Shown: one piece after another, positions 1 through 64,000 of the stretch
Numbering within the stretch: the stretch's first letter is position 1
Layout: every line of letters starts with the position of its first letter
Virus record (IMG/VR): IMGVR_UViG_3300042691_047309
Span: 64,001-128,000 of that record
Reading direction: 5' to 3' (one strand)
Length of the DNA stretch: 64,000 bases
Source of the DNA: a virus
Notes under the pieces: generated by a model
Told to the model about the DNA's origin: nothing
Database searches by the model: none
Seen by the model: only the letters and a program-made list of their open reading frames with translations
Made by a program: the position numbers and the translations under genes

Positions 1-1304
1 GTGGTGGTGGAACTCATGACGTATCTGTTCTTGAAATCGGTGATGGCGTATTTGAAGTAAAATCTACCGATGGTGATACTCACTTAGGTGGTGACGACTT
101 TGATAACGCAATTATCGAGTGGATGGTTAATGAATTTAAATCAGATAATTCAATTGACCTATCTAAAGACCCTATGGCTCTCCAGAGATTGAAAGAAGCA
201 GCTGAGAAAGCAAAGATTGAATTATCTTCTACTTCTCAGTCTGAAATCAATCTACCTTACATTACTGCAAGAGATAACATGCCACTTCACTTTGTTAAGT
301 CTTTAACAAAATCTCAGTTTGACCAAATGACCGCATCTTTGGTTGATAGAGCTGTGAAGTGTGCAAAAAGTGCCCTTAAAAATGCTGGTCTTAAACCATC
401 TGACATTGATGAAGTAATCTTAGTCGGTGGTTCAACAAGAATTCCAGCAGTTCAGGAGGCAGTAGAAAAGTTCATTGGTAAGAAACCAAACAAATCAGTT
501 AATCCTGATGAAGTAGTTGCTTTAGGAGCCGCTATTCAAGGAGCTGTTTTAAGTGGTGGAATTACTGATGTTCTTCTTTTAGATGTAACTCCTCTTTCAC
601 TTGGTATTGAAACAATGGGTTCAGTTATGACTAAGTTAATCGAAGCTAATACAACAATTCCGACCCGTAAGTCAGAAACGTTCTCAACAGCTTCTGATAA
701 TCAACCGTCTGTTGAAATTCACGTTTTACAAGGTGAAAGACCGATGGCTCGTGATAACCGCTCACTTGGTCGTTTTCACTTAGATGGAATCATGCCAGCT
801 CCGAGAGGTATCCCTCAAGTTGAAGTAACATTAGACATTGATGCCAACGGTATACTTTCAGTTTCAGCTAAAGATAAAGCTACTGGTAAAGAAAATCAGA
901 TTCGTATTGAAGGTGGTTCTCAATTATCTAAAGAAGAAATTGAAAGAATGAAAGCAGAGGCTGAAGCAAATGCTGAGGCTGATGCTAAAGAAAGAGAAAT
1001 GGTTGATAAGCTAAATGCAGCAGACTCAATGATTTTCCAAACGGAAAAACAAATTAAAGAGTTTGATGAGAAATTATCAGCTGAAGATAAGACAACTTTA
1101 AATGAGAAGTTGGCTAACTTGAAATCAGCTCATTCTGAGAAGAACTTAGAAAAGATTGACGAATCTACAGCTAGTTTAAACGAAGCTTGGTCTCAAATTT
1201 CTACTAAGTTATATCAGCAGTCACAGGAAGCCCCAACCAATTCAGATAACAATTCTGATCCTAGCGATGAAGTTCAGGATGCGGATTTTGAAGAAGTTCC
1301 TTAA
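1..1304 (+). CDS. dnaK: Hsp70 chaperone DnaK, 5'-truncated by the window edge
   Basis: Frame open from nt 3 ([34 protein letters not shown]); motifs [36 protein letters not shown]; bacterial-type C-terminus DADFEEV. Confidence 0.98.
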
Positions 1305-1309
1305 AAATT

Positions 1310-1337
1310 AAAAGGGTCTCAATTGAGACCCTTTTTT
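1310..1337. terminator. Bidirectional intrinsic terminator
   Basis: AAAAGGGTCTC-AATT-GAGACCCTTTT inverted repeat with A/T tails between convergent genes. Confidence 0.85.
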
Positions 1338-2170
1338 ATTTCATCAATTATTTGATAATTTTTATCAATTATAAATGTGAATTCATATCCTTCATTTAAA
1401 CAAGTTTTCATTTTTACTAAATTTAAATCAATATATCTTTCATAATAGTATTTTGACTTTATCTCACAAATTAAATTATAATAAGGTAGGTAAAAGTCTG
1501 AGTGATACGTTCTATTTTTATTTTTATGATTATATTTTATAGATGGTCCATTTTCTATTAAAATATTATTTCTTTCACAATAAAGTATAAAATCTAACTC
1601 ATAACTACCTCGGTAGTAAAGATTATTGTGTTTTTTTAATTTATACCCAGATGTTTGTTGTTTATTGAAAAATTCTGACTTATGTTGAGAGTTTTCAACC
1701 CCATATTTGGAAATCATAGTTTCTTTTGCTTTACTTCTATTATTGTAACTCGCACTTCCATACTTTAGATATTTTGTATTTTTAACTTTTGATTGTGATA
1801 TTTTTGATATGTTATCAATTCCATATTTAGACTCTAACGTCGATATCCTTTTTAATTTAACATCTTCTAAAGATAAAGTGTGTTCGGTTCCATATTTTGA
1901 TAGATTTAATTTTTTTACTTTCTCATATGAACAATTTGAACAATAATAATTGCCATCAAAACTGATACACCTATTATAAATATAATATTTTAGATTTTTC
2001 TCATTAAAACAAATATCACATATAACCGAAACAACACTATGAGATCCTTTTGCTAAATCTTCTATTTTGACTTCAATTATTTCATTAACTTTACAATCAT
2101 ATCCCAAGTCTCTATATCTTTCAATATGATTACCTATCATTTTGACTTTAACACTTTTTGTTGTAATCAT
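1319..2170 (-). CDS. Free-standing homing-endonuclease-like protein (Zn-binding N-terminus, KYG repeats, TnsA-like PD-(D/E)XK C-terminus)
   Basis: CDIC...CSNC; four KYG helical repeats; C-terminal YRGSYE...YHSDFYLP...ICEIKS nuclease pattern. Confidence 0.7.
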   Translation of the reverse strand: MITTKSVKVKMIGNHIERYRDLGYDCKVNEIIEVKIEDLAKGSHSVVSVICDICFNEKNLKYYIYNRCISFDGNYYCSNCSYEKVKKLNLSKYGTEHTLSLEDVKLKRISTLESKYGIDNISKISQSKVKNTKYLKYGSASYNNRSKAKETMISKYGVENSQHKSEFFNKQQTSGYKLKKHNNLYYRGSYELDFILYCERNNILIENGPSIKYNHKNKNRTYHSDFYLPYYNLICEIKSKYYYERYIDLNLVKMKTCLNEGYEFTFIIDKNYQIIDEIKKGLN

Positions 2171-2215
2171 AAACTTATTATAATTTTTACTATATATATT
2201 AAAAATAAAATACCT

Positions 2216-2242
2216 ATTTTAGACATTTTAGACATTTTAGAC
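2216..2242 (+). repeat. Three perfect 9-bp direct repeats (ATTTTAGAC) abutting the RHH gene start; probable operator
   Basis: ATTTTAGAC at 2216, 2225 and 2234, followed directly by ATG at 2243. Confidence 0.8.
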
Positions 2243-2389
2243 ATGAAGAAAAGAACAACAAGAACATATACAATTGATGATGAAATCTATAAAGATTTTG
2301 AAAAAATTATCAAAGAAAAATCACTAAACAGATCTCGATTGATAGAGTCTCTTATAATAAAATTCATAAAAGAGAATGATGTTAAGTAA
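2243..2389 (+). CDS. Small ribbon-helix-helix (CopG/Arc-like) DNA-binding protein, 48 aa
   Basis: MKKRTTRTYTIDDEIYKDFEKIIKEKSLNRSRLIESLIIKFI: alternating strand, helix, NRS turn, helix; start moved from track position 2126 to the ATG at 2243. Confidence 0.75.
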   Translation: MKKRTTRTYTIDDEIYKDFEKIIKEKSLNRSRLIESLIIKFIKENDVK

Positions 2390-2400
2390 TATCTACTTTT

Positions 2401-2485
2401 AGGTCGTAAGTCAGGAAAAGGAACGGAGACGAGTATGATTAAGTTGCATATAGTGAAAGATAGCCTGATGTTTTGACCCCGTTCA
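2401..2485 (+). ncRNA. Candidate structured (pseudoknotted) RNA, family not recognised
   Basis: GC-richer intergenic segment with compatible pairings GGTCG/TGACC, GTCAGG/CCTGAT, TATG/CATA and crossing GAACGG/CCGTTC, followed by a terminator. Confidence 0.3.
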
Positions 2486-2504
2486 AGTTAAGGATATGAA
2501 AAAC

Positions 2505-2533
2505 AAAAAACCCAGTCTAAGACTGGGTTTTTT
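2505..2533. terminator. Bidirectional intrinsic terminator
   Basis: AAAAAACCCAGTC-TAA-GACTGGGTTTTTT. Confidence 0.9.
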
Positions 2534-2745
2534 TATTTTATTGAATCTAAAAATTTATCATAGTCAAATTTTATATCTTCTCTTTTAAATTGAGAAATCA
2601 TATCTTTTGCTATTTCCATTCTATTTTCTTTATCTTTTACTTTTTTAAGTATATCTATAATACCAGAAACCATTTGGTAGTCATTACCTTTTAACTCTGA
2701 TTTTATTTCCTTTTTTGATTCTGTTATGTTACTAAATTTTCTCAT
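2533..2745 (-). CDS. Hypothetical protein with capsid-targeting-like leader (MRKFSNITES)
   Basis: ORF track; start placed at the ATG just after the upstream stop (alternative start 2766). Confidence 0.65.
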   Translation of the reverse strand: MRKFSNITESKKEIKSELKGNDYQMVSGIIDILKKVKDKENRMEIAKDMISQFKREDIKFDYDKFLDSIK

Positions 2746-2755
2746 TCTAATTATT

Positions 2756-3238
2756 TTATTGTTCATCCATTCCTCTTGGAAATTCATCCGGGTCTTCTAC
2801 TTCCATATTTCTATCGTAAGGATTATCATCATTGTCCTGAATAGTATCATTGTGTTGAATATGACAAGAAATCTGAAATTGACTTTGATCATTAAAGTTG
2901 AATTCAATCTCATAACCAACTGTGTATTCCATACTATTCAAAGTTTCTTTAGCCGATTGTAAGGCATCTAAAACCTTACTTATATCTACTTTCATAGGTT
3001 CTAAATTAGAGACACCATAAGCATAATCATTTTCAATATAGTCATATTTACTATTAGCGGTTTTCTTTAAATCAATAAAATACTTAGCGCCTTTATCTTT
3101 ACTAGCTCGGTATCCATCAATAAATGTAAGTGTGAAATCCATATCAATTAAATCAATAAAAATATCATTGATAGTTTTCTCATCAATATATTCATTACTT
3201 TCTTTAATGAATTCTTGGTATGTCTTTTTTATCTTCAT
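2756..3238 (-). CDS. Hypothetical acidic protein with T4 CTS-like leader (MKIKKTYQEFIKES)
   Basis: N-terminus nearly matches the T4 internal-protein capsid targeting sequence MKTYQEFIAE. Confidence 0.75.
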   Translation of the reverse strand: MKIKKTYQEFIKESNEYIDEKTINDIFIDLIDMDFTLTFIDGYRASKDKGAKYFIDLKKTANSKYDYIENDYAYGVSNLEPMKVDISKVLDALQSAKETLNSMEYTVGYEIEFNFNDQSQFQISCHIQHNDTIQDNDDNPYDRNMEVEDPDEFPRGMDEQ

Positions 3239-3240
3239 AA

Positions 3241-4482
3241 TTAATAATCACTATACCATTCACCTTCAGTTGAGCGAAGGACTCTCATAGAACCGTCTTC
3301 ATCATCCTGTGTGTTTCTTAATTCATTAGAACCTGTATAACAAAAACACATAGTATCAACATAAGGATAATATTCACAATCAGAGTTATCGACTTTTACA
3401 ATAATTTCAGGCCTTGAAATAAGTGTCCCGTTTGTAATGTTTTCTCTTGGTGACATGGATTGAGAGTCTTTATAAAACCAACCATTCTTTTGAGCAAATT
3501 GTTTAAATAAATCTACATCAGAATCATAAGTAGTATAGATTCTATCCATAAACATTTCTTTTTGTCCATTTATTTCAGCATCCCAAAGAATAGCTCTACC
3601 TTTAATTTTAGTTGATGTGTATTTTTCCTCTTGAACTTGTCCATTATCATCATAAAGTATTACAAGAGATACTTGTTTGTTTGAAGTGTATATCTCAAAA
3701 TAATCTGAATCAACTTCAGCCATACAAGAGTTGTTAAGTGTTCCACCACCATCAACATATTTTCCATAGTCATACCAATAGGCAATAGTACTGCCTTTAA
3801 CAATATCAAATTGTTTTAAAACGTCTGCAGCGAAATCATATGTTGCTTTCCATTGATTGGTGAATTCTTCAACATCTCTGTCTGTTACAGTAACTCCAGC
3901 GGATCTGAGCAATGGTCTTACAAGTCTTCCGATTCTAATTGGGTTACGAGATGTTTTCCAAATTCCTGAATCATCAAAATCTGCTAATGTTAGGCAATCT
4001 TTATTTAAAACAGCATGTCTTTTTTCATCTTCATCGGTAAGTTCTTCAAAAAGAACAAAAACTTTTCCAGAAGTTGGACTAACAACTTCTGATTTAATTA
4101 ATCCTTTTTGTCCATCATTAGGTGTCCAGTATTCTTTAGACTTATCATATCCTAAAGCTTCGAATAATTTATCATTTGAATCACTATGTGTTAATTGACG
4201 ACGAGTTCCAACTTTATAAACTTCTGGTCTCCCAGCTGTTAATTCTTGTACTTTTCTATCAGGTGTAAAAGAAACTTCTTCTTTATTATCAGTAATATCA
4301 ATATAATTGTGTTGAATATTAAAATCTTTTGAGTAGATATTTAACAAATCAGAGGCTATTTTATTTGTTCTCATTCTATTTAGAAGATTCAAAAACTTTT
4401 TTGAAAAAATAACTTTGGATTCTAAAAGTAACTCTTCTATCTTACTTTCAGTTAAAAAATCGGAATATTTAAAAACTTTCAT
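3241..4482 (-). CDS. Conserved-looking phage protein of unknown function with CTS-like leader (MKVFKYSDFLTES)
   Basis: SCM...GRAILW...FMDRIY...YPYVDT motif set; start reassigned to the ATG at 4482, just downstream of TTAATATATA. Confidence 0.75.
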   Translation of the reverse strand: MKVFKYSDFLTESKIEELLLESKVIFSKKFLNLLNRMRTNKIASDLLNIYSKDFNIQHNYIDITDNKEEVSFTPDRKVQELTAGRPEVYKVGTRRQLTHSDSNDKLFEALGYDKSKEYWTPNDGQKGLIKSEVVSPTSGKVFVLFEELTDEDEKRHAVLNKDCLTLADFDDSGIWKTSRNPIRIGRLVRPLLRSAGVTVTDRDVEEFTNQWKATYDFAADVLKQFDIVKGSTIAYWYDYGKYVDGGGTLNNSCMAEVDSDYFEIYTSNKQVSLVILYDDNGQVQEEKYTSTKIKGRAILWDAEINGQKEMFMDRIYTTYDSDVDLFKQFAQKNGWFYKDSQSMSPRENITNGTLISRPEIIVKVDNSDCEYYPYVDTMCFCYTGSNELRNTQDDEDGSMRVLRSTEGEWYSDY

Positions 4483-4487
4483 ACTTA

Positions 4488-4497
4488 TATATATTAA
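4488..4497 (-). promoter_or_regulatory. Putative phage late promoter TTAATATATA (representative copy)
   Basis: Same motif or a close variant at 2193, 6901, 11787, 20832, 24972, 25750, 40942, 52979, 59573 (minus) and 52993, 59598 (plus), usually 4-8 nt before an ATG. Confidence 0.7.
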
Positions 4498-4557
4498 TTT
4501 TAAAAAATTCAAATGTTATTTTTTTAATCATAAAAAAATAAAAATATATACTTAGTT

Positions 4558-4821
4558 ATGGATGTGATATTCAATAAAGTATTAAAGAATAAGATTATTA
4601 AATTGATTAAAATCTATTCAATTGATGTGGATGAATTAGTAATTGATTTTCCTTTATCTATTGGATTCTATCATACAATAGAATACGACAAAATCACAAA
4701 TGAAATAATACTACATATGTTTGATTTTGACTTTGATTATCCATATCTTTTTGAGGATTTGTCCGAAGACGATAAATTAAGAGTCTATCAAATTTTAAAG
4801 GGAATTGAGCATCTGGATTAA
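4558..4821 (+). CDS. Hypothetical protein
   Basis: 87-aa ORF preceded by an AATATATA motif. Confidence 0.6.
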   Translation: MDVIFNKVLKNKIIKLIKIYSIDVDELVIDFPLSIGFYHTIEYDKITNEIILHMFDFDFDYPYLFEDLSEDDKLRVYQILKGIEHLD

Positions 4822-5796
4822 CTCTACTTGTGGAAAAAGGTCAAATTTATCTTTTCTCACTTGTGTGTGTGTTCTTAGACCACCTAAACTAAACCACTTA
4901 TCATCATACTCAAACCAATCTTCATTGTAGATTCCCTTTTCTATTTCTATGTTCCATCTGTCTTTCAAATAAAGAATTAGATTTCTTGTTGAGTTTAGTT
5001 GTAAATCTGTATATCTTTCCCAATATTTATATCCCCTAAAAGGATTCGATAACTCAACCACATCTGAATCATTAATTGGTTTATTAACATAGTTATAAAA
5101 TCTGCCGTCTTTTCCTTGAGTGAGTTGTCCGTAATTACAAATTTCTATTGAAATTGACTTCGAGTTAAGTTCTTGTGACTTTTTTGTTATTCCTAAGTGA
5201 TATGCCCAATTTCTATCATCTATAGCTCTTAACACTTTACCATCCCATATTGTTTCAAATGTGGATGATGATTTTCTACCAATAACAAAATGAGTTCCGA
5301 CTTTTAAAGGCTTAGGAGTTCCATTAGTATCTAATGTAGGATTTCCATCAGAGTCTTTTTGAAAGTCCTTTTCCCAGGAACCAATAGTCCAGTCTGGTCT
5401 TGATCCACCAGCAGTGTGATGTAACCATATTGTATTTTTTTGAGTCTCTGATTCGTAGTATTCTTCTTTAGATAAAAGATTGTCAAATATTCTTAACCCA
5501 CCTTCTCCAATGTAGAAAACATTTTGAGGAATTTCAACTACGTTACTTACCGGAATTGGATCCATATTTCTTGGTTTCCCGTCATATGCCATTAGTTGGT
5601 ACCAAGTTTGTGATCCAACGACTCCATCTGCTTTTATTCCAATTTTTCTTTGAAAAGTAGTAACCGCAACAAGAGTGTTTTGACCAAAATGTCCATCGAT
5701 TTTCTCTTTTAGAAATCCAAATTCCTTCAGTTTAATTTGTAACTGTCTAACGTCATCACCTGACATCTTTAAAGTTATAACTCTTTTTAGTTTCAT
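4795..5796 (-). CDS. Endolysin-like N-acetylmuramoyl-L-alanine amidase with N-terminal peptidoglycan-binding domain
   Basis: PG_binding_1 pattern (GDDVRQLQ..L...DGHFG..T..AV..FQ...DGVVG..TW); Amidase_2 motifs WLHHTAG, AYHLG, SISIEICN, THTQVRKDKFD. Confidence 0.9.
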   Translation of the reverse strand: MKLKRVITLKMSGDDVRQLQIKLKEFGFLKEKIDGHFGQNTLVAVTTFQRKIGIKADGVVGSQTWYQLMAYDGKPRNMDPIPVSNVVEIPQNVFYIGEGGLRIFDNLLSKEEYYESETQKNTIWLHHTAGGSRPDWTIGSWEKDFQKDSDGNPTLDTNGTPKPLKVGTHFVIGRKSSSTFETIWDGKVLRAIDDRNWAYHLGITKKSQELNSKSISIEICNYGQLTQGKDGRFYNYVNKPINDSDVVELSNPFRGYKYWERYTDLQLNSTRNLILYLKDRWNIEIEKGIYNEDWFEYDDKWFSLGGLRTHTQVRKDKFDLFPQVELIQMLNSL

Positions 5797-6311
5797 TGGT
5801 TCTCTAAATTTTTATATCTAAGTTGATTTTTTTGTTCCATATAAGCTTTTAAGTCTTCATATGTTACATTACCTGGATTTGCAAACAATTTTTGAGGATC
5901 AGCTGGTTTTTTATCTTCAATTTTCTTTAATTCATCATTCCTTTTCTTTTCATCATAAGCTTCTTCTGCTTGTTTCAAAAGATGACCAATATAGAATTCT
6001 ATTCCCTTTTCTTTAACTAAATCTCTGTCAAAAGTATTTATAAATTCTTCAAAGGTTTCACCAACATAGACACCAAAGTTATCATCTCTTACAAAATGGT
6101 CAATATAAAACTTTATATCACCGATTGATCCTTGTGCATAAATTGTTGTTTTATATTGAGAAGTGTAATAATATGAAAATCTATCTTTTTCATTTAGCAT
6201 CCTTTGACCATTCTTTTCAACTGTTGATACTAATCCTAAACTATGTCTGTAATGCCTACATTTTTTGAATTCATTACAGATTGAAGTGCTACAAACTATA
6301 TTTACTGACAT
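5793..6311 (-). CDS. Hypothetical protein; possible remote similarity to a gp23/gp24 capsid-protein segment
   Basis: NIVCS...GSIGDIKFYIDHF..DD.FGVYVG resembles the T4 gp23 NFIIAS...G.LGG.YRVYID.Y...DY.TVG segment (by eye). Confidence 0.6.
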   Translation of the reverse strand: MSVNIVCSTSICNEFKKCRHYRHSLGLVSTVEKNGQRMLNEKDRFSYYYTSQYKTTIYAQGSIGDIKFYIDHFVRDDNFGVYVGETFEEFINTFDRDLVKEKGIEFYIGHLLKQAEEAYDEKKRNDELKKIEDKKPADPQKLFANPGNVTYEDLKAYMEQKNQLRYKNLENQ

Positions 6312-6344
6312 AAAACTATTTATTAAAAATCGCAGTCTCTGTTT

Positions 6345-6896
6345 CTATTCTGTTTCAATTTCAAATTCTTCTTCATCTGAACCAAACTCTTCATCTAGTT
6401 CTAATTTTAAATCAATAATAAATTCTTCGTCTAGTTTTTTAACTTCGACATTTTTAGAAATTTGACCAATAATATCAAAAGAGTTAATATCATATTTTTT
6501 GAATTTAACATAACATTTCTTTATATCGGAAATCTTAAAATCTTTTGTCGCGTCTTTAGGAAGAGCTTCTTTCAAATCGATCATAATAATTAAGGCATAT
6601 GTTGCTAACTCATCAGAAAATTTAACAGTAAGAGAATCATATAATTTAGAATATTTAGACAATTCATTACTCTCTAATCTTAATCCTAAGTCTTTAAAAC
6701 TCATTTTGGATTTGTCCTTAAAGTCTCTTTTTGCTTGTTGAGGTGTTTTTTCTTCTGTGGAATTTTCATCCGGAACCTCATAGTCAAACATCCTATCTAC
6801 ATCTCTTTTTAACTTTGTAAGAGCCATTGCGACATAATTTTCTGGAGTATCGTTTAACTCTTCGTTAATAAATTGAAAAAATTTTCTAATCTTCAT
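6345..6896 (-). CDS. Hypothetical protein with CTS-like leader (MKIRKFFQFINEE) and acidic tail
   Basis: ORF track; start moved to the ATG at 6896, 4 nt from TAATATATA. Confidence 0.75.
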   Translation of the reverse strand: MKIRKFFQFINEELNDTPENYVAMALTKLKRDVDRMFDYEVPDENSTEEKTPQQAKRDFKDKSKMSFKDLGLRLESNELSKYSKLYDSLTVKFSDELATYALIIMIDLKEALPKDATKDFKISDIKKCYVKFKKYDINSFDIIGQISKNVEVKKLDEEFIIDLKLELDEEFGSDEEEFEIETE

Positions 6897-6987
6897 AAAG
6901 TATATATTATTTTTCAATTTCCGTTATTTGGAAAATAGAATAAACAATATATAATTTGATAAGTATAATAAAAAAAAAGAAATTCAA

Positions 6988-8910
6988 ATGAGTCTATTAA
7001 ACACAATCAAAAAAGATTTCGTTCAAACTGAAAAAGATTTATCAATAAAGGATTATTTAGAACTTTGTAAAAATGATAAATCAATTTACACTTCACCTGC
7101 TGAAAGAATGCTTCAAGCAATTGGAGAGCCTGAAGTCATTGATACTAAATTCGACGAGAGATTAAGTCGTATTTATTCTAACCGAGTTATTAAAAGATAT
7201 CCAGCCTTTGCTGAGTTTTTTGGAATGGAAGATACAATCGAACAAATAGTATCTTTCTTCAAACACGCTGCACAGGGATTAGAAGAAAAGAAACAAATTA
7301 TTTATCTACTCGGTCCAGTTGGTGGTGGTAAATCATCTTTAGCAGAAAGGTTAAAACAATTAATGGAAAAAAGCTATATCTATGTTCTTATAGCTGACGG
7401 AGAGGTTTCTCCTGTTTGGGAAAATCCACTTGGACTTTTTTCAAATTATAGAACTGAACTAGAAGATGAATATGGTATTCATAGAAGATACGTTCCTTCT
7501 TGTCCTTCTCCTTGGGCTACAAAAAGATTAGCTGAATTTGAAGGTGACATTTCTAAGTTCAAAGTTCGTAGATTGAAATGTTCTATCTCATCACAAATAG
7601 GTATTTCTAAAGTAGAACCAGGAGATGAGAACAATCAGGATATCTCAGCGCTTGTTGGAAAAGTTGATATTAGAAAACTGGCTGAGTTTCCACAAAATGA
7701 CGCAGATGCTTACTCTTACTCAGGTTCTCTTTGTAAATCTAATCAAGGACTTATGGAATTTGTTGAGATGTTTAAAGCTCCGATTAAATTACTTCACCCA
7801 TTATTAACAGCTACTCAAGAAGGTAACTTTAATGGAACTGAAAACTTACCAGCTATTCCATTCCAGGGTATTCTTTTAGCTCACTCTAATGAGTCTGAGT
7901 GGGAAACCTTCTCTAATGATAAAAAGAATGAAGCTTTCTTAGACCGTGTTTATATTGTAAGAGTTCCTTACTGTTTGAGAATCGACGAAGAAGTAGAAAT
8001 TTATCAAAAACTTCTTAAAGGTTCTTCTCTTTCTCAAGCACCTTGCGCTCCTAAAACATTGGAAATGCTCGCTCAGTTTTGTGTAATGACAAGACTTAAA
8101 AGACCAGAAAATTCACTTATGTATTCTAAAATGAGAATTTATAATGGTGAGAACTTAAAAGAGTCTGATCCAAAGGCTAAATCATTACAGGAATATAAAG
8201 ACGATGCCGGAATTACTGAAGGAATGAACGGAATCTCTACCCGTTTTGCTTTTAAAGTTCTTTCTAAAGTATTCAACCATGATTCAGAAGAAGTTGCGGC
8301 AAATCCAGTTCATCTTTTCTATGTTTTAGAACAGGAAATCGTTAAAGCTCAAATGAATAAAGAAGTTGAAGAGTATTACTTAAATATTCTTAAATCAACA
8401 ATGACTAACAAATATGCTGAGTTCATCGGTGATGAAATTCAAAAAGCTTACGTTGATTCTTATCAAGAATATGGTCAAAACTTATTTGAGAGATATATTA
8501 CTTATGCTGATCATTGGTGTCAAGATAATGATTATAGAGATCCTGAAACTGGTCAGCAATTTGATAGAGGTGCTCTTAACGAAGAGTTAGAAAAAATTGA
8601 AAAGCCGGCTGGTATTGCAAATCCAAAAGATTTCAGAAATGATATAGTTCAATTTTATCTAAGACACAAAGCTAAGAATAGTAAATCTCCATCATGGGAT
8701 TCTTATGAGAAAATTAAGAATGTTATTGAAAAAAGAATATTCTCTAAAACTGAAGATCTTATACCAGTCATATCATTCACTGGTAAAACTTCTAAAGACG
8801 AAGAGAAGAAACATTCTGAATTTGTCAATAGAATGAAAGATAGAGGATATACTAATAAACAAATAAAACTTTTGACAGACTGGTACCTCAGAATTAGGAA
8901 ATCATCTTAA
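6988..8910 (+). CDS. prkA: PrkA/YeaG family AAA+ ATPase / serine protein kinase
   Basis: 640 aa; FFGMEDTIEQIVSFFKHAAQGLEEKKQIIYLLGPVGGGKSSLAE Walker A; EPGDENNQDIS; EFVEMFKAPIK; AHSNESEW. Confidence 0.97.
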   Translation: MSLLNTIKKDFVQTEKDLSIKDYLELCKNDKSIYTSPAERMLQAIGEPEVIDTKFDERLSRIYSNRVIKRYPAFAEFFGMEDTIEQIVSFFKHAAQGLEEKKQIIYLLGPVGGGKSSLAERLKQLMEKSYIYVLIADGEVSPVWENPLGLFSNYRTELEDEYGIHRRYVPSCPSPWATKRLAEFEGDISKFKVRRLKCSISSQIGISKVEPGDENNQDISALVGKVDIRKLAEFPQNDADAYSYSGSLCKSNQGLMEFVEMFKAPIKLLHPLLTATQEGNFNGTENLPAIPFQGILLAHSNESEWETFSNDKKNEAFLDRVYIVRVPYCLRIDEEVEIYQKLLKGSSLSQAPCAPKTLEMLAQFCVMTRLKRPENSLMYSKMRIYNGENLKESDPKAKSLQEYKDDAGITEGMNGISTRFAFKVLSKVFNHDSEEVAANPVHLFYVLEQEIVKAQMNKEVEEYYLNILKSTMTNKYAEFIGDEIQKAYVDSYQEYGQNLFERYITYADHWCQDNDYRDPETGQQFDRGALNEELEKIEKPAGIANPKDFRNDIVQFYLRHKAKNSKSPSWDSYEKIKNVIEKRIFSKTEDLIPVISFTGKTSKDEEKKHSEFVNRMKDRGYTNKQIKLLTDWYLRIRKSS

Positions 8911-9029
8911 TGAGACCTGTTAAAGACTTATTTACAAAAGAATACTATCGTATTAATCGTATTAAAAGGGTAGTTGTGCGCAAACTAAAAATAGAAAGAA
9001 TATTCAATGTCAATAAACATAGTAGATAG
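8910..9029 (+). CDS. 39-aa basic micro-protein carrying the RxxKIxxIF tail (not in the ORF track)
   Basis: ATG overlaps the prkA stop (TAATG); MRPVKDLFTKEYYRINRIKRVVVRKLKIERIFNVNKHSR. Confidence 0.6.
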   Translation: MRPVKDLFTKEYYRINRIKRVVVRKLKIERIFNVNKHSR

Positions 9030-10272
9030 AAGAAAAAATCCAAAAGGGAAATCCTCTGATAATCGTCAGAGGTTTCTAAAAAGGATCGAAGGTCAAATAA
9101 AAAAGGCCTTACCTGACATTGTTAAAGGTACTGGTATAAAAGATATCACATCATCAGGTGGTAAAGTAAAAGTTCCTGTTAAAGGAATATCTGAGCCACA
9201 ATTTACATATGATAAAGATTCTGGTGATAAAAAATATGTTCATCCAGGAAATAAAGAATATGTTCCCGGTGATAAAATAAAAAAACCTCAAGGTGGTCAA
9301 GGTAAAGGATCAGGTAAACAAGGATCAAACGATCCTTCAACCGGAGAAGATGAGTTCTCAGTTACAATTAGTAGAGATGAGTTCTTAGATTACTTTTTTT
9401 CTGATTTAGAACTTCCAGATATGGTTAAAAAACATCTTAACACTATTGTTGATTGGAAACAAAAAAGAGCTGGATTCTCTAATTATGGTAATCCAAGTAG
9501 GTTAAATGTTGTTAAATCATTTAAAAACTCAATGGCTCGTAGAATGGCTCTTGGATTCTTTTTTGATAAAAAAATCAAAGATGTTGAGGAGTTATTAAAA
9601 GATGATACTTTAACTAAAGAAAGAAGATTAGAGTTAGAATTTGAATTAGACAAACTTAAGAAAATGAAACTTAGTGTTTCATTTATGGAGGAAGTCGACC
9701 TTCAATATAATAACTTTGAAAAAGTTGCTGTTCCTACTACTTGTGCTGTTATGTTCTGTATAATGGATATCTCTGGTTCAATGGGTGAAAAGGAAAAGGA
9801 TATTTCAAAAAGATTCTTTATGTTACTTTATATGTTTCTTACAAAACAATATGAAAAAATTGAAATTGTTTTTATTAGACATCACACAGAAGCAAAGGAA
9901 GTTAGTGAAGAAGAATTCTTTAATAGTAAAGAAACAGGTGGAACAGTTGTTACTCCTGCACTTGAACTAATGAATAAGATTATAAAAGAAAGATACTCAA
10001 AAGATTGGAATATCTATGCTGCGCAAGCTTCAGATGGTGATGTTTGGAATCGTTCAGATGCTGATGATTGTTATAAAATATTAGACACTGATATATTAAA
10101 TAAAATTCAATATATGATTTATATTGAAGTTTGTAGAGATAATGATGGTGACCTTTGGAGTAATTATAAATTACTTTCTGAAAAGAGAAATAATTTCGAG
10201 ATTGGAAAAATTCACGAAGTAGGTGAGATATGGACTGTATTTCAAGACTTCTTTAAAAAGAAAACCGTCTAA
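9007..10272 (+). CDS. yeaH: YeaH/YhbH (UPF0229, DUF444) VWA-like protein
   Basis: IVDRR.N.KGKS..NRQRF; VHPGNKEY..GD; AVMFCIMDISGSM; FIRHHT; ETGGTVV; YAAQASDGD. Confidence 0.95.
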   Translation: MSINIVDRRKNPKGKSSDNRQRFLKRIEGQIKKALPDIVKGTGIKDITSSGGKVKVPVKGISEPQFTYDKDSGDKKYVHPGNKEYVPGDKIKKPQGGQGKGSGKQGSNDPSTGEDEFSVTISRDEFLDYFFSDLELPDMVKKHLNTIVDWKQKRAGFSNYGNPSRLNVVKSFKNSMARRMALGFFFDKKIKDVEELLKDDTLTKERRLELEFELDKLKKMKLSVSFMEEVDLQYNNFEKVAVPTTCAVMFCIMDISGSMGEKEKDISKRFFMLLYMFLTKQYEKIEIVFIRHHTEAKEVSEEEFFNSKETGGTVVTPALELMNKIIKERYSKDWNIYAAQASDGDVWNRSDADDCYKILDTDILNKIQYMIYIEVCRDNDGDLWSNYKLLSEKRNNFEIGKIHEVGEIWTVFQDFFKKKTV

Positions 10273-10276
10273 AATA

Positions 10277-11767
10277 TTACTGTGTTGTAAATTGATAAAC
10301 CTTTCCCGAACTACCATAGTCAACTATCTTAGCAGCTACAAACTTTGCACCTTCTGCTGCATATTGTGACCAAGATTCATCAGAATATTTATTTGTATTT
10401 TGCTCAACAAACGTCAACGCATTATTAGCAATTTTTACAGCTTGACTAGAATACTCAGAAACACTTTTTCCGTCTCTTAGATTAATCAAATAAACCATTA
10501 CTTCAGAAGTTAATTTGGATTTTTCAAAATCCATTTCTTCTGCAGCACTATCCGAAATAGCTTCCATTACTCCTATTGCTTTATTTATAGTTTCTGGTGA
10601 TGGTTTTCCTCCACTAGCCGCGGCAGAAGTAAGTACAAAAAGTATAACAAGTAGGACTATAGTTATAATTATAGTTCTGTATAATACTGGATGTTTTTCT
10701 TTAAAATTTTTAATCTTATCCAAAATCCATTTTATAAATTTCTCAACAATTGATGCTGACTTTACACCTAATTCATACATCTTAAGACTTATACTTTCTA
10801 AATTTTCATTGAATTTTTTAAAGAAACTTTCAATAGTATCTAAACCTTTACCAATTGTTGCTAATAACTCATTAAAATTGGCTCCGGTGACACCAAATTT
10901 ACCCAAGTGGTCCCAGATTGATCTGTATTCTTTCTGATCTATATCACTCATTTCACTATTGATATAATCTTTAAGATTTGGCTTACCTTTAGAAATTAAT
11001 AAATTATTTATCTGTGCAATTTCATTCTTACTCTTTATTCTCTTAATTATTTTTAAAGCTGATTCTTCATCCGTACCGTCATAATCACCTTTAAATGATT
11101 TAATTAAATCATCTACTATAGATTTTACCGAATTATCAACTTTGTCATTTTTTTTACTTTCTATATTATTCCAATCTATGTCATTGAAAACACTATCATC
11201 TAATTTATGACCTATCATAGTATAAAGACCTATTTCTTTTAATGCATCCGGATTTGTCTTTATTATTTTTTCTAATTGACGAACTTTACCATCAACTATT
11301 TTGATACCGAATTTTTTATCAGAATTATTTGTTAAATCTTCTAATCTTTTATTTAGTTCGATTTTATTTATTTTCTTTGATTTGTATGATGATATTAGTT
11401 CATACATTTTATCAAGTGGTAATCTCATTTGTACACTAAATTCATGTCCTGAGAATGGTACAATTTCATTTTTTGAGGATTTTAAAAACCATTTGGCTAG
11501 TGGTGTGTTTGTCACAACAATGTCATATCTTAAATACCAAACATTTTGTTTCTTACCTATAGAAATGTATGGATCATCTTCGACTTCGACTTCATCTTTG
11601 ATTTTTTCTGTTTGATAGTTCAATACAAAATCTAAAACTGGACTATCATCTTTATTTGGATCTGCAAAATAGTCAGAAAGATTTCCTTTTTCATATTCGT
11701 CTTTGTTCCAAAACCATTCCTCATTAATTGCACATCTAAAAGATTCGTATGTTTTGATATACTTCAT
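10277..11767 (-). CDS. Hypothetical membrane protein with CTS-like leader and annexin-like repeat, inserted antisense in the prkA module
   Basis: MKYIKTYESF; GDYDGTDEESALKII annexin-like GTDE motif; one hydrophobic helix (IIITIVLLVILFVL). Confidence 0.75.
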   Translation of the reverse strand: MKYIKTYESFRCAINEEWFWNKDEYEKGNLSDYFADPNKDDSPVLDFVLNYQTEKIKDEVEVEDDPYISIGKKQNVWYLRYDIVVTNTPLAKWFLKSSKNEIVPFSGHEFSVQMRLPLDKMYELISSYKSKKINKIELNKRLEDLTNNSDKKFGIKIVDGKVRQLEKIIKTNPDALKEIGLYTMIGHKLDDSVFNDIDWNNIESKKNDKVDNSVKSIVDDLIKSFKGDYDGTDEESALKIIKRIKSKNEIAQINNLLISKGKPNLKDYINSEMSDIDQKEYRSIWDHLGKFGVTGANFNELLATIGKGLDTIESFFKKFNENLESISLKMYELGVKSASIVEKFIKWILDKIKNFKEKHPVLYRTIIITIVLLVILFVLTSAAASGGKPSPETINKAIGVMEAISDSAAEEMDFEKSKLTSEVMVYLINLRDGKSVSEYSSQAVKIANNALTFVEQNTNKYSDESWSQYAAEGAKFVAAKIVDYGSSGKVYQFTTQ

Positions 11768-11846
11768 GTTGAAAATAACTTTCTATTATATATAAATTAT
11801 TATAAACAATAAACTAAAAATAGACTAAAAATAAAAACAAAATTAT

Positions 11847-13343
11847 ATGAAGAAAAAAGATATCAAAAACTTATTCTCAAAATCAGATTGGAATGAAGAA
11901 ACTATTCAAGTTTTTTCTGAAATAATTGATAAAATGTCTATAGACTTACTTGGACTTGATGTTTATGTAAATCAATTTGAAATTGTATCTTCTGAACAAT
12001 TACTAGATGCTTACGCACTTATAGGACTTCCACTTTCATATAACCATTGGAAATTTGGAAAAGATTATGTAGTAAATACAAATAATTATAAAAAAGGAAG
12101 AATGGGTCTAAGCTACGAAATGGTAATTAACAGCTCGCCCTGCATCTCTTACAACTTAGAGGACAATGATACTTGTCTTATGTTATTAGTTTATGCACAT
12201 GTTCAGGGCCATAATCACTTCTTTAAGAACAATTATCTTTTTAAACAATGGACTCAAGCTGATTCCATTATCGATTATATGTTATTTGCTAAAAACTTTA
12301 TTGCCAAATGTGAAGAGAAGTATGGATATGAAGAAGTTGAAATGGTTTTAGATGCTTGTCACGCACTTATGAACTATGGTGTTGATAAATATAAAAAACC
12401 GGCTAAATTATCACCTAAAGAAGAGCATGACAGATTAAAAAAGAAGATTGAAGACGATAGAATTTTACTTGATGACATCTGGAGAACCCTTCCTAAGGAT
12501 GATCAGAAAAGAAAAAGAAAAGAAAGATTTCCGGCTCAACCTGAAGAAAATATTCTTTACTTTATCGAAAAAAATTCACCAAAACTAAAAGCTTGGCAAA
12601 GAGAAATTGTTAGAATTGTTAGAAAGGTATCTCAATACTTTTACCCACAGGGTCAAACTAAAGTTATCAATGAGGGATGTGCGACTTTTACACACTATGA
12701 GATAGTAAATAAAATGTTTGAAGAAGGATATTTAGATGATGGATTTATGTTAGAATTTATGCACCATCATTCTAATGTTATTTTTCAACCGGGATTTGAT
12801 TCTAAATTCTATTCAGGTTTGAATCCATATACTTTAGGCTTTAATATCTTTTCTGATTTAAAAAGAATGTCATTAGATCCAACTCCAGAGGATTTACAAT
12901 GGTTTCCTGAAATTGCTGGAAAAGGAGATTGGAAAGAACAATTTTTATATATTGTTGAAAATTTCAAAGATGAAACATTTGTTCTTCAATATCTTTCTCC
13001 AAAAGTTATGCGTGATATGAGATTATTTGAGATATCAGATGAATCAACTTCTAACTTTTATAAAGTTAGTTCAATTCATAATGAAAAGGGATATAAAAAA
13101 GTTAGACAATCACTTTCTGAATTTTATAACAGAAGTAGATATGTTCCAGATATTCAAGTTTATAATGTTGATGTTTATGGAAATAGAAGTCTTACTTTAG
13201 AATACACTCCTTTAGATGGTAGAGATTTAGATTCAAATGAAGTTGATAAGGTTCTTCCACATGTTAAATACTTATGGGGATTTCCAGTTAAGATGGTTCA
13301 AAGAGGTCAAGAAAAATTGACAGTTATTTCTTCTTTGGAATAA
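11847..13343 (+). CDS. spoVR: SpoVR/YcgB family protein
   Basis: GLP.SY.HW.FGK; GL.YEMVINSSPCISY; GHNHFFKNN; YFYPQGQTKVINEGCATFTHY; NPYTLGF. Confidence 0.95.
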   Translation: MKKKDIKNLFSKSDWNEETIQVFSEIIDKMSIDLLGLDVYVNQFEIVSSEQLLDAYALIGLPLSYNHWKFGKDYVVNTNNYKKGRMGLSYEMVINSSPCISYNLEDNDTCLMLLVYAHVQGHNHFFKNNYLFKQWTQADSIIDYMLFAKNFIAKCEEKYGYEEVEMVLDACHALMNYGVDKYKKPAKLSPKEEHDRLKKKIEDDRILLDDIWRTLPKDDQKRKRKERFPAQPEENILYFIEKNSPKLKAWQREIVRIVRKVSQYFYPQGQTKVINEGCATFTHYEIVNKMFEEGYLDDGFMLEFMHHHSNVIFQPGFDSKFYSGLNPYTLGFNIFSDLKRMSLDPTPEDLQWFPEIAGKGDWKEQFLYIVENFKDETFVLQYLSPKVMRDMRLFEISDESTSNFYKVSSIHNEKGYKKVRQSLSEFYNRSRYVPDIQVYNVDVYGNRSLTLEYTPLDGRDLDSNEVDKVLPHVKYLWGFPVKMVQRGQEKLTVISSLE

Positions 13344-13350
13344 TTTTCAC

Positions 13351-13358
13351 TATATTTG
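13351..13358 (+). promoter_or_regulatory. Bacteroidota sigma-A -7 element TAnnTTTG (TATATTTG) before uvsE
   Basis: Matches the established Bacteroidota consensus; ATG follows after 4 nt. Confidence 0.75.
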
Positions 13359-13362
13359 TAAT

Positions 13363-14286
13363 ATGAAAAATATTGGATACTGTTGCATCCCAATGGGTTG
13401 TAATGTAGGTAAGAAAAAGAAAGAACATATTACCGTAAATAGAGGAATGGTTCGTAAAACATTTGATGATAAAGGATTGCCTTATGTATCTGAATTGGTT
13501 ATTGAAAATCTCAAAGACACACTTAAAGTATTAGACTATAATCTATCTGTTGGTATTTATATCTACAGATTATCATCCGACTCTTTTCCGTGGATGTCAG
13601 AGTATGAGTTCTCTGATTTACCAAACTTTGATATGATACAAAAGCTTATGGCTCAAATCGGTGATAAAATAAAATCTAATAACATTAGAGTGAGCTATCA
13701 TCCAGGACCATTCAACGTTTTGGCAAGTGAGAGCCCTTCTGTTGTAGAGAAAACAATCAAAGAGTTAAATAAACATGCAGAACTTATGGATTTAATGGGA
13801 TTGGATAAATCACATTATTATCCTATCAATATTCACATCAATACGACTAAGCCTACAAGAGAAGAAGCTGCTCAACGATTTGTTGATAATTTTTCACTTC
13901 TTTCTGAGTCTTGTAAGAGTAGATTAACATTAGAGAATGATGATAGTCCGAATCAATACTCTGTTAAAATATTACACGACTTTGTTTATACCAAAACTAA
14001 TATTCCAATTGTATTCGATCAACATCACTTCAACTATGGTGAACAAGACCAAACTATGGAAGAAGCATTGCGATTAGCACATTCTACTTGGAATGTTAGA
14101 CCAATGACTCATATGAGTTCACCAAAAACATTAGAAGATAATTCAGGTAAACAAACAGCACATGCAGATTACATTTATGAAGAAATTAAAACATTTGGTC
14201 TTGACTTTGATACAGAAATTGAAGCGAAAGCCAAAGATCTCGCTGTGTTAAAATACCGGAAACAGTTTCAATTAATTAAGTCATAA
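13363..14286 (+). CDS. uvsE: UV damage endonuclease UvsE/UVDE
   Basis: IGYCCI; YRLSSD.FPW; SYHPGPFN.LAS; LTLENDD; VFDQHH; HAD; EIEAKAKDLA. Confidence 0.95.
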   Translation: MKNIGYCCIPMGCNVGKKKKEHITVNRGMVRKTFDDKGLPYVSELVIENLKDTLKVLDYNLSVGIYIYRLSSDSFPWMSEYEFSDLPNFDMIQKLMAQIGDKIKSNNIRVSYHPGPFNVLASESPSVVEKTIKELNKHAELMDLMGLDKSHYYPINIHINTTKPTREEAAQRFVDNFSLLSESCKSRLTLENDDSPNQYSVKILHDFVYTKTNIPIVFDQHHFNYGEQDQTMEEALRLAHSTWNVRPMTHMSSPKTLEDNSGKQTAHADYIYEEIKTFGLDFDTEIEAKAKDLAVLKYRKQFQLIKS

Positions 14287-14289
14287 ATA

Positions 14290-14321
14290 TTTGGTAGATT
14301 TAAAATAAAGTATTATCTTTG
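14290..14321 (+). promoter_or_regulatory. Bacteroidota-type promoter TTTG-N20-TATCTTTG
   Basis: -33 TTTG at 14290 and -7 TAnnTTTG at 14314. Confidence 0.7.
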
Positions 14322-14340
14322 TAAAACAAAGGAAAACAAT

Positions 14341-14826
14341 ATGAAGATAGAGCTTAAAAATGTAAAGATTAACAAAATGTTTAGCGAAGAAACTACTTGT
14401 TTCATGGCTGATGTTTTTATAAATGGTAAAAAAACAGCATACGCTAAAAACGACGGACGTGGAGGTAATACAAATATCCAACCATATGCGGGTATGTCTT
14501 TAGATGAGGTTTATAACTATTGTAAAACTTTACCCAAAGAGTTTGGTTACCCACAAACACTTGATTCAGTTATTGATGATATTCTATTCGAGAAAGAAAA
14601 AGAAAAAGAGCAAAAGAAAATTGACAAGTTGTGTTTAACTAACATTGTTTGGGGTTTAGAAAATGGAACGTCTTATTCTAAGATTGGTTTTAAAGGTAGT
14701 CCTAAATTTGAGGACCTTAAAAAAACAACTGGAGGTAAGACTGCTTTGAAATCTTTGATTGAGAAAGTAAAAAATCAATACGTGAAAGAAGGTGAAATTA
14801 TTTTCAATAAAAATTTAGTAGGTTAA
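14341..14826 (+). CDS. Hypothetical phage protein
   Basis: LKNVK...SEET.CF.A.V.INGK...AKNDGRGG conserved-looking N-terminus; has its own promoter. Confidence 0.8.
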   Translation: MKIELKNVKINKMFSEETTCFMADVFINGKKTAYAKNDGRGGNTNIQPYAGMSLDEVYNYCKTLPKEFGYPQTLDSVIDDILFEKEKEKEQKKIDKLCLTNIVWGLENGTSYSKIGFKGSPKFEDLKKTTGGKTALKSLIEKVKNQYVKEGEIIFNKNLVG

Positions 14827-14840
14827 AATGTAAAGAGAGT

Positions 14841-15305
14841 CTAATGACTCTCTTTTTTCTTTTTCTTAACAACTGCTAACTCTTCTGGTGTCAATAATCC
14901 TCTACCATAAAGTTTTACTCTTTCATCATATCTCGTCTTAACTCTTTCAGATATCGGAACTGGTTGTCCTTCATCATCAATTCTAACAAAAACAACTTTT
15001 GTTGAACAAACGATTTTTTCTTCACCAGTATAAACACTGTGTTTTCTGGCTTCCATTTTAAGAGTGATGGAGGTTGTTCCAATTTTTTCTACTTCTCCAT
15101 AGATTTTGATAATGTTGCCAACTTTTACGGGATTATCAAAAACGACTTCTTCCATTTTTTTAGTTACCATTCTTGGTGTGTCGCATATTTGACAAGCGTA
15201 AGCCGCAGCTGCTTCGTCAATAAAACACATCATATTTCCTCCGAAGAGATTACCATGTACACCAATATCGAGTGCCATACAAATTTTTGTTGTTATTAGT
15301 TCCAT
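14841..15305 (-). CDS. Acyl-CoA thioesterase (hotdog fold, YciA-like)
   Basis: D.G.HGNLFGGNMM.FIDEAA; F..PV.VG; G.TS; VFV.ID..G.P. Confidence 0.9.
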   Translation of the reverse strand: MELITTKICMALDIGVHGNLFGGNMMCFIDEAAAAYACQICDTPRMVTKKMEEVVFDNPVKVGNIIKIYGEVEKIGTTSITLKMEARKHSVYTGEEKIVCSTKVVFVRIDDEGQPVPISERVKTRYDERVKLYGRGLLTPEELAVVKKKKKESH

Positions 15306-15308
15306 AAT

Positions 15309-15917
15309 TTATCTTTTTTTATATATGAAAAAACTCATTTTTTTAAAATCAAACCAACTTACATCTAAAAAGATAGTTTCTATTACTTCGTCATTTGTTA
15401 CATAACATGAGATATAGTAGCAGTCTTTTGGAATTTTTTCTAATATTAAATTTCTTAAATCATCACTAAACATAATATCATCCATAAAAATAAAATTGGC
15501 ATCGGAGATATCAACATTTAAAATATCATCACAAATAAAAATAACTCTTTCTTGATTTAAAGTTTTATTTATTTCGATTGCATAATCGATTCTTGTTTTA
15601 GATATTTCCACTCCTACATATTTATCAAAATTGGAAATAAGTGAGAGATGTAATAATAATCTGCCATTACCACATCCAATATCATAAAATACTCCTTTAT
15701 AATTATTTAAGTAGTTTGATAATTCTTTAACCCCTTTTTTTGTGATTTCGCCATAAACTAAATTCTCAGGTAAATCAGTTGATTCTCTTAGATATTCTGA
15801 TTGTTGTTCATTGGTTAGATTATCCCATTTACCCAGATATTTTAAGATATCACTCTCAGACATTAAGTCGAACCTATAAACTTCTTCTATTTTTATTGCT
15901 TTTAGAAAATCATCCAT
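15309..15917 (-). CDS. Class I SAM-dependent methyltransferase, DOT1-like
   Basis: LVYGEIT; FYDIGCGNGR; GVEIS..R; DDIL..D..DA..IF. Confidence 0.75.
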   Translation of the reverse strand: MDDFLKAIKIEEVYRFDLMSESDILKYLGKWDNLTNEQQSEYLRESTDLPENLVYGEITKKGVKELSNYLNNYKGVFYDIGCGNGRLLLHLSLISNFDKYVGVEISKTRIDYAIEINKTLNQERVIFICDDILNVDISDANFIFMDDIMFSDDLRNLILEKIPKDCYYISCYVTNDEVIETIFLDVSWFDFKKMSFFIYKKR

Positions 15918-16548
15918 ATTTCACTATTTCAATTCCAGTAGTTTCTAAAAAATTAATACCCGACCCATCTCTATATTCATCTACATAGACCAATCTTTTT
16001 ATTCCTGATTGTAGAATCAGTTTTGAACAATCTTTACATGGTGAGTGAGTTAAATAAAGAGTAGCTCCATCGCAAGATTGACCTCTACGGGCACATTTAA
16101 GTATAGCGTTTGCTTCACCATGAATTACATACCAATGTGTGGTATCAGGATCCAATTCACATTGATTATCAAATCCAGTTGGTGTTCCGTTATATCCATC
16201 TGATATAATCATATCATCTTTTACAATTAAGGCCCCAACTTTCATTCTTGAGCAATGAGAAAGATTAGACCACTCTTTAGCCATATTTAAATATGTTTTA
16301 TCATATTTTTGTTGCTTGTATCTGGATTTAATCTCATCGATAAAATTTGTGATTTTATCAGGACCATCTATATTCTTTTCTTTACCGGACTTATCTTTGA
16401 TTATCATTCTTATCGCATTTTTATCTGATTTATCAAACACTTCCATTTTAATAACCATAGGACTCATATCATCATAAATATAATCCTGTGATTCAATCAT
16501 TTCTTTTGTAATTCCTTTTAAATATACAGTATCAAAATCACTCTTCAT
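15910..16548 (-). CDS. dCMP deaminase with N-terminal extension
   Basis: S.C.R.KVGA; GYNGTP.G; HGEANAI; SPCKDC. Confidence 0.93.
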   Translation of the reverse strand: MKSDFDTVYLKGITKEMIESQDYIYDDMSPMVIKMEVFDKSDKNAIRMIIKDKSGKEKNIDGPDKITNFIDEIKSRYKQQKYDKTYLNMAKEWSNLSHCSRMKVGALIVKDDMIISDGYNGTPTGFDNQCELDPDTTHWYVIHGEANAILKCARRGQSCDGATLYLTHSPCKDCSKLILQSGIKRLVYVDEYRDGSGINFLETTGIEIVKYG

Positions 16549-16693
16549 CCCTAAATAACTTATTTATTTTGGATTTTCTATATTCTGATTTCGTATCAAA
16601 TCCTAAAATATTTTTTAATGCCCAATTTACATCTAAATGACCTGTGATCATTAACTCTTTTAAAAGTTCATATTTTTTGTTTTTATCAGACAT
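16538..16693 (-). CDS. 51-aa hypothetical protein with RxxKIxxLF tail (not in the ORF track)
   Basis: MSDKNKKYELLKELMITGHLDVNWALKNILGFDTKSEYRKSKINKLFRDEE; overlaps both neighbours in the operon. Confidence 0.65.
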   Translation of the reverse strand: MSDKNKKYELLKELMITGHLDVNWALKNILGFDTKSEYRKSKINKLFRDEE

Positions 16694-16862
16694 TAAATAA
16701 TCTTTTGATTTTTTTCTTTCTAATCTTTGGTCTATCTATTTTATAGATAATGTCAGTAATAGTTGAATTGACTGTTATATAATTACCAGAACCTCTGGTT
16801 GATTTATTATTTATCAACGCAGAGGCTTGTAGTAATTTATCAACTAAACTTTTATTAGTCAT
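16686..16862 (-). CDS. 58-aa protein: major-capsid-like segment plus RxxKIxxLF tail
   Basis: KLLQASALINNKSTRGSGNYITVN then IRKKKIKRLFNV; start at the ATG overlapping the nusG end. Confidence 0.6.
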   Translation of the reverse strand: MTNKSLVDKLLQASALINNKSTRGSGNYITVNSTITDIIYKIDRPKIRKKKIKRLFNV

Positions 16863-17409
16863 TGTGTTTTTCAATCTGAAGAGCACTTAACTCAACAAGA
16901 TTTTTTCTACCAAAAATCATAACTTCAACCTTGACTTTTTGGTCTTTAATACTTTCTACTGTTCCTGTAAATCCTGTAAAAGGACCATCAAGAACTTTAA
17001 CAGATTCACCGGAAATGAAGTGGTCAAATTGTTCGGCTACTACTTCTTTTTCTTTTTGAATACCAAGCATTCTATCAACTTCTCCTTGTGTTAGAGACTG
17101 AATAGTTTTATCTCGTGATGTAAGAAATCCTGTAGCACCATTTACACCTTTTAAATAATATTTCAATTCACCAACAGCATTTGTTTCAACAAAAATATAT
17201 CCTGGATACATTACTTTTTCACGTTGAACTTTTTTACCATTCTTTAAATGAAAAGATTTTTCAGTTGGAACAATTACTCTACCTATTTTACCCATTAAGT
17301 CACCAGTTTCACCATCTTTGACAATTCTTTCCGAAACAGATCTTTCTCTGTTTGATTGCGCTCTAACGATATACCATTTCATTGTTTTAACATTTTCTAA
17401 AGTTTCCAT
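16855..17409 (-). CDS. nusG: Transcription termination/antitermination factor NusG
   Basis: KWYIVRAQSNRE; MYPGYIFV; GATGF; KOW GESVKVLDGPFTGFTG.V; V.V.IFGR. Confidence 0.95.
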   Translation of the reverse strand: METLENVKTMKWYIVRAQSNRERSVSERIVKDGETGDLMGKIGRVIVPTEKSFHLKNGKKVQREKVMYPGYIFVETNAVGELKYYLKGVNGATGFLTSRDKTIQSLTQGEVDRMLGIQKEKEVVAEQFDHFISGESVKVLDGPFTGFTGTVESIKDQKVKVEVMIFGRKNLVELSALQIEKHND

Positions 17410-17420
17410 ATTAATTTAAT

Positions 17421-17819
17421 TTATTGTTTTTCTAATTTTTTATAATAATTTAATTCTTCTTTTACAAAATCAAAGTGATTTTCTATTAAATAGTCTAAGT
17501 CAATATCTTTAATTTTTAATCTAAGTAAAAGAAGTTTGTAGTCATTATCGGGTATAAGTGGCTTTTCCTTTTCACTTTTTGACCAAATCCAACTAGGATA
17601 AGGTTTTGATTTCATAAAGTGATACCATAAATCTAAACCCGATACTTTATCTATTGCTTTAAGATTCAAAAGTTGAGCTTTATCAGGAAATCTTTTAGAA
17701 AGAATTCGGTTAATGATGAAAAAAAATTCACTTTTTTGTTCATCACTAACCCACTTCCAATTTTCTTTCTCTTTAAACATCGCATTTGTTAATGCAAGTA
17801 AGTGATTTTCAATTATCAT
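17421..17819 (-). CDS. Hypothetical protein, possibly T4 gp62-like clamp-loader small subunit
   Basis: FFIINRILS...D...LN...WIWSK pattern; adjacent to RNase H. Confidence 0.45.
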   Translation of the reverse strand: MIIENHLLALTNAMFKEKENWKWVSDEQKSEFFFIINRILSKRFPDKAQLLNLKAIDKVSGLDLWYHFMKSKPYPSWIWSKSEKEKPLIPDNDYKLLLLRLKIKDIDLDYLIENHFDFVKEELNYYKKLEKQ

Positions 17820-18787
17820 TTTCCTTCAAATTTGCTTTCCATTTTATCAATAATTTCTTGAGGTAAGTTTTCTAATCTCAAATCTATTAATTTAACATTA
17901 CCTTGAATGTTTTCTACAATAGTTTCAATTTGTGTTTTACTCAATTTCTTTTTCTCACAAATCAAATCAGCTATATTCTCATATAGATCAGGATCTTCTA
18001 AACTAATCTCACCAAATTCTAAAAGATAATTATCATAGATTGTTTTGGCACCTTTGGCTCCAATTCCTCTCTTTTTGCCGTTTTTAACTTGAGACCAAAC
18101 AGATCCAATATTATCAGATTGGTCTCCTGAAATTATCTTAACCACTAATGATTCCATAGGATCAATTTCAACAATTTCATATTTAGTTAAGAATCTATTA
18201 AGTAAAGTCAAATAATCAGAGTTATCATTTAGATTAAAAATATCATCATTTGGTAAATTTTTAACTTCTGAGATAAAAATCTGATAATTTTTTGGCATAA
18301 AAAGTTTTTCTTTATTATACATTTCATTTGTCATAATATTAATCCAAAGTGGATCGATTGAATACCCAACAATTTGTTTGATATCATGGTCATTAGAAAC
18401 AATAATTGTAGATCGACCTTCTTCATTTGCTTTAGTTGTTAAAAATGAAATCCAATCATCTCCTTCAACATGAGGTGCTTCTAAAATTTTCACTAATCCA
18501 GACATTGATTGTTTGAATTCATCATAAGCATTATAAACAAAAGACCAATCAATATCATTATCTTTTTTTCGATTAGCTTTATAAGCTTTTGTTAGTTGTT
18601 TTCTCCAAGATTTTTCTTTAGAGTCTGATACAAGATAAACATTAGCAAACGGATACCACTTTCTATAGTTGTTAATCGCGTTTTCTAATGATTTATGTAG
18701 TGCGCCGTACAGTAAGTTGTTTTTGTGAAGTGTGAAAACCAATCTTGACAAGATATAATTTCCATCTATTACTAAGTCACATATCAT
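17816..18787 (-). CDS. T4 RNase H-like 5'-3' exonuclease / flap endonuclease
   Basis: LVIDGN; SWRK...YKANR; EGDD; IVSNDHD..Q; ISGDQSDNI; GIGAK.A. Confidence 0.9.
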   Translation of the reverse strand: MICDLVIDGNYILSRLVFTLHKNNLLYGALHKSLENAINNYRKWYPFANVYLVSDSKEKSWRKQLTKAYKANRKKDNDIDWSFVYNAYDEFKQSMSGLVKILEAPHVEGDDWISFLTTKANEEGRSTIIVSNDHDIKQIVGYSIDPLWINIMTNEMYNKEKLFMPKNYQIFISEVKNLPNDDIFNLNDNSDYLTLLNRFLTKYEIVEIDPMESLVVKIISGDQSDNIGSVWSQVKNGKKRGIGAKGAKTIYDNYLLEFGEISLEDPDLYENIADLICEKKKLSKTQIETIVENIQGNVKLIDLRLENLPQEIIDKMESKFEGK

Positions 18788-18828
18788 TAAAATATAATTA
18801 TTTTTTAATTATATCTATTAATCTGGAC

Positions 18829-19197
18829 TTAGTTTATAATATCATCTATCTTTTTGTCCCTTTCTAACCACTTAAACTTTTTCTCTAAATAGTCTTCAAT
18901 TTCAGATGGAAAGAAAGTATTATTTTTATGTAATTCATCTAAAAAAGGTTTTCCTAAAACATTAAGTATAGCAATATTAGTTATTAAATTCGAATCTCTA
19001 TAGTGACCGTTATTTGACACTTCAACATCTTCACCTAAAATATGATAAGTTATTTTTGAAGCTCCTATTGTAAATGATGAACCATTATAAACCAAACTTG
19101 TCCCAGAAACCGTAGTCGATGTATTTGAGGATGAGCCAGTAATTGCAAAGATACCGGGAGGTATTTGTAGATTGGTTTGTTTTTTAGCCATATCCAT
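18829..19197 (-). CDS. Hypothetical protein with C-terminal RDKKIDDII tail
   Basis: ORF track; tail motif. Confidence 0.7.
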   Translation of the reverse strand: MDMAKKQTNLQIPPGIFAITGSSSNTSTTVSGTSLVYNGSSFTIGASKITYHILGEDVEVSNNGHYRDSNLITNIAILNVLGKPFLDELHKNNTFFPSEIEDYLEKKFKWLERDKKIDDIIN

Positions 19198-19220
19198 TCT
19201 ATCTAAAATCAGATAAAAGT

Positions 19221-20825
19221 TTATTTAACTATTGTGTGTGGTGCTGACCAATCCGACTCTGATTTAGCAAATCTGATAATTGATGATACTATGTGATTTC
19301 TATCATCTTCTGGTAGTCTTTCTACAAAATCTGTAAAGAAAATAGCTTGAAGTCTTGAGTTTATAGCAGAATCTTTTTCTTTTGTGAGATCGTTATAGAA
19401 TATAGTCTTCAATTCAGCTTTAGTAAATTCATAGTTTTGATCCATATACTCTTTAAGATTTTCTAAGTCTTTTGATTTTCTAATATATGTCAGTATAGTA
19501 TATGGGTTTATTGAGACATCTTTTCCAGTTATTTGTATTGTGAAGTTTTTATTTAATTCAAATTTGATAAGAGCTCCTGCTTTTCCAGACATATGCTCTG
19601 CTTTTGAAGAACCTTTAACCTCTAAAGAAATGGCTTGCTCTAATCCAGTCACAAAAGTCCTAACATCAATTTCTCCAGCTCCTTTAATTTGTGGCTCAAC
19701 TTTTTCCTCAGCCCCGTCTTCAATTAATTGACCAAGCAAAGCATAGTCATAATAAATCTTAGTTCCAGTTGTATTAGGACTTGCTTTGTATTTATTATAC
19801 ATATGTACGAATTTAGAAGCAGTGTCTGTATTAACTGGGAAAAATCCTGATTGTCTTTTAGTTTGTTGTTTTAGTGATACACCAACAACTCCAGTTGCAT
19901 TCTTAATTGATTCTCCTAAAAAGTCATTTAGTTCCTGTAAAGAAGTCACACCTAATCTTTTAAATCTTTTTTCAACAGAATTTGTACTTAAATCTCTACA
20001 AGTCCATTCATACCCTTTAAATACTAACCAACAATCCGATGGATTCCATTTTGCAATATTTATTCTATCTGGAAGTGATGTGAATGATGAAATACCTTTT
20101 GATATTTTTTCTTTTTCTTCTTTAAGTGTATTTAAGAAAAAAGTATTAACAGAATATTTTGAAGAGTTTTTATAAATTCCAGATAAATCACTGATACTGT
20201 CTTTATAAACATCAATAATCGACTGACATTGTTTTAACATACCTTCAACAATATTTACATTATCTTCTTCGTATTTTTCAAATTTTTGTTTAATATCATT
20301 TCTGTATTTACCAATAGTCGCTTTTCTATAACCATCAATACCTTGACCAAATTCAATTGGTACTCTACCATCGTGATTGTAACATTCGATTGCAATTCCA
20401 TAATCTTCCCACAATTTGAAAGTAAAAAGTATAACAAATACAGTTTCTCTAAAGTAATCACCTCTGGCTGATGCTCCTTTTCTATCTAACTGTTTAATCA
20501 TAACAGTTTTGATTCCTTTTTTAGCTACAGCAAATGGAAATTTTAATGAAGTTGTTTTATAGATAAATAATTCAGACTTAGGATCTTTGATGTCATTTAT
20601 TTTAAGCACATCTGAAAAAGTAAGTATCTTTAAAGAAGCAGGTCTTATATTGATGACTTTTTCTTCTAAATTAGGTAATTCTTCAGTATAGAATAACTGA
20701 AGTTTTGTTGTTACTTCAACATCATCTTCTTTAACTTCGGTCTTACCATCTCTTGAAAGAGCATAGTTTATATTCCTTTTATTATCATCTAAAGTAGCCT
20801 CAAATAACGACTTAATATACTTCAT
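19221..20825 (-). CDS. Putative PD-(D/E)XK nuclease-like protein with CTS-like leader
   Basis: MKYIKSLFEA; E...KWNPSDCWLV...VVGVSLKQ restriction-fold-like motif; TTAATATATA upstream. Confidence 0.6.
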   Translation of the reverse strand: MKYIKSLFEATLDDNKRNINYALSRDGKTEVKEDDVEVTTKLQLFYTEELPNLEEKVINIRPASLKILTFSDVLKINDIKDPKSELFIYKTTSLKFPFAVAKKGIKTVMIKQLDRKGASARGDYFRETVFVILFTFKLWEDYGIAIECYNHDGRVPIEFGQGIDGYRKATIGKYRNDIKQKFEKYEEDNVNIVEGMLKQCQSIIDVYKDSISDLSGIYKNSSKYSVNTFFLNTLKEEKEKISKGISSFTSLPDRINIAKWNPSDCWLVFKGYEWTCRDLSTNSVEKRFKRLGVTSLQELNDFLGESIKNATGVVGVSLKQQTKRQSGFFPVNTDTASKFVHMYNKYKASPNTTGTKIYYDYALLGQLIEDGAEEKVEPQIKGAGEIDVRTFVTGLEQAISLEVKGSSKAEHMSGKAGALIKFELNKNFTIQITGKDVSINPYTILTYIRKSKDLENLKEYMDQNYEFTKAELKTIFYNDLTKEKDSAINSRLQAIFFTDFVERLPEDDRNHIVSSIIRFAKSESDWSAPHTIVK

Positions 20826-20848
20826 ATAGAGTATATATTAATTTTTAC

Positions 20849-21370
20849 TTACAAAATCTTATTTATTTGGATTTCTCTCCAAAGAGTTCTAAATTCTTCT
20901 CTTATTTCAAAATCATAATCGTAGCAATCCTTTTGTTGATAATAATCGTAATAGCTTTTCTGAATTTTCTTATTTATCTCTTCGTACTTTGGTTTTACAA
21001 GATACCAAGCATCATTTTTCTCTGACCAATCTATTAGATTTTTAATTAAGTCAAAGTTTATTTTTTTAAATCCATTAAGGAATTTAGGATTAGCCCACGA
21101 ATAAAAGTAACTTCTTATTATCTCATTCTTGAAATCAAAAAATCCAGATGGATTGGTAGATAGTGGTGTAGTGAAGTAAAACTCTTCACAACTCCTCATA
21201 AGTATTTTAGTTAATTCTATTACTTTTTTAGGTAATTTATTTTCTAAAATAATATGAGGCACATCATCTATTAAAATACAAATTGGAATCTTTTGAATTT
21301 TTTTGAAATATATTATTCCTTTTGAAAAGGACCAATCTTCATTACTCGGTAGTATTTTATTTAAGTCCAT
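20849..21370 (-). CDS. Hypothetical protein with REIQINKIL tail
   Basis: ORF track; tail motif. Confidence 0.75.
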   Translation of the reverse strand: MDLNKILPSNEDWSFSKGIIYFKKIQKIPICILIDDVPHIILENKLPKKVIELTKILMRSCEEFYFTTPLSTNPSGFFDFKNEIIRSYFYSWANPKFLNGFKKINFDLIKNLIDWSEKNDAWYLVKPKYEEINKKIQKSYYDYYQQKDCYDYDFEIREEFRTLWREIQINKIL

Positions 21371-21683
21371 TTTCTTTTAGTATTTTAAAAAACAAAACCT
21401 TATTATATTCTCTAAGCTCAAATTTTCTTTTTCCGTCTCTATAATATGGTTTATTCCTATTTGGTGAGTATTTCACTTTACTTTTTGAATCCCACATAGA
21501 TGTAGTAATTGTTTTAGAATGAAAATAATCTTGCTTTTCTAAAAAATCAACTATAAGAATTTTTTTAAAGTAATTTTTATTAGCATCTTCAGAATACCAA
21601 TATCTATAACCTTGTGTGTGTCTTTTTAAACGACTCACAATTACTCTTTCTTCTATATGTCTCCGCCAGGCACGACCTCTCAT
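21357..21683 (-). CDS. Basic hypothetical protein
   Basis: ORF track; TATATTTG on the minus strand at 21689-21696, 5 nt before the ATG. Confidence 0.75.
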   Translation of the reverse strand: MRGRAWRRHIEERVIVSRLKRHTQGYRYWYSEDANKNYFKKILIVDFLEKQDYFHSKTITTSMWDSKSKVKYSPNRNKPYYRDGKRKFELREYNKVLFFKILKENGLK

Positions 21684-21700
21684 AATCGCAAATATAAGAT

Positions 21701-22018
21701 TTATTTTAGAATTTCAGAAATCTTCTCATCTCTATCTATTGAATAAGTATCTATAATGAAAATTGGACTACCATCTATTCTTGACCTACTTATAAACTTA
21801 GCCCAGTATTTCTGACCAAAGTATTTTTTATCAATAAGGTTTTTTCTTACCGTTTCATCTTCAGAACTCCAATCGTATCGATGATTTAAGTCATCAATAA
21901 TTTCAAAAGATTTGTCGAAACAAATAAGTTGGTCTTTGGATTCTAAACCAATTTTTTTTATTAGAATTGTCATTTCAGTAATTCTACTTTTCTTAAGTCT
22001 GAATTCTTTCCAAACCAA
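21701..22018 (-). CDS. Hypothetical protein with RDEKISEIL tail (true start probably the internal MTIL)
   Basis: ORF track; tail motif. Confidence 0.65.
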   Translation of the reverse strand: MVWKEFRLKKSRITEMTILIKKIGLESKDQLICFDKSFEIIDDLNHRYDWSSEDETVRKNLIDKKYFGQKYWAKFISRSRIDGSPIFIIDTYSIDRDEKISEILK

Positions 22019-23814
22019 GTTTCAAGTGATGATTTTGAAGCCTCATCTTTTGTAATCATTGTCATTCTTGGCGAATTAATGATATCTTGATACTCATCAT
22101 CGACAAGAGCTGCCAAACCTTTCTTATACTTAATCTCGTATTGTTTTGGATCATTCTTACTTTCCCATTCATTGTATTCGGTCTGTGAGTAAAAAAGAAT
22201 TTTCTTTTTACCCTTTTGTTTTGGAATGGCAACAACAATCGGAGTTTCTACTTTCCAAATCATTTTCCTGTCAAACATATCTGGCCAATATTTATGAAAG
22301 AAGTTAATAAGAAGTCCCGCGATGGAATTCCCATCGACATCAGCATCTACATAAAAAAGTATTCGACCATATCTTAAAGATTTTAAATCAATTTCTTGAC
22401 CTAACTTCAGTCCAATTGCCGCCATCAAATTAACCACTTCATCATTTCCAACCAGTTTTTGATTAGTCATCTCAGATACATTAACAAACTTTCCTTTAAG
22501 TGCAAAAGCACCCATCGTCTCCGGAGTCCTGTATTTTCTAAAAGCTGAAATAGCGGAGTCTCCCTCGAATAATCCAATGGAACATTTCCAACGATCTTTT
22601 CCTTTAGCATCAATTAGTTTTTCAACTTTGATTTTAGATAACTTTTTATTTAATTCTCTTTGAAGTTTTGAGTCTTCAGCACTTTTCTTTTGTTGAATCC
22701 AGTCTAAAATAGAATTGACAATCTCAGATTTAAGAATAGATTGGATTAATTTATTTGGAACCTCATAAGTTGAACCAAAGTCTTTAACTTCTGTAATTAG
22801 TTTCTCTTTTGTTTGAGAAGAAAATGATGGATTAATTATAGTAGAATCTAAGAAAAGAAACATATGTTGTTTTAACTCTGAGGGTTTAACATCAACTTTG
22901 TGTTTTTTCATAAAGAATTCTCTTAGAGATACTACTATTTGATTCATAATATAATCAACGTGTGTTCCTCCATCATAAGTTTCTGTTGAGTTAGCAAAAC
23001 TAACTTGTTGAAATCCATTTTCGGAAAGAGCAATTGCAAATGACCAGTTTTTATCTTTTGATGTTTCATAGAAATAATCTTTGACATATAATTTTATGTA
23101 ATCTTCAAATGAATTGAAATTTATCAAATTCCCATTAAATGTGAATTTGATACTTGGGTTTGTTCCTGCTAAATCATAAACTCTTTTCTCTAACATTTTG
23201 AAATGATCATTATCTATTTTAGACAATCCAAACTGAGATAGGTCTGGTTTATATTTTATTTCTGTGTGATTTGACTTTGACTTTTTAACAATTGGATTAT
23301 TCCTATCTCTCATATTGTTTTTGAATGTTTGTGTAAAATGATTCTTACCATCACATGTAGAGATAGTGAATTCGACAGAGAAGACATTAGTAAGCTTTGC
23401 GCCTAGTCCATTTAAACCAGCTACTGTTCTCTCATCACTGTCATCATAATTACTACCCGACATTAAATTACCAAATATAACTTCTGGGACATATTGATCA
23501 TGTTCTTTGTGAATCACAACCGGTATCCCTCCATTATCTTTAACCGTTATCAAATTATTTTCAGTATCAACAACAACATCTATTTTATTTAAACTTTTGT
23601 TTCTTTTGTGTTCATCAACTGAATTTGTAACAACTTCGTCAAATATTTTAACAAATGATGGTATATATGTTATTTCTCTTTGTAAGATTTTATTATCATC
23701 TATTATGTTTTTAACAGAGGTATTGGGTTTATTCGAACCAACATATGTCTGTGGTCTGAGTAAGATATGTGTTATTTGATCTAATACTTTATACTTATCT
23801 TCTATTTTTTTCAC
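21970..23814 (-). CDS. Type IIA DNA topoisomerase ATPase/TOPRIM subunit (T4 gp39+60-like)
   Basis: HILLRP.TYVGS; FDEVVTNSVDE; DNGGIP; GLNGLGAKLTN; EGDSA; DADVDG; YKKGLA. Confidence 0.96.
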   Translation of the reverse strand: MKKIEDKYKVLDQITHILLRPQTYVGSNKPNTSVKNIIDDNKILQREITYIPSFVKIFDEVVTNSVDEHKRNKSLNKIDVVVDTENNLITVKDNGGIPVVIHKEHDQYVPEVIFGNLMSGSNYDDSDERTVAGLNGLGAKLTNVFSVEFTISTCDGKNHFTQTFKNNMRDRNNPIVKKSKSNHTEIKYKPDLSQFGLSKIDNDHFKMLEKRVYDLAGTNPSIKFTFNGNLINFNSFEDYIKLYVKDYFYETSKDKNWSFAIALSENGFQQVSFANSTETYDGGTHVDYIMNQIVVSLREFFMKKHKVDVKPSELKQHMFLFLDSTIINPSFSSQTKEKLITEVKDFGSTYEVPNKLIQSILKSEIVNSILDWIQQKKSAEDSKLQRELNKKLSKIKVEKLIDAKGKDRWKCSIGLFEGDSAISAFRKYRTPETMGAFALKGKFVNVSEMTNQKLVGNDEVVNLMAAIGLKLGQEIDLKSLRYGRILFYVDADVDGNSIAGLLINFFHKYWPDMFDRKMIWKVETPIVVAIPKQKGKKKILFYSQTEYNEWESKNDPKQYEIKYKKGLAALVDDEYQDIINSPRMTMITKDEASKSSLETWFGKNSDLRKVELLK

Positions 23815-24949
23815 TTTTAAAAATTTCTTTTTTAATTATTTCTATTAATTCTGTTTGTTTTGTTTTTAAATCATCATCACTATATACATGAAAATATTTA
23901 AATCCAGCACTTTCCGCTATTTCTTTTTTTAATCTATCAATTTTTATTTTTTCATCATAACTCATACCATATGCACCCACCCAATCTAAATCATTTTCTT
24001 TAGGATGAAAAGAAATACCATGATATTCAATTATTATTTTTAATGGTTTGATAGTAAAGTCATAAAAAAATAAACATTTATCTAAGTTTATAAACCACTC
24101 TTTTGATGACCCAACTCCCCAATAAATATCATTTTTATCAATTCCATTATTTCTAATATATTTATATATCTCTTTTAAAAAATAGTATGCTTCTTTAGAT
24201 GATTTGTTTATACCAACAACTCTTTTTGATGTTATTTGATTAAATATCTTATTTCCTTCTTCTAATCCATATTTATCTATATAAAATTTTCTCGAAGAGG
24301 TATATGATAATTGATTTAATCTATTATTATATTTAATCAATCCTTCCTCATCACCATATCTATTCACAAAAGACTCCAATGAATTAGTATTTTGTCTTTC
24401 ATTTAGTTTTTTTATAGATTCTTCTTCGCTAAATCCTCTTTTTAACCAATATTGTAATTGTGTCTCGGTTCTATCAATATATTTTTCCGGATATTCTATT
24501 GCTTTTTTAATAAATTTTTCTGAGTTTTCTTTCTGAAATTCTTTTACTTTATTTTCAGAGTCTATATTATTATATCCTCTTTCTATCCAGTATTCTATAT
24601 TACATTTTCTAAAAGATCTTATTTTAAATAATGCCTCTTCTTCTGTATAAAAATTTCCAGTTTTTTCATTTATTTTATTTTTCCAATTTTCAACTTTCAT
24701 TGGAGATGATGGCATTTTTTTAACTACTCTTTTTAGATTTGTTTCTTCTTCTGACCATCCTCTTTTAATCCAATATATTTTTTTATCAGATCCCACTGGT
24801 GGTAAGTCAAGCATTTTTCTAACAAATTGTAAAATTTTATATTTACATTTGATATCAGTTTTTAAAATAGCATCTATAACTTTCTTCTCAACTTCTGGAT
24901 GGAGATTTTTAACTTTATTATCTATAACTTCTTTTACTTTATCAATCAC
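23795..24949 (-). CDS. Free-standing homing-endonuclease-like protein upstream of the topoisomerase gene
   Basis: Repeated YWxxRG(W/Y/F)xxxE helical units and RYG/KYG repeats; C-terminal SSKE...YDF...IIEYHG..FH...D..K Vsr/DUF559-like nuclease motif. Confidence 0.75.
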   Translation of the reverse strand: MIDKVKEVIDNKVKNLHPEVEKKVIDAILKTDIKCKYKILQFVRKMLDLPPVGSDKKIYWIKRGWSEEETNLKRVVKKMPSSPMKVENWKNKINEKTGNFYTEEEALFKIRSFRKCNIEYWIERGYNNIDSENKVKEFQKENSEKFIKKAIEYPEKYIDRTETQLQYWLKRGFSEEESIKKLNERQNTNSLESFVNRYGDEEGLIKYNNRLNQLSYTSSRKFYIDKYGLEEGNKIFNQITSKRVVGINKSSKEAYYFLKEIYKYIRNNGIDKNDIYWGVGSSKEWFINLDKCLFFYDFTIKPLKIIIEYHGISFHPKENDLDWVGAYGMSYDEKIKIDRLKKEIAESAGFKYFHVYSDDDLKTKQTELIEIIKKEIFKSEKNRR

Positions 24950-25048
24950 AACTAATGGTTCCGTTTTTACTTATATATTAAATAAAAAAGATATAATTTA
25001 TCCATAGTAGATTTAGTTTGTGATTGAAAGAAAGTATTTGTTTATTTC

Positions 25049-25744
25049 CTACATTGATTCAACATCATCCCAATTATCTTCTCCTTTTAAAGGAATACGA
25101 GGATTTACATCAAAATTTTGATTTAAAAATTGCTTTAATTCATTTTCGATATAATTATCTGGAACAACCATATCTGGATTTTCCAAACTCATTTTTTTAG
25201 ACAATTCAAATGAGAATTGTTGAAGAACTTCTGGTCTAATTGCAGCTACTAATCTATCCGATACAACAAATGCTCTTGTGAATCTATCTTTAACAGGTAT
25301 TTCTCCTTCAGCCACTTTCATTGAGCTATCTATAAAGCTTTTTAGAAAACCCTCATAACTATGTGATGAATCTTGTAAAATAGGTGCTAATATTTTATTA
25401 AAAGCTCTTGTAGATCCAAAAATCATTCCAAATATTGCTGCTATTGGAAAGAATGGAGCAAGAGCCATTGGAACTATTCTATGAATAGCTTTAACTATTC
25501 CAACTTTCAAGTCTGTTCTCTTTTTAGCTGTTTGTGCATCTAGGAATAAAGCTCTTAGCATCCCAAATTTAATTTGTTTATCTTGTGTTTTTAAATAATC
25601 AGCCAAGTGACCTCTGTGTGCAAAATAAAGATGACGATTGATTTCATCTTCGTCAGTTATGCCAAGTCTTTGTAATTCGGCTTTGAAATTATCATCAAAT
25701 TTCTCTAATATAAGGAACTGATTATACCTATTAATTTTTTTCAT
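25049..25744 (-). CDS. Hypothetical protein with CTS-like leader and a hydrophobic segment
   Basis: MKKINRYNQFLILEK; TTAATATATA at 25750-25759. Confidence 0.75.
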   Translation of the reverse strand: MKKINRYNQFLILEKFDDNFKAELQRLGITDEDEINRHLYFAHRGHLADYLKTQDKQIKFGMLRALFLDAQTAKKRTDLKVGIVKAIHRIVPMALAPFFPIAAIFGMIFGSTRAFNKILAPILQDSSHSYEGFLKSFIDSSMKVAEGEIPVKDRFTRAFVVSDRLVAAIRPEVLQQFSFELSKKMSLENPDMVVPDNYIENELKQFLNQNFDVNPRIPLKGEDNWDDVESM

Positions 25745-25854
25745 TAATCTATATATTAATTATTTAATATTAATTTAACATTTTAAAACCTTTTATAATT
25801 TGATTTTTTAATTGATTTTTAAACTAAGGTAATTTTTTATAGAATAAATAAGAT

Positions 25855-26820
25855 ATGAAAATTCTATATGGAATTCAACTTAACGGAAATGGTCATATAA
25901 CAAGATCTATAGAACTAATCAATAAATTAAAGTCAGTTGGATATGAGGTTGATGTTATATCTTCTGGTAATAACTCTAATTTAGAATTACCATTTGAACA
26001 TAATCATTTTGATGGGTTATCAATATTTTGTAATGACTCTGGATCAATTGATTGGAGAAAAACAATAAAACAAGCTAATATTATAAAATTAATAAAAGAT
26101 TCAATGCTAGATGTAAGTGGATATGACTTAGTTATATCTGACTTTGAGCCTATATCTGCTTGGTCTGCCAAAAGATGTGGTGTTAAATCATTAGGAATTG
26201 CTAATCAATATTCTTTAATGTCAAATAAGACACCTAAGATTAAAAGTTTATTCTCATTACAGTTTATAAGAAATTTTGCATCTTGTAGTGAATACATCGC
26301 ACTTAGTTATGAAAAATTTGATGATTTTATTTATCAGCCATTTATATCTGATTACTTTTTAAAAAGTGAAGTAAATGATAAGAAATTCTTTTTAATTTAT
26401 TTACCATCTTATAATTTAGATTATATACTAAACCAATTATCTGAATTTAAACAATATAAATGGAGAGTTTACTCCAATGAAGAACATTCAAATGAATTGA
26501 AAAATATAAAAGTTATAAAACTAAATAAAGATAAATTTCAAAAAGACTTAACTAATTGTAGTGGTGTTATAACCGCATCTGGTTTTTCAACAACATCAGA
26601 GGCTCTGATACTAAACAAAAAACTATGGTCAATTCCTATTCAAAGTCAGTATGAGCAATTATCTAATTCTTTACTATTGCAAAATATGGGTGTTTTTACT
26701 GATAATTTAAACAGTGATAACTTAAAAAATTGGCTAGATAATTATCAAAAAGTTGATTACAAATGGGAAAATCCAATAGAAGACATTCTATTAAAAATTA
26801 AAAACATATATGAAGGTTAA
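25855..26820 (+). CDS. GT-B glycosyltransferase (MJ1255 / GT28-like)
   Basis: KILYGIQ.NGNGHITR; DLVISDFEP; ASGFST.SEAL; P...QYEQ..N. Confidence 0.88.
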   Translation: MKILYGIQLNGNGHITRSIELINKLKSVGYEVDVISSGNNSNLELPFEHNHFDGLSIFCNDSGSIDWRKTIKQANIIKLIKDSMLDVSGYDLVISDFEPISAWSAKRCGVKSLGIANQYSLMSNKTPKIKSLFSLQFIRNFASCSEYIALSYEKFDDFIYQPFISDYFLKSEVNDKKFFLIYLPSYNLDYILNQLSEFKQYKWRVYSNEEHSNELKNIKVIKLNKDKFQKDLTNCSGVITASGFSTTSEALILNKKLWSIPIQSQYEQLSNSLLLQNMGVFTDNLNSDNLKNWLDNYQKVDYKWENPIEDILLKIKNIYEG

Positions 26821-27544
26821 AACATTATTTATATCTGATGTGCATTTAGGAACATCGAAATGTCAAGCAGATAAATTACTAAATGTACTTAGAGACTACG
26901 ATTATCAAGAATTAGTGATTGTTGGTGACTTTATAGATCTTACTTCACTTAAAAGAAAGTTTTACTGGAAAGCAGATCACTCAACTGTTATACAAAAGAT
27001 TTTGAGAGCATCCAGAAAAGGAACTAAAGTTACATATATCTTAGGAAATCACGATTACTTCTTAAGAGGTTTGATAAAAGAAGATAATATAAATTTAGGA
27101 GATATTCTTATTTGTGATGAGTATTTCTATAAAACATCAAAAGGTGAGACAATTTATATTTGCCACGGTGACCAATTTGATGGTTTTATTAGGCTACACC
27201 CTTTCTTATATGTTTTAGGTGACTGGGCTTATGAGATAAGTTTTAGAATTAATAAATGGTATAATAAAATCAGAAGATTTTTTGGATTAGAATATTGGTC
27301 TTTATCACAATATCTTAAATCAAAAGTTAAGAATGCTATTTCATTTATTAATGATTTTAAGATTTTATCAATGAAAAGACTGGAAGAAGTTGAATGTGAT
27401 TCAATTATGATAGGTCATATTCACACACCAGCAATTGAAAAAATAGGTGAAAAAACTTACTATAATACCGGTGACTTCTGTGAAAGTTGCTCATTTTTAT
27501 ATGAAGATTTAAGTGGTGATATCAAACTTGTTATATTGGATTAG
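26810..27544 (+). CDS. PlcP/LpxH-like metallophosphoesterase (phospholipase C type)
   Basis: ISDVHLG; VGDFID; GNHD (His, not the Arg of LpxH); HGDQFD; YWSLS.YLK.KVK; GHIH; NTGDFCES. Confidence 0.85.
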   Translation: MKVKTLFISDVHLGTSKCQADKLLNVLRDYDYQELVIVGDFIDLTSLKRKFYWKADHSTVIQKILRASRKGTKVTYILGNHDYFLRGLIKEDNINLGDILICDEYFYKTSKGETIYICHGDQFDGFIRLHPFLYVLGDWAYEISFRINKWYNKIRRFFGLEYWSLSQYLKSKVKNAISFINDFKILSMKRLEEVECDSIMIGHIHTPAIEKIGEKTYYNTGDFCESCSFLYEDLSGDIKLVILD

Positions 27545-27580
27545 ATAAAAACAAAAATAAGTTTTTACTATATACGAGTT

Positions 27581-28924
27581 ATGATGACAGAAAAAAGTAT
27601 ATCACAGTTCTTATCCGATGAATATAAAGAGTTTGCAATGTATGTAATCGAAGGAAGAGCTATTCCTTCTGTAATTGACGGTTTTAAACCAACTCAAAGA
27701 AAGATTATTCATATTGCAAATCAAATCTGGAAAACAGGTAATGAAAAAACACTTAAAGTGTTTCAATTAAGTGGTAAAGTAGCCAGTGATTGTTTTTATC
27801 ATCATGGAGATGCCAGCCTTTCTAACGCCATCATTACGATGGCTCAAAGGTTTAAAAACAATGCACCTCTTTTAGAAGAAGAAGGTCAATTCGGATCACT
27901 TCGTTCTCCACAACCTGGAGCACCTCGTTATATTGGAACTAAATTGTCTGAAAATTTCAAATTAATTTATAAAGATTTTGACCTACTAAAATTTAAAGAA
28001 GAAGAAGGTGAAGTTATTGAACCACATTATTTCCTACCAATTGTTCCTACTGTTTTATTGAATGGATCATCTGGAATTGCGGTAGGATTTGCTTCAAATA
28101 TTCTTAACAGAGACATTAAAACTATAATTGATGCTTGTTTAAGAGTTATTAATGGAAAAGAACCAGGTGAAATTAGTCCTTCCCTTAATGGATTTACAGG
28201 TGAATATATTCAAGATACTGAAAACAAAAAAAGATGGATAATACGTGGAAAATTTGTAAGAGCCAATACATCAACTGTTAAAATAACAGAACTTCCTCCA
28301 TCAATGACATATGAGAAGTATGAGGACATCTTAGATAAGTTAGTTGATGATAAAGTTATTGTTTCTTATGATGATAATTGCAAAGATAATATCGATTATA
28401 CAATTAAATTTACAAGATCTGATTTGGAAAAGTTAGATGATGAAAAGTTAATTAAACTATTAAAGTTAGAGGAATCATCGACTGAAATATTTTCAACTTT
28501 AGATGAAGGTGGTAAGTTAATGATATTTGAATGCACACAAGAAATTATTAAATATTTTGTAAATTTCAGATTAGAATATTATCATAAACGAAAAGCTTAT
28601 TTACTTGAAAGAATGAATAGAGATTTAAAAATTCTTTCAAACAGAGGTAAGTTCATCAAAGCAATATTAGATGAAAAACTAAAAGTTAATAATGTTCTCA
28701 AAATTGAAATTATCAAAGGAATAGAAGAGATGGGATTGGAAAAGATTGATGATTCTTTTGATTATCTTTTAAGAATGCCAATCTACTCATTAACAAAAGA
28801 GGTATTTGATAAATTAAAAGCTGACTTTGTTGAGAAGAAAGCTGAAATCCAAAAGATGGAACAAACAGATCCAAAAGATATGTATGTTGATGATTTAAAT
28901 GAATTGAAGAAAAAGTTTAAATAA
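27581..28924 (+). CDS. Type IIA DNA topoisomerase breakage-reunion subunit (T4 gp52-like)
   Basis: RAIPSVIDGFKPTQRK; YHHGDASL; GQFGS; APRYI with catalytic Tyr; LLNGSSGIAVGF; no gyrase CTD. Confidence 0.96.
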   Translation: MMTEKSISQFLSDEYKEFAMYVIEGRAIPSVIDGFKPTQRKIIHIANQIWKTGNEKTLKVFQLSGKVASDCFYHHGDASLSNAIITMAQRFKNNAPLLEEEGQFGSLRSPQPGAPRYIGTKLSENFKLIYKDFDLLKFKEEEGEVIEPHYFLPIVPTVLLNGSSGIAVGFASNILNRDIKTIIDACLRVINGKEPGEISPSLNGFTGEYIQDTENKKRWIIRGKFVRANTSTVKITELPPSMTYEKYEDILDKLVDDKVIVSYDDNCKDNIDYTIKFTRSDLEKLDDEKLIKLLKLEESSTEIFSTLDEGGKLMIFECTQEIIKYFVNFRLEYYHKRKAYLLERMNRDLKILSNRGKFIKAILDEKLKVNNVLKIEIIKGIEEMGLEKIDDSFDYLLRMPIYSLTKEVFDKLKADFVEKKAEIQKMEQTDPKDMYVDDLNELKKKFK

Positions 28925-28962
28925 TCAGATTTTATTATTATATTTGTCTAAAATATATTTTA

Positions 28963-29340
28963 ATGGTTACAAAAGAAATTAAACAATTTGTTATTACTCA
29001 GATGAAAGAGGCTGATTGGGAGGTTGAGAAATTCGATGGCTTAAATGAATACAAATCTAAACATATCAACATACAACAAGACACTACTATTAGTCAAAAG
29101 GTTACTTTTCTAATAAAGATACCCAATGGTCATGGTAGCTATCAAAATCTTAAATTAAACCGTAAGGAGTTAGGAATAAATTATCTACGATACAGATTTT
29201 TATTAAAAGGTGTAAAGAGGTCTTGTAAATTAGTTGATAATCGTAGAAGAGAAGCTGAGATTTCTCGCAATTGGAAAAAATTCTTAGAAAAAAATAAAGA
29301 TCTTAATAGGGATAATAAAATAAACCAAATTATAGATTAA
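28963..29340 (+). CDS. Hypothetical protein with RDNKINQII tail
   Basis: ORF track; TATATTTG at 28939. Confidence 0.75.
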   Translation: MVTKEIKQFVITQMKEADWEVEKFDGLNEYKSKHINIQQDTTISQKVTFLIKIPNGHGSYQNLKLNRKELGINYLRYRFLLKGVKRSCKLVDNRRREAEISRNWKKFLEKNKDLNRDNKINQIID

Positions 29341-30458
29341 TGAAACAGGAATTATTTAATCTTATTGAACAAAAATCACCAGGTGCTAAACCGCTATATC
29401 TTGTTGTTCGTGGTTCTCATGCTTATGGAACTAACATTGAAACTTCAGATACTGATTACGCTGGAGTTTTTATTCAGTCTCAAAATGATATTTTAGGAAA
29501 TACTTACAAAGAACAAATAAATGATGATAATAATGATATTGTTATTTATGAAATTCGTAGATTTTTAGAACTTTTAGGATCAAACAATCCAACTGTTTTA
29601 GAACTTCTTAATACACCAGAAGATTGTGTGGTTTATAAAGACCCTATCTTTGATATGGTTTTAGAAAACCGTGATAATTTCATCACTAAGATTTGTGCTA
29701 AGTCTTTTGGTGGTTATGCAAAACAACAGATAAGTAAGGCACGAGGTCAAGATAAAAAACAAAACTGGGAGAAAGATAAAGTTACTCGCAAAACTCCTTT
29801 AGATTTCTGCTATATTCACCGTGGTGAAAAATCAATTCCACTTGTGAGCTTTATGGAAGAAAAAGGCATGGATCAGAGATTTTGTGGTTTATCTAATGTT
29901 CCACATAGTAGAGATACTTATGCTCTTTTCTATGACTTTAAAGAAGAAGAAACTGATGGTGAAATTAAAAATTTAGGATTTAAAGGTATCGCATTTGAAG
30001 ATTCTAATCAAGTTAGATTATCATCCATTCCTATAGATACTCCTAAAAACTATTTTATCGGACACGTTTCTTATAACAAAGATGGATATTCACAACATTG
30101 TAAAGATTATAAATCTTATCAAGAATGGTTAGAAAATCGTAACTTATCACGTTGGGTAGATGTTCAATCTCATGGTCAAAAAATTGACGGTAAGAATATG
30201 ATGCACTGTAAACGTCTAATGGAAATGGCAAAAGAGATTGGACAAGGAAAAGGTATTATTGTAAGACGACCAAATGCACAAGAACTCATTGCAATTCGAA
30301 AAGGTGATGTTGATCTACAAACTTTAATTGATTCTGTTGAAGACGAAATAAAAGAAGTTGATAAAATTTTTGAAGACTCAAATCTTCCTGATAAAATTGA
30401 TGAAAATTTTATAAATAATCTGATTATTAAAATAAGAAAACAAATATATAAGATATGA
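29340..30458 (+). CDS. Pol-beta superfamily nucleotidyltransferase (RlaP/YcgL-like)
   Basis: RGSHAYG....SDTDY.GVF; NNPTVLELL; DGKNMMHC.RL; L..IRKG. Confidence 0.85.
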   Translation: MKQELFNLIEQKSPGAKPLYLVVRGSHAYGTNIETSDTDYAGVFIQSQNDILGNTYKEQINDDNNDIVIYEIRRFLELLGSNNPTVLELLNTPEDCVVYKDPIFDMVLENRDNFITKICAKSFGGYAKQQISKARGQDKKQNWEKDKVTRKTPLDFCYIHRGEKSIPLVSFMEEKGMDQRFCGLSNVPHSRDTYALFYDFKEEETDGEIKNLGFKGIAFEDSNQVRLSSIPIDTPKNYFIGHVSYNKDGYSQHCKDYKSYQEWLENRNLSRWVDVQSHGQKIDGKNMMHCKRLMEMAKEIGQGKGIIVRRPNAQELIAIRKGDVDLQTLIDSVEDEIKEVDKIFEDSNLPDKIDENFINNLIIKIRKQIYKI

Positions 30459-31078
30459 TATTATACTTAATTTTAGTATTTTTAATTGGTGTGTCTGTTG
30501 GTGGATATTTATCAAAAAAACTAGCTATTAAAGCACTTAAGTTAGAAAATGAACGACACAACTTAGAGAAAAAAAATCAATTTTTAGAAGTTCTGTCTAA
30601 AATTAAAACTGGAAAATCTAAATTCAAAACTAGAGTTAATGATACAGTTTATATCGAAGTTGAATTAGAAAATTTAGGACAAATTGATGTAATTTATCTT
30701 ATGGATAAAAATGATATTGCTCTTTTTAAAGAAGCTAAGTGTTTAAATACGTCTGATAGCATTCAATCGGAAATTATTACAGAAATAATCGCAAATATTT
30801 ACAGAATTTATAATCAAAAAATTAATGACATTGTTGAAATACTTGGTTTTACTTTTTACAGAGAAGAGTTTGAAAGAACTTTTAGAGTGAAAGCTGATGA
30901 TCTAAAAAAAGTATTCGATCCAGTTATTGAATCCGAAGTTGATCAAATAAATATCGAAAACCAAAAGAAATTTGACATAGATGATATCTTAGATAAAATA
31001 TCAGCAACTGGAATTGCATCACTTACAATAGAAGAAAGAATTTTTCTAGATAATTACTCAAATGAAAAGAGAAATTAA
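30455..31078 (+). CDS. Membrane-anchored protein with C-terminal DUF6576-like helix motif
   Basis: N-terminal TM helix; IDDILDKISATGIASLTIEERIFL. Confidence 0.75.
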   Translation: MILYLILVFLIGVSVGGYLSKKLAIKALKLENERHNLEKKNQFLEVLSKIKTGKSKFKTRVNDTVYIEVELENLGQIDVIYLMDKNDIALFKEAKCLNTSDSIQSEIITEIIANIYRIYNQKINDIVEILGFTFYREEFERTFRVKADDLKKVFDPVIESEVDQINIENQKKFDIDDILDKISATGIASLTIEERIFLDNYSNEKRN

Positions 31079-31391
31079 CGTTAGTCCCTGGAAACACATA
31101 ACCACTACTCATAAAATTGAACATCACACACTTGATGAAATATTCACCATTCTAATTGAAAAGGATGGTGAATATTCTTTTATTGTTGAGGAATGTCAAA
31201 AGGTGTTTGATGTTTCACAAATGCCAATTTATATTAAAGAAGATTGGATAAAATATAATAAAAAATCCGTATCTTTGTCATTACTTAATGAACAGATTAA
31301 AAAATTGACAAATGATTTTGATCAATTTGAAGAAGAGTTGAATTTGTTAAAATCGTTAAGAAGAGATTTAATAATTAAAGGAATAATATGA
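31062..31391 (+). CDS. Hypothetical protein with RDLIIKGII tail variant
   Basis: ORF track; overlaps neighbours. Confidence 0.7.
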   Translation: MKREINVSPWKHITTTHKIEHHTLDEIFTILIEKDGEYSFIVEECQKVFDVSQMPIYIKEDWIKYNKKSVSLSLLNEQIKKLTNDFDQFEEELNLLKSLRRDLIIKGII

Positions 31392-31570
31392 AAGATTTAT
31401 TTAAAAGAAAACCACGTAAGATAGAAGATGATTTTGCTCCGGTTGGAACAAAGGATTGTGAAATGAAATGTGAGAGAGGTGTTATTATGACCAAAGAAGG
31501 ACACGTAATTGTATGTCATGGTTGTAAAAGAATTATTATGGACAATCGTGATAAAAATGAACTGTGTTAA
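31388..31570 (+). CDS. Small Cys-rich (possible Zn-ribbon) protein
   Basis: CEMKC...CHGC; coupled start and stop with neighbours. Confidence 0.6.
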   Translation: MKDLFKRKPRKIEDDFAPVGTKDCEMKCERGVIMTKEGHVIVCHGCKRIIMDNRDKNELC

Positions 31571-32114
31571 AAAAATAATAATTATTAATTTAGCGGTTTT
31601 TGGTGTATGTCATATCTTCAATTTTTGGGGATTACATTTGGAAAATCTGTTTGCTCTTTATCCTGTTAATACAGGATATTTTAGTTTTTATCAGTTAGTA
31701 ACGCATCTTTTTATACATGCAAATCCTGAACATCTATTTTTTAATATGTTGTTTTTTTTAATTGCTGGCATTGAAGTTGAAGAATATTTTGGTAAGAAAT
31801 TTTTAAGTTTTTATTTACTATCTGGGATTTTTAGTTCTGGTTTATATTGCTTAGGATCTAATGGTGGTATTATTGGGGCATCTGGTGCTGTTTTTTCAGT
31901 TTTAACAGTTTTTACTATTCTTACTATTAGAAATGAAAATTTCAAACATTCAATTCATTTAAAAATAAAATCATTTTTTTATATTTTTTTTATCTTAATT
32001 GAACTTTATAATGCTGTTTCATTTCCAAATGATAATATTGGTCACTGGTCTCATATATTTGGTGTTATATTTGGTACAATTTTCTACATACATCATAAAA
32101 AAAGTCTCTCTTAA
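31557..32114 (+). CDS. Rhomboid family intramembrane serine protease
   Basis: YQLVTHLFIH...HLFFNM; GASG catalytic Ser; GHWSHIFG catalytic His. Confidence 0.92.
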   Translation: MNCVKKIIIINLAVFGVCHIFNFWGLHLENLFALYPVNTGYFSFYQLVTHLFIHANPEHLFFNMLFFLIAGIEVEEYFGKKFLSFYLLSGIFSSGLYCLGSNGGIIGASGAVFSVLTVFTILTIRNENFKHSIHLKIKSFFYIFFILIELYNAVSFPNDNIGHWSHIFGVIFGTIFYIHHKKSLS

Positions 32115-32128
32115 AAAAGAGAGACTTT
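32101..32128. terminator. Intrinsic terminator hairpin between convergent units
   Basis: AAAGTCTCTC-N8-GAGAGACTTT. Confidence 0.7.
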
Positions 32129-32159
32129 AAAAAATACTATTAAGGGTGTTAAGTATTTT

Positions 32160-32261
32160 TTACCATGGTCTAACTAAACTGTAACCAATCATCGTAAAAG
32201 CTAAAGTGGTTATTATTATCAGACTGATTAATATTAAATCGATTTTTATATTTTTTTGCAT
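32160..32261 (-). CDS. 33-aa single-helix membrane peptide (not in the ORF track)
   Basis: MQKNIKIDLILISLIIITTLAFTMIGYSLVRPW; starts 2 nt after the S8 peptidase stop. Confidence 0.4.
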   Translation of the reverse strand: MQKNIKIDLILISLIIITTLAFTMIGYSLVRPW

Positions 32262-32263
32262 TT

Positions 32264-33826
32264 TTATTGAATTATTATTTTTATAGTTTTATTTTGATTT
32301 ATTAAGTAATACTGACCCGGAGTACTGATACTAACAATTATATCATTTGATCTAATTTCTGTAACTAAACTTCCGACACTATCAAATATTTTTGAATCTG
32401 ATGGTAAATTTGCTATATTAAAAATGCCATTGTTAGGATTCGGATATACACTAAATTCAGAGTCACTTAAAGTATTAAAATGATTACCGTTATTACCCTG
32501 TCCATTGCCATTATTAGAATTAGAATTATTATTGATTACTCCGTTTTGACTTCCTAATTGTGAATTGTCATACCCTGGATTAGAAGGATCGAATCCGTCG
32601 CTATTTCCGTGTCCATTATTATTGTCATTATCTATAACCAAAGTCATTTCATAAGCAATTCTTACTGCTTCTGCTGAGTTTAATCTACCAGAACCCAACT
32701 TTCCTAAATATTGTGGATTTATTGAATAAATATCCACAGCTGTTATTCTAAGAATAGAATCAATTTCTGAATTTGTAATATTTGGATTCACTGATAACAT
32801 AAGAGCAATTGTACCAGATACATAAGGAGCAGCAAAAGAGGTTCCGGATGAATATGAATACCAACCCGGTGCAGCACTTAGTGGAACATTGTAACCAGGT
32901 GCGCAAATATCCACAGTTGAATTATGTTGATGTGTTGATCCATTTTGAGAAATATGACTATCATTTTGACCAACACTAGTAACTGAAAAAACGTGGTTGT
33001 AAGCGGCTGGATAAACTAAGTTATCAGGTCCACCACAAGTTGAGCCATTGCCAGCAGATGCTACTATAAATGTTCCGTTATTCCATACTTCGTCTATTGC
33101 TAATTGAGCGTAATAGTTATATGTGCAACCAGAAGCCCAACTCAGATTTATTACTTTATAACCATTATAAGATGCTTTTAACATATCATTATAATTCATT
33201 CTAAAAAGACCAAGTGAAGAATTATATCCAATTGAACTTATTCCTGTTGAGTTATTAGTATTCCCAGCAGCTGTAATTGCAACAGCTGTTCCGTGTGTTT
33301 TTGTAGATGTATTTGTAACATCATAGTATTTTACTTTTCCTACTAATTCTTCGTGATTTTGATAGAAGTTTTGGTCTGAAATAGCTATTCTAACAGATGT
33401 ATCACCGGTAGTATAAGACCAGGCGCCTTCGGCATTTATTAAACTAAGTGCCCAGTTATTAGAGAAAGAAGATGTGTAATCGTTAGGAAGTTCTAAAGTC
33501 TCAAATTTAGGAGCGATTTCAACCTTAGAGACTACAGTCGATTTGTTTGTAAGATTTTGTAATAATTCTACTTCATTACAGTTACAATCTATTTGATAAA
33601 CATTTTGTAATTTTTGATTTTTAGAGTCAGGAAATACTTTTTGAACATTTGTAATTTGGTATGTTTCTAAAACAGAGTTTAATTCTTGATTTTGAGAATA
33701 CAATTTATCACCTCTCATTTGTGGTACATTTTGGGACTCATTAATTGTCATCCAAACTGAATTTTGAGCCATTAAGTTTACACTTACTATTAAGATTGAT
33801 GTGATAAGTAGAATTAATTTTTTCAT
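32264..33826 (-). CDS. Secreted S8 subtilisin-like serine protease with T9SS type A C-terminal domain
   Basis: Signal peptide ending MA|Q; triad AISD / HGTAVA / GTSFAAP; C-terminal VYPNP..G.F...PG.Y....K.I.Q. Confidence 0.92.
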   Translation of the reverse strand: MKKLILLITSILIVSVNLMAQNSVWMTINESQNVPQMRGDKLYSQNQELNSVLETYQITNVQKVFPDSKNQKLQNVYQIDCNCNEVELLQNLTNKSTVVSKVEIAPKFETLELPNDYTSSFSNNWALSLINAEGAWSYTTGDTSVRIAISDQNFYQNHEELVGKVKYYDVTNTSTKTHGTAVAITAAGNTNNSTGISSIGYNSSLGLFRMNYNDMLKASYNGYKVINLSWASGCTYNYYAQLAIDEVWNNGTFIVASAGNGSTCGGPDNLVYPAAYNHVFSVTSVGQNDSHISQNGSTHQHNSTVDICAPGYNVPLSAAPGWYSYSSGTSFAAPYVSGTIALMLSVNPNITNSEIDSILRITAVDIYSINPQYLGKLGSGRLNSAEAVRIAYEMTLVIDNDNNNGHGNSDGFDPSNPGYDNSQLGSQNGVINNNSNSNNGNGQGNNGNHFNTLSDSEFSVYPNPNNGIFNIANLPSDSKIFDSVGSLVTEIRSNDIIVSISTPGQYYLINQNKTIKIIIQ

Positions 33827-34086
33827 AACATTTTTTGTTTTTTTGTTTTATAATTTATATAGTTAGATACTACTGAAAAAGACACTGATTTTGACAGTTC
33901 CGAATGTAATTTACACATTCACTTATAGTAAGACATACATATAGATACTTACTAATATAAGTAATACTACTTAGTTAAATTTTTTTGATCATTGGATATA
34001 CTAAAATGCTCAAATCATTAGGTTTTACTGAATCTTTGTATTAAATATAAATATATACTATAGGGATTAAAAATTATTTTTCAATT

Positions 34087-36246
34087 ATGATAAAGTTTTA
34101 TTTATTTTTATTATCAACCATTTTATTGGTCACAAATTCGTTATCACAAATAAATGAGGGTTTTGAGAGTGGTCTACCCGCTAGCTATACAACTACGACA
34201 TCTTATACACTAAGTTCCGGAACTTGGACTGGTCAAGCAAGTGGTGTTATTGGAAACACAACTGCAACTTGGATTAAAAGTGGCACTAGATCCTGCCAGC
34301 TTAGGTCACAGGTTGGATCACAGATAACCACTCCGACTATTACTCAAACAGTTGGCACAGTAACGTTTTGGGCATCAAGAACATCAGGTAGTGGAAGTTC
34401 TTTACAAGTAAATTACTCTACAGATGGTGGGACTACTTGGGTAGCTGCTACCGGATCACCCTTTAGTCTAAACACAACAGTAAGTCAATACACAGCTACT
34501 GTAAATACGACGAGTGTGAATGTCAAATTACAGTTTTATAGAACAGCAGGAACCGTTAATATAGACGATGTTGTTATTAATAAAAATAATAATTCCGTAT
34601 GTTCAACAGTAACAACACTTTCTTTACCATCAACCGTTGGATCAACGACGACTACAGGAACACAGACAACTTGTGGAAAAGTAAATGATTTTCCGGCTGG
34701 TTCTTTTGGATCCTCACTTTACGGTGATGGTCAAGATGCTGTTTGGCAAATTGATGTTCCGGTTAGTGGAGGTAATTATAAATTCGATATAGGAGGTGCT
34801 GGAACTTATAAAATATTATCTTTACACTCTTCTTGTTCCCCAACAAGTGGAAACGCTTTAAATTGGATCACAACTTCATCAGGAACAACTGGTAATTTCT
34901 CACAAAATCTTACAACGGGAACATACTATCTATGGGTAGATACGTGGCCATCTCCTGATTGTGGTCAGTACTCCATAACCATTACAAGATTAGCAAATCC
35001 ACCAGCTCCAAGTTGTATTTCATCACCGACATCTCCAACTAACGGTCAAACAGATGTCAGTACAGCCCCAACGTTATCATGGCCAACCGCATCTAACGCT
35101 ACAAGTTATGATGTATATTTTGGGTCTACTTTACCGATCACACCAACGATTAACGTTACTACAACATCTTATACTCCAAGTTCATTATCAATCACTACAA
35201 CATATTATTGGAAAATAGTACCTAAAAATTCTTCGGGTGAGCCTACAGGGTGTTCAACATGGTCTTTTACTACTTTAACACCAATTACTAATGACGACCC
35301 TTCAGGATCAACAACTTTAATTGTTAATGATCCTTTAGGTTATAAAACTTTTACGAATGTTGGATCATCAAATACGACAACAGAATCTTCACCTACATGT
35401 GCATCATATAATGGTGAGGATGTTTGGTTTAAGGTAGTTGTACCGAATGGGATAACAACGCTTGATTTTGATACTCAAACAGGTGGTATAACTGATGGTG
35501 GTATGTCTATTTACAGAGGAACTATTGGTTCTTTAACTCAAATTGAATGTGATGATGATGATGCATTAGATGGTCTAATGTCTTGGATATATCGAGAAGA
35601 TTTTACTCCCGGTGAAACAATTTATATCAGATTTTGGGAATATGGTGGTGGTACAGGAACATTTAAGATTTATGTTAGTACTCCTCAAGCACTACCAGTT
35701 GAACTAATTAGTTTTAATGCAACTTGTTCCGATGAAGGTATATTAATTAACTGGAAAACCGCTTCTGAACATAATAGTTCCCACTTTACACTTGAGAAGT
35801 CAAGAGATGGCGAAGATTGGTCTCAAATTTATACCGAACAAGCAGCTGGTAATAGCAATCAAATTATTACTTATAGTTTCACAGATAAAAACACTATTAA
35901 CGGTATTAATTACTATAGATTGAACCAATATGATATAGATGGTGTTTATGAACAATACGGACCTATTTCTGCAAATTGTTTAGAAAAAACAAAAGGATAT
36001 TTTTCTACTTTTCCGAATCCAAGTTTTTCAACATTTAATATTACTGTCAATAATGAAAGTATTATCGGTGAATCTATTATAGAAATAGTAGATGATATTG
36101 GTAGAAAAATAACAAATAAAAATGTCACTGTAAGTCCTGGAATAAACCTTTTCAACTTAAATATAGATATCGAACCAGGTATTTATTACATAAACATTCA
36201 TAATGATTATTTTTCTACCGATGTAATAAAACAAATTATAAGGTAA
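34087..36246 (+). CDS. Secreted T/S/G-rich multidomain surface protein with T9SS type A CTD
   Basis: Signal peptide LS|Q; FN3-like segment (LSW...ATSYDVYFG...TYYWKIVP.N); DVWF domains; LPVELISF...W.TASE.N...YYRL.Q.D.DG; FPNP...GIY. Confidence 0.9.
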   Translation: MIKFYLFLLSTILLVTNSLSQINEGFESGLPASYTTTTSYTLSSGTWTGQASGVIGNTTATWIKSGTRSCQLRSQVGSQITTPTITQTVGTVTFWASRTSGSGSSLQVNYSTDGGTTWVAATGSPFSLNTTVSQYTATVNTTSVNVKLQFYRTAGTVNIDDVVINKNNNSVCSTVTTLSLPSTVGSTTTTGTQTTCGKVNDFPAGSFGSSLYGDGQDAVWQIDVPVSGGNYKFDIGGAGTYKILSLHSSCSPTSGNALNWITTSSGTTGNFSQNLTTGTYYLWVDTWPSPDCGQYSITITRLANPPAPSCISSPTSPTNGQTDVSTAPTLSWPTASNATSYDVYFGSTLPITPTINVTTTSYTPSSLSITTTYYWKIVPKNSSGEPTGCSTWSFTTLTPITNDDPSGSTTLIVNDPLGYKTFTNVGSSNTTTESSPTCASYNGEDVWFKVVVPNGITTLDFDTQTGGITDGGMSIYRGTIGSLTQIECDDDDALDGLMSWIYREDFTPGETIYIRFWEYGGGTGTFKIYVSTPQALPVELISFNATCSDEGILINWKTASEHNSSHFTLEKSRDGEDWSQIYTEQAAGNSNQIITYSFTDKNTINGINYYRLNQYDIDGVYEQYGPISANCLEKTKGYFSTFPNPSFSTFNITVNNESIIGESIIEIVDDIGRKITNKNVTVSPGINLFNLNIDIEPGIYYINIHNDYFSTDVIKQIIR

Positions 36247-36248
36247 TT

Positions 36249-36283
36249 AAAAAAACGAGTTATTTAAATAACTCGTTTTTTTT
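36249..36283. terminator. Intrinsic terminator
   Basis: AAAAAAACGAGTTATTT/AAATAACTCGTTTTTTT palindrome. Confidence 0.85.
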
Positions 36284-36359
36284 GCTCATTAGTCTGTATA
36301 TAATGCTCAATTTGTATTTTTTATAGCTAAACTTGATTGACTAAATTGATATATAGGGT

Positions 36360-38258
36360 ATGAGAATTATATTTAAACATAATTTATTATTTCTATTTTG
36401 TTTATTGACAAACTTTTTACTTGCACAACCAGCAAATGATAATTGTTCTGGTGCTCAAAATTTAGGAAATTTACCAACACCTGCATCTTGCCCAAGTGGT
36501 ATTGGAACATCAGTAAATGTCACAGGAACCACAGTTGGAGCAACACCTACAAATCCATATAACTACCTTTTAGGTTGTCAAACTGGTGGAAATCAACCAG
36601 CACCAGCTAATGACGTTTGGTATAGATTTGTCGCAACCGGAAATCAAGTAAATATAAATATAACAGCAGGATCTCCGGTATTAGCAAATCCAGCAATAAC
36701 ACTTTGGACAGGAACTTGCGGTAATCTAACCGGAGTTGGATGTGATAATAATGGAACAAATGCTGGTGCTAATTCTGCAATTTTTGAGCCTTTAACATCT
36801 GGTCAAACTTATTATATTCAAGTATCTGGCTCTACATCAACGGCTACTGGTAACTTTAACCTTTCTGTAAATTCACAAAATGATTGTTCAGATTGTCTTC
36901 AAGGTTCTTATATAACTGCTACTCCTGCTCCAACAAATGGAACTTATCCACCAAATACTCAAGTGACTTTTTGTTATACAATCACTTCTTTTAATCAGGT
37001 AAGTGCAAACTGGATACATGGAGTGATACCTTCTTTTGGTGCTGGTTGGAATCCAACAACTTTACAATCAGTGAGTGCTCCAAATGCTTCCGCGGGATAT
37101 GTTTGGACTTGGACTAATGGACCACTGGGTTTAGGTTGGTATGTTGATTATGATCCAGTAGGACCAACCGGTCCAGATGGAAATGTCACTAATAACTATG
37201 GAACTTCTAATATAAATGGAACGGGAACTTGGACTTTTTGTTGGAGAATTACAACTGATCCAAATTGCACCGGTGGAACTGACCTTTCGGTAGATGTCAA
37301 TACAACGTCTGATGGGGAGACCGGTAACTGGACTTCTGTTGCTTGTCAAGACGACCCAGTTTATCAATTTTCATCCACATTAATATGTTGCACAAATCCA
37401 ACTGTAACATTATCCAATCAAACTATTTGTCAGGGTCAAAGCGTGACTCTAACTCCTACGGTTAGTCCTGGTGGTGGAACTTACTCTTGGTCATCTGGTC
37501 AAATAACTTCTTCTATTACGGTTACACCTTCAACAACTACATCCTATACCGTTACATATGCGACCGGTTCTTGTTTTTCAACTGCGACTGCTACGGTAAC
37601 TGTTAATACACAAACTACACCAACATTTACACAATTAGGACCTTTCTGTTCAGGAACTTCATTTACCTTACCAACAACATCAAATAATGGAATCACCGGT
37701 TCTTGGTCACCTGCTATTAACAATACATCAACAACAACTTATACATTCACTCCAACTGCTGGTCAATGTGCTTCAACTGCAACAATGACAGTTACAATAA
37801 ATCCACAAACAGTTCCAACATTTACGCAAGTAGGACCTTTTTGTTCTGGAACTTCATTTACTTTACCAACAACATCAAATAATGGAATAACAGGAACTTG
37901 GTCTCCTGTAATCAATAATACCTCAACAACAACTTATACATTTACACCAACTGTCGGTCAATGTGCTCAATCAACTACGATTACAATAACAATAAGCCCT
38001 CAAGTTACTGCTACTGTCACCGGAACAAATCCAACTTGCGACAACGCCTGTGATGGAACAGCAACTACCACACCACTTACCGGAACTCCCCCTTACACTT
38101 ATGTATGGACTCCTTCTGGTGGTACACAAACCATCACAAATTTATGTGAAGGAACTTATAATGTAACTATCACTGACTCTTTTGGATGTCAAACAACAGG
38201 AAGTGTAACCCTAACAGACCCGGTTGCACCAGTGTTGGGTCCAATTAGTCATGACTAA
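36360..38258 (+). CDS. Secreted SprB-like adhesin (Ig-like repeats plus SprB repeat) lacking a T9SS CTD; ends PVLGPISHD
   Basis: Signal peptide LA|QPANDNC; DVWY domain; two 65-aa repeats; SprB-type NPTC...DGTA...GTPPYTY.W...L..GTY.VTITD..GC. Confidence 0.88.
37610..38000 (+). repeat. Two tandem 195-bp (65-aa) adhesin repeats
   Basis: [47 protein letters not shown] starting at about 37620 and 37815. Confidence 0.92.
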
Positions 38259-38275
38259 AAATAAAAAAAAGAAAA

Positions 38276-38863
38276 ATGAAAAAACTATTAACTTCTCTAG
38301 TTGTTTTGTTTGTGAGTGTTGTTTCCTACTCTCAAACTTTTACAACTACTCAACCAGACACGGTGTGTTTTGGTTCGACAACTCCTTCAACTTATCAAGT
38401 TGCTAACATTGGTTCAGGAACTTATACTTGGACCATTCCTGCTTGCGCATCTATTGTATCTGGGCAAGGAACAAATCAAATTCAAGTCAATTGGTCTAAC
38501 TGTCCAGCTGGTTTAATTCCTAATGCTGTTTCTGTTACATATGCATCTCCAGCTCCAGCTAACTGTCCCGCTCTTCCAGTTGATATGGATGTTTTAATTT
38601 ATCAAGTTGTACCGACAATCACAGCTTTAGGTCCATTTTGTGAATCTGATCCTTGTGTGACTTTAGTTGGAACTCCAGCGGGTGGAACATGGACTGGATT
38701 AGGTGTTTCAGGAAACCAATTCTGTCCTGATAACGTAGCTAATGGAACTAACGCTACATCAACAGTTACTTATACACTTACAAATGGTGGATGTACATTT
38801 ACTACATCGGTAGTTGTTCCGGTTTATGGAACTCCTACACTTTCACCTATACAACACGATTAA
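38276..38863 (+). CDS. Secreted two-domain PKD/Ig-like protein; ends PTLSPIQHD
   Basis: Signal peptide YS|Q; DTVC...Y.W.I....I.SGQGTN.I.V.W PKD-like; GPFC...L.GTPAGG.W.G.GV. Confidence 0.85.
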   Translation: MKKLLTSLVVLFVSVVSYSQTFTTTQPDTVCFGSTTPSTYQVANIGSGTYTWTIPACASIVSGQGTNQIQVNWSNCPAGLIPNAVSVTYASPAPANCPALPVDMDVLIYQVVPTITALGPFCESDPCVTLVGTPAGGTWTGLGVSGNQFCPDNVANGTNATSTVTYTLTNGGCTFTTSVVVPVYGTPTLSPIQHD

Positions 38864-38880
38864 AAATAATATAAAGTAAA

Positions 38881-39447
38881 ATGTTGAGATTATTAAGTTT
38901 CATATTTATAATGATGTGTTTTGGTTTGTTTTCACAACAAACTTTACAAATATGCCCTGGTGAAAGCGAGACAGTTACTTATTGGACTGAAACTACAACA
39001 CCGGGAGAGATAGTGTGGTCTGTAAATGGAACATCTTATTATAGTGATCAACTTGTTATGAACTGGACACAACCTGGAACTTATAATATATCAGTCACTC
39101 AAACAAATGGAATTTGTGAAGATAGTAAATACTTTACAGTTATTATAAGTTCTTGTGATGATTTAATTTATTATGTTCCTAATTCATTCACACCGGATGA
39201 TGATAATTTTAACAACATATTTCAACCTGTATTCACAGAAGGATTTGATCCATTTGATTTTCATTTAACTATATTTGATAGATGGGGTGAGATTATATTT
39301 GAGTCATATGATGCCTCAAAAGGATGGAATGGATATTATGGAAACAAAAAGTGTCAAGATGGGGTATATACCTGGAAAATCGAATTTGGAAGACCTGGTA
39401 TAGATGATAGAGAAGTTATAGTAGGACACGTAGTTTTAATAAGATAA
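38881..39447 (+). CDS. Small secreted protein with T9SS type B (gliding-motility-associated) CTD
   Basis: Signal peptide FS|Q; YVPNSFTPD.D..N..F...L.IFDRWGE..F......GW.G.......DGVY.W...G.V.LIR. Confidence 0.92.
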   Translation: MLRLLSFIFIMMCFGLFSQQTLQICPGESETVTYWTETTTPGEIVWSVNGTSYYSDQLVMNWTQPGTYNISVTQTNGICEDSKYFTVIISSCDDLIYYVPNSFTPDDDNFNNIFQPVFTEGFDPFDFHLTIFDRWGEIIFESYDASKGWNGYYGNKKCQDGVYTWKIEFGRPGIDDREVIVGHVVLIR

Positions 39448-39476
39448 AAAAATCCATCAGAAATGATGGATTTTTT
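39446..39476. terminator. Intrinsic terminator closing the adhesin operon
   Basis: AAAAAATCCATC-AGAAAT-GATGGATTTTTT. Confidence 0.85.
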
Positions 39477-39499
39477 GTTTTTATCCTTATATTTGCATT

Positions 39500-39865
39500 A
39501 TGGATAAGTCGAGAATTAATGATATGGTTGATAGAAAAATAATACAGTCTTTTCAAGAAGGATTTTCTATTGGTTCTATTCAATCAGATCTTAAAGTCAG
39601 AATAAGAAATTTCACTAACACTATTGGAAAGGATAGTAGTGTGAATTATATGCAGTTATATGATACTAAATTTGAAGATATTCCAAACATTCGTCATAGA
39701 TATGGTATAACCTACATAAAACAGTGTCAAAAAAGATTACAGGATTTAGATTGGATTATTGAGAAGAAATCAAAATTTAGTAATATGACTTATTCTAAGG
39801 TATTTAAATTAATTCAGTTTAGAGAAAAACTCGAATCTACTGCAAAAATTTATCCATTCAAATAG
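39500..39865 (+). CDS. Hypothetical protein
   Basis: ORF track; TATATTTG at 39488, 4 nt before the ATG. Confidence 0.75.
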   Translation: MDKSRINDMVDRKIIQSFQEGFSIGSIQSDLKVRIRNFTNTIGKDSSVNYMQLYDTKFEDIPNIRHRYGITYIKQCQKRLQDLDWIIEKKSKFSNMTYSKVFKLIQFREKLESTAKIYPFK

Positions 39866-39896
39866 TTTGTAAATTTTAATATTTTCCTTATATTTG
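39866..39896 (+). promoter_or_regulatory. Bacteroidota-type promoter TTTG-N19-TATATTTG
   Basis: Both consensus boxes with canonical spacing; ATG 4 nt downstream. Confidence 0.8.
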
Positions 39897-39900
39897 TTGT

Positions 39901-40122
39901 ATGAAAATCAATAAAGGAAACCTCTGGACAATTCTTGAAAAATATGACTCAAAAGACTACGATGGTCTTTGTAATGGTCTTTCTCGTATAATTCAAGGTA
40001 AATCTACTTCTGGTGATCTGCTTGATGTTTTCACTTACATGGAAAAAATTCAAAAAGAAGATAGAGACATTATCGAAAACGAAATCGGAAACGATATCAC
40101 GAATGTACTTTTCTGTATCTAA
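39901..40122 (+). CDS. Hypothetical protein
   Basis: 73-aa ORF directly behind a consensus promoter. Confidence 0.75.
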   Translation: MKINKGNLWTILEKYDSKDYDGLCNGLSRIIQGKSTSGDLLDVFTYMEKIQKEDRDIIENEIGNDITNVLFCI

Positions 40123-40196
40123 TTTTCATGTAACATCATGATGATATAACTATATTATATGTTATGGTTTTTTAAAGTTTAATGATAGTGGATTTT

Positions 40197-40937
40197 TTAT
40201 AGTCTAATCCATTCTTTAAACCTCAATAAAGATTCTTTTAATGTTTCTACAAAATCAAAATCAATCAAGAATTGACCGAACTCTTCAACATATTTTTCTT
40301 TTGACTCATCGTTGGGGTTTTTTAGAAACTGCCAATTAAATGATAATTGAGTAGGTGTTTTAAATCCAAAGAAACTAAGAACTTCTTTTTCTAATTTGAC
40401 AGCTTCTGAACCATTCCAGTTATGACCAACTGCAATTACTCCGGCTTCTTTATTTTTAAGTAGATTACTTTCACCAAGTGTTGTGTGTCTGTTTTCAAGC
40501 CAAGTCAATCTTTCAATAAGTGATGTATAAATAGCATTCATTTTACCCCATCTTATTGATCCAAAAAAGATAACTATATCAGCGTCAAAAATAGCATTTG
40601 CTACTTTATACATTTCATCTGATTTGTTGTTAAGTGATGCCCAACATCTTATATGACCTGTTGGATTCTTTTCTTTATCTTTAAGAATGGCATCTTTTAA
40701 TCCACAAGTATTTCCTCTTTTAGTTGAAACATTACCTTCACAAGAAAATATTTTAAGCTTTGCAACATTTATTATTTGACATCTATCGCTTCCTAATTTT
40801 TTCATAATCTCCTCAGCAATGATAGAAGACTTCGGAAGCTCTTTATCACCAGACCATCTATTCGATGTGGTTAAGAAAAGAATTTTCTTTTTGTTATTCT
40901 TCTTTAGATAATTGTAAAGTCTTTTTAACTCGGTCAT
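40197..40937 (-). CDS. Flavodoxin-like / NAD(P)H-dependent FMN reductase family protein
   Basis: ILFLTTSNR...KSS; KI..CEG; DEM..V...I.DAD.VIF.GSIRWG; TTAATATATA upstream. Confidence 0.8.
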   Translation of the reverse strand: MTELKRLYNYLKKNNKKKILFLTTSNRWSGDKELPKSSIIAEEIMKKLGSDRCQIINVAKLKIFSCEGNVSTKRGNTCGLKDAILKDKEKNPTGHIRCWASLNNKSDEMYKVANAIFDADIVIFFGSIRWGKMNAIYTSLIERLTWLENRHTTLGESNLLKNKEAGVIAVGHNWNGSEAVKLEKEVLSFFGFKTPTQLSFNWQFLKNPNDESKEKYVEEFGQFLIDFDFVETLKESLLRFKEWIRL

Positions 40938-41001
40938 GTTTTATATATTAAAAGTTTTGAATACAATTTTTTATTAAATATAAAATTACTTAAAAGTCTT
41001 T

Positions 41002-41036
41002 GATAAAAAAAAGGACTCTAAGTCCTTTTTTTTATC
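41002..41036. terminator. Intrinsic terminator
   Basis: GATAAAAAAAAGGACT-CTA-AGTCCTTTTTTTTATC. Confidence 0.8.
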
Positions 41037-41982
41037 CGTGTCTTAACGTCTCTATACCAGGAAACTTAGCTTTTAAATCTTCACTAACAGTTTCAGTAAT
41101 TACTGATGGAGGAAGTGTATTTCTTTGAAACTTCCAATGTAGTGCTTCCCAATCTTTAATTTCTTGGTCTAATTTCATTAAAGATGATTCTTCTAAATTA
41201 ACTTCTTCTATTTTTATTTGAATAATTTTTTCAGCTTCTTCTACATCAGATTCTCTTTGTAAAAGTTCTTCTTCTTTTCTTTTCAACTCTTTTGAAAGTA
41301 CTTCTAAATCTTTTTCTTTTTCAGTGACTAATCTCAAATCTTTGTCAATTTTTGTTTGAAGATCGGCATATTTAACATCTAAATCTTTTGCTGATTCTAA
41401 AATACTTCTATCAAAGTTTCTTTCCTTTTCATTAAGGTCTTGAATTTTATCTTCTAAATCAATTTGTTTTTCAGTAAGGTCTCTAGATCTTTGTCTTAAC
41501 TCATCTTCTTTTTTATCAAGCGATTTGAGCTCCAGTTTATGATCTTCTTCTCTTTTTTCAACTCTCTTTAAACGAATATCAATCTCTTCTTCTTTATCTT
41601 TAATTCTTCTTTCTCTATTGTTTAGGTCAATTTCTTTCCATTCAACTTCTCTTATTTTACTCTCATCAATATTAGAAACTGGTCCAGAATTATGTTGAAT
41701 TGAAGAAAGTACCATTTCTTCAATAAAGGGAATTAGTTTTTTATGAAATTGAGAAGGAGTTGGAAACTTTTGAGCTTTCATGTGAGTCAGTAACTCGCTT
41801 TTCCAGTCAATGACTTCAAAAAATTCTGGATTATTATCAATGATATCTTTATCAATTGGTATTATCTCTGATTTAACAGTGTAGTTATACTCTTGTAAGA
41901 TAGTTCCAACTTTAAGTATAAAGATTTTTTTATCAGGGCTTAAATACTGAAACTCCTTAATAACCTTATGCTTAATTTTCAT
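41032..41982 (-). CDS. Long coiled-coil hypothetical protein
   Basis: E/K/R-rich heptad region over about 170 aa. Confidence 0.8.
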   Translation of the reverse strand: MKIKHKVIKEFQYLSPDKKIFILKVGTILQEYNYTVKSEIIPIDKDIIDNNPEFFEVIDWKSELLTHMKAQKFPTPSQFHKKLIPFIEEMVLSSIQHNSGPVSNIDESKIREVEWKEIDLNNRERRIKDKEEEIDIRLKRVEKREEDHKLELKSLDKKEDELRQRSRDLTEKQIDLEDKIQDLNEKERNFDRSILESAKDLDVKYADLQTKIDKDLRLVTEKEKDLEVLSKELKRKEEELLQRESDVEEAEKIIQIKIEEVNLEESSLMKLDQEIKDWEALHWKFQRNTLPPSVITETVSEDLKAKFPGIETLRHG

Positions 41983-42042
41983 TTTAAAAAATATATTTTA
42001 AGTTATATATAAAAAACCAGTTTTTTAGTTTATATTTGTGAA

Positions 42043-42516
42043 ATGGAATCTTTAGATAGGGAGTATAATCAAATTGTTAATCTTACTAAATTCAATGTTA
42101 ATTTCAGTAAGTATGTGGATAGCTGCGATCTTTTAAAACAAAGTCCTGACTATATTCTTGAGAAATATAATCACTGGATTGGTTTTGGACCAACAGTTGA
42201 AAAGAAGTTATATACACCAGGTGATATGACAGATTTTTTCAATAAATATTGTAAAATTTGGAAAATAGACACAGAGAGTTACCATAAATTAAAAAATATA
42301 CTGATGTATTTACATTATACTCAAAATTTGAACATCTTAAGGATGTCTGAAAAATTTGAAGAATATATCGGACCAATGACGATGATATCAGATACCTCAG
42401 ATAAACCAGGATTACATCATAAAACAAATGATTTCGTTAATAATATTTTAGAAGGAAATAAAAACAATATTAAAGTTATTTTAAGAAATATGAAAATTGA
42501 TAATATAGTGCGATGA
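42043..42516 (+). CDS. Hypothetical protein with RNMKIDNIV tail
   Basis: ORF track; TATATTTG at 42031. Confidence 0.75.
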   Translation: MESLDREYNQIVNLTKFNVNFSKYVDSCDLLKQSPDYILEKYNHWIGFGPTVEKKLYTPGDMTDFFNKYCKIWKIDTESYHKLKNILMYLHYTQNLNILRMSEKFEEYIGPMTMISDTSDKPGLHHKTNDFVNNILEGNKNNIKVILRNMKIDNIVR

Positions 42517-42884
42517 AATATAAAGACAAATCATTTTTAAAGTATCAAGAAAAACAACGTGATGGTGAAGTTGGGTATTGGTCTAATAGGTCTGAAAGAC
42601 AAATTCGTAGAGAAAGAGAACACAGATTTTCAACTTTTTATCAAAAGTTTCTTATTGGAAAAATTGACAAGTATTGGTGGAAAAACCTAAGAGATTCTGA
42701 TAAAGAAAAAATTATATCACTTCACTATATACAAGTAGATGCTATTTCATCGAAAGATTTAGATAGATGGTATTCTGATCCTGTATTTGATACTTGGTCT
42801 GAGTGGTTTGATTATATCAAGACAACTTTTAAACCAAATAAAATATCATTAAGAGAGGATAAACTCAAAGTTTTGGGTATATAA
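42513..42884 (+). CDS. Hypothetical protein with REDKLKVLGI tail
   Basis: ORF track; ATGA overlap with the upstream gene. Confidence 0.75.
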   Translation: MKYKDKSFLKYQEKQRDGEVGYWSNRSERQIRREREHRFSTFYQKFLIGKIDKYWWKNLRDSDKEKIISLHYIQVDAISSKDLDRWYSDPVFDTWSEWFDYIKTTFKPNKISLREDKLKVLGI

Positions 42885-42911
42885 TAAGTAACAATAAAAA
42901 ACAAAATAAAA

Positions 42912-43391
42912 ATGAAAACAATTAAATTTATCTTTTTGGCCATAGTAGCCGCAATTTCAATGACTTCTTGTACTGAGAATTACTCTAATGGTGAGCGTAT
43001 CGGTATGATTACAAAATTCTCTCAAAAAGGACTTGTATGGAATTCTTGGGAAGGAACACTCAACACAACTCAAACTGGTATGAACAGTGCAACTCCTTTC
43101 GAATTCTCTGTTGATAATGATGTGAACGATCCTAAAGTTATCGCTACTTTAGATTCGGCTGCAACAAATGGTTGGAAAGTCAAAATCAAATATCACGAAA
43201 CTTTTGGAAAGAATTGGCTCTCTAACAGAGGTGAAACTAACTACTTTGTTAAAGAGGTTCAAGTCTTAGATAGAGATCCAATTGGTAATCTTTTCGGTGA
43301 CTCTTCAAAAAATAACAAATCAAATTGTGATTGTAAAACCGGTGGAAAAGTCATTGATACTATTTATGTTGTAATTGATAGAACTAAATAA
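42912..43391 (+). CDS. Putative lipoprotein
   Basis: Lipobox-like AISMTSC; YS.G.R.G.ITKFS.KG...SWEG.L. Confidence 0.8.
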   Translation: MKTIKFIFLAIVAAISMTSCTENYSNGERIGMITKFSQKGLVWNSWEGTLNTTQTGMNSATPFEFSVDNDVNDPKVIATLDSAATNGWKVKIKYHETFGKNWLSNRGETNYFVKEVQVLDRDPIGNLFGDSSKNNKSNCDCKTGGKVIDTIYVVIDRTK

Positions 43392-43393
43392 CT

Positions 43394-43603
43394 ATGAGAA
43401 AGGGAGACAAACTTATTTGCAGAGAGACAGTTAATAATGTCTTTGGAATGCCTCTTTTTGAAAAGGGTAAAGAATATGAAGTTCTTTACATTGATAATGA
43501 AAAAACAGAGGTCATGGTTATATTAAACCACAACCTTTATGCAAACGAATATATGGAATATCCATTAGTATGGGTTAGTAAAAAATTTAAATCAAAATGT
43601 TAA
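43394..43603 (+). CDS. Small hypothetical protein (SH3-like pattern)
   Basis: KGDKLIC...F.KGKEYEV. Confidence 0.7.
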   Translation: MRKGDKLICRETVNNVFGMPLFEKGKEYEVLYIDNEKTEVMVILNHNLYANEYMEYPLVWVSKKFKSKC

Positions 43604-44025
43604 AAGATAGAATTATAGAAATCGTTAAGACACTAACAGAAGTGACTAATTCAAATATTTTGAAGTGGAACGAAGATGATCCTAAGTCAGTATCAAGAAA
43701 TTATAGAAGAAAAATGATTTCCAATGGAGAGGATGGTACAAAGTATGAAATGGAAATAAAATTCATACTTAAAAATGATAATTGGCAAATTGAAGAGGAT
43801 GCAAGCCTTTGGTTAAGAAATAAATTACTACCAGATGGTATATTTTATATAACAAGTTTTAAATCAGACGGTGAGACTTCACATCTTAGAGATTCAATTT
43901 TAAATAATTTTTGTAAAGATATGAATCCGTCTATAGAAGATATTGAAAATACATTGAGCGATATCGCTCGTGGAATTAGTATCTCTGAGTTCAGAGAAGG
44001 AAGACTAAATAAAATTTTAAACTAA
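43597..44025 (+). CDS. Hypothetical protein with REGRLNKIL tail
   Basis: ORF track; tail motif. Confidence 0.75.
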   Translation: MLKDRIIEIVKTLTEVTNSNILKWNEDDPKSVSRNYRRKMISNGEDGTKYEMEIKFILKNDNWQIEEDASLWLRNKLLPDGIFYITSFKSDGETSHLRDSILNNFCKDMNPSIEDIENTLSDIARGISISEFREGRLNKILN

Positions 44026-44031
44026 AAAGAT

Positions 44032-44598
44032 ATGTATATTATTAACACTAACTTAGAAGAAGTAACTAAAGAATTTGATTTTATAAATAGCTGGATTGAC
44101 ACACTTTGTGATAACATTCTACATAAAGACAGGAAAAATTGCAAAATAACAATGTTTTATAATTATGGATATTTTGTACCAAAAGGTAAAGGTGTAAATC
44201 CTGAACAATTTGATATGTTTTTTGAAGATAGATTAAAATATGAGTTATCAAAAGTCAGAGTCAATGTTACTATAAAAATCAATGAACTGATGATAACAAA
44301 TCGTTTAAAGAAAGGAATGGTACCGGATGTAATTAAATCAATGGTTACTGAAATAACTAAGTATAAAATGTCAATTGAGTGTGAGTTTCATCAAAATGAA
44401 GATATCAAAAATTCTATTCCTGAATTTGATGAGTCAGTTGTATCAATTGAAGTTATTAAACAAGAAATCGGAACTGATAAAATTGAAGAAGATTATTTTG
44501 ATTTAGATGATATCTTAGATAAAATTGCAAAAAGTGGAATAGATTCTCTAACAGATGGAGAGAAGTCATTTTTAGATAAAAAAAGTAAAGAAATGTAA
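44032..44598 (+). CDS. Hypothetical protein with C-terminal DUF6576-like motif
   Basis: LDDILDKIAKSGIDSLTDGEKSFL. Confidence 0.75.
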   Translation: MYIINTNLEEVTKEFDFINSWIDTLCDNILHKDRKNCKITMFYNYGYFVPKGKGVNPEQFDMFFEDRLKYELSKVRVNVTIKINELMITNRLKKGMVPDVIKSMVTEITKYKMSIECEFHQNEDIKNSIPEFDESVVSIEVIKQEIGTDKIEEDYFDLDDILDKIAKSGIDSLTDGEKSFLDKKSKEM

Positions 44599-45413
44599 TG
44601 GATATAAATCAAATATATCAAGGTGATTGTTTAGATTTACTCAAACAGTTAGATGATAACTCTATTGACTTGGTTATCACAAGTCCACCATATGCGGATT
44701 TGAAGGTTTATATTGATAATCCTGGAATACTTGCTGGTGATTATGTTGAATGGTTTTTACCAATATGTAATGAAATCTGTCGAGTTATAAAACCGACAGG
44801 TTCTTTTATTTTAAATATAAATGATAAAGTAGAAGAAGGATTTAGACATCCTTATGTTTATGATCTTATTTCCGAAATTCATAAAAGAACGGAATTAAAA
44901 ATGTTTGAGCGTCTTTTTTGGAATAAGATGAAAGGTCTTCCCAATAGAAGTAGATTTGGGGATAGAGTTGAATATTTATTTTGGTTCGCAAAAGAAAAAG
45001 GTTTCAAGTTTAACATAGATGAAATGAGAACTGAATATTCTGAAAAATCCATTAAGAGAATGAAGAATCCCCTTAAAAAAAGATTTGCTCGAACAGAGGA
45101 AAATCAAAATGAAAGTGAGTATAAAGAATGGAAACCAAATCCATTAGGTGCCTTACCTACAACACTTGTTAGTATATCATCAGAATCAAAAAGAATTGCA
45201 GATAATCATGTTGCAGTTTATCCAGTTGAACTTGTTGATTACTTTATCAAAGGTTCAACTCAAGAAGGTGATTTAGTTTTGGATCCATTTATAGGAACAG
45301 GAACAACAGCGGTCTCTGCTAAAAAAATGGGTAGAAACTTTATAGGTTTTGAAAGACAATCAGAATATATCAAAGTTGCGAATAAAAGAATTTTAGATGT
45401 TGAGAATAACTAA
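44598..45413 (+). CDS. Orphan DNA methyltransferase, N4-cytosine/N6-adenine beta class
   Basis: GDCL; LVITSPPY; H.AVYP; VLDPFIGTGTT. Confidence 0.93.
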   Translation: MDINQIYQGDCLDLLKQLDDNSIDLVITSPPYADLKVYIDNPGILAGDYVEWFLPICNEICRVIKPTGSFILNINDKVEEGFRHPYVYDLISEIHKRTELKMFERLFWNKMKGLPNRSRFGDRVEYLFWFAKEKGFKFNIDEMRTEYSEKSIKRMKNPLKKRFARTEENQNESEYKEWKPNPLGALPTTLVSISSESKRIADNHVAVYPVELVDYFIKGSTQEGDLVLDPFIGTGTTAVSAKKMGRNFIGFERQSEYIKVANKRILDVENN

Positions 45414-45696
45414 AACACCTAAAATAGTAAGTGTTAAATGGTACACAAAAGGAGAAATGGATCCAAGTTATAACGGTACTGATGTAGATAGTTTTGTAAT
45501 TATTCCAGGTGTTACACACTACCAACATATTTACTCTTCTCAAAAATATTTAATCTTTGATAGTAAAACAAGTTATATGGCAGTTGAATTTACATCAGAG
45601 GCTGATTTAGAAAGATACTTTATACAACTAATGAGGGAAATTAAACTTAATCAAATCACAAATGTTAATGTTGATGTTGATAAAAAAACAAAGTAA
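45397..45696 (+). CDS. Hypothetical protein with REIKLNQI tail
   Basis: ORF track; tail motif. Confidence 0.7.
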   Translation: MLRITKTPKIVSVKWYTKGEMDPSYNGTDVDSFVIIPGVTHYQHIYSSQKYLIFDSKTSYMAVEFTSEADLERYFIQLMREIKLNQITNVNVDVDKKTK

Positions 45697-45701
45697 TATG
45701 A

Positions 45702-45938
45702 GTGAATATTTATTGCAAAAGAACAATGTTTAATCCAGATGATAATTCGGTGATATGTGCTAAAGGTAAAATATATCAAACCGTACCATCTTCTGAATTT
45801 GAAGCAAAAACAGGTTTGGTTTTTTGGGTTTCTTCTGAAATTGAAGAAAACATACCACTAACATTAAAACTTTATGATAAATATTTCACAACTATTGATG
45901 AAATGAGGAATAATAAAATAAACGAAATACTAAAATGA
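45702..45938 (+). CDS. Small hypothetical protein with RNNKINEIL tail
   Basis: GTG start; IYCK...KGKIY pattern similar to 43394 and 47241. Confidence 0.75.
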   Translation: MNIYCKRTMFNPDDNSVICAKGKIYQTVPSSEFEAKTGLVFWVSSEIEENIPLTLKLYDKYFTTIDEMRNNKINEILK

Positions 45939-46696
45939 AAATTGTAAAATATCTTTCTGATACTGAAATAATGAATTGGAATAATAGACTTGAGAATACA
46001 CCTTATATTGTTATTCCAAGATATCACACTCATTCATCTTTTCCTACAATAGTTTTTAAACAAAAAACAACAACTGGTTTAGGAAATTTTCTAAATGATC
46101 CACAATCAGAAGTAATAACACTGGATCCACATATGAAATTTCAGTTTTCATTTTCAGTTGCTAAAAATCGTGTAGATAATTTTTTTAATATATTCAACAA
46201 ATGGTTTTCTAAAATAGAAACCAAAACTTATTTTCAAGATAGAAGTAATCGAGAGAAAATAGATGATATAGAAGTATCTGATTCTATTATTAAATCAAAG
46301 AAGCAAATTGAACACAAAGTAAAAGAAAAAGAATATACTAAATTCATTTACTATTTTGAAGGACATCTTTCTTCAATTATGGCTTATGTGATGTTCTTAG
46401 AAGACTCTATTGATATTTTCTCTTCTATATGGGGATATGATGAGTCAGGATCAGAACACCTACTGACTAAATTTAATATTGGTGATTGTGTAACAAAAGT
46501 TGGTGACCAATCAGAAGATTATCTCATTTTAGATTTCGAGCCAATAAAAAGTGGTAAAGATTTTTCTTTAGATTATGAAATTTGTAAAATGATTACAAAA
46601 GGACAGATTATAAAATATGGAAATTCAGAAGTAGTCAAAGAAAAAGATATAACCTGGTCTCGTAATAATAGAATTGATGATATTTTAGATAATTGA
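45935..46696 (+). CDS. Hypothetical protein with RNNRIDDIL tail
   Basis: ORF track; KFNIGDCV SH3-like segment near the C-terminus. Confidence 0.78.
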   Translation: MKIVKYLSDTEIMNWNNRLENTPYIVIPRYHTHSSFPTIVFKQKTTTGLGNFLNDPQSEVITLDPHMKFQFSFSVAKNRVDNFFNIFNKWFSKIETKTYFQDRSNREKIDDIEVSDSIIKSKKQIEHKVKEKEYTKFIYYFEGHLSSIMAYVMFLEDSIDIFSSIWGYDESGSEHLLTKFNIGDCVTKVGDQSEDYLILDFEPIKSGKDFSLDYEICKMITKGQIIKYGNSEVVKEKDITWSRNNRIDDILDN

Positions 46697-46727
46697 TTTG
46701 ATATTCTAAAAATTAGTATTATATTTG
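46697..46727 (+). promoter_or_regulatory. Bacteroidota-type promoter TTTG-N19-TATATTTG
   Basis: Both boxes present; ATG 4 nt downstream. Confidence 0.8.
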
Positions 46728-46731
46728 TAAA

Positions 46732-47241
46732 ATGGATAAGTGGAGTAATCTACAATTTAAAGATTTTCTCGAAGGTGAAAGACTGAATTGTTATTGGTTC
46801 TGGTATAAAGGTAAAATCACAAGAAGAAAGAATTTAGATGGAGAAATTTACGAACAAAACCTTTCTGGTAAATGTGAATGGAATGGAATAAGATTGCAAA
46901 ATGGATTTAATCATTGTTTTAATATTTTAACTAATAAATATATGAGAGGATTAAAAGAAGGAAAATACAACGGTCAAACTAAAGCAGAGTTTGAAAAGAA
47001 CAAAGTTAGAGTTAGTGATATTTGGATAAAATCCGGTGCTGATATTGAGAAGGCTAAGTCTTTATCAACAACACAAGCAAATCGAATTACTGACGAGTGG
47101 AAGGCTCTAAATAGAGCTTTTGCTGCTAAAGAAATGGGTTACGAAGAAATATTTGAGATTTTCTTTCATCGTGCTTATGAATTAGGTTCAGTTTCTAAAT
47201 TAGAATACCGAGAATATAAATTAGATAAGCTTGGTATCTAA
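46732..47241 (+). CDS. Hypothetical protein with REYKLDKLGI tail
   Basis: ORF track; tail motif. Confidence 0.78.
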   Translation: MDKWSNLQFKDFLEGERLNCYWFWYKGKITRRKNLDGEIYEQNLSGKCEWNGIRLQNGFNHCFNILTNKYMRGLKEGKYNGQTKAEFEKNKVRVSDIWIKSGADIEKAKSLSTTQANRITDEWKALNRAFAAKEMGYEEIFEIFFHRAYELGSVSKLEYREYKLDKLGI

Positions 47242-47528
47242 TGAAAATAATTAAAACTAAATTTCTTTGCAAGAATAGTAGTCAAACTGTTACGAAAGGA
47301 CTTCCTATGTATGTTAAAGATAGGTTTATTGAAGGAAAATGGTATGATGGTGAATATGAAGCCTGGAACTTCCATGATAGTTACAGACTAAATGGTGGAT
47401 GGCGTAGATACTGGGTTATAAATGAAAAAGGTGAAAAAGAAGAAATTCACAGAGCTCACATGAATGCAATTTTTGAAACAGATATAGAAAAGTTAAGAGA
47501 TAATAAAATAAATGAAATACTAAAATAA
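47241..47528 (+). CDS. Hypothetical protein with RDNKINEIL tail
   Basis: ORF track; tail motif. Confidence 0.78.
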   Translation: MKIIKTKFLCKNSSQTVTKGLPMYVKDRFIEGKWYDGEYEAWNFHDSYRLNGGWRRYWVINEKGEKEEIHRAHMNAIFETDIEKLRDNKINEILK

Positions 47529-47529
47529 A

Positions 47530-47928
47530 ATGAGCGAAGAAACAAAACAACTAAAAGTATCCAATGAGTTTGTTGATATTTTTAAAAACTTCAATGTTGT
47601 AAATAAAGTTGAAGAAATGAAAGCACTTTCTAAGAAAGAACTATATTTATTATTAACACTCTGCTTGGATAAGCACGATGATGAACAACCAACTGTTGTT
47701 TATAACTTTCAACCGTTTAGAGAACAAGTGATGGAGTTATTTGAAATTCAGGATGATAAAGAAACTCTCAATCCGGTTCTAAAAGAGCTTATTGAAGAAA
47801 GCGGTGATAAATACATTGAAACTGATAATATTGTTGATGAAACAGGAAATAAACTTCCAGAGCCTTTAACAAAAGAGGAAGTGAGAGATGTAAAAATTAA
47901 TATCATCAATAGTGATGATTCAAAATAA
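47530..47928 (+). CDS. Acidic hypothetical protein with RDVKINII tail
   Basis: ORF track; tail motif. Confidence 0.75.
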   Translation: MSEETKQLKVSNEFVDIFKNFNVVNKVEEMKALSKKELYLLLTLCLDKHDDEQPTVVYNFQPFREQVMELFEIQDDKETLNPVLKELIEESGDKYIETDNIVDETGNKLPEPLTKEEVRDVKINIINSDDSK

Positions 47929-47954
47929 TTTCCTAAATTTGTAAAAAAATAATT

Positions 47955-49202
47955 ATGCAAGAAGATATTCAAAATCCAGTAACTGAAGAAGTAAGAACTG
48001 AACCAATCATTGGTGAGTTTAAACCAAAACGTAAATTCTTAAACTTTGTTTCTGCTGTAAATGGTGCTCGTGTTCGTTTCATTCGTGATGTTGCCTTTCT
48101 TAAAGGTGAAAAACTATCTGGTGTTTTAGAAGGGGCTATATTTAAAATAACTATTTGTGATGAAGGTACAATTAACATTGAAGAACAGGAAGGAACTAAT
48201 CTTTCTGATAAATCAATGATCCAAAGACTTCTTAATGAAATCGATGAAATCGATGTTACTGGTTATGCTCAAAAGTTTGTTGTCGCTGGATTAGAGTTCG
48301 CTGATGTAAAAGGTGACCGTTGTTACTTAGAAGTAGAACATCAAAAACCAATTGATAAATTAAAATCACTTTTTGATGAAGAGGAAAAAGTTGAGGTTTC
48401 TGAAAAGAGTTTGAGTTTACTTGATGATTTATTTGGGAGTGATGAAGAAGAGTGGGATGAGGATCATGCACTTTCAGAAGTGATGAATTCTATGTTAGAT
48501 GATCTATCAGAAGAAGATGTTAAGACAATTATTGAAGCAAATGAAAATCCAGCTGAACCTAATGATAAATTAAAAGAGGCTGCTGAGTCATATATGGAAA
48601 AACAATTCCGTAAAATGCATGAAGCAAAAATCATTGAGTTAGAATACCGTATTGAAGAAACTCAGAGAGAAATCATTCGATATAAAAATGATGCTAAACA
48701 AGCTGAGTCAAAGGCTGAAGAAAAAGTTGAAGCACTTGGTATTTTAGAAACTCGATTAGAAACAATGAAACCAGGTGACGAACCTAATGGTTATGTATTT
48801 TTTGTATCTGAGGAAATGAAAGATATGGAAGAACTTGATGAAACCGAAGCTAAAGTAGCTGCTAAGATTGCAGATATTATGAAGTTGAAGAAAGACGTTT
48901 TGGTTAAGATGTTGACAGAAGGCTACTACAAAATCAAAATTGCTAAGTCCGATGATATTTCAAATCAAGACTTTGAATTAGACAAAGAAATCTATAATAA
49001 GATTATGACTTTAGATATTGATGGTAAGATGTCACTTACTGATAGTGAGTTTCGATACCGTGGTAAATTAAACTGGCATCAACTTGTCTCTAAAATGATT
49101 AAATCTGGATTTGCTCAAGATGAAGAGTTTGATAAACTTTGCAACTCTAATTCTTATGAAAGTCACGAAGAAGAAAAAGAATCTGATAAAACTGAAGAGT
49201 AA
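47955..49202 (+). CDS. Acidic coiled-coil hypothetical protein
   Basis: 415-aa ORF; TAAATTTG at 47934. Confidence 0.8.
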   Translation: MQEDIQNPVTEEVRTEPIIGEFKPKRKFLNFVSAVNGARVRFIRDVAFLKGEKLSGVLEGAIFKITICDEGTINIEEQEGTNLSDKSMIQRLLNEIDEIDVTGYAQKFVVAGLEFADVKGDRCYLEVEHQKPIDKLKSLFDEEEKVEVSEKSLSLLDDLFGSDEEEWDEDHALSEVMNSMLDDLSEEDVKTIIEANENPAEPNDKLKEAAESYMEKQFRKMHEAKIIELEYRIEETQREIIRYKNDAKQAESKAEEKVEALGILETRLETMKPGDEPNGYVFFVSEEMKDMEELDETEAKVAAKIADIMKLKKDVLVKMLTEGYYKIKIAKSDDISNQDFELDKEIYNKIMTLDIDGKMSLTDSEFRYRGKLNWHQLVSKMIKSGFAQDEEFDKLCNSNSYESHEEEKESDKTEE

Positions 49203-49204
49203 AA

Positions 49205-49591
49205 ATGAATATGGGGTTTACAAGATATTGGGAATTTGAGAGATTAAATAGTGAGAAGTTTAAAGAGTTCTCTAATATCTGTCAGTTACTTATAGATAAT
49301 ATGGATATTCCACTTGATGATGTCACCGTTAATGAAGCACAAGTAAGATTCAATGGAGTTGATGATGATGGTCATGAAACATTCAATTTCTCTTTAAATA
49401 AAGATGGATTTAACTTTTGTAAAACAGCTACTAAACCTTACGATGAAGTTGTGTATGGTTGTCTTTATATTGCTAAGTTAATATTCGAAGATAGTGTAAA
49501 GATAAATCAAGATTGTAAAGAAGACGAACCTTATGTAAAAAAAGTAATATCTATTCTAAGAGAAAATAAACTTAATCAACTATTAAAATAA
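49205..49591 (+). CDS. Conserved-looking phage protein with RENKLNQLL tail
   Basis: MGFTRYW...FNG...GHETF...FNFCKTA.KPYD.VV..CL. Confidence 0.78.
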   Translation: MNMGFTRYWEFERLNSEKFKEFSNICQLLIDNMDIPLDDVTVNEAQVRFNGVDDDGHETFNFSLNKDGFNFCKTATKPYDEVVYGCLYIAKLIFEDSVKINQDCKEDEPYVKKVISILRENKLNQLLK

Positions 49592-49598
49592 AAAAAAT

Positions 49599-50069
49599 AT
49601 GATAACTAAAGAAAACCTGAAAATAAAACTTACTAGATTAAGAAGAATAATTAAAGTTTTTTATTTAAAAACATTTAAAACTCTTGGTAAAGAAAAGAGG
49701 CTTAAAAAACCAAAAAAACTTACCGAGTCTGAAGATACTGCTTGTGAGATATTTTTAACAATATTACACAATAAGGATAGTAAATTACATTATGATATTC
49801 AAACACAGGAATGTTATATAAGTTCTTCAGATAAAACACTTTTTGTCTTTTTAGAAGCTGGTAATGTTAAGATTATTAATTCTGTTTTTGGGTATGATGT
49901 GCATATACGTCAAGACTTAGAGGCTTATCTACTTGACAAATTTATTAGAGAAATGAGTATTAGAAGAAATGCTTTCAAAAAAGAAGTTCTTTCTAAAATA
50001 AATCACTCTTTAGACAGCACTCTTGATAGAATTAAAGACTGGGATAAAGAATCAAAAAGTAAAAAATAA
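49599..50069 (+). CDS. Hypothetical protein
   Basis: ORF track. Confidence 0.72.
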   Translation: MITKENLKIKLTRLRRIIKVFYLKTFKTLGKEKRLKKPKKLTESEDTACEIFLTILHNKDSKLHYDIQTQECYISSSDKTLFVFLEAGNVKIINSVFGYDVHIRQDLEAYLLDKFIREMSIRRNAFKKEVLSKINHSLDSTLDRIKDWDKESKSKK

Positions 50070-50118
50070 TTAGGTTTATCAATTAATAAATACTATATTT
50101 GTAAAAAATATTCTAAAA

Positions 50119-51612
50119 ATGATAATTAAGAACATTCACGAAAAATTACTTAACGGTATCCAAACGATGCTTATTGATACTAAAATCAATTTGCCTTACT
50201 ACGGAGAATTCAACCTACACGTTTCATTTCATGAGCAAGATTCAATTGGAACCTGTGCTGTAAATGTTACCTCAAAAGGTATGAACTTCTTTTATTCTCC
50301 AAAGTTTTTGGAAAATATGTCTCAGAAAGAAGTGAACTTCATCACATTACATGAAGATTTTCACTTACTTTTTAATCATCCTCGTAGAACAATCACTGGT
50401 CAATACGATCACAAATTGTCCAACATCGCTCAAGATATGATTATTAATCACGTTATCTGGGAAGATATCCCACACGCTTTTGTTGAAATTCCAAAGTCTC
50501 CAGATGGTAAGAATATGGCACTTTTTGTTCCGAAAGAATATGAAGGTAAACTTATCTTTGAAGAGCTTTACGAATGGTTGAAAGAAGAAAAAGAAAAATG
50601 GCAGAAAGAACAAAAACAAAACTCTCAATGTCAGTCTTGTGGTGGATCTGGAAAGAAACAAGATGGTCAATGTCAGCAACCTCAAAAAAGTGATGACCAA
50701 AAACAAGATGGTAAGGGAAAAGGTGAAAAACAAAATGGTGAAGGAGACCAACCAGAGGATGGTCAAAGTCAATCAGAAGGTCAGGGTCAAGGAGAATCTT
50801 GTACAGATTGTCAAGGAACTGGTAATGAAGAAGGAAAAGACTCTTCCGGAAAACCTTCTTATGGACCCTATGGTAAAAATCCATCTAAAGATGGTGAGTC
50901 ACTTGATACTTGGTCCAAAGAGCAAATCTTCCAAGATATGGAGAATGGGAATGGAGAGTATCTTGACAAACACATCGGTGATGATGTACCTGAAGAATTG
51001 AGAGATGCGATGGTTAAGGATGTTATGGAGAGATTAGCCGCTCGTGGTTTATCAGCGGGTAATGTTGAACAAACACTAAACAAACTTCGTAAGAAACGAA
51101 AAGATTATCTTCGTGAAATCAAAAGAGCAGTTTCTAATATGATTTTTGGAACTGTTAAAGAACGAACAATTGTTAAACCTAATCGAAAAGGTATATCTGG
51201 TTTAAAAGGTAATCGTAAAGTTAAAACCAAAATTAATTGTATCTTAGACACATCAGGTTCAATGGGTGGAACTTTTGAGAGAGTTTTGAACTATGTTTAT
51301 CGTAATGATATTGAAATCAATTTGATTGAGGCTGATACTGAGGTTAAATGGATTGAAAATATTAAAAATGCGAAAAAACTTGAAACTCTTAAAATCAAAG
51401 GTCTTGGAGGAACAATTCTTCAACCTGCGATTGACTTAGTTGCTGACCAATACAATGAGTTTAACACTGTTGTATTGACTGATGGTTACTGCGACTCTCT
51501 TGACTTATCTAAGATTAAAGGTAGAGTCTTAATGGTATCGATTGGTGTAAAAGTTCCGATTTCTCGTTCTAATGGAAAAGTCAAGCAGATTATGGTTGAG
51601 AAAGAAAACTAA
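50119..51612 (+). CDS. DUF2201-like metallopeptidase + VWA protein with a split DnaJ-type Zn-finger insert
   Basis: LHEDFH (HExxH); NIAQD..IN; CQSCGGSG and CTDCQGTG; ILDTSGSM, GGT, VLTDG MIDAS. Confidence 0.88.
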   Translation: MIIKNIHEKLLNGIQTMLIDTKINLPYYGEFNLHVSFHEQDSIGTCAVNVTSKGMNFFYSPKFLENMSQKEVNFITLHEDFHLLFNHPRRTITGQYDHKLSNIAQDMIINHVIWEDIPHAFVEIPKSPDGKNMALFVPKEYEGKLIFEELYEWLKEEKEKWQKEQKQNSQCQSCGGSGKKQDGQCQQPQKSDDQKQDGKGKGEKQNGEGDQPEDGQSQSEGQGQGESCTDCQGTGNEEGKDSSGKPSYGPYGKNPSKDGESLDTWSKEQIFQDMENGNGEYLDKHIGDDVPEELRDAMVKDVMERLAARGLSAGNVEQTLNKLRKKRKDYLREIKRAVSNMIFGTVKERTIVKPNRKGISGLKGNRKVKTKINCILDTSGSMGGTFERVLNYVYRNDIEINLIEADTEVKWIENIKNAKKLETLKIKGLGGTILQPAIDLVADQYNEFNTVVLTDGYCDSLDLSKIKGRVLMVSIGVKVPISRSNGKVKQIMVEKEN

Positions 51613-51614
51613 TC

Positions 51615-51643
51615 AAAAAGACCAACCTATAGTTGGTCTTTTT
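51615..51643. terminator. Intrinsic terminator
   Basis: AAAAAGACCAAC-CTATA-GTTGGTCTTTTT. Confidence 0.85.
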
Positions 51644-51666
51644 ATTTTAATAAATATATTTGTAAT

Positions 51667-52233
51667 ATGAAAGTAATTTTTTTGGATTTTGATGGTGTTA
51701 TGTGTCTCTCTGAGCAATGGGGTGGACGAGCTAAAAAAATGCTAAAGTTTCAAAGAGAATTTCCGGGTTCAACTGAAGATGATATGCCAGCTTGGATTAA
51801 GCTAGATAATTTTGATTTTAAGGCAACTAAAGTTCTTAACTCTATTTTATTACATCACGATGTTGAGATAGTTTGCTCTTCAGATTGGAAATTATTTGCT
51901 ACTTTAGATCAACTTCAAGATATGTTTGATAAATACGGTGTGATTAAATCACCAATAGATGTCACACCAACTCTTGTTAAGTATGAGTCTAAATCTCAAT
52001 TCACACAAAGTGAATTAGAGCAATGGAGAGTTAAAGAAATTAAAACGTGGTTAGATTTACATCCAGAAGTAACACACTGGGTTGCTGTTGATGATATGGA
52101 CTTAGGTGAGAAGTTTGGTCCTATTTCTGGAAATTCCAATGGTGGTCTAACTAACTTCATATTAACTAAGCAGTATATTGGAATTAAACAATCCGGAATA
52201 AAAGAAAAAATCATTAAGTTCTTAAATGATTAA
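51667..52233 (+). CDS. HAD-superfamily phosphatase (RNA-repair 'Swiss Army Knife' type)
   Basis: VIFLDFDGV; IVCSSDW; R..EI..WL..H; WVAVDD. Confidence 0.85.
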   Translation: MKVIFLDFDGVMCLSEQWGGRAKKMLKFQREFPGSTEDDMPAWIKLDNFDFKATKVLNSILLHHDVEIVCSSDWKLFATLDQLQDMFDKYGVIKSPIDVTPTLVKYESKSQFTQSELEQWRVKEIKTWLDLHPEVTHWVAVDDMDLGEKFGPISGNSNGGLTNFILTKQYIGIKQSGIKEKIIKFLND

Positions 52234-52723
52234 TGTTTTAGAAATGGACATGAGTATTGAATACAAGTTCGCGTGGAATGTAGCTGCTCGAGCTTGTTTC
52301 AGTATTTTCTATATCCTACCAGACTGTATGTTACTTTATAGACATCAAGTGTCGGAACCATATATCTGGACTAAATTCGGATGTAATCACCCTGATAAAA
52401 TAGATTTAGTAAAACTAGATGGTAAAAATCTAATGTTATTTCATGTTGATGTTTATAAAGAAAAAACTCATAAATTTAAAGACCTAATTGATTATTGTCA
52501 GTCTAATAACATTGATATCTGGATTCCTTTTCCACTTAAAAACCTTTGGAGAACTGAAGAGCCTCATCTTCAGATTATGAAAGATATACTAGATAATTAT
52601 CAATACAGCACTTACGATTTAACTGGAATGAACTACAGGAGTGAAAATGAAATAAGTAGATTGGTTAAAGAAAAAACGAAACCTATATTAAGAGATATAA
52701 AATTAAGAAACTTATTTGATTAA
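52226..52723 (+). CDS. Hypothetical protein with RDIKLRNLF tail
   Basis: ORF track; tail motif. Confidence 0.75.
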   Translation: MINVLEMDMSIEYKFAWNVAARACFSIFYILPDCMLLYRHQVSEPYIWTKFGCNHPDKIDLVKLDGKNLMLFHVDVYKEKTHKFKDLIDYCQSNNIDIWIPFPLKNLWRTEEPHLQIMKDILDNYQYSTYDLTGMNYRSENEISRLVKEKTKPILRDIKLRNLFD

Positions 52724-52974
52724 TATTCTATTTTCTCAACATCATCTAAATCAACATAGTATTCATTACCATCGATTTCTACTGTTATTAAACCATCTTC
52801 ATCTATATCGACCGGAGTAATTGGATCTTTTGGATCATTATCAGGATATTCTTTAACAATTGTAGAATAGATAACTCCTCTTTTCTTAATACATTTTATT
52901 ATATCATCAATTGTGATAAGAGTTCCTTCTTCATTATTCTGTTTGAAATCCTCAAATAATTTTATCCATTTCAT
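52720..52974 (-). CDS. Small protein with CTS-like leader (MKWIKLFEDF)
   Basis: ORF track; TTAATATATA 4 nt upstream. Confidence 0.75.
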   Translation of the reverse strand: MKWIKLFEDFKQNNEEGTLITIDDIIKCIKKRGVIYSTIVKEYPDNDPKDPITPVDIDEDGLITVEIDGNEYYVDLDDVEKIEY

Positions 52975-52978
52975 AAAT

Positions 52979-53002
52979 TATATATTAAAAACTTAATATA
53001 TA
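52979..53002. promoter_or_regulatory. Back-to-back divergent putative late promoters
   Basis: TATATATTAA-AAAC-TTAATATATA inverted pair, each directly upstream of a CTS-leader gene. Confidence 0.75.
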
Positions 53003-53008
53003 AAAAGT

Positions 53009-53821
53009 ATGAAGTATATTAAAAGATTCAACGAAGAGCTTAAACCAGAAACTTATATTAGTGCTGGTTATAGATTAAAAAATTTACCAGGTGGTGGAAA
53101 AAGAAGATCTTCACCTCTTATTGATTATGGTTTTGGGAAAAAGTATGGTTTCTATAAAATGCACTGGGCTAATGGTTCATCTCTTTTAGGAAAAGATTTA
53201 ACATTTACTAATCTAATATGTGAGAGTTACTTTGGGAGACCTGACTCTTCAAAAATTGAGACTTTTAGGTATTCAGCAGAAGATGCTGTGGAACTGTGGA
53301 AACAAGGTAATCATCCTCTTTGTATGACTTTTAATTTTGTTTTTCAATCTACTGAAGAAACAAAAGATAAATTAAATAGTAGTAGTGAACTTAATACCAA
53401 CTGTCCAATGTTCTCATTTGAGATTTGGTTTAGTAACTGGGAAGAAGGTTTAGATTCTTATAATTGGGATTATGATACTGAAGAGCCAATGACTGGAGAT
53501 ACCGTAGTTGATTTAAATGGTATGTATAAATGGACTAATGAACTTACAATCTATAAGAAGAAACCTGTTAAAATGTATTACTCAAAATCATATCCTTTCT
53601 GTGGTATATTTTCAGATAGAGCTTCTGCTTTGAAATTCAAAAAAGAATTAAACAGTTTAATGGATCCACATAAAGAAAAAGTTATGGAACTTTTAAGCTG
53701 TGTTAATGCTTCTGCTGACGACATAGAAGATTTTGAAGATAGAATCAATAAAATAAGTTTAAATCATCTTTTCTCAGTTGATGAAAAAACAACCAATTGG
53801 TTCACATACAATGAATTGTAA
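53009..53821 (+). CDS. Paralog array member 1 (CTS-like leader MKYIKRFNEEL)
   Basis: Shared NEELKP.TY.SA and F.DR.SA.KF motifs. Confidence 0.82.
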   Translation: MKYIKRFNEELKPETYISAGYRLKNLPGGGKRRSSPLIDYGFGKKYGFYKMHWANGSSLLGKDLTFTNLICESYFGRPDSSKIETFRYSAEDAVELWKQGNHPLCMTFNFVFQSTEETKDKLNSSSELNTNCPMFSFEIWFSNWEEGLDSYNWDYDTEEPMTGDTVVDLNGMYKWTNELTIYKKKPVKMYYSKSYPFCGIFSDRASALKFKKELNSLMDPHKEKVMELLSCVNASADDIEDFEDRINKISLNHLFSVDEKTTNWFTYNEL

Positions 53822-53834
53822 ATAAATTAATAAT

Positions 53835-54560
53835 ATGAAACACTTAAAGAAATTTAACGAAGAACTTAGACCACAGACTTATATGTCTGCTGCTAGAAAA
53901 TTAGATAAATTAGGTCACCACGATAGAGCAAATGCTTTAAAAGACTGGGCTAAAGAAACTGAGAAAAAAGAAGAAATGATTAAGTGGCAAGACCGCATAC
54001 AAGATTATGCTCAGTTTGGAACATTTAAATTGACTATAAAAAATCCAGAAACTAATGAAACATTAACTGGTGATTTTCATTTAGATGTTAATTTTGATGA
54101 TTTATCATTTAGTGATGAGCCTGAAAGTGGTATAACTTTCTTCTTAGGTTTAATTCCAACTTCTGAAGATTTAATCTATCAGTATATGGAACTTTGTCCA
54201 GATTATGATTTCGGAAACGGTTTCTTCTGGGGTAAAATCTTTAATTTACAATATGAATTAGGAGATACTGTTGTATTTACTAAGTGGAATATGTGGGACT
54301 ATGATGATGAAATGAATGGTAAAATAAATTTTGCTGACAGAGCATCTGCTAACAAGTTCAAGAATTTAATTATACAAATATTTAGTAATCCACAATTAGG
54401 TTATCCATCTGGATATACCGACGCTGATGACTTATATGAAAAATTAACTAATACTATCTTAGCAGAGAACTCATTCTCTTCTGATTATGGATTTAAATTA
54501 GAAGATGCTGCTGAATACATGAGAACAATTAGTCCAAATTTACTTTCTTCTACACTATGA
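53835..54560 (+). CDS. Paralog array member 2 (MKHLKKFNEEL)
   Basis: NEELRPQTYMSAARKL.KLGH..R; FADRASANKFKNL. Confidence 0.82.
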   Translation: MKHLKKFNEELRPQTYMSAARKLDKLGHHDRANALKDWAKETEKKEEMIKWQDRIQDYAQFGTFKLTIKNPETNETLTGDFHLDVNFDDLSFSDEPESGITFFLGLIPTSEDLIYQYMELCPDYDFGNGFFWGKIFNLQYELGDTVVFTKWNMWDYDDEMNGKINFADRASANKFKNLIIQIFSNPQLGYPSGYTDADDLYEKLTNTILAENSFSSDYGFKLEDAAEYMRTISPNLLSSTL

Positions 54561-55417
54561 GATACTTAAAAAGATTTAATGAAGAGTTAAAAGCATCTAC
54601 TTACAAAAAAGCAGGTGAGAAATTCACTCAGATGGGTCACAAAAGAAGAGGATCTGAATTATTAGATTATGCAACTCAAGTTGAATTAAAAGAAAAATAT
54701 CAAAAATTAAGACAGGCTCAGGATGAAAATAAGGAGTATGGTTTATTTGATATTACGATGACAAGAGGTTATGGGTCAAATAAGAAAGATGTATTTTCTG
54801 GTAAATTTTATCTACAAATGTGTTTAGAATCTGATTGGTTCAAAGACCAATTATGGGATTGGTTTTATGAAGGTATGGATTGGCATATGGGAATTGCTAT
54901 GGAGTTTGCCATTATACCAGCTGATGACGAAACACTTAGAATGTTGGAAACAAGTGAAGACGGAGATATAGTGTATTTTAGAAATAATACTATGTGGGGA
55001 GATGACTATAGATACTGGACAAATAGACTTTGGCTTACACTCTGTGATAAAAATGCAGTTCCTCTTTATATAGCAGGTGCTGGTGGATTTGAAGATAGAG
55101 ATTCTTTTACATTCCATTTTAATTCAAGATCAGAAGCTATGAAATTTAGAAACTTATTGGCTAATACATTAGAAGGAAAATCTGATTGGGGTTCTTATAA
55201 TGGTAGAACGATTTCTGACCAATTAAAATCAACAATTATTATGGATGAAGAAGACTGGAGATCAAAACTAATGGATAAGTTTTTACCGGGTAGAGAAGAT
55301 GAATATGATATTAATAATCCAGATACTTGGCCAAAAAATACTTTTACAGAAGATACTTACAAAGGAGCTATCGAGGCGGTTAAGAGAATGTCAGTAAATG
55401 GTTTATATAGAGATTAA
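54557..55417 (+). CDS. Paralog array member 3 (MRYLKRFNEEL)
   Basis: NEELKASTY..A..K...GH..R; FNSRSEAMKFRNL; ends NGLYRD. Confidence 0.82.
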   Translation: MRYLKRFNEELKASTYKKAGEKFTQMGHKRRGSELLDYATQVELKEKYQKLRQAQDENKEYGLFDITMTRGYGSNKKDVFSGKFYLQMCLESDWFKDQLWDWFYEGMDWHMGIAMEFAIIPADDETLRMLETSEDGDIVYFRNNTMWGDDYRYWTNRLWLTLCDKNAVPLYIAGAGGFEDRDSFTFHFNSRSEAMKFRNLLANTLEGKSDWGSYNGRTISDQLKSTIIMDEEDWRSKLMDKFLPGREDEYDINNPDTWPKNTFTEDTYKGAIEAVKRMSVNGLYRD

Positions 55418-55420
55418 GAG

Positions 55421-56692
55421 ATGAAGTATTTAAAAAGATATGAAGAAGCTGTCGGTGTTAGATTGAAATCAGAATTGAAATCAACAGTTGAAGATTTGCT
55501 TATTGATTTAAGAGATGATGAATTTGAAACTAAAGTATCTGAAATAGATTATCATTCTCAAAAAGTAAAGGTCAAAGTCAATATACAAAGAGATAGAGAA
55601 TTTACTTATGAAGATATAAAACCTCAAATTGAATCTATTTGGTCTTATTTAAATGAAGAAGGATTTACAATTGAAAACTTCACTAGTGTAGAAGACTGGG
55701 AAAACTTTGAAGAACCAGAAGACGAATTTACAATTCATCAAAAAGATAAAGGTTATGTGTGGTCCACTGGTGAAGATGGTGAGATTAAATCTATTGACAA
55801 AGAATTTCAAAGAAGACCAAATGTCATGATTTCACCAATATATAATCCAGAAAACTTTGATAGAATTCAAAAGTGGATATTTGAGATTTCATTTACTAAA
55901 GATAAAATTGTAGTTGATAGAAAGAGAGGTCATCTTACAACTAATGAAGAGTTAAAACCACAAACATATATAAGTGCTGCTGATAAACTAACTAAGTTAG
56001 GTCATATTAAAAGACCTGAGCAATTAAAATCTTGGGCTGAAACTATTAAGCAAAGAGAAATAGATACTAAACACAAAATGGCTTTAGAAGAAGCAAAAAA
56101 ATTAGGACAATTTCAATTAAGATTTGTTGGTAGAGGAAGTGAAATAAGGTTTGCAAACTGTTACATTCAACTTTATTTTAATTCCGATTATTACCTAAGT
56201 GAGATGTTACCAGAGTGGTTAGATGGTGAGAGAAACACACTTTGGTCACAGTTTATGTTTGGGATTCATCCGGTTTCTTCAGAAGATTTAGAAGTTTTAA
56301 ATTGGTTTTCTGGTGATATTAAAGGTTATACAAATAGAGCGAATGGTATAATCTGGTTACAAGATGTTTATATCAATCTGACAAATCAAAACTGCAAAGA
56401 TGAAGATGGTGTGACTTTACCTATGACCCCTTCAGGTGTAGTTTCAATCGAATGCTCTGAATTTAGTGAAGTTTATTTTGCAAATAGAAGAGAAGCTATT
56501 AAGTTTAGAAATTTATTAGTCGATCTTTTCGAGGGAGATATAGATTACATACAACCGAATGGTAAAGACTTTAAAGAAGATATAATTGAAACTTGGTGTG
56601 ATCATGAAGAAAGACCAGTTGAACTTTCAGAGTTAGAAGATTTTATTGATAAACTTAGAGTAATGAGATTAAATTCATTATATAGAGATTAA
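55421..56692 (+). CDS. Paralog array member 4 with an extra N-terminal domain (MKYLKRYEEA)
   Basis: Internal NEELKPQTYISAADKL.KLGH..R; FANRREAIKFRNL; ends NSLYRD. Confidence 0.82.
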   Translation: MKYLKRYEEAVGVRLKSELKSTVEDLLIDLRDDEFETKVSEIDYHSQKVKVKVNIQRDREFTYEDIKPQIESIWSYLNEEGFTIENFTSVEDWENFEEPEDEFTIHQKDKGYVWSTGEDGEIKSIDKEFQRRPNVMISPIYNPENFDRIQKWIFEISFTKDKIVVDRKRGHLTTNEELKPQTYISAADKLTKLGHIKRPEQLKSWAETIKQREIDTKHKMALEEAKKLGQFQLRFVGRGSEIRFANCYIQLYFNSDYYLSEMLPEWLDGERNTLWSQFMFGIHPVSSEDLEVLNWFSGDIKGYTNRANGIIWLQDVYINLTNQNCKDEDGVTLPMTPSGVVSIECSEFSEVYFANRREAIKFRNLLVDLFEGDIDYIQPNGKDFKEDIIETWCDHEERPVELSELEDFIDKLRVMRLNSLYRD

Positions 56693-56708
56693 TTATTATA
56701 TTTACAAA

Positions 56709-57881
56709 ATGAAAATAAAAAGATATAGACAATTCTTAGAATCAAACTCTAATGATATGTGGAACATTATTCCACAGTCAGTGAAAGATTTGCAACAACT
56801 TTTTAAATCAAAAGAAAAAAAATTATATGTTGTTGGAGGTGCCGTTAGAGACTTTCTAACAGGAGATACACCAAAAGACTTTGACTTAGCAACTGATGCA
56901 CTTCCAGATGAAGTATTAGAAATATTAGGAAGTAAATATAAAACTAACCTACAAGGTAAAGCATTTGGAGTGGTCGTGGTTTTCACCAATGATCAACCAG
57001 AAGGAATGGAGATTGCAACATTCCGAGAAGATGTTTCAAAAGGTAGAAACCCTGAAGTTAAATTAGGAGTTACCATTGAAGATGATGTTAAAAGAAGAGA
57101 TTTAACTTATAACGCACTTTTCTATGATTTAGATACTAAAGAGATTGTTGATTTAACTGGAGGACGTGAGCATTTAGCAAAAGGAATAACTCAAATGGTT
57201 GGTGATCCTATTGAAAGATTTGATGAAGATTCTTTAAGAATTTTGAGAGCTTTTAGATTTGCTTCAAGATATGGACACCCTTTACATAAAGATACTGAAG
57301 CGGCAATTGAAAAAAGAAAACAATTAGAAAATATAGATCCTGAAACCGGTGAAATGAAAAGAATTTCACAAGAAAGAGTTTGGGAAGAGATGAACAAGGC
57401 GTGGAAACAAGCAAAAGACTATAGAAACTATTTACAATTCTTTACTAAGTTTGATATGTGGTCTGAAGTTTTTCCAGGCTCTGAAATCAATACCGATCTG
57501 GTTGATAGTAAAGACTTTGTGGTTGTTATTGCTAACTTATTTAAGAATGAAAACACGGATGGTTTAGAAAAGAGATTGGTTCAAGACTACAGAATAGATT
57601 CTCAAATGGCATCAAAAATAGTTTTCTTAATTAGATTATTAGAATTGACACCAGATACAGCATTTGATTTACATAAGTCAAAATTACAATGTCATATTGA
57701 AGATAAAACTATTTTAGAATGGTTTAGAGTTTTGGGTGTAAATGATACTGTTAAAATTAAATTTGTAGAATACAAACCAACTACTTCTGCTCAGGAATTG
57801 ATGTTACAGGGTTTTAAAGGAAAGGCTTTAGGTGATGAGTTAAAAAGACTTGAAATTGAAAATTTCAAGAAGATTTTATAA
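56709..57881 (+). CDS. cca: CCA tRNA nucleotidyltransferase / poly(A) polymerase family, with CTS-like leader
   Basis: YVVGGAVRD; DFDLAT; EIATFR; RRDLTYNAL; EDSLRILRAFRF; ISQERV; leader MKIKRYRQFLES. Confidence 0.9.
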   Translation: MKIKRYRQFLESNSNDMWNIIPQSVKDLQQLFKSKEKKLYVVGGAVRDFLTGDTPKDFDLATDALPDEVLEILGSKYKTNLQGKAFGVVVVFTNDQPEGMEIATFREDVSKGRNPEVKLGVTIEDDVKRRDLTYNALFYDLDTKEIVDLTGGREHLAKGITQMVGDPIERFDEDSLRILRAFRFASRYGHPLHKDTEAAIEKRKQLENIDPETGEMKRISQERVWEEMNKAWKQAKDYRNYLQFFTKFDMWSEVFPGSEINTDLVDSKDFVVVIANLFKNENTDGLEKRLVQDYRIDSQMASKIVFLIRLLELTPDTAFDLHKSKLQCHIEDKTILEWFRVLGVNDTVKIKFVEYKPTTSAQELMLQGFKGKALGDELKRLEIENFKKIL

Positions 57882-57913
57882 TTTTCTCATTTTAAAAATA
57901 GATATATACTGCT

Positions 57914-58378
57914 ATGATTTACCACTTATCGTATTTAAGAGACCGTTTAGGAAATAACTATTTAGGAATTAATATTCCAGTCGATTTAATTGAACCCTAT
58001 TTAAATGAATTAAAAAATCACTTAACTACTGAAGAATACTCAACTTATGTCCAAAATCATCAAAATAGAGATTCTGGTCATTATCACATTACGGTTATAA
58101 ATGTTATGGATTATAATAAGTTAGCGGAAGAATGGGGAATGGATAAATTTATTAATTCTTTAGAACCGGTTTTTCACTATGAAATCGATGACTTAGAAAT
58201 GTTAGGAGTTGGAAAGGCCATAAAAGAACCAAACGTGGCTTATTTTATCGTCTGTAATTCGGATAAATTAGATGCTGTAAGAACTAGATTTGATTTACCA
58301 AAACAAGATTTTCATGTTACAATAGGTTTCAAAGATAAAGATGTTTTTGGTGTAAGAAAAAATGAATTACTAAATTAA
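57914..58378 (+). CDS. 2H phosphoesterase (RNA ligase / cyclic phosphodiesterase-like)
   Basis: Two HxT motifs: YHITVI and FHVTIGF. Confidence 0.85.
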   Translation: MIYHLSYLRDRLGNNYLGINIPVDLIEPYLNELKNHLTTEEYSTYVQNHQNRDSGHYHITVINVMDYNKLAEEWGMDKFINSLEPVFHYEIDDLEMLGVGKAIKEPNVAYFIVCNSDKLDAVRTRFDLPKQDFHVTIGFKDKDVFGVRKNELLN

Positions 58379-58429
58379 ACTTTTAGTCTAATTATAGATA
58401 TAGGAATCTATAATAAAAAAATAAAATAT

Positions 58430-58702
58430 ATGGAAAAAATGGAACTTTATGATTACTACAATCTTGATGAATGTGTTGATAGAAAAAAAGTAATTACTAC
58501 ATTAAAGAAGTTTAAAAAAGACGGAAAGATCGATTATTCTTTAGATGGTGAGGAACTTCATATTGAAGATATAGATTTAGATGATACTGAAATCGAGTAT
58601 TTGTCTGAACTACTTGACGAAAATGATGTTTTTCCAAATCCTGATAAGGAAGAAGGTGATGATGATTATTCAGACTTTGATGACTACGATGATGATTATT
58701 AA
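58430..58702 (+). CDS. Very acidic small protein
   Basis: D/E-rich 90-aa ORF. Confidence 0.72.
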   Translation: MEKMELYDYYNLDECVDRKKVITTLKKFKKDGKIDYSLDGEELHIEDIDLDDTEIEYLSELLDENDVFPNPDKEEGDDDYSDFDDYDDDY

Positions 58703-58703
58703 T

Positions 58704-58735
58704 AAAAAAGAGTTAGATTTTTCTAACTCTTTTTT
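58704..58735. terminator. Bidirectional intrinsic terminator
   Basis: AAAAAAGAGTTAGA-TTTT-TCTAACTCTTTTTT. Confidence 0.85.
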
Positions 58736-59568
58736 GTTTTCTTTCTTTTACGGTTCCAAAAATAAAGAAATATTGGAATAATTATAGTAGTCATTAACCA
58801 TTGCCAGTATTTCTCAAAAAAACCTTCAACTACAATCGGAAGATTTGATTTGATTTTAATATTTTTATTGAATACAATAATGTCTTTATTTAAATCTTTC
58901 AACTTAATAACTAACTTTAAAGGAGTTTCACCACTTTTTTTAGGTGTCACAATCCATTCCCATTCTGTGTAACTTTCATTATCTATGTTTTGAACAGGAG
59001 TTGAAAGTGCAACAATGTTGAAAGCTTCTGAGTCACCTCTTAAATCAGCCGACATCTCACCAGAAACTTTGATATCATCAATTGTTGCGACGCTCTCATA
59101 TTGAGGATTGTTTATAAAATCATCATTTCCTAATATCAAAACTGATTTATTTTGACCATTTGTCTTTTTAGATATTCTTACTTTTATTGAGTAGTTTTTA
59201 GATACCTTCATGCTTTCAGGTACTGAATAAGCTATCCATCCTTTTGCAGTATCAACTATATTTTCAGAGATATTTTGAATTGACCTATCCACCACTTTTA
59301 AATTTGTATTTTTTTCGTGTTTTTCAACTAGTCTTATTTGATGAATCACATCAATTTTATTGATGTCGTCTTTTTTTATTACTTTCATTTCTTCAACTAA
59401 TTCTTGTCTAATTAAAGTGTCTTTTATCGGCTCAACATTTAATTCATCTTTAATAACCGAGACAGTATCTAGTTTTAAAGACTCTAAATTCGTATCTGAT
59501 TGGGTTACTTTTTGTGTTGCACATGAGACTAACCAAAATGCACTAATAAAAATAAAAATAAATCTCAT
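58723..59568 (-). CDS. Putative lipoprotein with C-terminal TM anchor and basic tail
   Basis: Lipobox-like LVSC; W.W.VTP...G...L.L Ig-like segment; WQWLMTTIIIPIFLYFW-NRKRKK. Confidence 0.78.
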   Translation of the reverse strand: MRFIFIFISAFWLVSCATQKVTQSDTNLESLKLDTVSVIKDELNVEPIKDTLIRQELVEEMKVIKKDDINKIDVIHQIRLVEKHEKNTNLKVVDRSIQNISENIVDTAKGWIAYSVPESMKVSKNYSIKVRISKKTNGQNKSVLILGNDDFINNPQYESVATIDDIKVSGEMSADLRGDSEAFNIVALSTPVQNIDNESYTEWEWIVTPKKSGETPLKLVIKLKDLNKDIIVFNKNIKIKSNLPIVVEGFFEKYWQWLMTTIIIPIFLYFWNRKRKKTKKS

Positions 59569-59612
59569 ATGTTATATATTTAATATGAAAACTAAAATTA
59601 ATATATAGTTTT

Positions 59613-60866
59613 ATGGATATTATTAAATTTTCTCAGTTTCTAAATGAAAATGTTATGATAACAGTTCTTGACTGTGTAATTGATGAATTCGGAAATTTAT
59701 ACAATGGAACTAACAATCGATATCCGCTAATGAAAGGATATATTGAAAAAGAGAAACTTCCAAAAATTTCAGTTGGTAGAATTTTAGGTGATGATAAAAG
59801 GACTTATTTAGCTGGTATAGACAAAAACGGTGTTTTAGTAGCAGCTGAAAAAAACAAATCATTAGATGGATATCTAATAGATAATATCGGAAATAGAGTA
59901 AAAGTTCCGGCTTGGTTAAAAGGTACAAAATCAAGATATTGGAAGTTCTTTGACTTAACAAAGGATGCAAACGGAAATGATGTTCAAAGTTTTAATTATG
60001 ATTACACAAGACTTGTTCCAACTGTTGCAACTGGTTGGGTAAATACTAAAGTTGATATGGAAGTCATCAAAAAAGTTCGTAGATATTCAAGAGGTTTAGG
60101 TCAAGGTTCCGGTAGAGAAGGATTCGTTAGTAAATTGTCTGACTTGCAAAGAATATCTTCTGAAGGACTCCAAAAAAGAAAAAGATCAAGAAATACAATA
60201 CAGAAAGAAATGTCTGTAATTATGTTACTTCACTACATTAATGAAATTAAAAACTTTTTTACTCCGTCAGCATCTGGATTCCTTTTTGAATCATTCTTAG
60301 GTGGTTTAATTAAAAACTCAAAAGTGGTTGAAGATAATTCCAAAGCAGATGTAAGAGCTGACGGTGAAACTTGGCAAATAAAACTTTACGATGCTGTTTC
60401 ATCCTCTTCGATATCAGTAGCCTATATGGACGAAAGGTCAGTGCCAAAAATTCCGGTAGATCACTTTGTAATTTGTTTGAAATATGCTGATAAGATTGAT
60501 ATCGTTGTATTAAGAGGTATTGAAGACACAACAGATCCTCTTTGTTATACTAACTTCATAACCGGTGGTGGTAATTTTTCTGTAGCTAAAATCAAAAACA
60601 CACCATTCAAATATACAATAGAGCTTTTAGGTATTGAAGAAAAAATTAAATCTATTGCATCTGGACTTAAAGAATCAATAGATGATATTTATTCTGATTT
60701 AAGCACTTTTCAATATAATATAGAATCAATAATCACTGGAGTAGATGAGAAAGGAAAATTGTTAAACGAGTCTAAGTTTGACCAGACTTACAATGAATCA
60801 GTTAATATTGCACAAGGACTTGATGTCAAAATAACATCTCTTTACAAGACTATTAAACAAGAATAA
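59613..60866 (+). CDS. Putative PD-(D/E)XK nuclease-like protein with CTS-like leader
   Basis: MDIIKFSQFLNEN; SGFLFESFL...KADV...WQIKL; TTAATATATA at 59598. Confidence 0.6.
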   Translation: MDIIKFSQFLNENVMITVLDCVIDEFGNLYNGTNNRYPLMKGYIEKEKLPKISVGRILGDDKRTYLAGIDKNGVLVAAEKNKSLDGYLIDNIGNRVKVPAWLKGTKSRYWKFFDLTKDANGNDVQSFNYDYTRLVPTVATGWVNTKVDMEVIKKVRRYSRGLGQGSGREGFVSKLSDLQRISSEGLQKRKRSRNTIQKEMSVIMLLHYINEIKNFFTPSASGFLFESFLGGLIKNSKVVEDNSKADVRADGETWQIKLYDAVSSSSISVAYMDERSVPKIPVDHFVICLKYADKIDIVVLRGIEDTTDPLCYTNFITGGGNFSVAKIKNTPFKYTIELLGIEEKIKSIASGLKESIDDIYSDLSTFQYNIESIITGVDEKGKLLNESKFDQTYNESVNIAQGLDVKITSLYKTIKQE

Positions 60867-60897
60867 TTTGACTTTTATAAACATTGTATTATATTTG
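60867..60897 (+). promoter_or_regulatory. Bacteroidota-type promoter TTTG-N19-TATATTTG
   Basis: Both boxes with canonical spacing. Confidence 0.78.
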
Positions 60898-60911
60898 TAA
60901 TAAAATATATT

Positions 60912-61559
60912 ATGATAGATATAAAAGAAGTAGTTGATTACCTAAACACATTTAATAATTATCAACTTTCAAACTCAAGTGATGATGGAAGAGTTAATTC
61001 ACTCACTTCTGAAGATTTACTTGTCTCAACTATTGAAAAAAATCTAAGTCACTACTCTAACATAAAAGTAGAACCTAAAACCAGCAACCGACAGGAGCAT
61101 GATTTTGTTTTATCACTAATTGATAACTCTGGTGAATCAATTTTCACCGAAGGGCATGATATAAAGATTGTTGAACCTTCTAACTTCACAAATACTGTTA
61201 GCTTTGTGAAACTATCTAAAATGTTAAATTTAGATGGGATGTCCTATGAGACAGTTATCAAATCTTATGAAAAGAAATCTAAAGCATGTGATATTAAATT
61301 AACACAAGATTATTCAATTTTGTTTTTTAACAAATCAACGATGAAGTTTTTTCATTGCTATCTTTCTGAAATGCCTAATAATGATGTCACTACAAATCCA
61401 TCGAATTGTATTCAAACAAAACTTCCAACTGAACTAGTTACAAGAACTGAAGAAGAAAAGTTCAACTTCATACATTCATTGTGGAAAGGATATATTTATA
61501 AAAGAGTTGTAGCACCTGCTAAATTATGTGAGTCGATTGACTTTTCAGATATGTTTTAA
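60912..61559 (+). CDS. Putative type II restriction endonuclease
   Basis: DGRVNS...E; R...D...DIK; NPSN..Q; convergent and overlapping with an adenine MTase. Confidence 0.55.
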   Translation: MIDIKEVVDYLNTFNNYQLSNSSDDGRVNSLTSEDLLVSTIEKNLSHYSNIKVEPKTSNRQEHDFVLSLIDNSGESIFTEGHDIKIVEPSNFTNTVSFVKLSKMLNLDGMSYETVIKSYEKKSKACDIKLTQDYSILFFNKSTMKFFHCYLSEMPNNDVTTNPSNCIQTKLPTELVTRTEEEKFNFIHSLWKGYIYKRVVAPAKLCESIDFSDMF

Positions 61560-62698
61560 ACATCTATTGTTATATTTGATAAAGTTTTCTGAGAAAAAAC
61601 AAATCTTCCACCAACTTTAAATCCTAAACTTTTCCAGTCAGTCAAATTAAGTTTTGATAAGTAGAAGTCTATGTTATTTTCAACCTCGTCTGACTTTGGA
61701 ATAAGAGCTAATACTGAACCATCGTAGTTCTTACATTCGTGTGTAAAGAATGGATTTTGATTTCTGGTTTTAGCATTAACATAGATTCTTCTTCTATCTG
61801 ATTTATAGAAATCACGACCCCACATCCACCAATTAGTTTCGTTGAATTTTTTGATTTTACGTTTAATTATTACATCTTTCTTAGATGTGATATAATCATT
61901 GATGATATTATAGTGAAAGGTTTTAAGTTGTCCAGTCTGTGCTGTATAAGAACAAACGAATTGCTCATTACCGGTTTCTTCTGCAAAAACTTCATCCATT
62001 CCTGACACACCTCCGACTTTAACATCAAACAAGTCACCTAATCTTGTACCTGACGGAGCATCATCTAAAAATAGAATTTGACCGTTAAGTAATGTAAAGG
62101 TTTTGACACCTGAATTTGTAATTGTTTTTCTGGAAAAGTCACCTTTTTGAAATCTAAATATTACCACAGATGGAGAGTATCCTTTAAAGACGACAGAATC
62201 ACCAAATTCGTACCAATCAGTGATTGTTCCCATATCATAAATGAATTGGTTCAGACCAATAGATGAAGTAGATTTTATAAACTCTCTTGGTGTAATAAAA
62301 ATAATCTCACCGTTATCGGTTAGGTGATTGATACTTTTTTCAATAAAGTATAGGTAAAGATTTGACTTTGCGTGCGTCACGCACTTACTGTTAATCTTTG
62401 AAAGTGTTTGTTTAAGTATTTTTTTACCTTTCACATACGGAGGATTTCCAACAATTGTGTCAAACTTTTCATCAATTGAATAATCAAAAAAATCCATGCA
62501 AATTGCATTTTCAGGACAATGATTTTGGTCGAATTCAATTCCAACTATATTCTCATTACTTAAATTATTCAGGAATATTCCATCGCCACAAGAAGGTTCA
62601 AGTATTCTTGAGCCGTTTTTTATCATTTTACACATTCTTTCAACTATATCTTCTGGTGTAAAAACTTGACCTAAATCTTCAACATTGTATTCTGACAT
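61556..62698 (-). CDS. N6-adenine DNA methyltransferase (gamma class, TaqI/Eco57I-like)
   Basis: LGQVFTP; ILEPSCGDG.F; IVGNPPY; NLY.YFI; start reassigned to MSEYN. Confidence 0.92.
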   Translation of the reverse strand: MSEYNVEDLGQVFTPEDIVERMCKMIKNGSRILEPSCGDGIFLNNLSNENIVGIEFDQNHCPENAICMDFFDYSIDEKFDTIVGNPPYVKGKKILKQTLSKINSKCVTHAKSNLYLYFIEKSINHLTDNGEIIFITPREFIKSTSSIGLNQFIYDMGTITDWYEFGDSVVFKGYSPSVVIFRFQKGDFSRKTITNSGVKTFTLLNGQILFLDDAPSGTRLGDLFDVKVGGVSGMDEVFAEETGNEQFVCSYTAQTGQLKTFHYNIINDYITSKKDVIIKRKIKKFNETNWWMWGRDFYKSDRRRIYVNAKTRNQNPFFTHECKNYDGSVLALIPKSDEVENNIDFYLSKLNLTDWKSLGFKVGGRFVFSQKTLSNITIDV

Positions 62699-62774
62699 AG
62701 TTATTATATTAAAAACTATTGATAAAGTTAAGATAATTTTGATAATTGAATTATTTATTATTATATTTGTCATT

Positions 62775-63365
62775 ATGAAAATTTATTTAGTAAGACTAAA
62801 AAATACTAATGTTAGATGGTTTGATAATGATTCAGACCTTACTAACTTTTTTATTAATGCACCTGAAAGACTTGATAGTTATCAAGTCACTATACTTAAT
62901 GCTGAAGTTGATACAAAAATAACCGGTGATAAATTATTTGATGCTATTCAAGAACAGTCTAATCTTGATAGAAAATTAAATGTTGTTTTAGGTAATGAAT
63001 ATGTTGATAAAGTCGAGAAATTAATTCAATTATATGAGCAGTTTTGCAAAAGGACTCCTTGGGATAAAACCAAAATGACTACAAATGCTCAAAAAGTTTA
63101 TGAAAAATTGACTACCACCACACCGGAAGAAAAACAATTTTATAAACTTATGAGTAGTAGTTGTCAAAGATATTTACTTTACTCTGTTTCTGACTCAGTT
63201 GAGTGGTACGAAGCTATGTTGGATGTTTATCCAAAAATTAAAGGTCTTGCTGAAACTTGTGAAATTGAGTATGTTGATCCTGTTACTCGTGGAACTTCTT
63301 GGAGAGGTGGTAGAACTCCTGTAAAAATGGTTAAAAACTTCGAAAAAGCAAAAAAAATAAAATAA
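62775..63365 (+). CDS. Hypothetical protein, paralog of the next gene
   Basis: Start behind TTTG-N20-TATATTTG (62738-62769); shares KLN...G, DSVEW and F.KAK with 63365. Confidence 0.78.
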   Translation: MKIYLVRLKNTNVRWFDNDSDLTNFFINAPERLDSYQVTILNAEVDTKITGDKLFDAIQEQSNLDRKLNVVLGNEYVDKVEKLIQLYEQFCKRTPWDKTKMTTNAQKVYEKLTTTTPEEKQFYKLMSSSCQRYLLYSVSDSVEWYEAMLDVYPKIKGLAETCEIEYVDPVTRGTSWRGGRTPVKMVKNFEKAKKIK

Positions 63366-63952
63366 TGAAAAAGTTTATAGTTTATAGTGATGTTGTTAAA
63401 ATATTTAATGAAGAAAAAGACTTAGTTAAATATTTAGCCACTCAAAAGTCAAAAAGAACTTGGTCTGGTGGTAAAATCGTTTCTAAATTAGACCTTATTG
63501 AAATTGAAACTTGTGAGATTGAAGTTCTGGAAGAATCTATTGCTTCAAAATATTTAGAGTCTTATGTAGAAAAACAAAAAAGAGAAACAAAATTGAACAG
63601 TATTTTTGGAGATACTCTTTCTCAGAATTTTGAAAAGTTTAAAACTATGTTTTTAGAGTTAGCAAAAGATGATATGAACAAAAGGAAATTTCTAACTCAA
63701 CTAGAAATAACACCAGTTGAAAAGAAATCTATCTCAAAACTTATTTCAGGTTGGGTCTCTTATCTTTTCTTATTAAATGATAGTGTTGAGTGGTTTAAAA
63801 TATTGATTGCCTTACACAACTTTAGAAAAATAAATGACTCCTATGTCACAGAAGTATTTTATTCCAACGGTTCAAGTAGATATCAAAATATCAAAATAAG
63901 TGAATCGACTAAAGAGAATTTCTATAAAGCAAAATCACTAAATAATTTTTAG
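63365..63952 (+). CDS. Hypothetical protein, paralog of the previous gene
   Basis: TAATG coupling; internal RETKLNSIFG; DSVEWF; FYKAK. Confidence 0.78.
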   Translation: MKKFIVYSDVVKIFNEEKDLVKYLATQKSKRTWSGGKIVSKLDLIEIETCEIEVLEESIASKYLESYVEKQKRETKLNSIFGDTLSQNFEKFKTMFLELAKDDMNKRKFLTQLEITPVEKKSISKLISGWVSYLFLLNDSVEWFKILIALHNFRKINDSYVTEVFYSNGSSRYQNIKISESTKENFYKAKSLNNF

Positions 63953-63959
63953 AAAATAA

Positions 63960-63990
63960 TTTGTATTGTTAATTTTTTTTACTACTTTTG
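63960..63990 (+). promoter_or_regulatory. Bacteroidota-type promoter TTTG-N19-TACTTTTG for a gene beyond the window
   Basis: Both boxes with canonical spacing. Confidence 0.7.
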
Positions 63991-64000
63991 TATAAATAAA

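Follow-up and report, generated by a model that had tools for sequence, protein, structure and literature searches.

To our knowledge, the current model of the T9SS assumes that every cargo has its own CTD. In chaperone-usher pili, a short strand supplied in trans completes an Ig-like fold that is incomplete by itself, and the pairing between strand and groove sets the order of the subunits. The donor in that system is an N-terminal extension that fills the place of the missing C-terminal G strand, and assembly needs a periplasmic chaperone and an usher. In the type V pili of Bacteroidota (FimA/Mfa1), a C-terminal donor strand replaces the N-terminal strand in the β-sandwich of the next subunit in a protease-mediated process for which the last residues are essential (PMC13655056). 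Two published studies of the T9SS show that PorP/SprF-like shuttles retain their type B cargo, and that the shuttle used by orphan type B cargo is itself an orphan (PMC9143113; PMC12618676).

The locus analyzed here comprises three genes, A, B and C, in the IMG/VR record IMGVR_UViG_3300042691_047309, which is 73% complete, has a contig of 176 kb and comes from a giant phage of Flavobacteriales. The window, i.e. the whole stretch of DNA that was analyzed, is 64,000 nt long. Gene A (36360..38258) encodes a putative head subunit of 632 aa and was defined by its ORF and by Pfam/NCBIfam profiles; gene B (38276..38863) encodes a putative connector of 195 aa (ORF, Pfam, homologues and AF2); and gene C (38881..39447) encodes a putative base of 188 aa (ORF, Pfam/NCBIfam, AF2 and hhalign). 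All three lie on the + strand in three different frames with gaps of 17 nt between them. A hairpin terminator with a 13-bp stem and a T run follows C (39447..39476, + strand) and is common to the three genes. Another hairpin with a T run, found by eye and absent from the list of the terminator scan, follows the upstream gene of 719 aa (36254..36283, + strand) and parts it from the trio, so that the trio is probably a separate transcription unit. Around the trio lie small phage genes and further genes for T9SS cargo. We consider it about equally probable that the trio does or does not encode an adhesin of head, connector and base, assembled by strand complementation in trans and exported via the CTD of C.

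The N-termini of A, B and C each combine an n-region rich in K/R with a hydrophobic helix, after which comes ..S/A before Q (..FS before Q in C), which is the pattern of a predicted Bacteroidota signal-peptidase site; the AF2 models have helices in this region at residues 3–15 of B and 2–13 of C. In A, the signal peptide is followed by a GBD_T9SS_assoc-like domain (aa 26–165), Ig-like repeats, an SprB-like repeat and the tail. Residues 185–330 correspond to a domain common to short A forms of 197 aa, and a 195-nt (65-aa) Ig-like unit is duplicated in tandem at 37620..37995 on the + strand (1.9 copies, 84% matches). B contains a PKD_6 domain (PF19408; 36.7 bits against a cut-off of 25) at aa 22–76, matching profile positions 6–60, and a second Ig-like domain at aa ~112–184 of a type that is found 10–70 times per protein in giant adhesins. 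C consists of the signal peptide, one PKD_6-like domain that begins just 5–6 residues ahead of the conserved Cys, and a type B CTD at aa 99–188 (39175..39444, + strand), which scored 48.4 bits with CHU_C (PF13585; cut-off 27) and 45.3 bits with TIGR04131 (cut-off 35). The N-terminal domain of C was found to be homologous to the first domain of B by hhalign only (probability 94%), and has 3–4 fewer residues before the Cys. Neither A nor B has a CTD, as Por_Secre_tail, CHU_C, TIGR04183 and TIGR04131 were all absent from them at E ≤ 0.1 in the Pfam and NCBIfam searches. Both chains stop 9 residues past the last Ig strand, A with PVLGPISHD (38229..38255, + strand, the stop codon coming immediately after) and B with PTLSPIQHD (38834..38860, + strand). 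The first-pass annotation had described three proteins with a signal peptide each and one terminator, two of them without a CTD and with nearly identical ends, and the third being little more than one Ig-like domain and a type B CTD, and this description was borne out. Searching PHROGs gave no family for A, B or C. Foldseek searches of the AF2 models against the PDB returned generic Ig tandems and GhpA, and nothing else.

Compared with type B cargo as described in the literature (SprB/SprF, Fjoh_3952/3951 and PG1035/PorP; PMC9143113, PMC12618676), C has the same Sec signal peptide and CHU_C/TIGR04131 CTD. The Ig, PKD and SprB repeats of the adhesin type are likewise shared, but here they are located in the partner subunits. 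In known type B cargo, a single polypeptide comprises both passenger and CTD, whereas the passengers are here on two CTD-less proteins with a common C-terminal peptide, and C itself, unlike known cargo, is almost only a CTD and one truncated PKD-like domain. No cognate porP/sprF-like gene lies directly downstream of C, in which respect C resembles the ‘orphan’ type B substrates (PMC12618676). PF11751 (porP/sprF) had no match in the 73% of the phage genome that the record covers, although this is a weak test, since the control genomes likewise had none. The giant adhesins of Bacteroidota with PKD_6, Ig_7 and SprB repeats, including GhpA, belong to the same families, and the second domain of B is 34–50% identical to their repeats; these adhesins are, however, single polypeptides of 1,000–6,300 aa.

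The C-terminal tail was examined in homologues of B, of which there are hundreds in metagenomes. All of the 120 best homologues inspected (120/120) have P.L.PI.H[ND] at the end, or a variant of it that differs by one residue, one of them being shorter by a single residue, and in five more distant small homologues (45–64% identity) the tail itself or a sequence close to it is retained. In 32 sequences reaching down to 45% identity, the P, L, I and H of the tail are invariant while the 8 residues before it vary. At position –3, B has Q almost without exception, whereas A varies. In the 176-kb contig, A and B are the only ORFs of at least 50 aa that end in HD or HN. The conservation of the tail sequence is thus far beyond chance. 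Each invariant residue is encoded by 2–4 synonymous codons, indicating that selection acts at the protein level and ruling out that the conservation is due to a signal in the nucleotide sequence (an RBS or a coupling element for the next gene, for instance). A generic inter-domain linker is ruled out as well: in 143 giant adhesins that share the Ig repeats of B, the relaxed pattern P.[LIVM].P[IVL] gave 64 sites, none of which was followed by x-H-[ND], and P-I-x-H-[ND] was present in 0/143. The PIxHD motif described initially is conserved in the phage homologues, where the consensus is P-x-L-x-P-I-x-H-[N/D], but it is not strict, the wider consensus being P-x-x-I-x-[H/F/Y]-x.

We next compared the tails with the first strand of PKD_6 domains. 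A PSSM was built from the N-termini of 150 unsplit PKD_6 domains, and the tails were scored against shuffles. All four tail sets scored best or near-best with the tail end at –4 from the conserved Cys, with z-scores of 10.3, 6.0, 4.8 and 4.3, which overstate independence because the sequences within each set are related. In this register, the Ile of the tail aligns with the Ile that is invariant in the T-I-S-G-P strand of PKD_6, and C begins just past the position of that strand. Some of the sets had a second good register (+2 or 0), and the strand assignment is therefore not unique. The tail and the mature N-terminus of C are together 1–3 residues longer than an unsplit domain. In the AF2 monomer model of B, the tail (residues 185–195) is coil, and the polar N-terminal segment at aa 21–27 is not a strand. 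B retains a polar pseudo-first-strand of its own (LTTTNP), which means that the tail of A would need to displace or supplement a strand of B. The earlier suggestion that the tail is a functional donor element is supported by its presence on unrelated A heads, by its match to the first PKD_6 strand, by the start of C just past that strand and by its coil state in the monomer.

The match to the start of the PKD_6 domain could also mean that the tail is a leftover, the linker and first strand of an ancestral adhesin that was cut, with no binding taking place and with A and B acting alone in the periplasm or in vesicles. Unsplit giant adhesins with the same repeats are indeed common. A relic would be expected to decay, yet the four tail residues stay invariant at 45–100% identity with free synonymous change and varying neighbours; the H-[ND] end is absent from unsplit domains, which have S-G-P at this place, and phages and cells alike preserve the order of the genes and their close spacing. 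We regard a leftover as improbable.

Somewhat less improbable, though still unlikely, is that the tail is an autonomous signal for sorting, retention or processing that is read by a host factor (a periplasmic protease or ligase, a shuttle or an outer-membrane component), the linkage to C reflecting a common function only. The exact C-terminal position, the invariant His and the terminal N/D (or W/Y/F in cells) are tag-like, and both the occurrence of the tail on unrelated head domains and its coil conformation in the monomer model would suit such a signal. On the other hand, the tail is always found directly upstream of a gene that opens with a PKD_6-like domain whose first strand is absent or degenerate, and it scores as just that strand. 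Moreover, no other ORF of the phage contig bears the tail, and there is no linked candidate gene for a reader.

From the architecture, the conservation, the domains and the match between tail and strand, we infer docking, co-export and a role in the phage as follows. The trio would form one surface adhesin in three pieces, with A as a variable binding head, B as a two-domain connector and C as a minimal base. Sec would carry A, B and C to the periplasm, where the C-terminal peptide of A and of B, being the detached first β-strand of the PKD_6-like domain at the start of the following subunit, would dock A onto B and B onto C by β-strand complementation. The folded complex would be recognized via the CTD of C and exported by the host T9SS, and a host partner of the PorP/SprF type would retain it at the cell surface.

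Such an assembly would be similar to type V pili in its roles of tip, stalk and anchor (PMC13655056). Type V pilins are, however, lipoproteins with a transthyretin-like two-domain fold that are cleaved by gingipains, whereas A, B and C appear to be signal-peptidase-I substrates made of PKD/Ig domains. None of the three signal peptides, which end in ..S/A before Q, has the type V lipobox Cys at +1; no fimbrillin family of Pfam matched the trio, and the AF2 models of B and C are PKD/Ig sandwiches. The polarity would also differ: in type V pili the tip has no donor strand and it is the basal subunits that provide one, while here the distal head would donate and the base would only accept. Since the acceptor is here made without the strand, no protease step is implied, unlike in type V pili, and the anchoring would be via a T9SS CTD. 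As in chaperone-usher pili, the proposed donor is a short strand with alternating hydrophobic residues, but it is C-terminal and not N-terminal, and there is neither a periplasmic chaperone nor an outer-membrane usher among the neighbouring genes of the trio.

The genomic context of B homologues was taken from IMG/VR loci. The trio is intact in approximately 40 of 44 related phage loci, and in the others the locus runs off the contig, or one of the genes is absent or truncated. The gaps between the genes are 6–21 nt in these loci, and the stop of B mostly overlaps or abuts the start of C, which suggests that B and C are synthesized at roughly 1:1 and that B is not a major shaft subunit. This bears on the possibility that B polymerises head-to-tail into a filament of the type tip(A)-shaft(B)n-anchor(C). 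B does possess both a candidate acceptor and a candidate donor, the tails of A and B share P-I-x-H-[ND] so that the tail of B might fit the acceptor of B, and structurally B comes closest to the Ig-domain shaft of GhpA, a T9SS grappling-hook fibre (PDB 9flp; TM 0.51). Nevertheless, equal synthesis is suggested by the junction of B with C and by B being the middle gene of the operon; the difference between A and B at tail position –3 suggests different sockets, and there are cellular variants of two genes with one tail-bearing subunit. We regard a polymer of B as unlikely. Of the tip, shaft and anchor arrangement proposed in the first-pass annotation, the logic of a head, a connector and a CTD-bearing base was retained and the polymerising shaft was not.

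The head part of A is modular in these phages and is formed by a single domain of 197 aa, an ALK/LTK Gly-rich domain, SprB repeats or a GBD-like domain, and every version of A ends in the tail despite the swaps of heads between phages. The domain order of the trio resembles that of one long type B CTD adhesin, as would be the case if a single gene had decayed or been mis-assembled and were broken by stops or frameshifts. This explanation has next to no probability and is already refuted by the conservation of the split, which recurs in approximately 40 phage loci and at least 10 cellular genomes with a complete signal peptide and a start codon for every piece; read-through or a frameshift fusion is ruled out on the same grounds and by the three different frames.

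The cellular loci were found in chromosomes of Flavobacteriales. In two genomes (G001 and G021), the gene order is guaA, LysM gene, A, B, C (CHU_C) and lolA/ftsK, the last being located 3' of C, and the order LysM gene, A, B, C is present in at least eight more Flavobacteriales genomes. The two-gene variants in cells have a single tail-bearing subunit. Chromosomal tails include ..TGPINHW and ..PAISHN, the last residue of the tail being N/D, or W/Y/F in cells. The cellular C proteins scored 46.7–65.7 bits for the type B CTD and 22–31 bits with PKD_6, the latter match starting from profile position 9–14 right after the signal peptide. The predicted LysM-A-B-C operon lies at one conserved chromosomal site in Flavobacteriales, and an invention confined to phages is ruled out. 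The operon would be a chromosomal invention of Flavobacteriales that giant phages acquired as a moron with exchangeable heads, presumably for remodelling the surface of the infected cell.

The literature searches on phage-encoded T9SS cargo and on T9SS piggy-backing found no precedent for co-export of a CTD-less partner, in agreement with the initial statement that this mode of assembly was not known to have been described for the T9SS. We put forward, tentatively and as slightly less probable than the reading of this one locus, that the T9SS can export pre-assembled adhesins whose CTD-less subunits are plugged together, and onto a minimal CTD-bearing subunit, by the first strand of a split Ig domain, that Flavobacteriales employ this plug and socket at a conserved chromosomal locus, and that giant phages captured it and swap the heads. 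If so, a hitchhiking route would be added to the T9SS, by which CTD-less proteins leave with a CTD-bearing partner, and the predicted T9SS secretome would grow, since CTD-less proteins are at present disregarded. Donor-strand complementation in surface fibres would then also have evolved independently for a third time, with a polarity opposite to that of chaperone-usher and type V pili. For surface display in Bacteroidota, the tail of ~9 residues could, together with its socket, be used as a split-domain tag of natural origin, and the trio would provide the infected cell with a modular display system that occurs in nature. That a head-swapping cassette is widely conserved among giant Flavobacteriales phages points to the surface of that cell being remodelled deliberately, possibly for receptor masking, exclusion or attachment to particles.

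Two further searches were of limited use. When the cellular A of G021 served as the query for homologues, five uninformative matches were obtained. The back-translated tail pattern, which was too strict and overlooked G001, had four matches in 401 Flavobacteriales genomes: two end no long ORF, one has Trp at the stop position, and one led to the confirmed operon of G021.

Re-checking of the ORFs, CTD profiles and tails showed that the first-pass annotation of the adhesin operon (three secreted proteins, two tails, one T9SS C-terminal secretion domain (CTD) and one terminator) was correct throughout. Genes A, B and C (632, 195 and 188 aa) lie on the plus strand at 36360–39447, separated by 17 nt and in three different frames. 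The record, linear and 176 kb long, comes from an uncultured giant phage and is 73% complete by CheckV. All three products start with a K/R n-region, a hydrophobic helix and ..S/A followed by Gln, a pattern that predicts Sec signals of typical Bacteroidota form. A ends in PVLGPISHD and B in PTLSPIQHD, and no other ORF of at least 50 aa in the whole contig ends in HD or HN. The Pfam and NCBIfam profiles found no CTD on A or B, and a type B CTD on C (CHU_C, 48.4 bits; TIGR04131, 45.3 bits). Judged from its sequence, C is by itself a genuine type B CTD substrate. A hairpin terminator of 13 bp follows C.

The trio is included in a phage-borne cluster of T9SS cargo, with an S8 subtilase (32264–33826, minus strand) and a 719-aa protein (34087–36246) that both carry type A CTDs; a third type A CTD protein is encoded elsewhere in the record, outside the window (G000:C1:143006-143194). 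Profile PF11751 detected no PorP/SprF gene in the record (73% complete), and likewise gave no match in control genomes.

The tail was conserved among relatives of B. A large protein collection contained 380 B homologues of similar length, and all of the best 120, which were inspected, ended in P.L.PI.H[ND] or a one-residue variant. In a representative library at 50% identity, the tail or a close variant was kept by the five complete small relatives (45–64% identity) and was absent from all 143 giant adhesins with B-type repeats. In an alignment of 32 sequences, the tail positions P, L, I and H never changed, in contrast to the eight residues preceding the tail, which vary freely. Each invariant residue is encoded by two to four synonymous codons, indicating that selection acts on the peptide; conservation as a nucleotide signal was rejected for this reason.

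The trio was complete in about 40 of 44 IMG/VR loci, the others being cut by a contig end or having one gene missing or truncated. The intergenic gaps were 6–21 nt, and the B stop codon mostly overlapped or directly abutted the C start. In L001 (5574–6158), C follows a 195-nt gap and measures only 129 aa when read from the first ATG; a start codon other than ATG, a frameshift or a sequencing error may explain this. In L031 (3934–5001 of a 262-kb contig), no ATG-started A gene of at least 80 aa was present in the approximately 1 kb before B.

The head of A is GBD_T9SS_assoc-like (match below threshold) and is accompanied by a domain common to the short forms of A, Ig-like repeats and an SprB-like repeat. 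An Ig-like unit is tandemly duplicated at 37620–37995 (195 nt, 1.9 copies, 84% identical); this duplication is recent, suggesting that the length of the head subunit is still changing. In B, a PKD_6 domain (36.7 bits) is followed by a second Ig-like domain, which is repeated 10–70 times per protein in giant adhesins of 1,000–6,300 aa. AF2 models B (pLDDT 87) as a pair of beta-sandwiches ending in 11 coil residues, with no strand in the polar N-terminal segment (aa 21–27); the model of C (pLDDT 85.5) has one sandwich and the CTD. The PDB fold matches were generic Ig tandems, the best match of B being the shaft of GhpA, a grappling hook secreted by the T9SS (TM 0.51). By hhalign, the N-domain of C is homologous to the PKD_6 domain of B (probability 94%) and has 3–4 fewer residues before the conserved Cys.

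A position matrix was built from 150 unsplit PKD_6 domain starts of giant adhesins (consensus P-x-P-x-T-I-S-G-P-x-x-V-C-x-G), and four tail sets (phage A, phage B, cellular A and cellular B) were slid along it. Placing the last tail residue at −4 from the conserved Cys was the best or near-best register in all four sets, with a second register also high for some of them; the z values against shuffled tails were 10.3, 6.0, 4.8 and 4.3, the sequences within each set being related. In the −4 register the tail and the PKD_6 first strand align at their invariant Ile residues, and S-G-P of the unsplit domains corresponds to x-H-[ND] plus the free carboxylate. The end of the tail roughly coincides with the start of mature C (pyroGlu-type Q, 4–5 residues, Cys). 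Thus, the tail appears to be the opening strand of the PKD-like domain in the next subunit, retained by the upstream protein after the splitting of an ancestral adhesin, with the caveat that B retains a polar pseudo-strand of its own.

The trio appears to have a cellular origin. Scanning one genome per species, we found a Flavobacteriales MAG (G001, loci L045/L063) that carries a larger version in the order guaA, LysM protein, A', B', C', lolA, ftsK, in which A' has a GEVED head and the tail ..PPIIHY, B' is 639 aa with the tail ..PGPIQHN, and C' is PKD plus CHU_C. A second neighbourhood of this type (L068, G021:C1:229000-243000), located by a back-translated tail pattern, has the tails ..PVLAPISHN and ..PVTGPISHW; the chromosomal site of the cellular operon is conserved. 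Of 101 genomes sampled from the order of G001 and G021 (Flavobacteriales), 67 encode the LysM protein (445–461 aa), which is not carried by the phages and may or may not be part of the system. With LysM as anchor, the downstream regions of 14 genomes contained five further trios whose tails have the form I-x-H-x (such as ..TPAISHN paired with ..TGPINHW), another three in which the tail is relaxed (..PGAITF, ..PGPIIFN, ..PSIISD) and two two-gene forms (L109 in G043, L111 in G056), in which a tail-bearing protein of 1,224–1,329 aa ending in ..PGAIGF or ..PGPIGF precedes C. The number of tail-bearing subunits therefore varies between one and two, and the general tail consensus is P-x-x-I-x-[H/F/Y]-x-COOH. 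All five cellular C proteins tested carried CHU_C, and in four of six the PKD_6 match begins at profile position 9–14, right after the signal peptide.

The head of A is exchangeable. Its versions among phages include one domain of 197 aa, an ALK/LTK-type glycine-rich domain, a large, unrelated N-terminal region followed by SprB repeats, and the GBD-like head of the window, and all share the ending [IV]-L-x-P-I-x-H-[ND]. In one phage clade (L030, L033–L042; for example L038:2007-9966) the trio lies between sheath/tube genes and baseplate hub/tape measure genes; in other phages its neighbours are small, unrelated genes, and in the window the trio is likewise outside the tail-gene site. These differences in location indicate that the cassette is mobile in phage genomes and behaves as a moron.

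The arrangement fits a head-connector-base chain in which A is a donor only, B both acceptor and donor, and C an acceptor only. We consider the chances about even that A, B and C are joined by strand complementation and exported as a folded complex via the CTD of C. The three proteins would pass Sec and fold in the periplasm; the A tail would dock by beta-strand complementation onto the first domain of B, and the B tail onto the sole passenger domain of C. The T9SS would then take the folded complex out through the type B CTD, and a host PorP/SprF-type shuttle would hold it at the surface; two papers describe such retention of type B cargo by shuttles, also for orphans that have no linked shuttle gene (PMC9143113; PMC12618676). 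The first-pass annotation had proposed a filament, with A as tip, C as anchor and the tail as joining signal. B may polymerise into its shaft, for which the P-I-x-H-[ND] core common to the A and B tails leaves room, but the apparent translational coupling of B and C, the different constraint on tail position −3 in A and B, and the existence of two-gene variants argue for a defined A-B-C complex.

The proposed docking resembles donor-strand assembly as it occurs in chaperone-usher pili and, with a closer likeness, in the type V pili of Bacteroidota, where the N-terminal strand of one subunit is exchanged for a C-terminal strand of the adjoining one (PMC13655056). The trio belongs to neither family, since it has no lipobox, fimbrillin fold, chaperone, usher or implied protease step; the proposed polarity is also reversed relative to both, the distal head donating and the base accepting. 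In the literature searched, we found no report of CTD-less proteins exported with a CTD-bearing partner, or of phage-borne cassettes like A-B-C.

Several small proteins encoded 3' of the trio (39500–43391) end in an R-x-x-K-[IL]-x-x-[IL] helix, as in the product of 42043–42516, which ends in RNMKIDNIV. This ending is unrelated to the P-I-x-H-[ND] tail of A and B.

Follow-up and report, generated by a model that had tools for sequence, protein, structure and literature searches.

A tagged CCA-adding enzyme in a T4-like megaphage, a candidate virion-borne rebuilder of tRNA 3' ends

The window analyzed here, a stretch of 64,000 nucleotides, is a fragment of the genome of a giant freshwater phage, a T4-like megaphage whose closest complete relatives measure 635-642 kb, and it encodes a class II CCA-adding enzyme behind a leader resembling the capsid-targeting peptide (CTS) of T4. 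The best explanation as a whole, to which we assign a probability of about 0.52, is that this tagged enzyme is made late, would be loaded into the head and injected, and would rebuild tRNA 3' ends in the next cell. Virion packaging taken by itself is plausible and rather probable, as the leader is real, is like that of the T4 internal proteins, is absent from core replication and shell proteins and is tied to a late promoter box. The locus and the RNA-end genes of the window are:

29340-30458, plus strand: RlaP nucleotidyltransferase, untagged, outside the locus, 27 kb off (PF10127, E 1e-20)
51667-52233, plus strand: HAD_SAK_2 phosphatase, untagged, a separate unit (PF18143, E 1.2e-23)
52720-52974, minus strand: tagged ORF of 84 aa that converges on the HAD unit, conserved in relatives
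52993-53002, plus strand: late-type promoter box heading the tagged operon (sequence; box enriched before tagged genes)
53009-56692, plus strand: four tagged ORFs of no known family, upstream of the CCA gene (leader scores 20.9-25.2)
56697-56704, plus strand: host-type promoter box TAnnTTTA with one mismatch, directly before the CCA gene (sequence; putative function)
56709-56744, plus strand: capsid-targeting-like leader of 12 residues with a hydrophobic-x-Glu site at its end and a cut predicted after Glu11 (profile score, conservation)
56709-57881, plus strand: class II CCA-adding tRNA nucleotidyltransferase, 390 aa, without HD domain (Pfam/PHROG/NCBIfam, motifs, fold)
57914-58378, plus strand: 2H-SAK phosphoesterase, untagged (PF22547, E 1.4e-20; both HxT motifs)
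58701-58738, plus strand: terminator-like hairpin closing the unit of paralogs, CCA gene, 2H-SAK and an acidic 90-aa ORF

The four RNA-end genes named in the original prediction are all confirmed by Pfam/PHROG matches in the window. The CCA ORF begins MKIKRYRQFLES and matches PF01743 (E 3.6e-30) and the PHROG tRNA nucleotidyltransferase (E 2.4e-58). Motif A with its two catalytic Asp (positions 43-59), motif B (RRD, 129-131) and the template motif D (EDxxR, 173-177) are invariant or nearly invariant in the homolog alignment. Judged by published sequence criteria for a full CCA-adding enzyme (PMC2910056), the protein has the basic/acidic motif BxA (Arg106-x-Asp108, 20 residues before RRD) and an intact flexible loop, both absent in CC-adding enzymes (PMC2910056, PMC7947759), and its ERxxxExxxhh at residues 222-232 differs from the small-residue version seen in A-adding enzymes and in poly(A) polymerases. 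BxA, EDxxR and ERxxxE are present in 120/120 close homologs, and the signature that poly(A) polymerases have between motif A and the loop is absent in the query and 270 homologs. The alignment-based structure prediction (pLDDT 93.9), used instead of a single-sequence model at pLDDT 33.7, finds its best fold matches in CCA-adding enzymes (6qy6, 1miv and human 4x4w; TM-score 0.64-0.69). By its motifs and modeled fold the gene product should be a full CCA-adding enzyme, in agreement with every published sequence criterion, and the original call of a CCA-type enzyme stands. That the protein is instead a poly(A) polymerase, or adds only CC or only A, is highly improbable: PcnB gives the top NCBIfam score, though far under the PcnB cut-off, and Bacillales enzymes have a loop 2-3 residues longer, but the length of the loop here differs by no more than one residue from that of the human one. 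Poly(A) polymerase identity was rejected on the missing signature and the motifs of the close homologs, and CC-adding identity on the BxA motif and loop. An HD phosphoesterase domain was sought and gave no Pfam match and no motif, with the fold covering all 390 aa; blocked ends would thus need a separate healer.

The CTS-like leader had been proposed from the window, and both its profile score and the recovery of T4 internal proteins bear this out. On a profile from another genome, with the CCA enzyme left out, it scores 15.9 bits (threshold 7.0 bits), and since only 1 of 3,922 internal Met-starting windows reaches that score the match lies beyond chance. It is retained in 116/120 close homologs and kept at the protein level down to 48% enzyme identity. 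Residues 6, 9, 10, 11 and 12 are conserved with synonymous codon changes, and in W01, the nearest complete genome, the same five residues occur in 15 DNA spellings; a fixed DNA cassette was rejected on these grounds. The leader is a low-confidence appendage in the enzyme model, and 28/99 related enzymes have no room for one, so the enzyme itself does not depend on it. On the tree it was gained or lost at least 10 times, a rough count from crude automatic labels of which a few are wrong (e.g., P0125), and one tag-using phage (L101) has an untagged CCA enzyme with a host-type box in place of the leader. The proposed check against cellular homologs came out as predicted, the leader being absent from the cellular homolog L076, the sole one from a scan of genome contigs, and from the aligned PDB enzymes that completed the comparison.

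This leader is common to ~16-17% of phage ORFs, with ~150 tagged ORFs per genome. The W01 leader profile recovers T4 ipI, ipII and ipIII (11.7, 9.0 and 9.2 bits) but leaves out the other 33 of the 36 T4 proteins compared (maximum 3.4), and in W01 itself 15 proteins homologous to T4 shell, tail, packaging and replication proteins have leader scores of 3.5 or less. Among the conserved positions are the aromatic-x-x-Phe pair (Tyr6/Phe9) and Glu11, and the two residues between vary, a pattern like that of the T4 CTS, in which targeting depends on residues 4 and 7 and processing on residues 8 and 10 (PMC9026906). The relatives W01, W02 and G001 encode a gp21-type protease bearing the catalytic His and Ser motifs, and their capsid protein has a conserved Ile-Asn-Glu site; the 176 kb contig of the source phage contains neither gene. 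T4 gp21 cuts Leu/Ile-x-Glu (PMC9026906), whereas the CCA leader site is Phe-Leu-Glu, with Phe the commonest P3 among W01 leaders (49/134), and the cut after Glu11 is for this reason a prediction only. Carriers as numerous and varied as these, glutamate racemase, pterin dehydratase and adenylate cyclase among them, might be expected of some other protein-level tag, such as a degron or an assembly-site or partner-docking peptide. We hold this to be very unlikely because the profile is selective for the three T4 internal proteins and the leader end motif matches both the capsid protein propeptide site and internal module junctions; moreover, in W02 the exonuclease found elsewhere in a 2H-DEDDh fusion is a separate gene whose leader-like start ends at the position of the fusion's junction.

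The expression signals were described in the original prediction as those of a late paralog operon ending in the CCA gene. The late box and the paralogy of the third and fourth upstream ORFs (E 3e-22; the only pair compared) uphold the first part, and all four upstream ORFs are tagged, the fourth consisting of two modules with an internal protease-type junction. The CCA gene does lie in this operon but does not end it, as the first downstream terminator-like hairpin comes only at 58701-58738. A Pfam/PHROG search with the four ORFs gave no match, and an Atlas search for a paralog of the array no usable match. Late boxes precede 61/67 tagged vs 114/334 untagged unit heads in W01 (p 9e-19) and 14/16 vs 35/86 in the source phage, and the host-type box precedes no tagged unit head in either (0/67 and 0/16). 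The leader goes with the late box, which also stands before the W01 capsid, portal, protease, sheath and terminase genes, and the tagged operon is on this evidence predicted to be expressed late. A sigma-70 promoter scan was uninformative (51 sites vs 40 +/- 5 in shuffles). Lake metatranscriptome contigs from related strains reach into the operon and the CCA gene; such contigs reveal neither strand nor timing, nor whether the template was RNA at all, and carry no weight here.

A simpler need, overlooked in the original prediction, is that the phage's own tRNA genes lack CCA, which is encoded in 0/5 genes of the source phage, 0/61 of W01, 3/48 of W02 and 0/7 of G001. The enzyme could then serve housekeeping only, being made in the infected cell and finishing ~60 CCA-less phage tRNAs, with the leader a late-cassette passenger or loaded without benefit. 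The host-type box in front of the CCA gene, which several close relatives have as a perfect TAnnTTTG, and the related enzymes with no room for a leader fit this account. We nevertheless regard it as doubtful: a passenger would not be expected to persist as protein through synonymous change and 15 spellings, late shell and terminase genes have the same promoter and no leader, and G001 keeps a leader-like start despite only 7 tRNA genes.

Under the preferred reading of loading and injection, the CCA gene would be transcribed late in infection together with the tagged operon, the leader would bind the prohead core and a gp21-type protease would probably trim it after Glu11, by analogy with T4. 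Some copies would, again as in T4, be injected with the DNA, and because the tag is of the same kind as the T4 head-loading tag the enzyme probably arrives ready-made. From the first minutes in the next cell it could rebuild the 3' ends of worn or clipped host tRNAs and of the phage's own CCA-less tRNAs; the lack of CCA is observed in the genes, from which a timing benefit for these tRNAs may be inferred. The candidate healer of blocked ends at injection would be the tagged 2H-DEDDh exonuclease fusion and later the untagged neighbor 2H-SAK, with HAD and RlaP as independent accessories made after infection. The host-type box before the CCA gene in many relatives suggests that the enzyme may be expressed early too. 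With ~150 tagged ORFs against three in T4, many of the tagged proteins may enter the head in low numbers or stay out of it altogether. A CCA-adding enzyme of the host is most likely present as well, so the gain from pre-loading is open to doubt. A literature search, largely of open-access papers, found no virion-borne CCA enzyme.

The original prediction had further united CCA enzyme, 2H-SAK, HAD and RlaP in one counter-defence kit healing toxin-cut tRNA before phage translation. RNA-repair sets of jumbo phages are already published: Iyer et al. (2021, PMC7824862) list CCA-adding enzyme, RlaP, Rnl1, 2H and Swiss-army-knife HAD, all four families thus included, as phage tRNA-repair parts, and Al-Shayeb et al. 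(2020, PMC7162821) report that some huge phages carry CCA enzymes along with dozens of tRNAs. However, HAD, 2H-SAK and RlaP have leader scores of 0.1, 1.2 and 2.0 bits, all under the threshold, and RlaP is untagged in four genomes. The HAD gene does lie ~4.5 kb upstream of the CCA gene as had been stated (4,476 bases), but the minus-strand ORF at 52720-52974 cuts it off from the CCA operon, and it has its own host-type box (51655-51662) and an upstream terminator (51615-51643). In W01 it is 104 kb from the CCA gene, it is absent from W02 and G001, and a search of G002/G003, run with no positive control, was empty. Across 83 loci, most with flanks of only 4 kb, the four genes are not kept together (HAD near CCA in 4/83, RlaP in 0/83, 2H-SAK within 4 kb in 16/83), and whole-genome checks part HAD from CCA. 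HAD and RlaP are accessories independent of the CCA locus and, untagged and unlinked, were rejected as members of it. The 2H-SAK gene has a late-type box of its own (57902-57908); it follows an untagged CCA gene in a different gene context (L100), which supports a link between the two, but in G001 a 30 kb move of the CCA gene left 2H-SAK behind with its other neighbors, and none of the ~60 most distant CCA loci had 2H-SAK nearby. It is likely a partner of the CCA enzyme after infection, not virion cargo. With three partners lacking a leader and two unlinked, a kit of these four acting before phage translation does not hold up and is quite unlikely.

Two other tagged RNA-end enzymes are encoded outside the window, an Rnl1 ligase tagged in four genomes and the 2H-DEDDh fusion tagged in 109/120 homologs. 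A bolder and rather speculative reading is that megaphages inject a ready-made tRNA 3'-end/RNA repair line with their DNA, in which, within a ~150-protein tagged cargo, 2H-DEDDh would open cyclic phosphates and trim blocked or wrongly extended ends, the CCA enzyme would rebuild ends and Rnl1 would reseal cut tRNAs. Only three of about seven RNA-end enzymes are tagged, which is no proof of enrichment over the 16-17% base rate, and the tagged 2H domain resembles Acb1 (24.9 bits, under cut-off) and might degrade immune signals instead of healing RNA. If true, tRNA-targeting defences would be defeated, or starved hosts brought back to translation, ahead of all phage protein synthesis. Pre-loading would solve a chicken-and-egg problem, in which translation shut-off is countered by proteins that themselves need translation. 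Restriction inhibitors and a single ADP-ribosyltransferase make up the T4-type capsid cargo known so far; injection of a tRNA-end polymerase would mean that phages can pre-load translation maintenance. The tag also offers a sequence rule by which the proteins that uncultured 600 kb phages inject could be predicted, and it separates phage RNA-repair genes whose products would be injected from those that would be expressed, a prediction open to testing.

Compared with known systems, the phage enzyme shares all core motifs, the flexible loop and the head-neck-body-tail fold with class II CCA-adding enzymes (6qy6, 1miv, 4x4w), but with ~25% identity and an N-terminal tag. It belongs to an HD-less subfamily, mostly from viral contigs and often within polyproteins, and unlike the E. 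coli-type multifunctional CCA/HD repair enzyme it lacks the HD phosphoesterase domain. Jumbo-phage RNA repair sets are not proposed as capsid cargo in the accessible parts of their descriptions (PMC7824862, PMC7162821), whereas here CCA enzyme, Rnl1 and 2H-DEDDh are tagged and the remainder untagged. The closest parallel is with the T4 internal proteins IPI-III and their CTS (PMC9026906, PMC3012670, PMC12373910), with which the tagged proteins share a short basic N-terminal peptide, the aromatic-x-x-Phe pair, a terminal hydrophobic-x-Glu, predicted late expression and unrelated mature parts behind one tag, as well as, in relatives of the source phage, a gp21-type protease and a gp23-type capsid. 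They differ in that T4 has three tagged proteins and the phage a tag on 16-17% of all ORFs, and in that the phage leader, known here from sequence alone, has 11 residues instead of 10 and Phe at P3. The T4 cargo is a small nuclease inhibitor, the candidate phage cargo a 44 kDa RNA polymerase-type enzyme. T4 Alt, an ADP-ribosyltransferase delivered by the virion, sets the precedent for head packaging, gp21 processing and ejection of a large enzyme; unlike the CCA enzyme it acts on RNA polymerase, and its propeptide is of another kind (0.1 bits on the leader profile).

The genes for a CCA-adding enzyme, a 2H phosphoesterase, a HAD phosphatase and an RlaP-type nucleotidyltransferase were all present, by Pfam match, where the original prediction had placed them:

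56709-57881: class II CCA-adding tRNA nucleotidyltransferase (CCA; PF01743)
57914-58378: 2H phosphoesterase (2H-SAK)
51667-52233: HAD phosphatase (HAD_SAK_2)
29340-30458: RlaP

The transcription unit starting at 53009 runs through four ORFs that carry an N-terminal capsid-targeting-like leader (the tag), followed by CCA, 2H-SAK and an acidic ORF, and ends at a hairpin (58701-58738). HAD sits after a terminator, is split from this tagged operon by a convergent gene, and carries a host-type TAnnTTTG box, the Bacteroidota promoter consensus. The fourth tagged ORF (55421-56692) consists of two modules, the second being homologous to the third ORF and beginning near residue 175, where a junction within the protein resembles a leader end. 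The 2H-SAK protein has 154-155 aa in the window's lineage and ~245 aa in more distant relatives, in which the extra C-terminal part gave no Pfam match.

The window forms bases 64,001-128,000 of a 175,894-base viral contig (29% G+C) detected across many freshwater metagenomes. By CCA protein, the nearest complete genomes are LR745206 (W01; 634,780 bases, 75% identity) and LR756502 (W02; 642,428 bases, 48% identity), and the gene order of the CCA neighbourhood is common to all three. Al-Shayeb et al. assign their largest genomes to the Mahaphage clade, with Bacteroidetes as predicted hosts (PMC7162821). Genes for a gp23-type capsid protein and a gp21-type protease are absent from the 175,894-base fragment; W01, W02 and a further relative, G001, have both, the protease with intact His and Ser motifs and a long C-terminal fusion. 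In these protease proteins (L046, W01 198,546-200,669; L192, L193) the fused tail spans 500 Glu-rich residues with many hydrophobic-x-Glu sites and is probably the scaffold. Elsewhere in the window, a host-like trio of PrkA kinase, DUF444 and SpoVR genes (6988-13343) is broken by an opposite-strand tagged ORF. A 497-aa protein (50119-51612) whose sequence shows an HExxH motif and a vWA-like C-terminus had no NCBIfam match, is 80-89% identical in relatives and is syntenic with the CCA locus.

The sequence criteria that Hoffmeier et al. set out (PMC2910056) were used to assign the enzyme type. In the query and 120/120 close homologs the basic/acidic motif and the loop are intact, EDxxR is present, the downstream motif has its Glu-Arg form and a poly(A) polymerase signature is lacking, so that by its sequence motifs the window protein is a full CCA-adding enzyme. 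Its flexible loop differs in length from that of the human enzyme by no more than one residue. The alignment-based structure model (pLDDT 93.9) is uncertain only at residues 1-14, and the structures it resembles most closely are those of CCA-adding enzymes (E 2.5e-17, TM 0.69); motifs, model and fold matches bear out the initial CCA-type call. The HD domain, which heals blocked ends in the E. coli CCA enzyme, is missing from the window protein, which therefore cannot heal such ends on its own.

The leader was scored with a profile built from 52 W01 N-termini, CCA left out, at a threshold of 7.0 bits. The CCA leader reaches 15.9 bits, a score equalled by 1/3,922 internal Met-starting windows, and the ORFs that carry the leader number 42/242 here and 151/949 in W01. 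In an independent control of 36 annotated T4 proteins, ipI, ipII and ipIII pass and the other 33 score ≤3.4, while no leader was found in 15 W01 homologs of T4 shell, tail, packaging and replication proteins (terminase, sheath, tube, portal, capsid, baseplate, helicase, primase, polymerase, clamp loader and recombination proteins; ≤3.5). An ATATATA-type late box lies ahead of the W01 capsid, portal, protease, sheath and terminase genes; among W01 unit heads it precedes 61/67 tagged vs. 114/334 untagged (p 9e-19), and the host-type box 0/67 vs. 62/334. The CCA leader is retained in 116/120 close homologs, the remaining four being gene calls at an internal Met. The 19 distinct CCA leaders compared conserve Tyr/Phe at position 6, Phe at 9, Glu at 11, Ser at 12 and the residue at 10, with synonymous changes at the DNA level, and position 7 takes nine different residues. 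In the T4 CTS, residues 4 and 7 direct targeting and residues 8 and 10 determine cleavage (PMC9026906); the CCA leader follows the same conservation pattern, although its P3 is Phe where T4 has Leu or Ile. Loading of T4 cargo is independent of the cut.

The leader is a detachable element. Among 150 CCA relatives compared (37-57% identity), 28/99 representatives with an N-terminal catalytic domain leave no room for it, many others open with a different leader ending hydrophobic-x-Glu, and many are embedded in polyproteins; the tree implies at least 10 gains or losses, with crude labels and a midpoint root. At locus L101 an untagged CCA with a host-type box adjoins a tagged gene. The one cellular homolog checked, a Bacteroidales enzyme (L076), has no leader, as had been anticipated. 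The window CCA is preceded by a host-type box with one mismatch, and in several close relatives one or both of the two box types, host-type and late, lie immediately 5' of the gene; these host-type boxes suggest early expression too. CCA-related domains also occur inside 1,100-1,660-aa proteins of other large phages (L122, L143, L156, L158, L164, L172, L177, L183). An untagged subfamily member on 1-3.2 Mb contigs of either a bacterium or a giant virus (L099:6001-7101) neighbours a glutaminyl-type tRNA synthetase, SIR2 and a protein kinase.

CCA is encoded by 0/5 tRNA genes here, 0/61 in W01, 3/48 in W02 and 0/7 in G001, most of the group's tRNA genes ending discriminator-C-A-A. These tRNAs need a CCA enzyme with or without any role in defence, which accounts for the gene but not for its tag. 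Two tRNA-like genes (Glu; CUA anticodon) at L081:4221-4488, called only with introns allowed, may be odd tRNAs or miscalls.

The proposal that CCA, 2H-SAK, HAD and RlaP form one kit did not hold in that form: the partners fall below the leader threshold (HAD 0.1, 2H-SAK 1.2, RlaP 2.0 bits), and HAD and RlaP are unlinked to CCA. Over 83 distinct CCA loci, 2H-SAK lies ≤4 kb away in 16, nearly all of the window's own clade, HAD is nearby in four (most flanks being only 4 kb) and RlaP in none. HAD is 104 kb from CCA in W01 and was not detected in W02 or G001. In G001, CCA is displaced by 30 kb while 2H-SAK remains beside its other neighbours, so their adjacency is partly regional synteny; at L100 an untagged CCA is followed directly by 2H-SAK in a different gene setting, which makes a functional link between these two credible.

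Pfam scans of 115 tagged W01 and 44 tagged contig proteins returned few known families. Among these are CCA and two further RNA-end enzymes, which on this contig are encoded outside the window:

genome 53,941-55,260 (L083:15941-17257): tagged Rnl1 ligase, host-type and late-type box directly upstream
genome 33,638-35,344 (L082:13641-15344), minus strand: tagged 568-aa protein with a 2H domain, an inserted module and a DEDDh exonuclease

Rnl1 carries the tag here (at a borderline 7.0 bits) and in W01, W02 and the related genome G002. The 2H-exonuclease is tagged in 109/120 homologs. Its homologs include fusions, versions with other inserts and separate tagged genes; in W02 the two are separate, with 2H tagged and the exonuclease opening with a leader-like peptide that ends at the position of the fusion's junction. 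The tagged 2H domain weakly resembles Acb1, below cut-off, and so has more than one candidate substrate. Tags on three of about seven RNA-end enzymes, where the base rate would give one in six, are suggestive only. Other tagged enzymes are a pterin-4a-carbinolamine dehydratase, a glutamate racemase and an adenylate/guanylate cyclase (genome 61,176-62,238, 145,090-145,761; L084, L085); in W01 the tag is also found on Nudix hydrolases, an M15 peptidase, a methyltransferase and an NFACT RNA-binding protein.

What can be read directly from the DNA is a CCA-type active site, a tag, a late box and CCA-less tRNA genes, with HAD, 2H-SAK and RlaP untagged. By analogy with T4, whose heads take 20-200 copies of foreign fusions (PMC9026906), the tagged enzyme would be loaded into the prohead, trimmed after Glu11, ejected into the host and then refolded. 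The benefit might be rapid repair of host tRNA, either of ends eroded in starved cells or of ends attacked by toxins; CapRel/FaRel2 and MenT3, for example, are reported to modify tRNA 3' ends. Virion packaging of the CCA enzyme is itself fairly probable, the explanation as a whole has a probability of roughly 0.5, and a full injected repair line is unlikely. Our literature search, of limited coverage, found no report of a CCA enzyme in virions. CCA enzymes, RlaP, Rnl1, 2H and Swiss-army-knife HAD are catalogued as RNA repair parts of jumbo phages (PMC7824862), so the gene set is already known, and the CCA enzyme may be viewed as putative T4-type capsid cargo with a tRNA enzyme as its payload.
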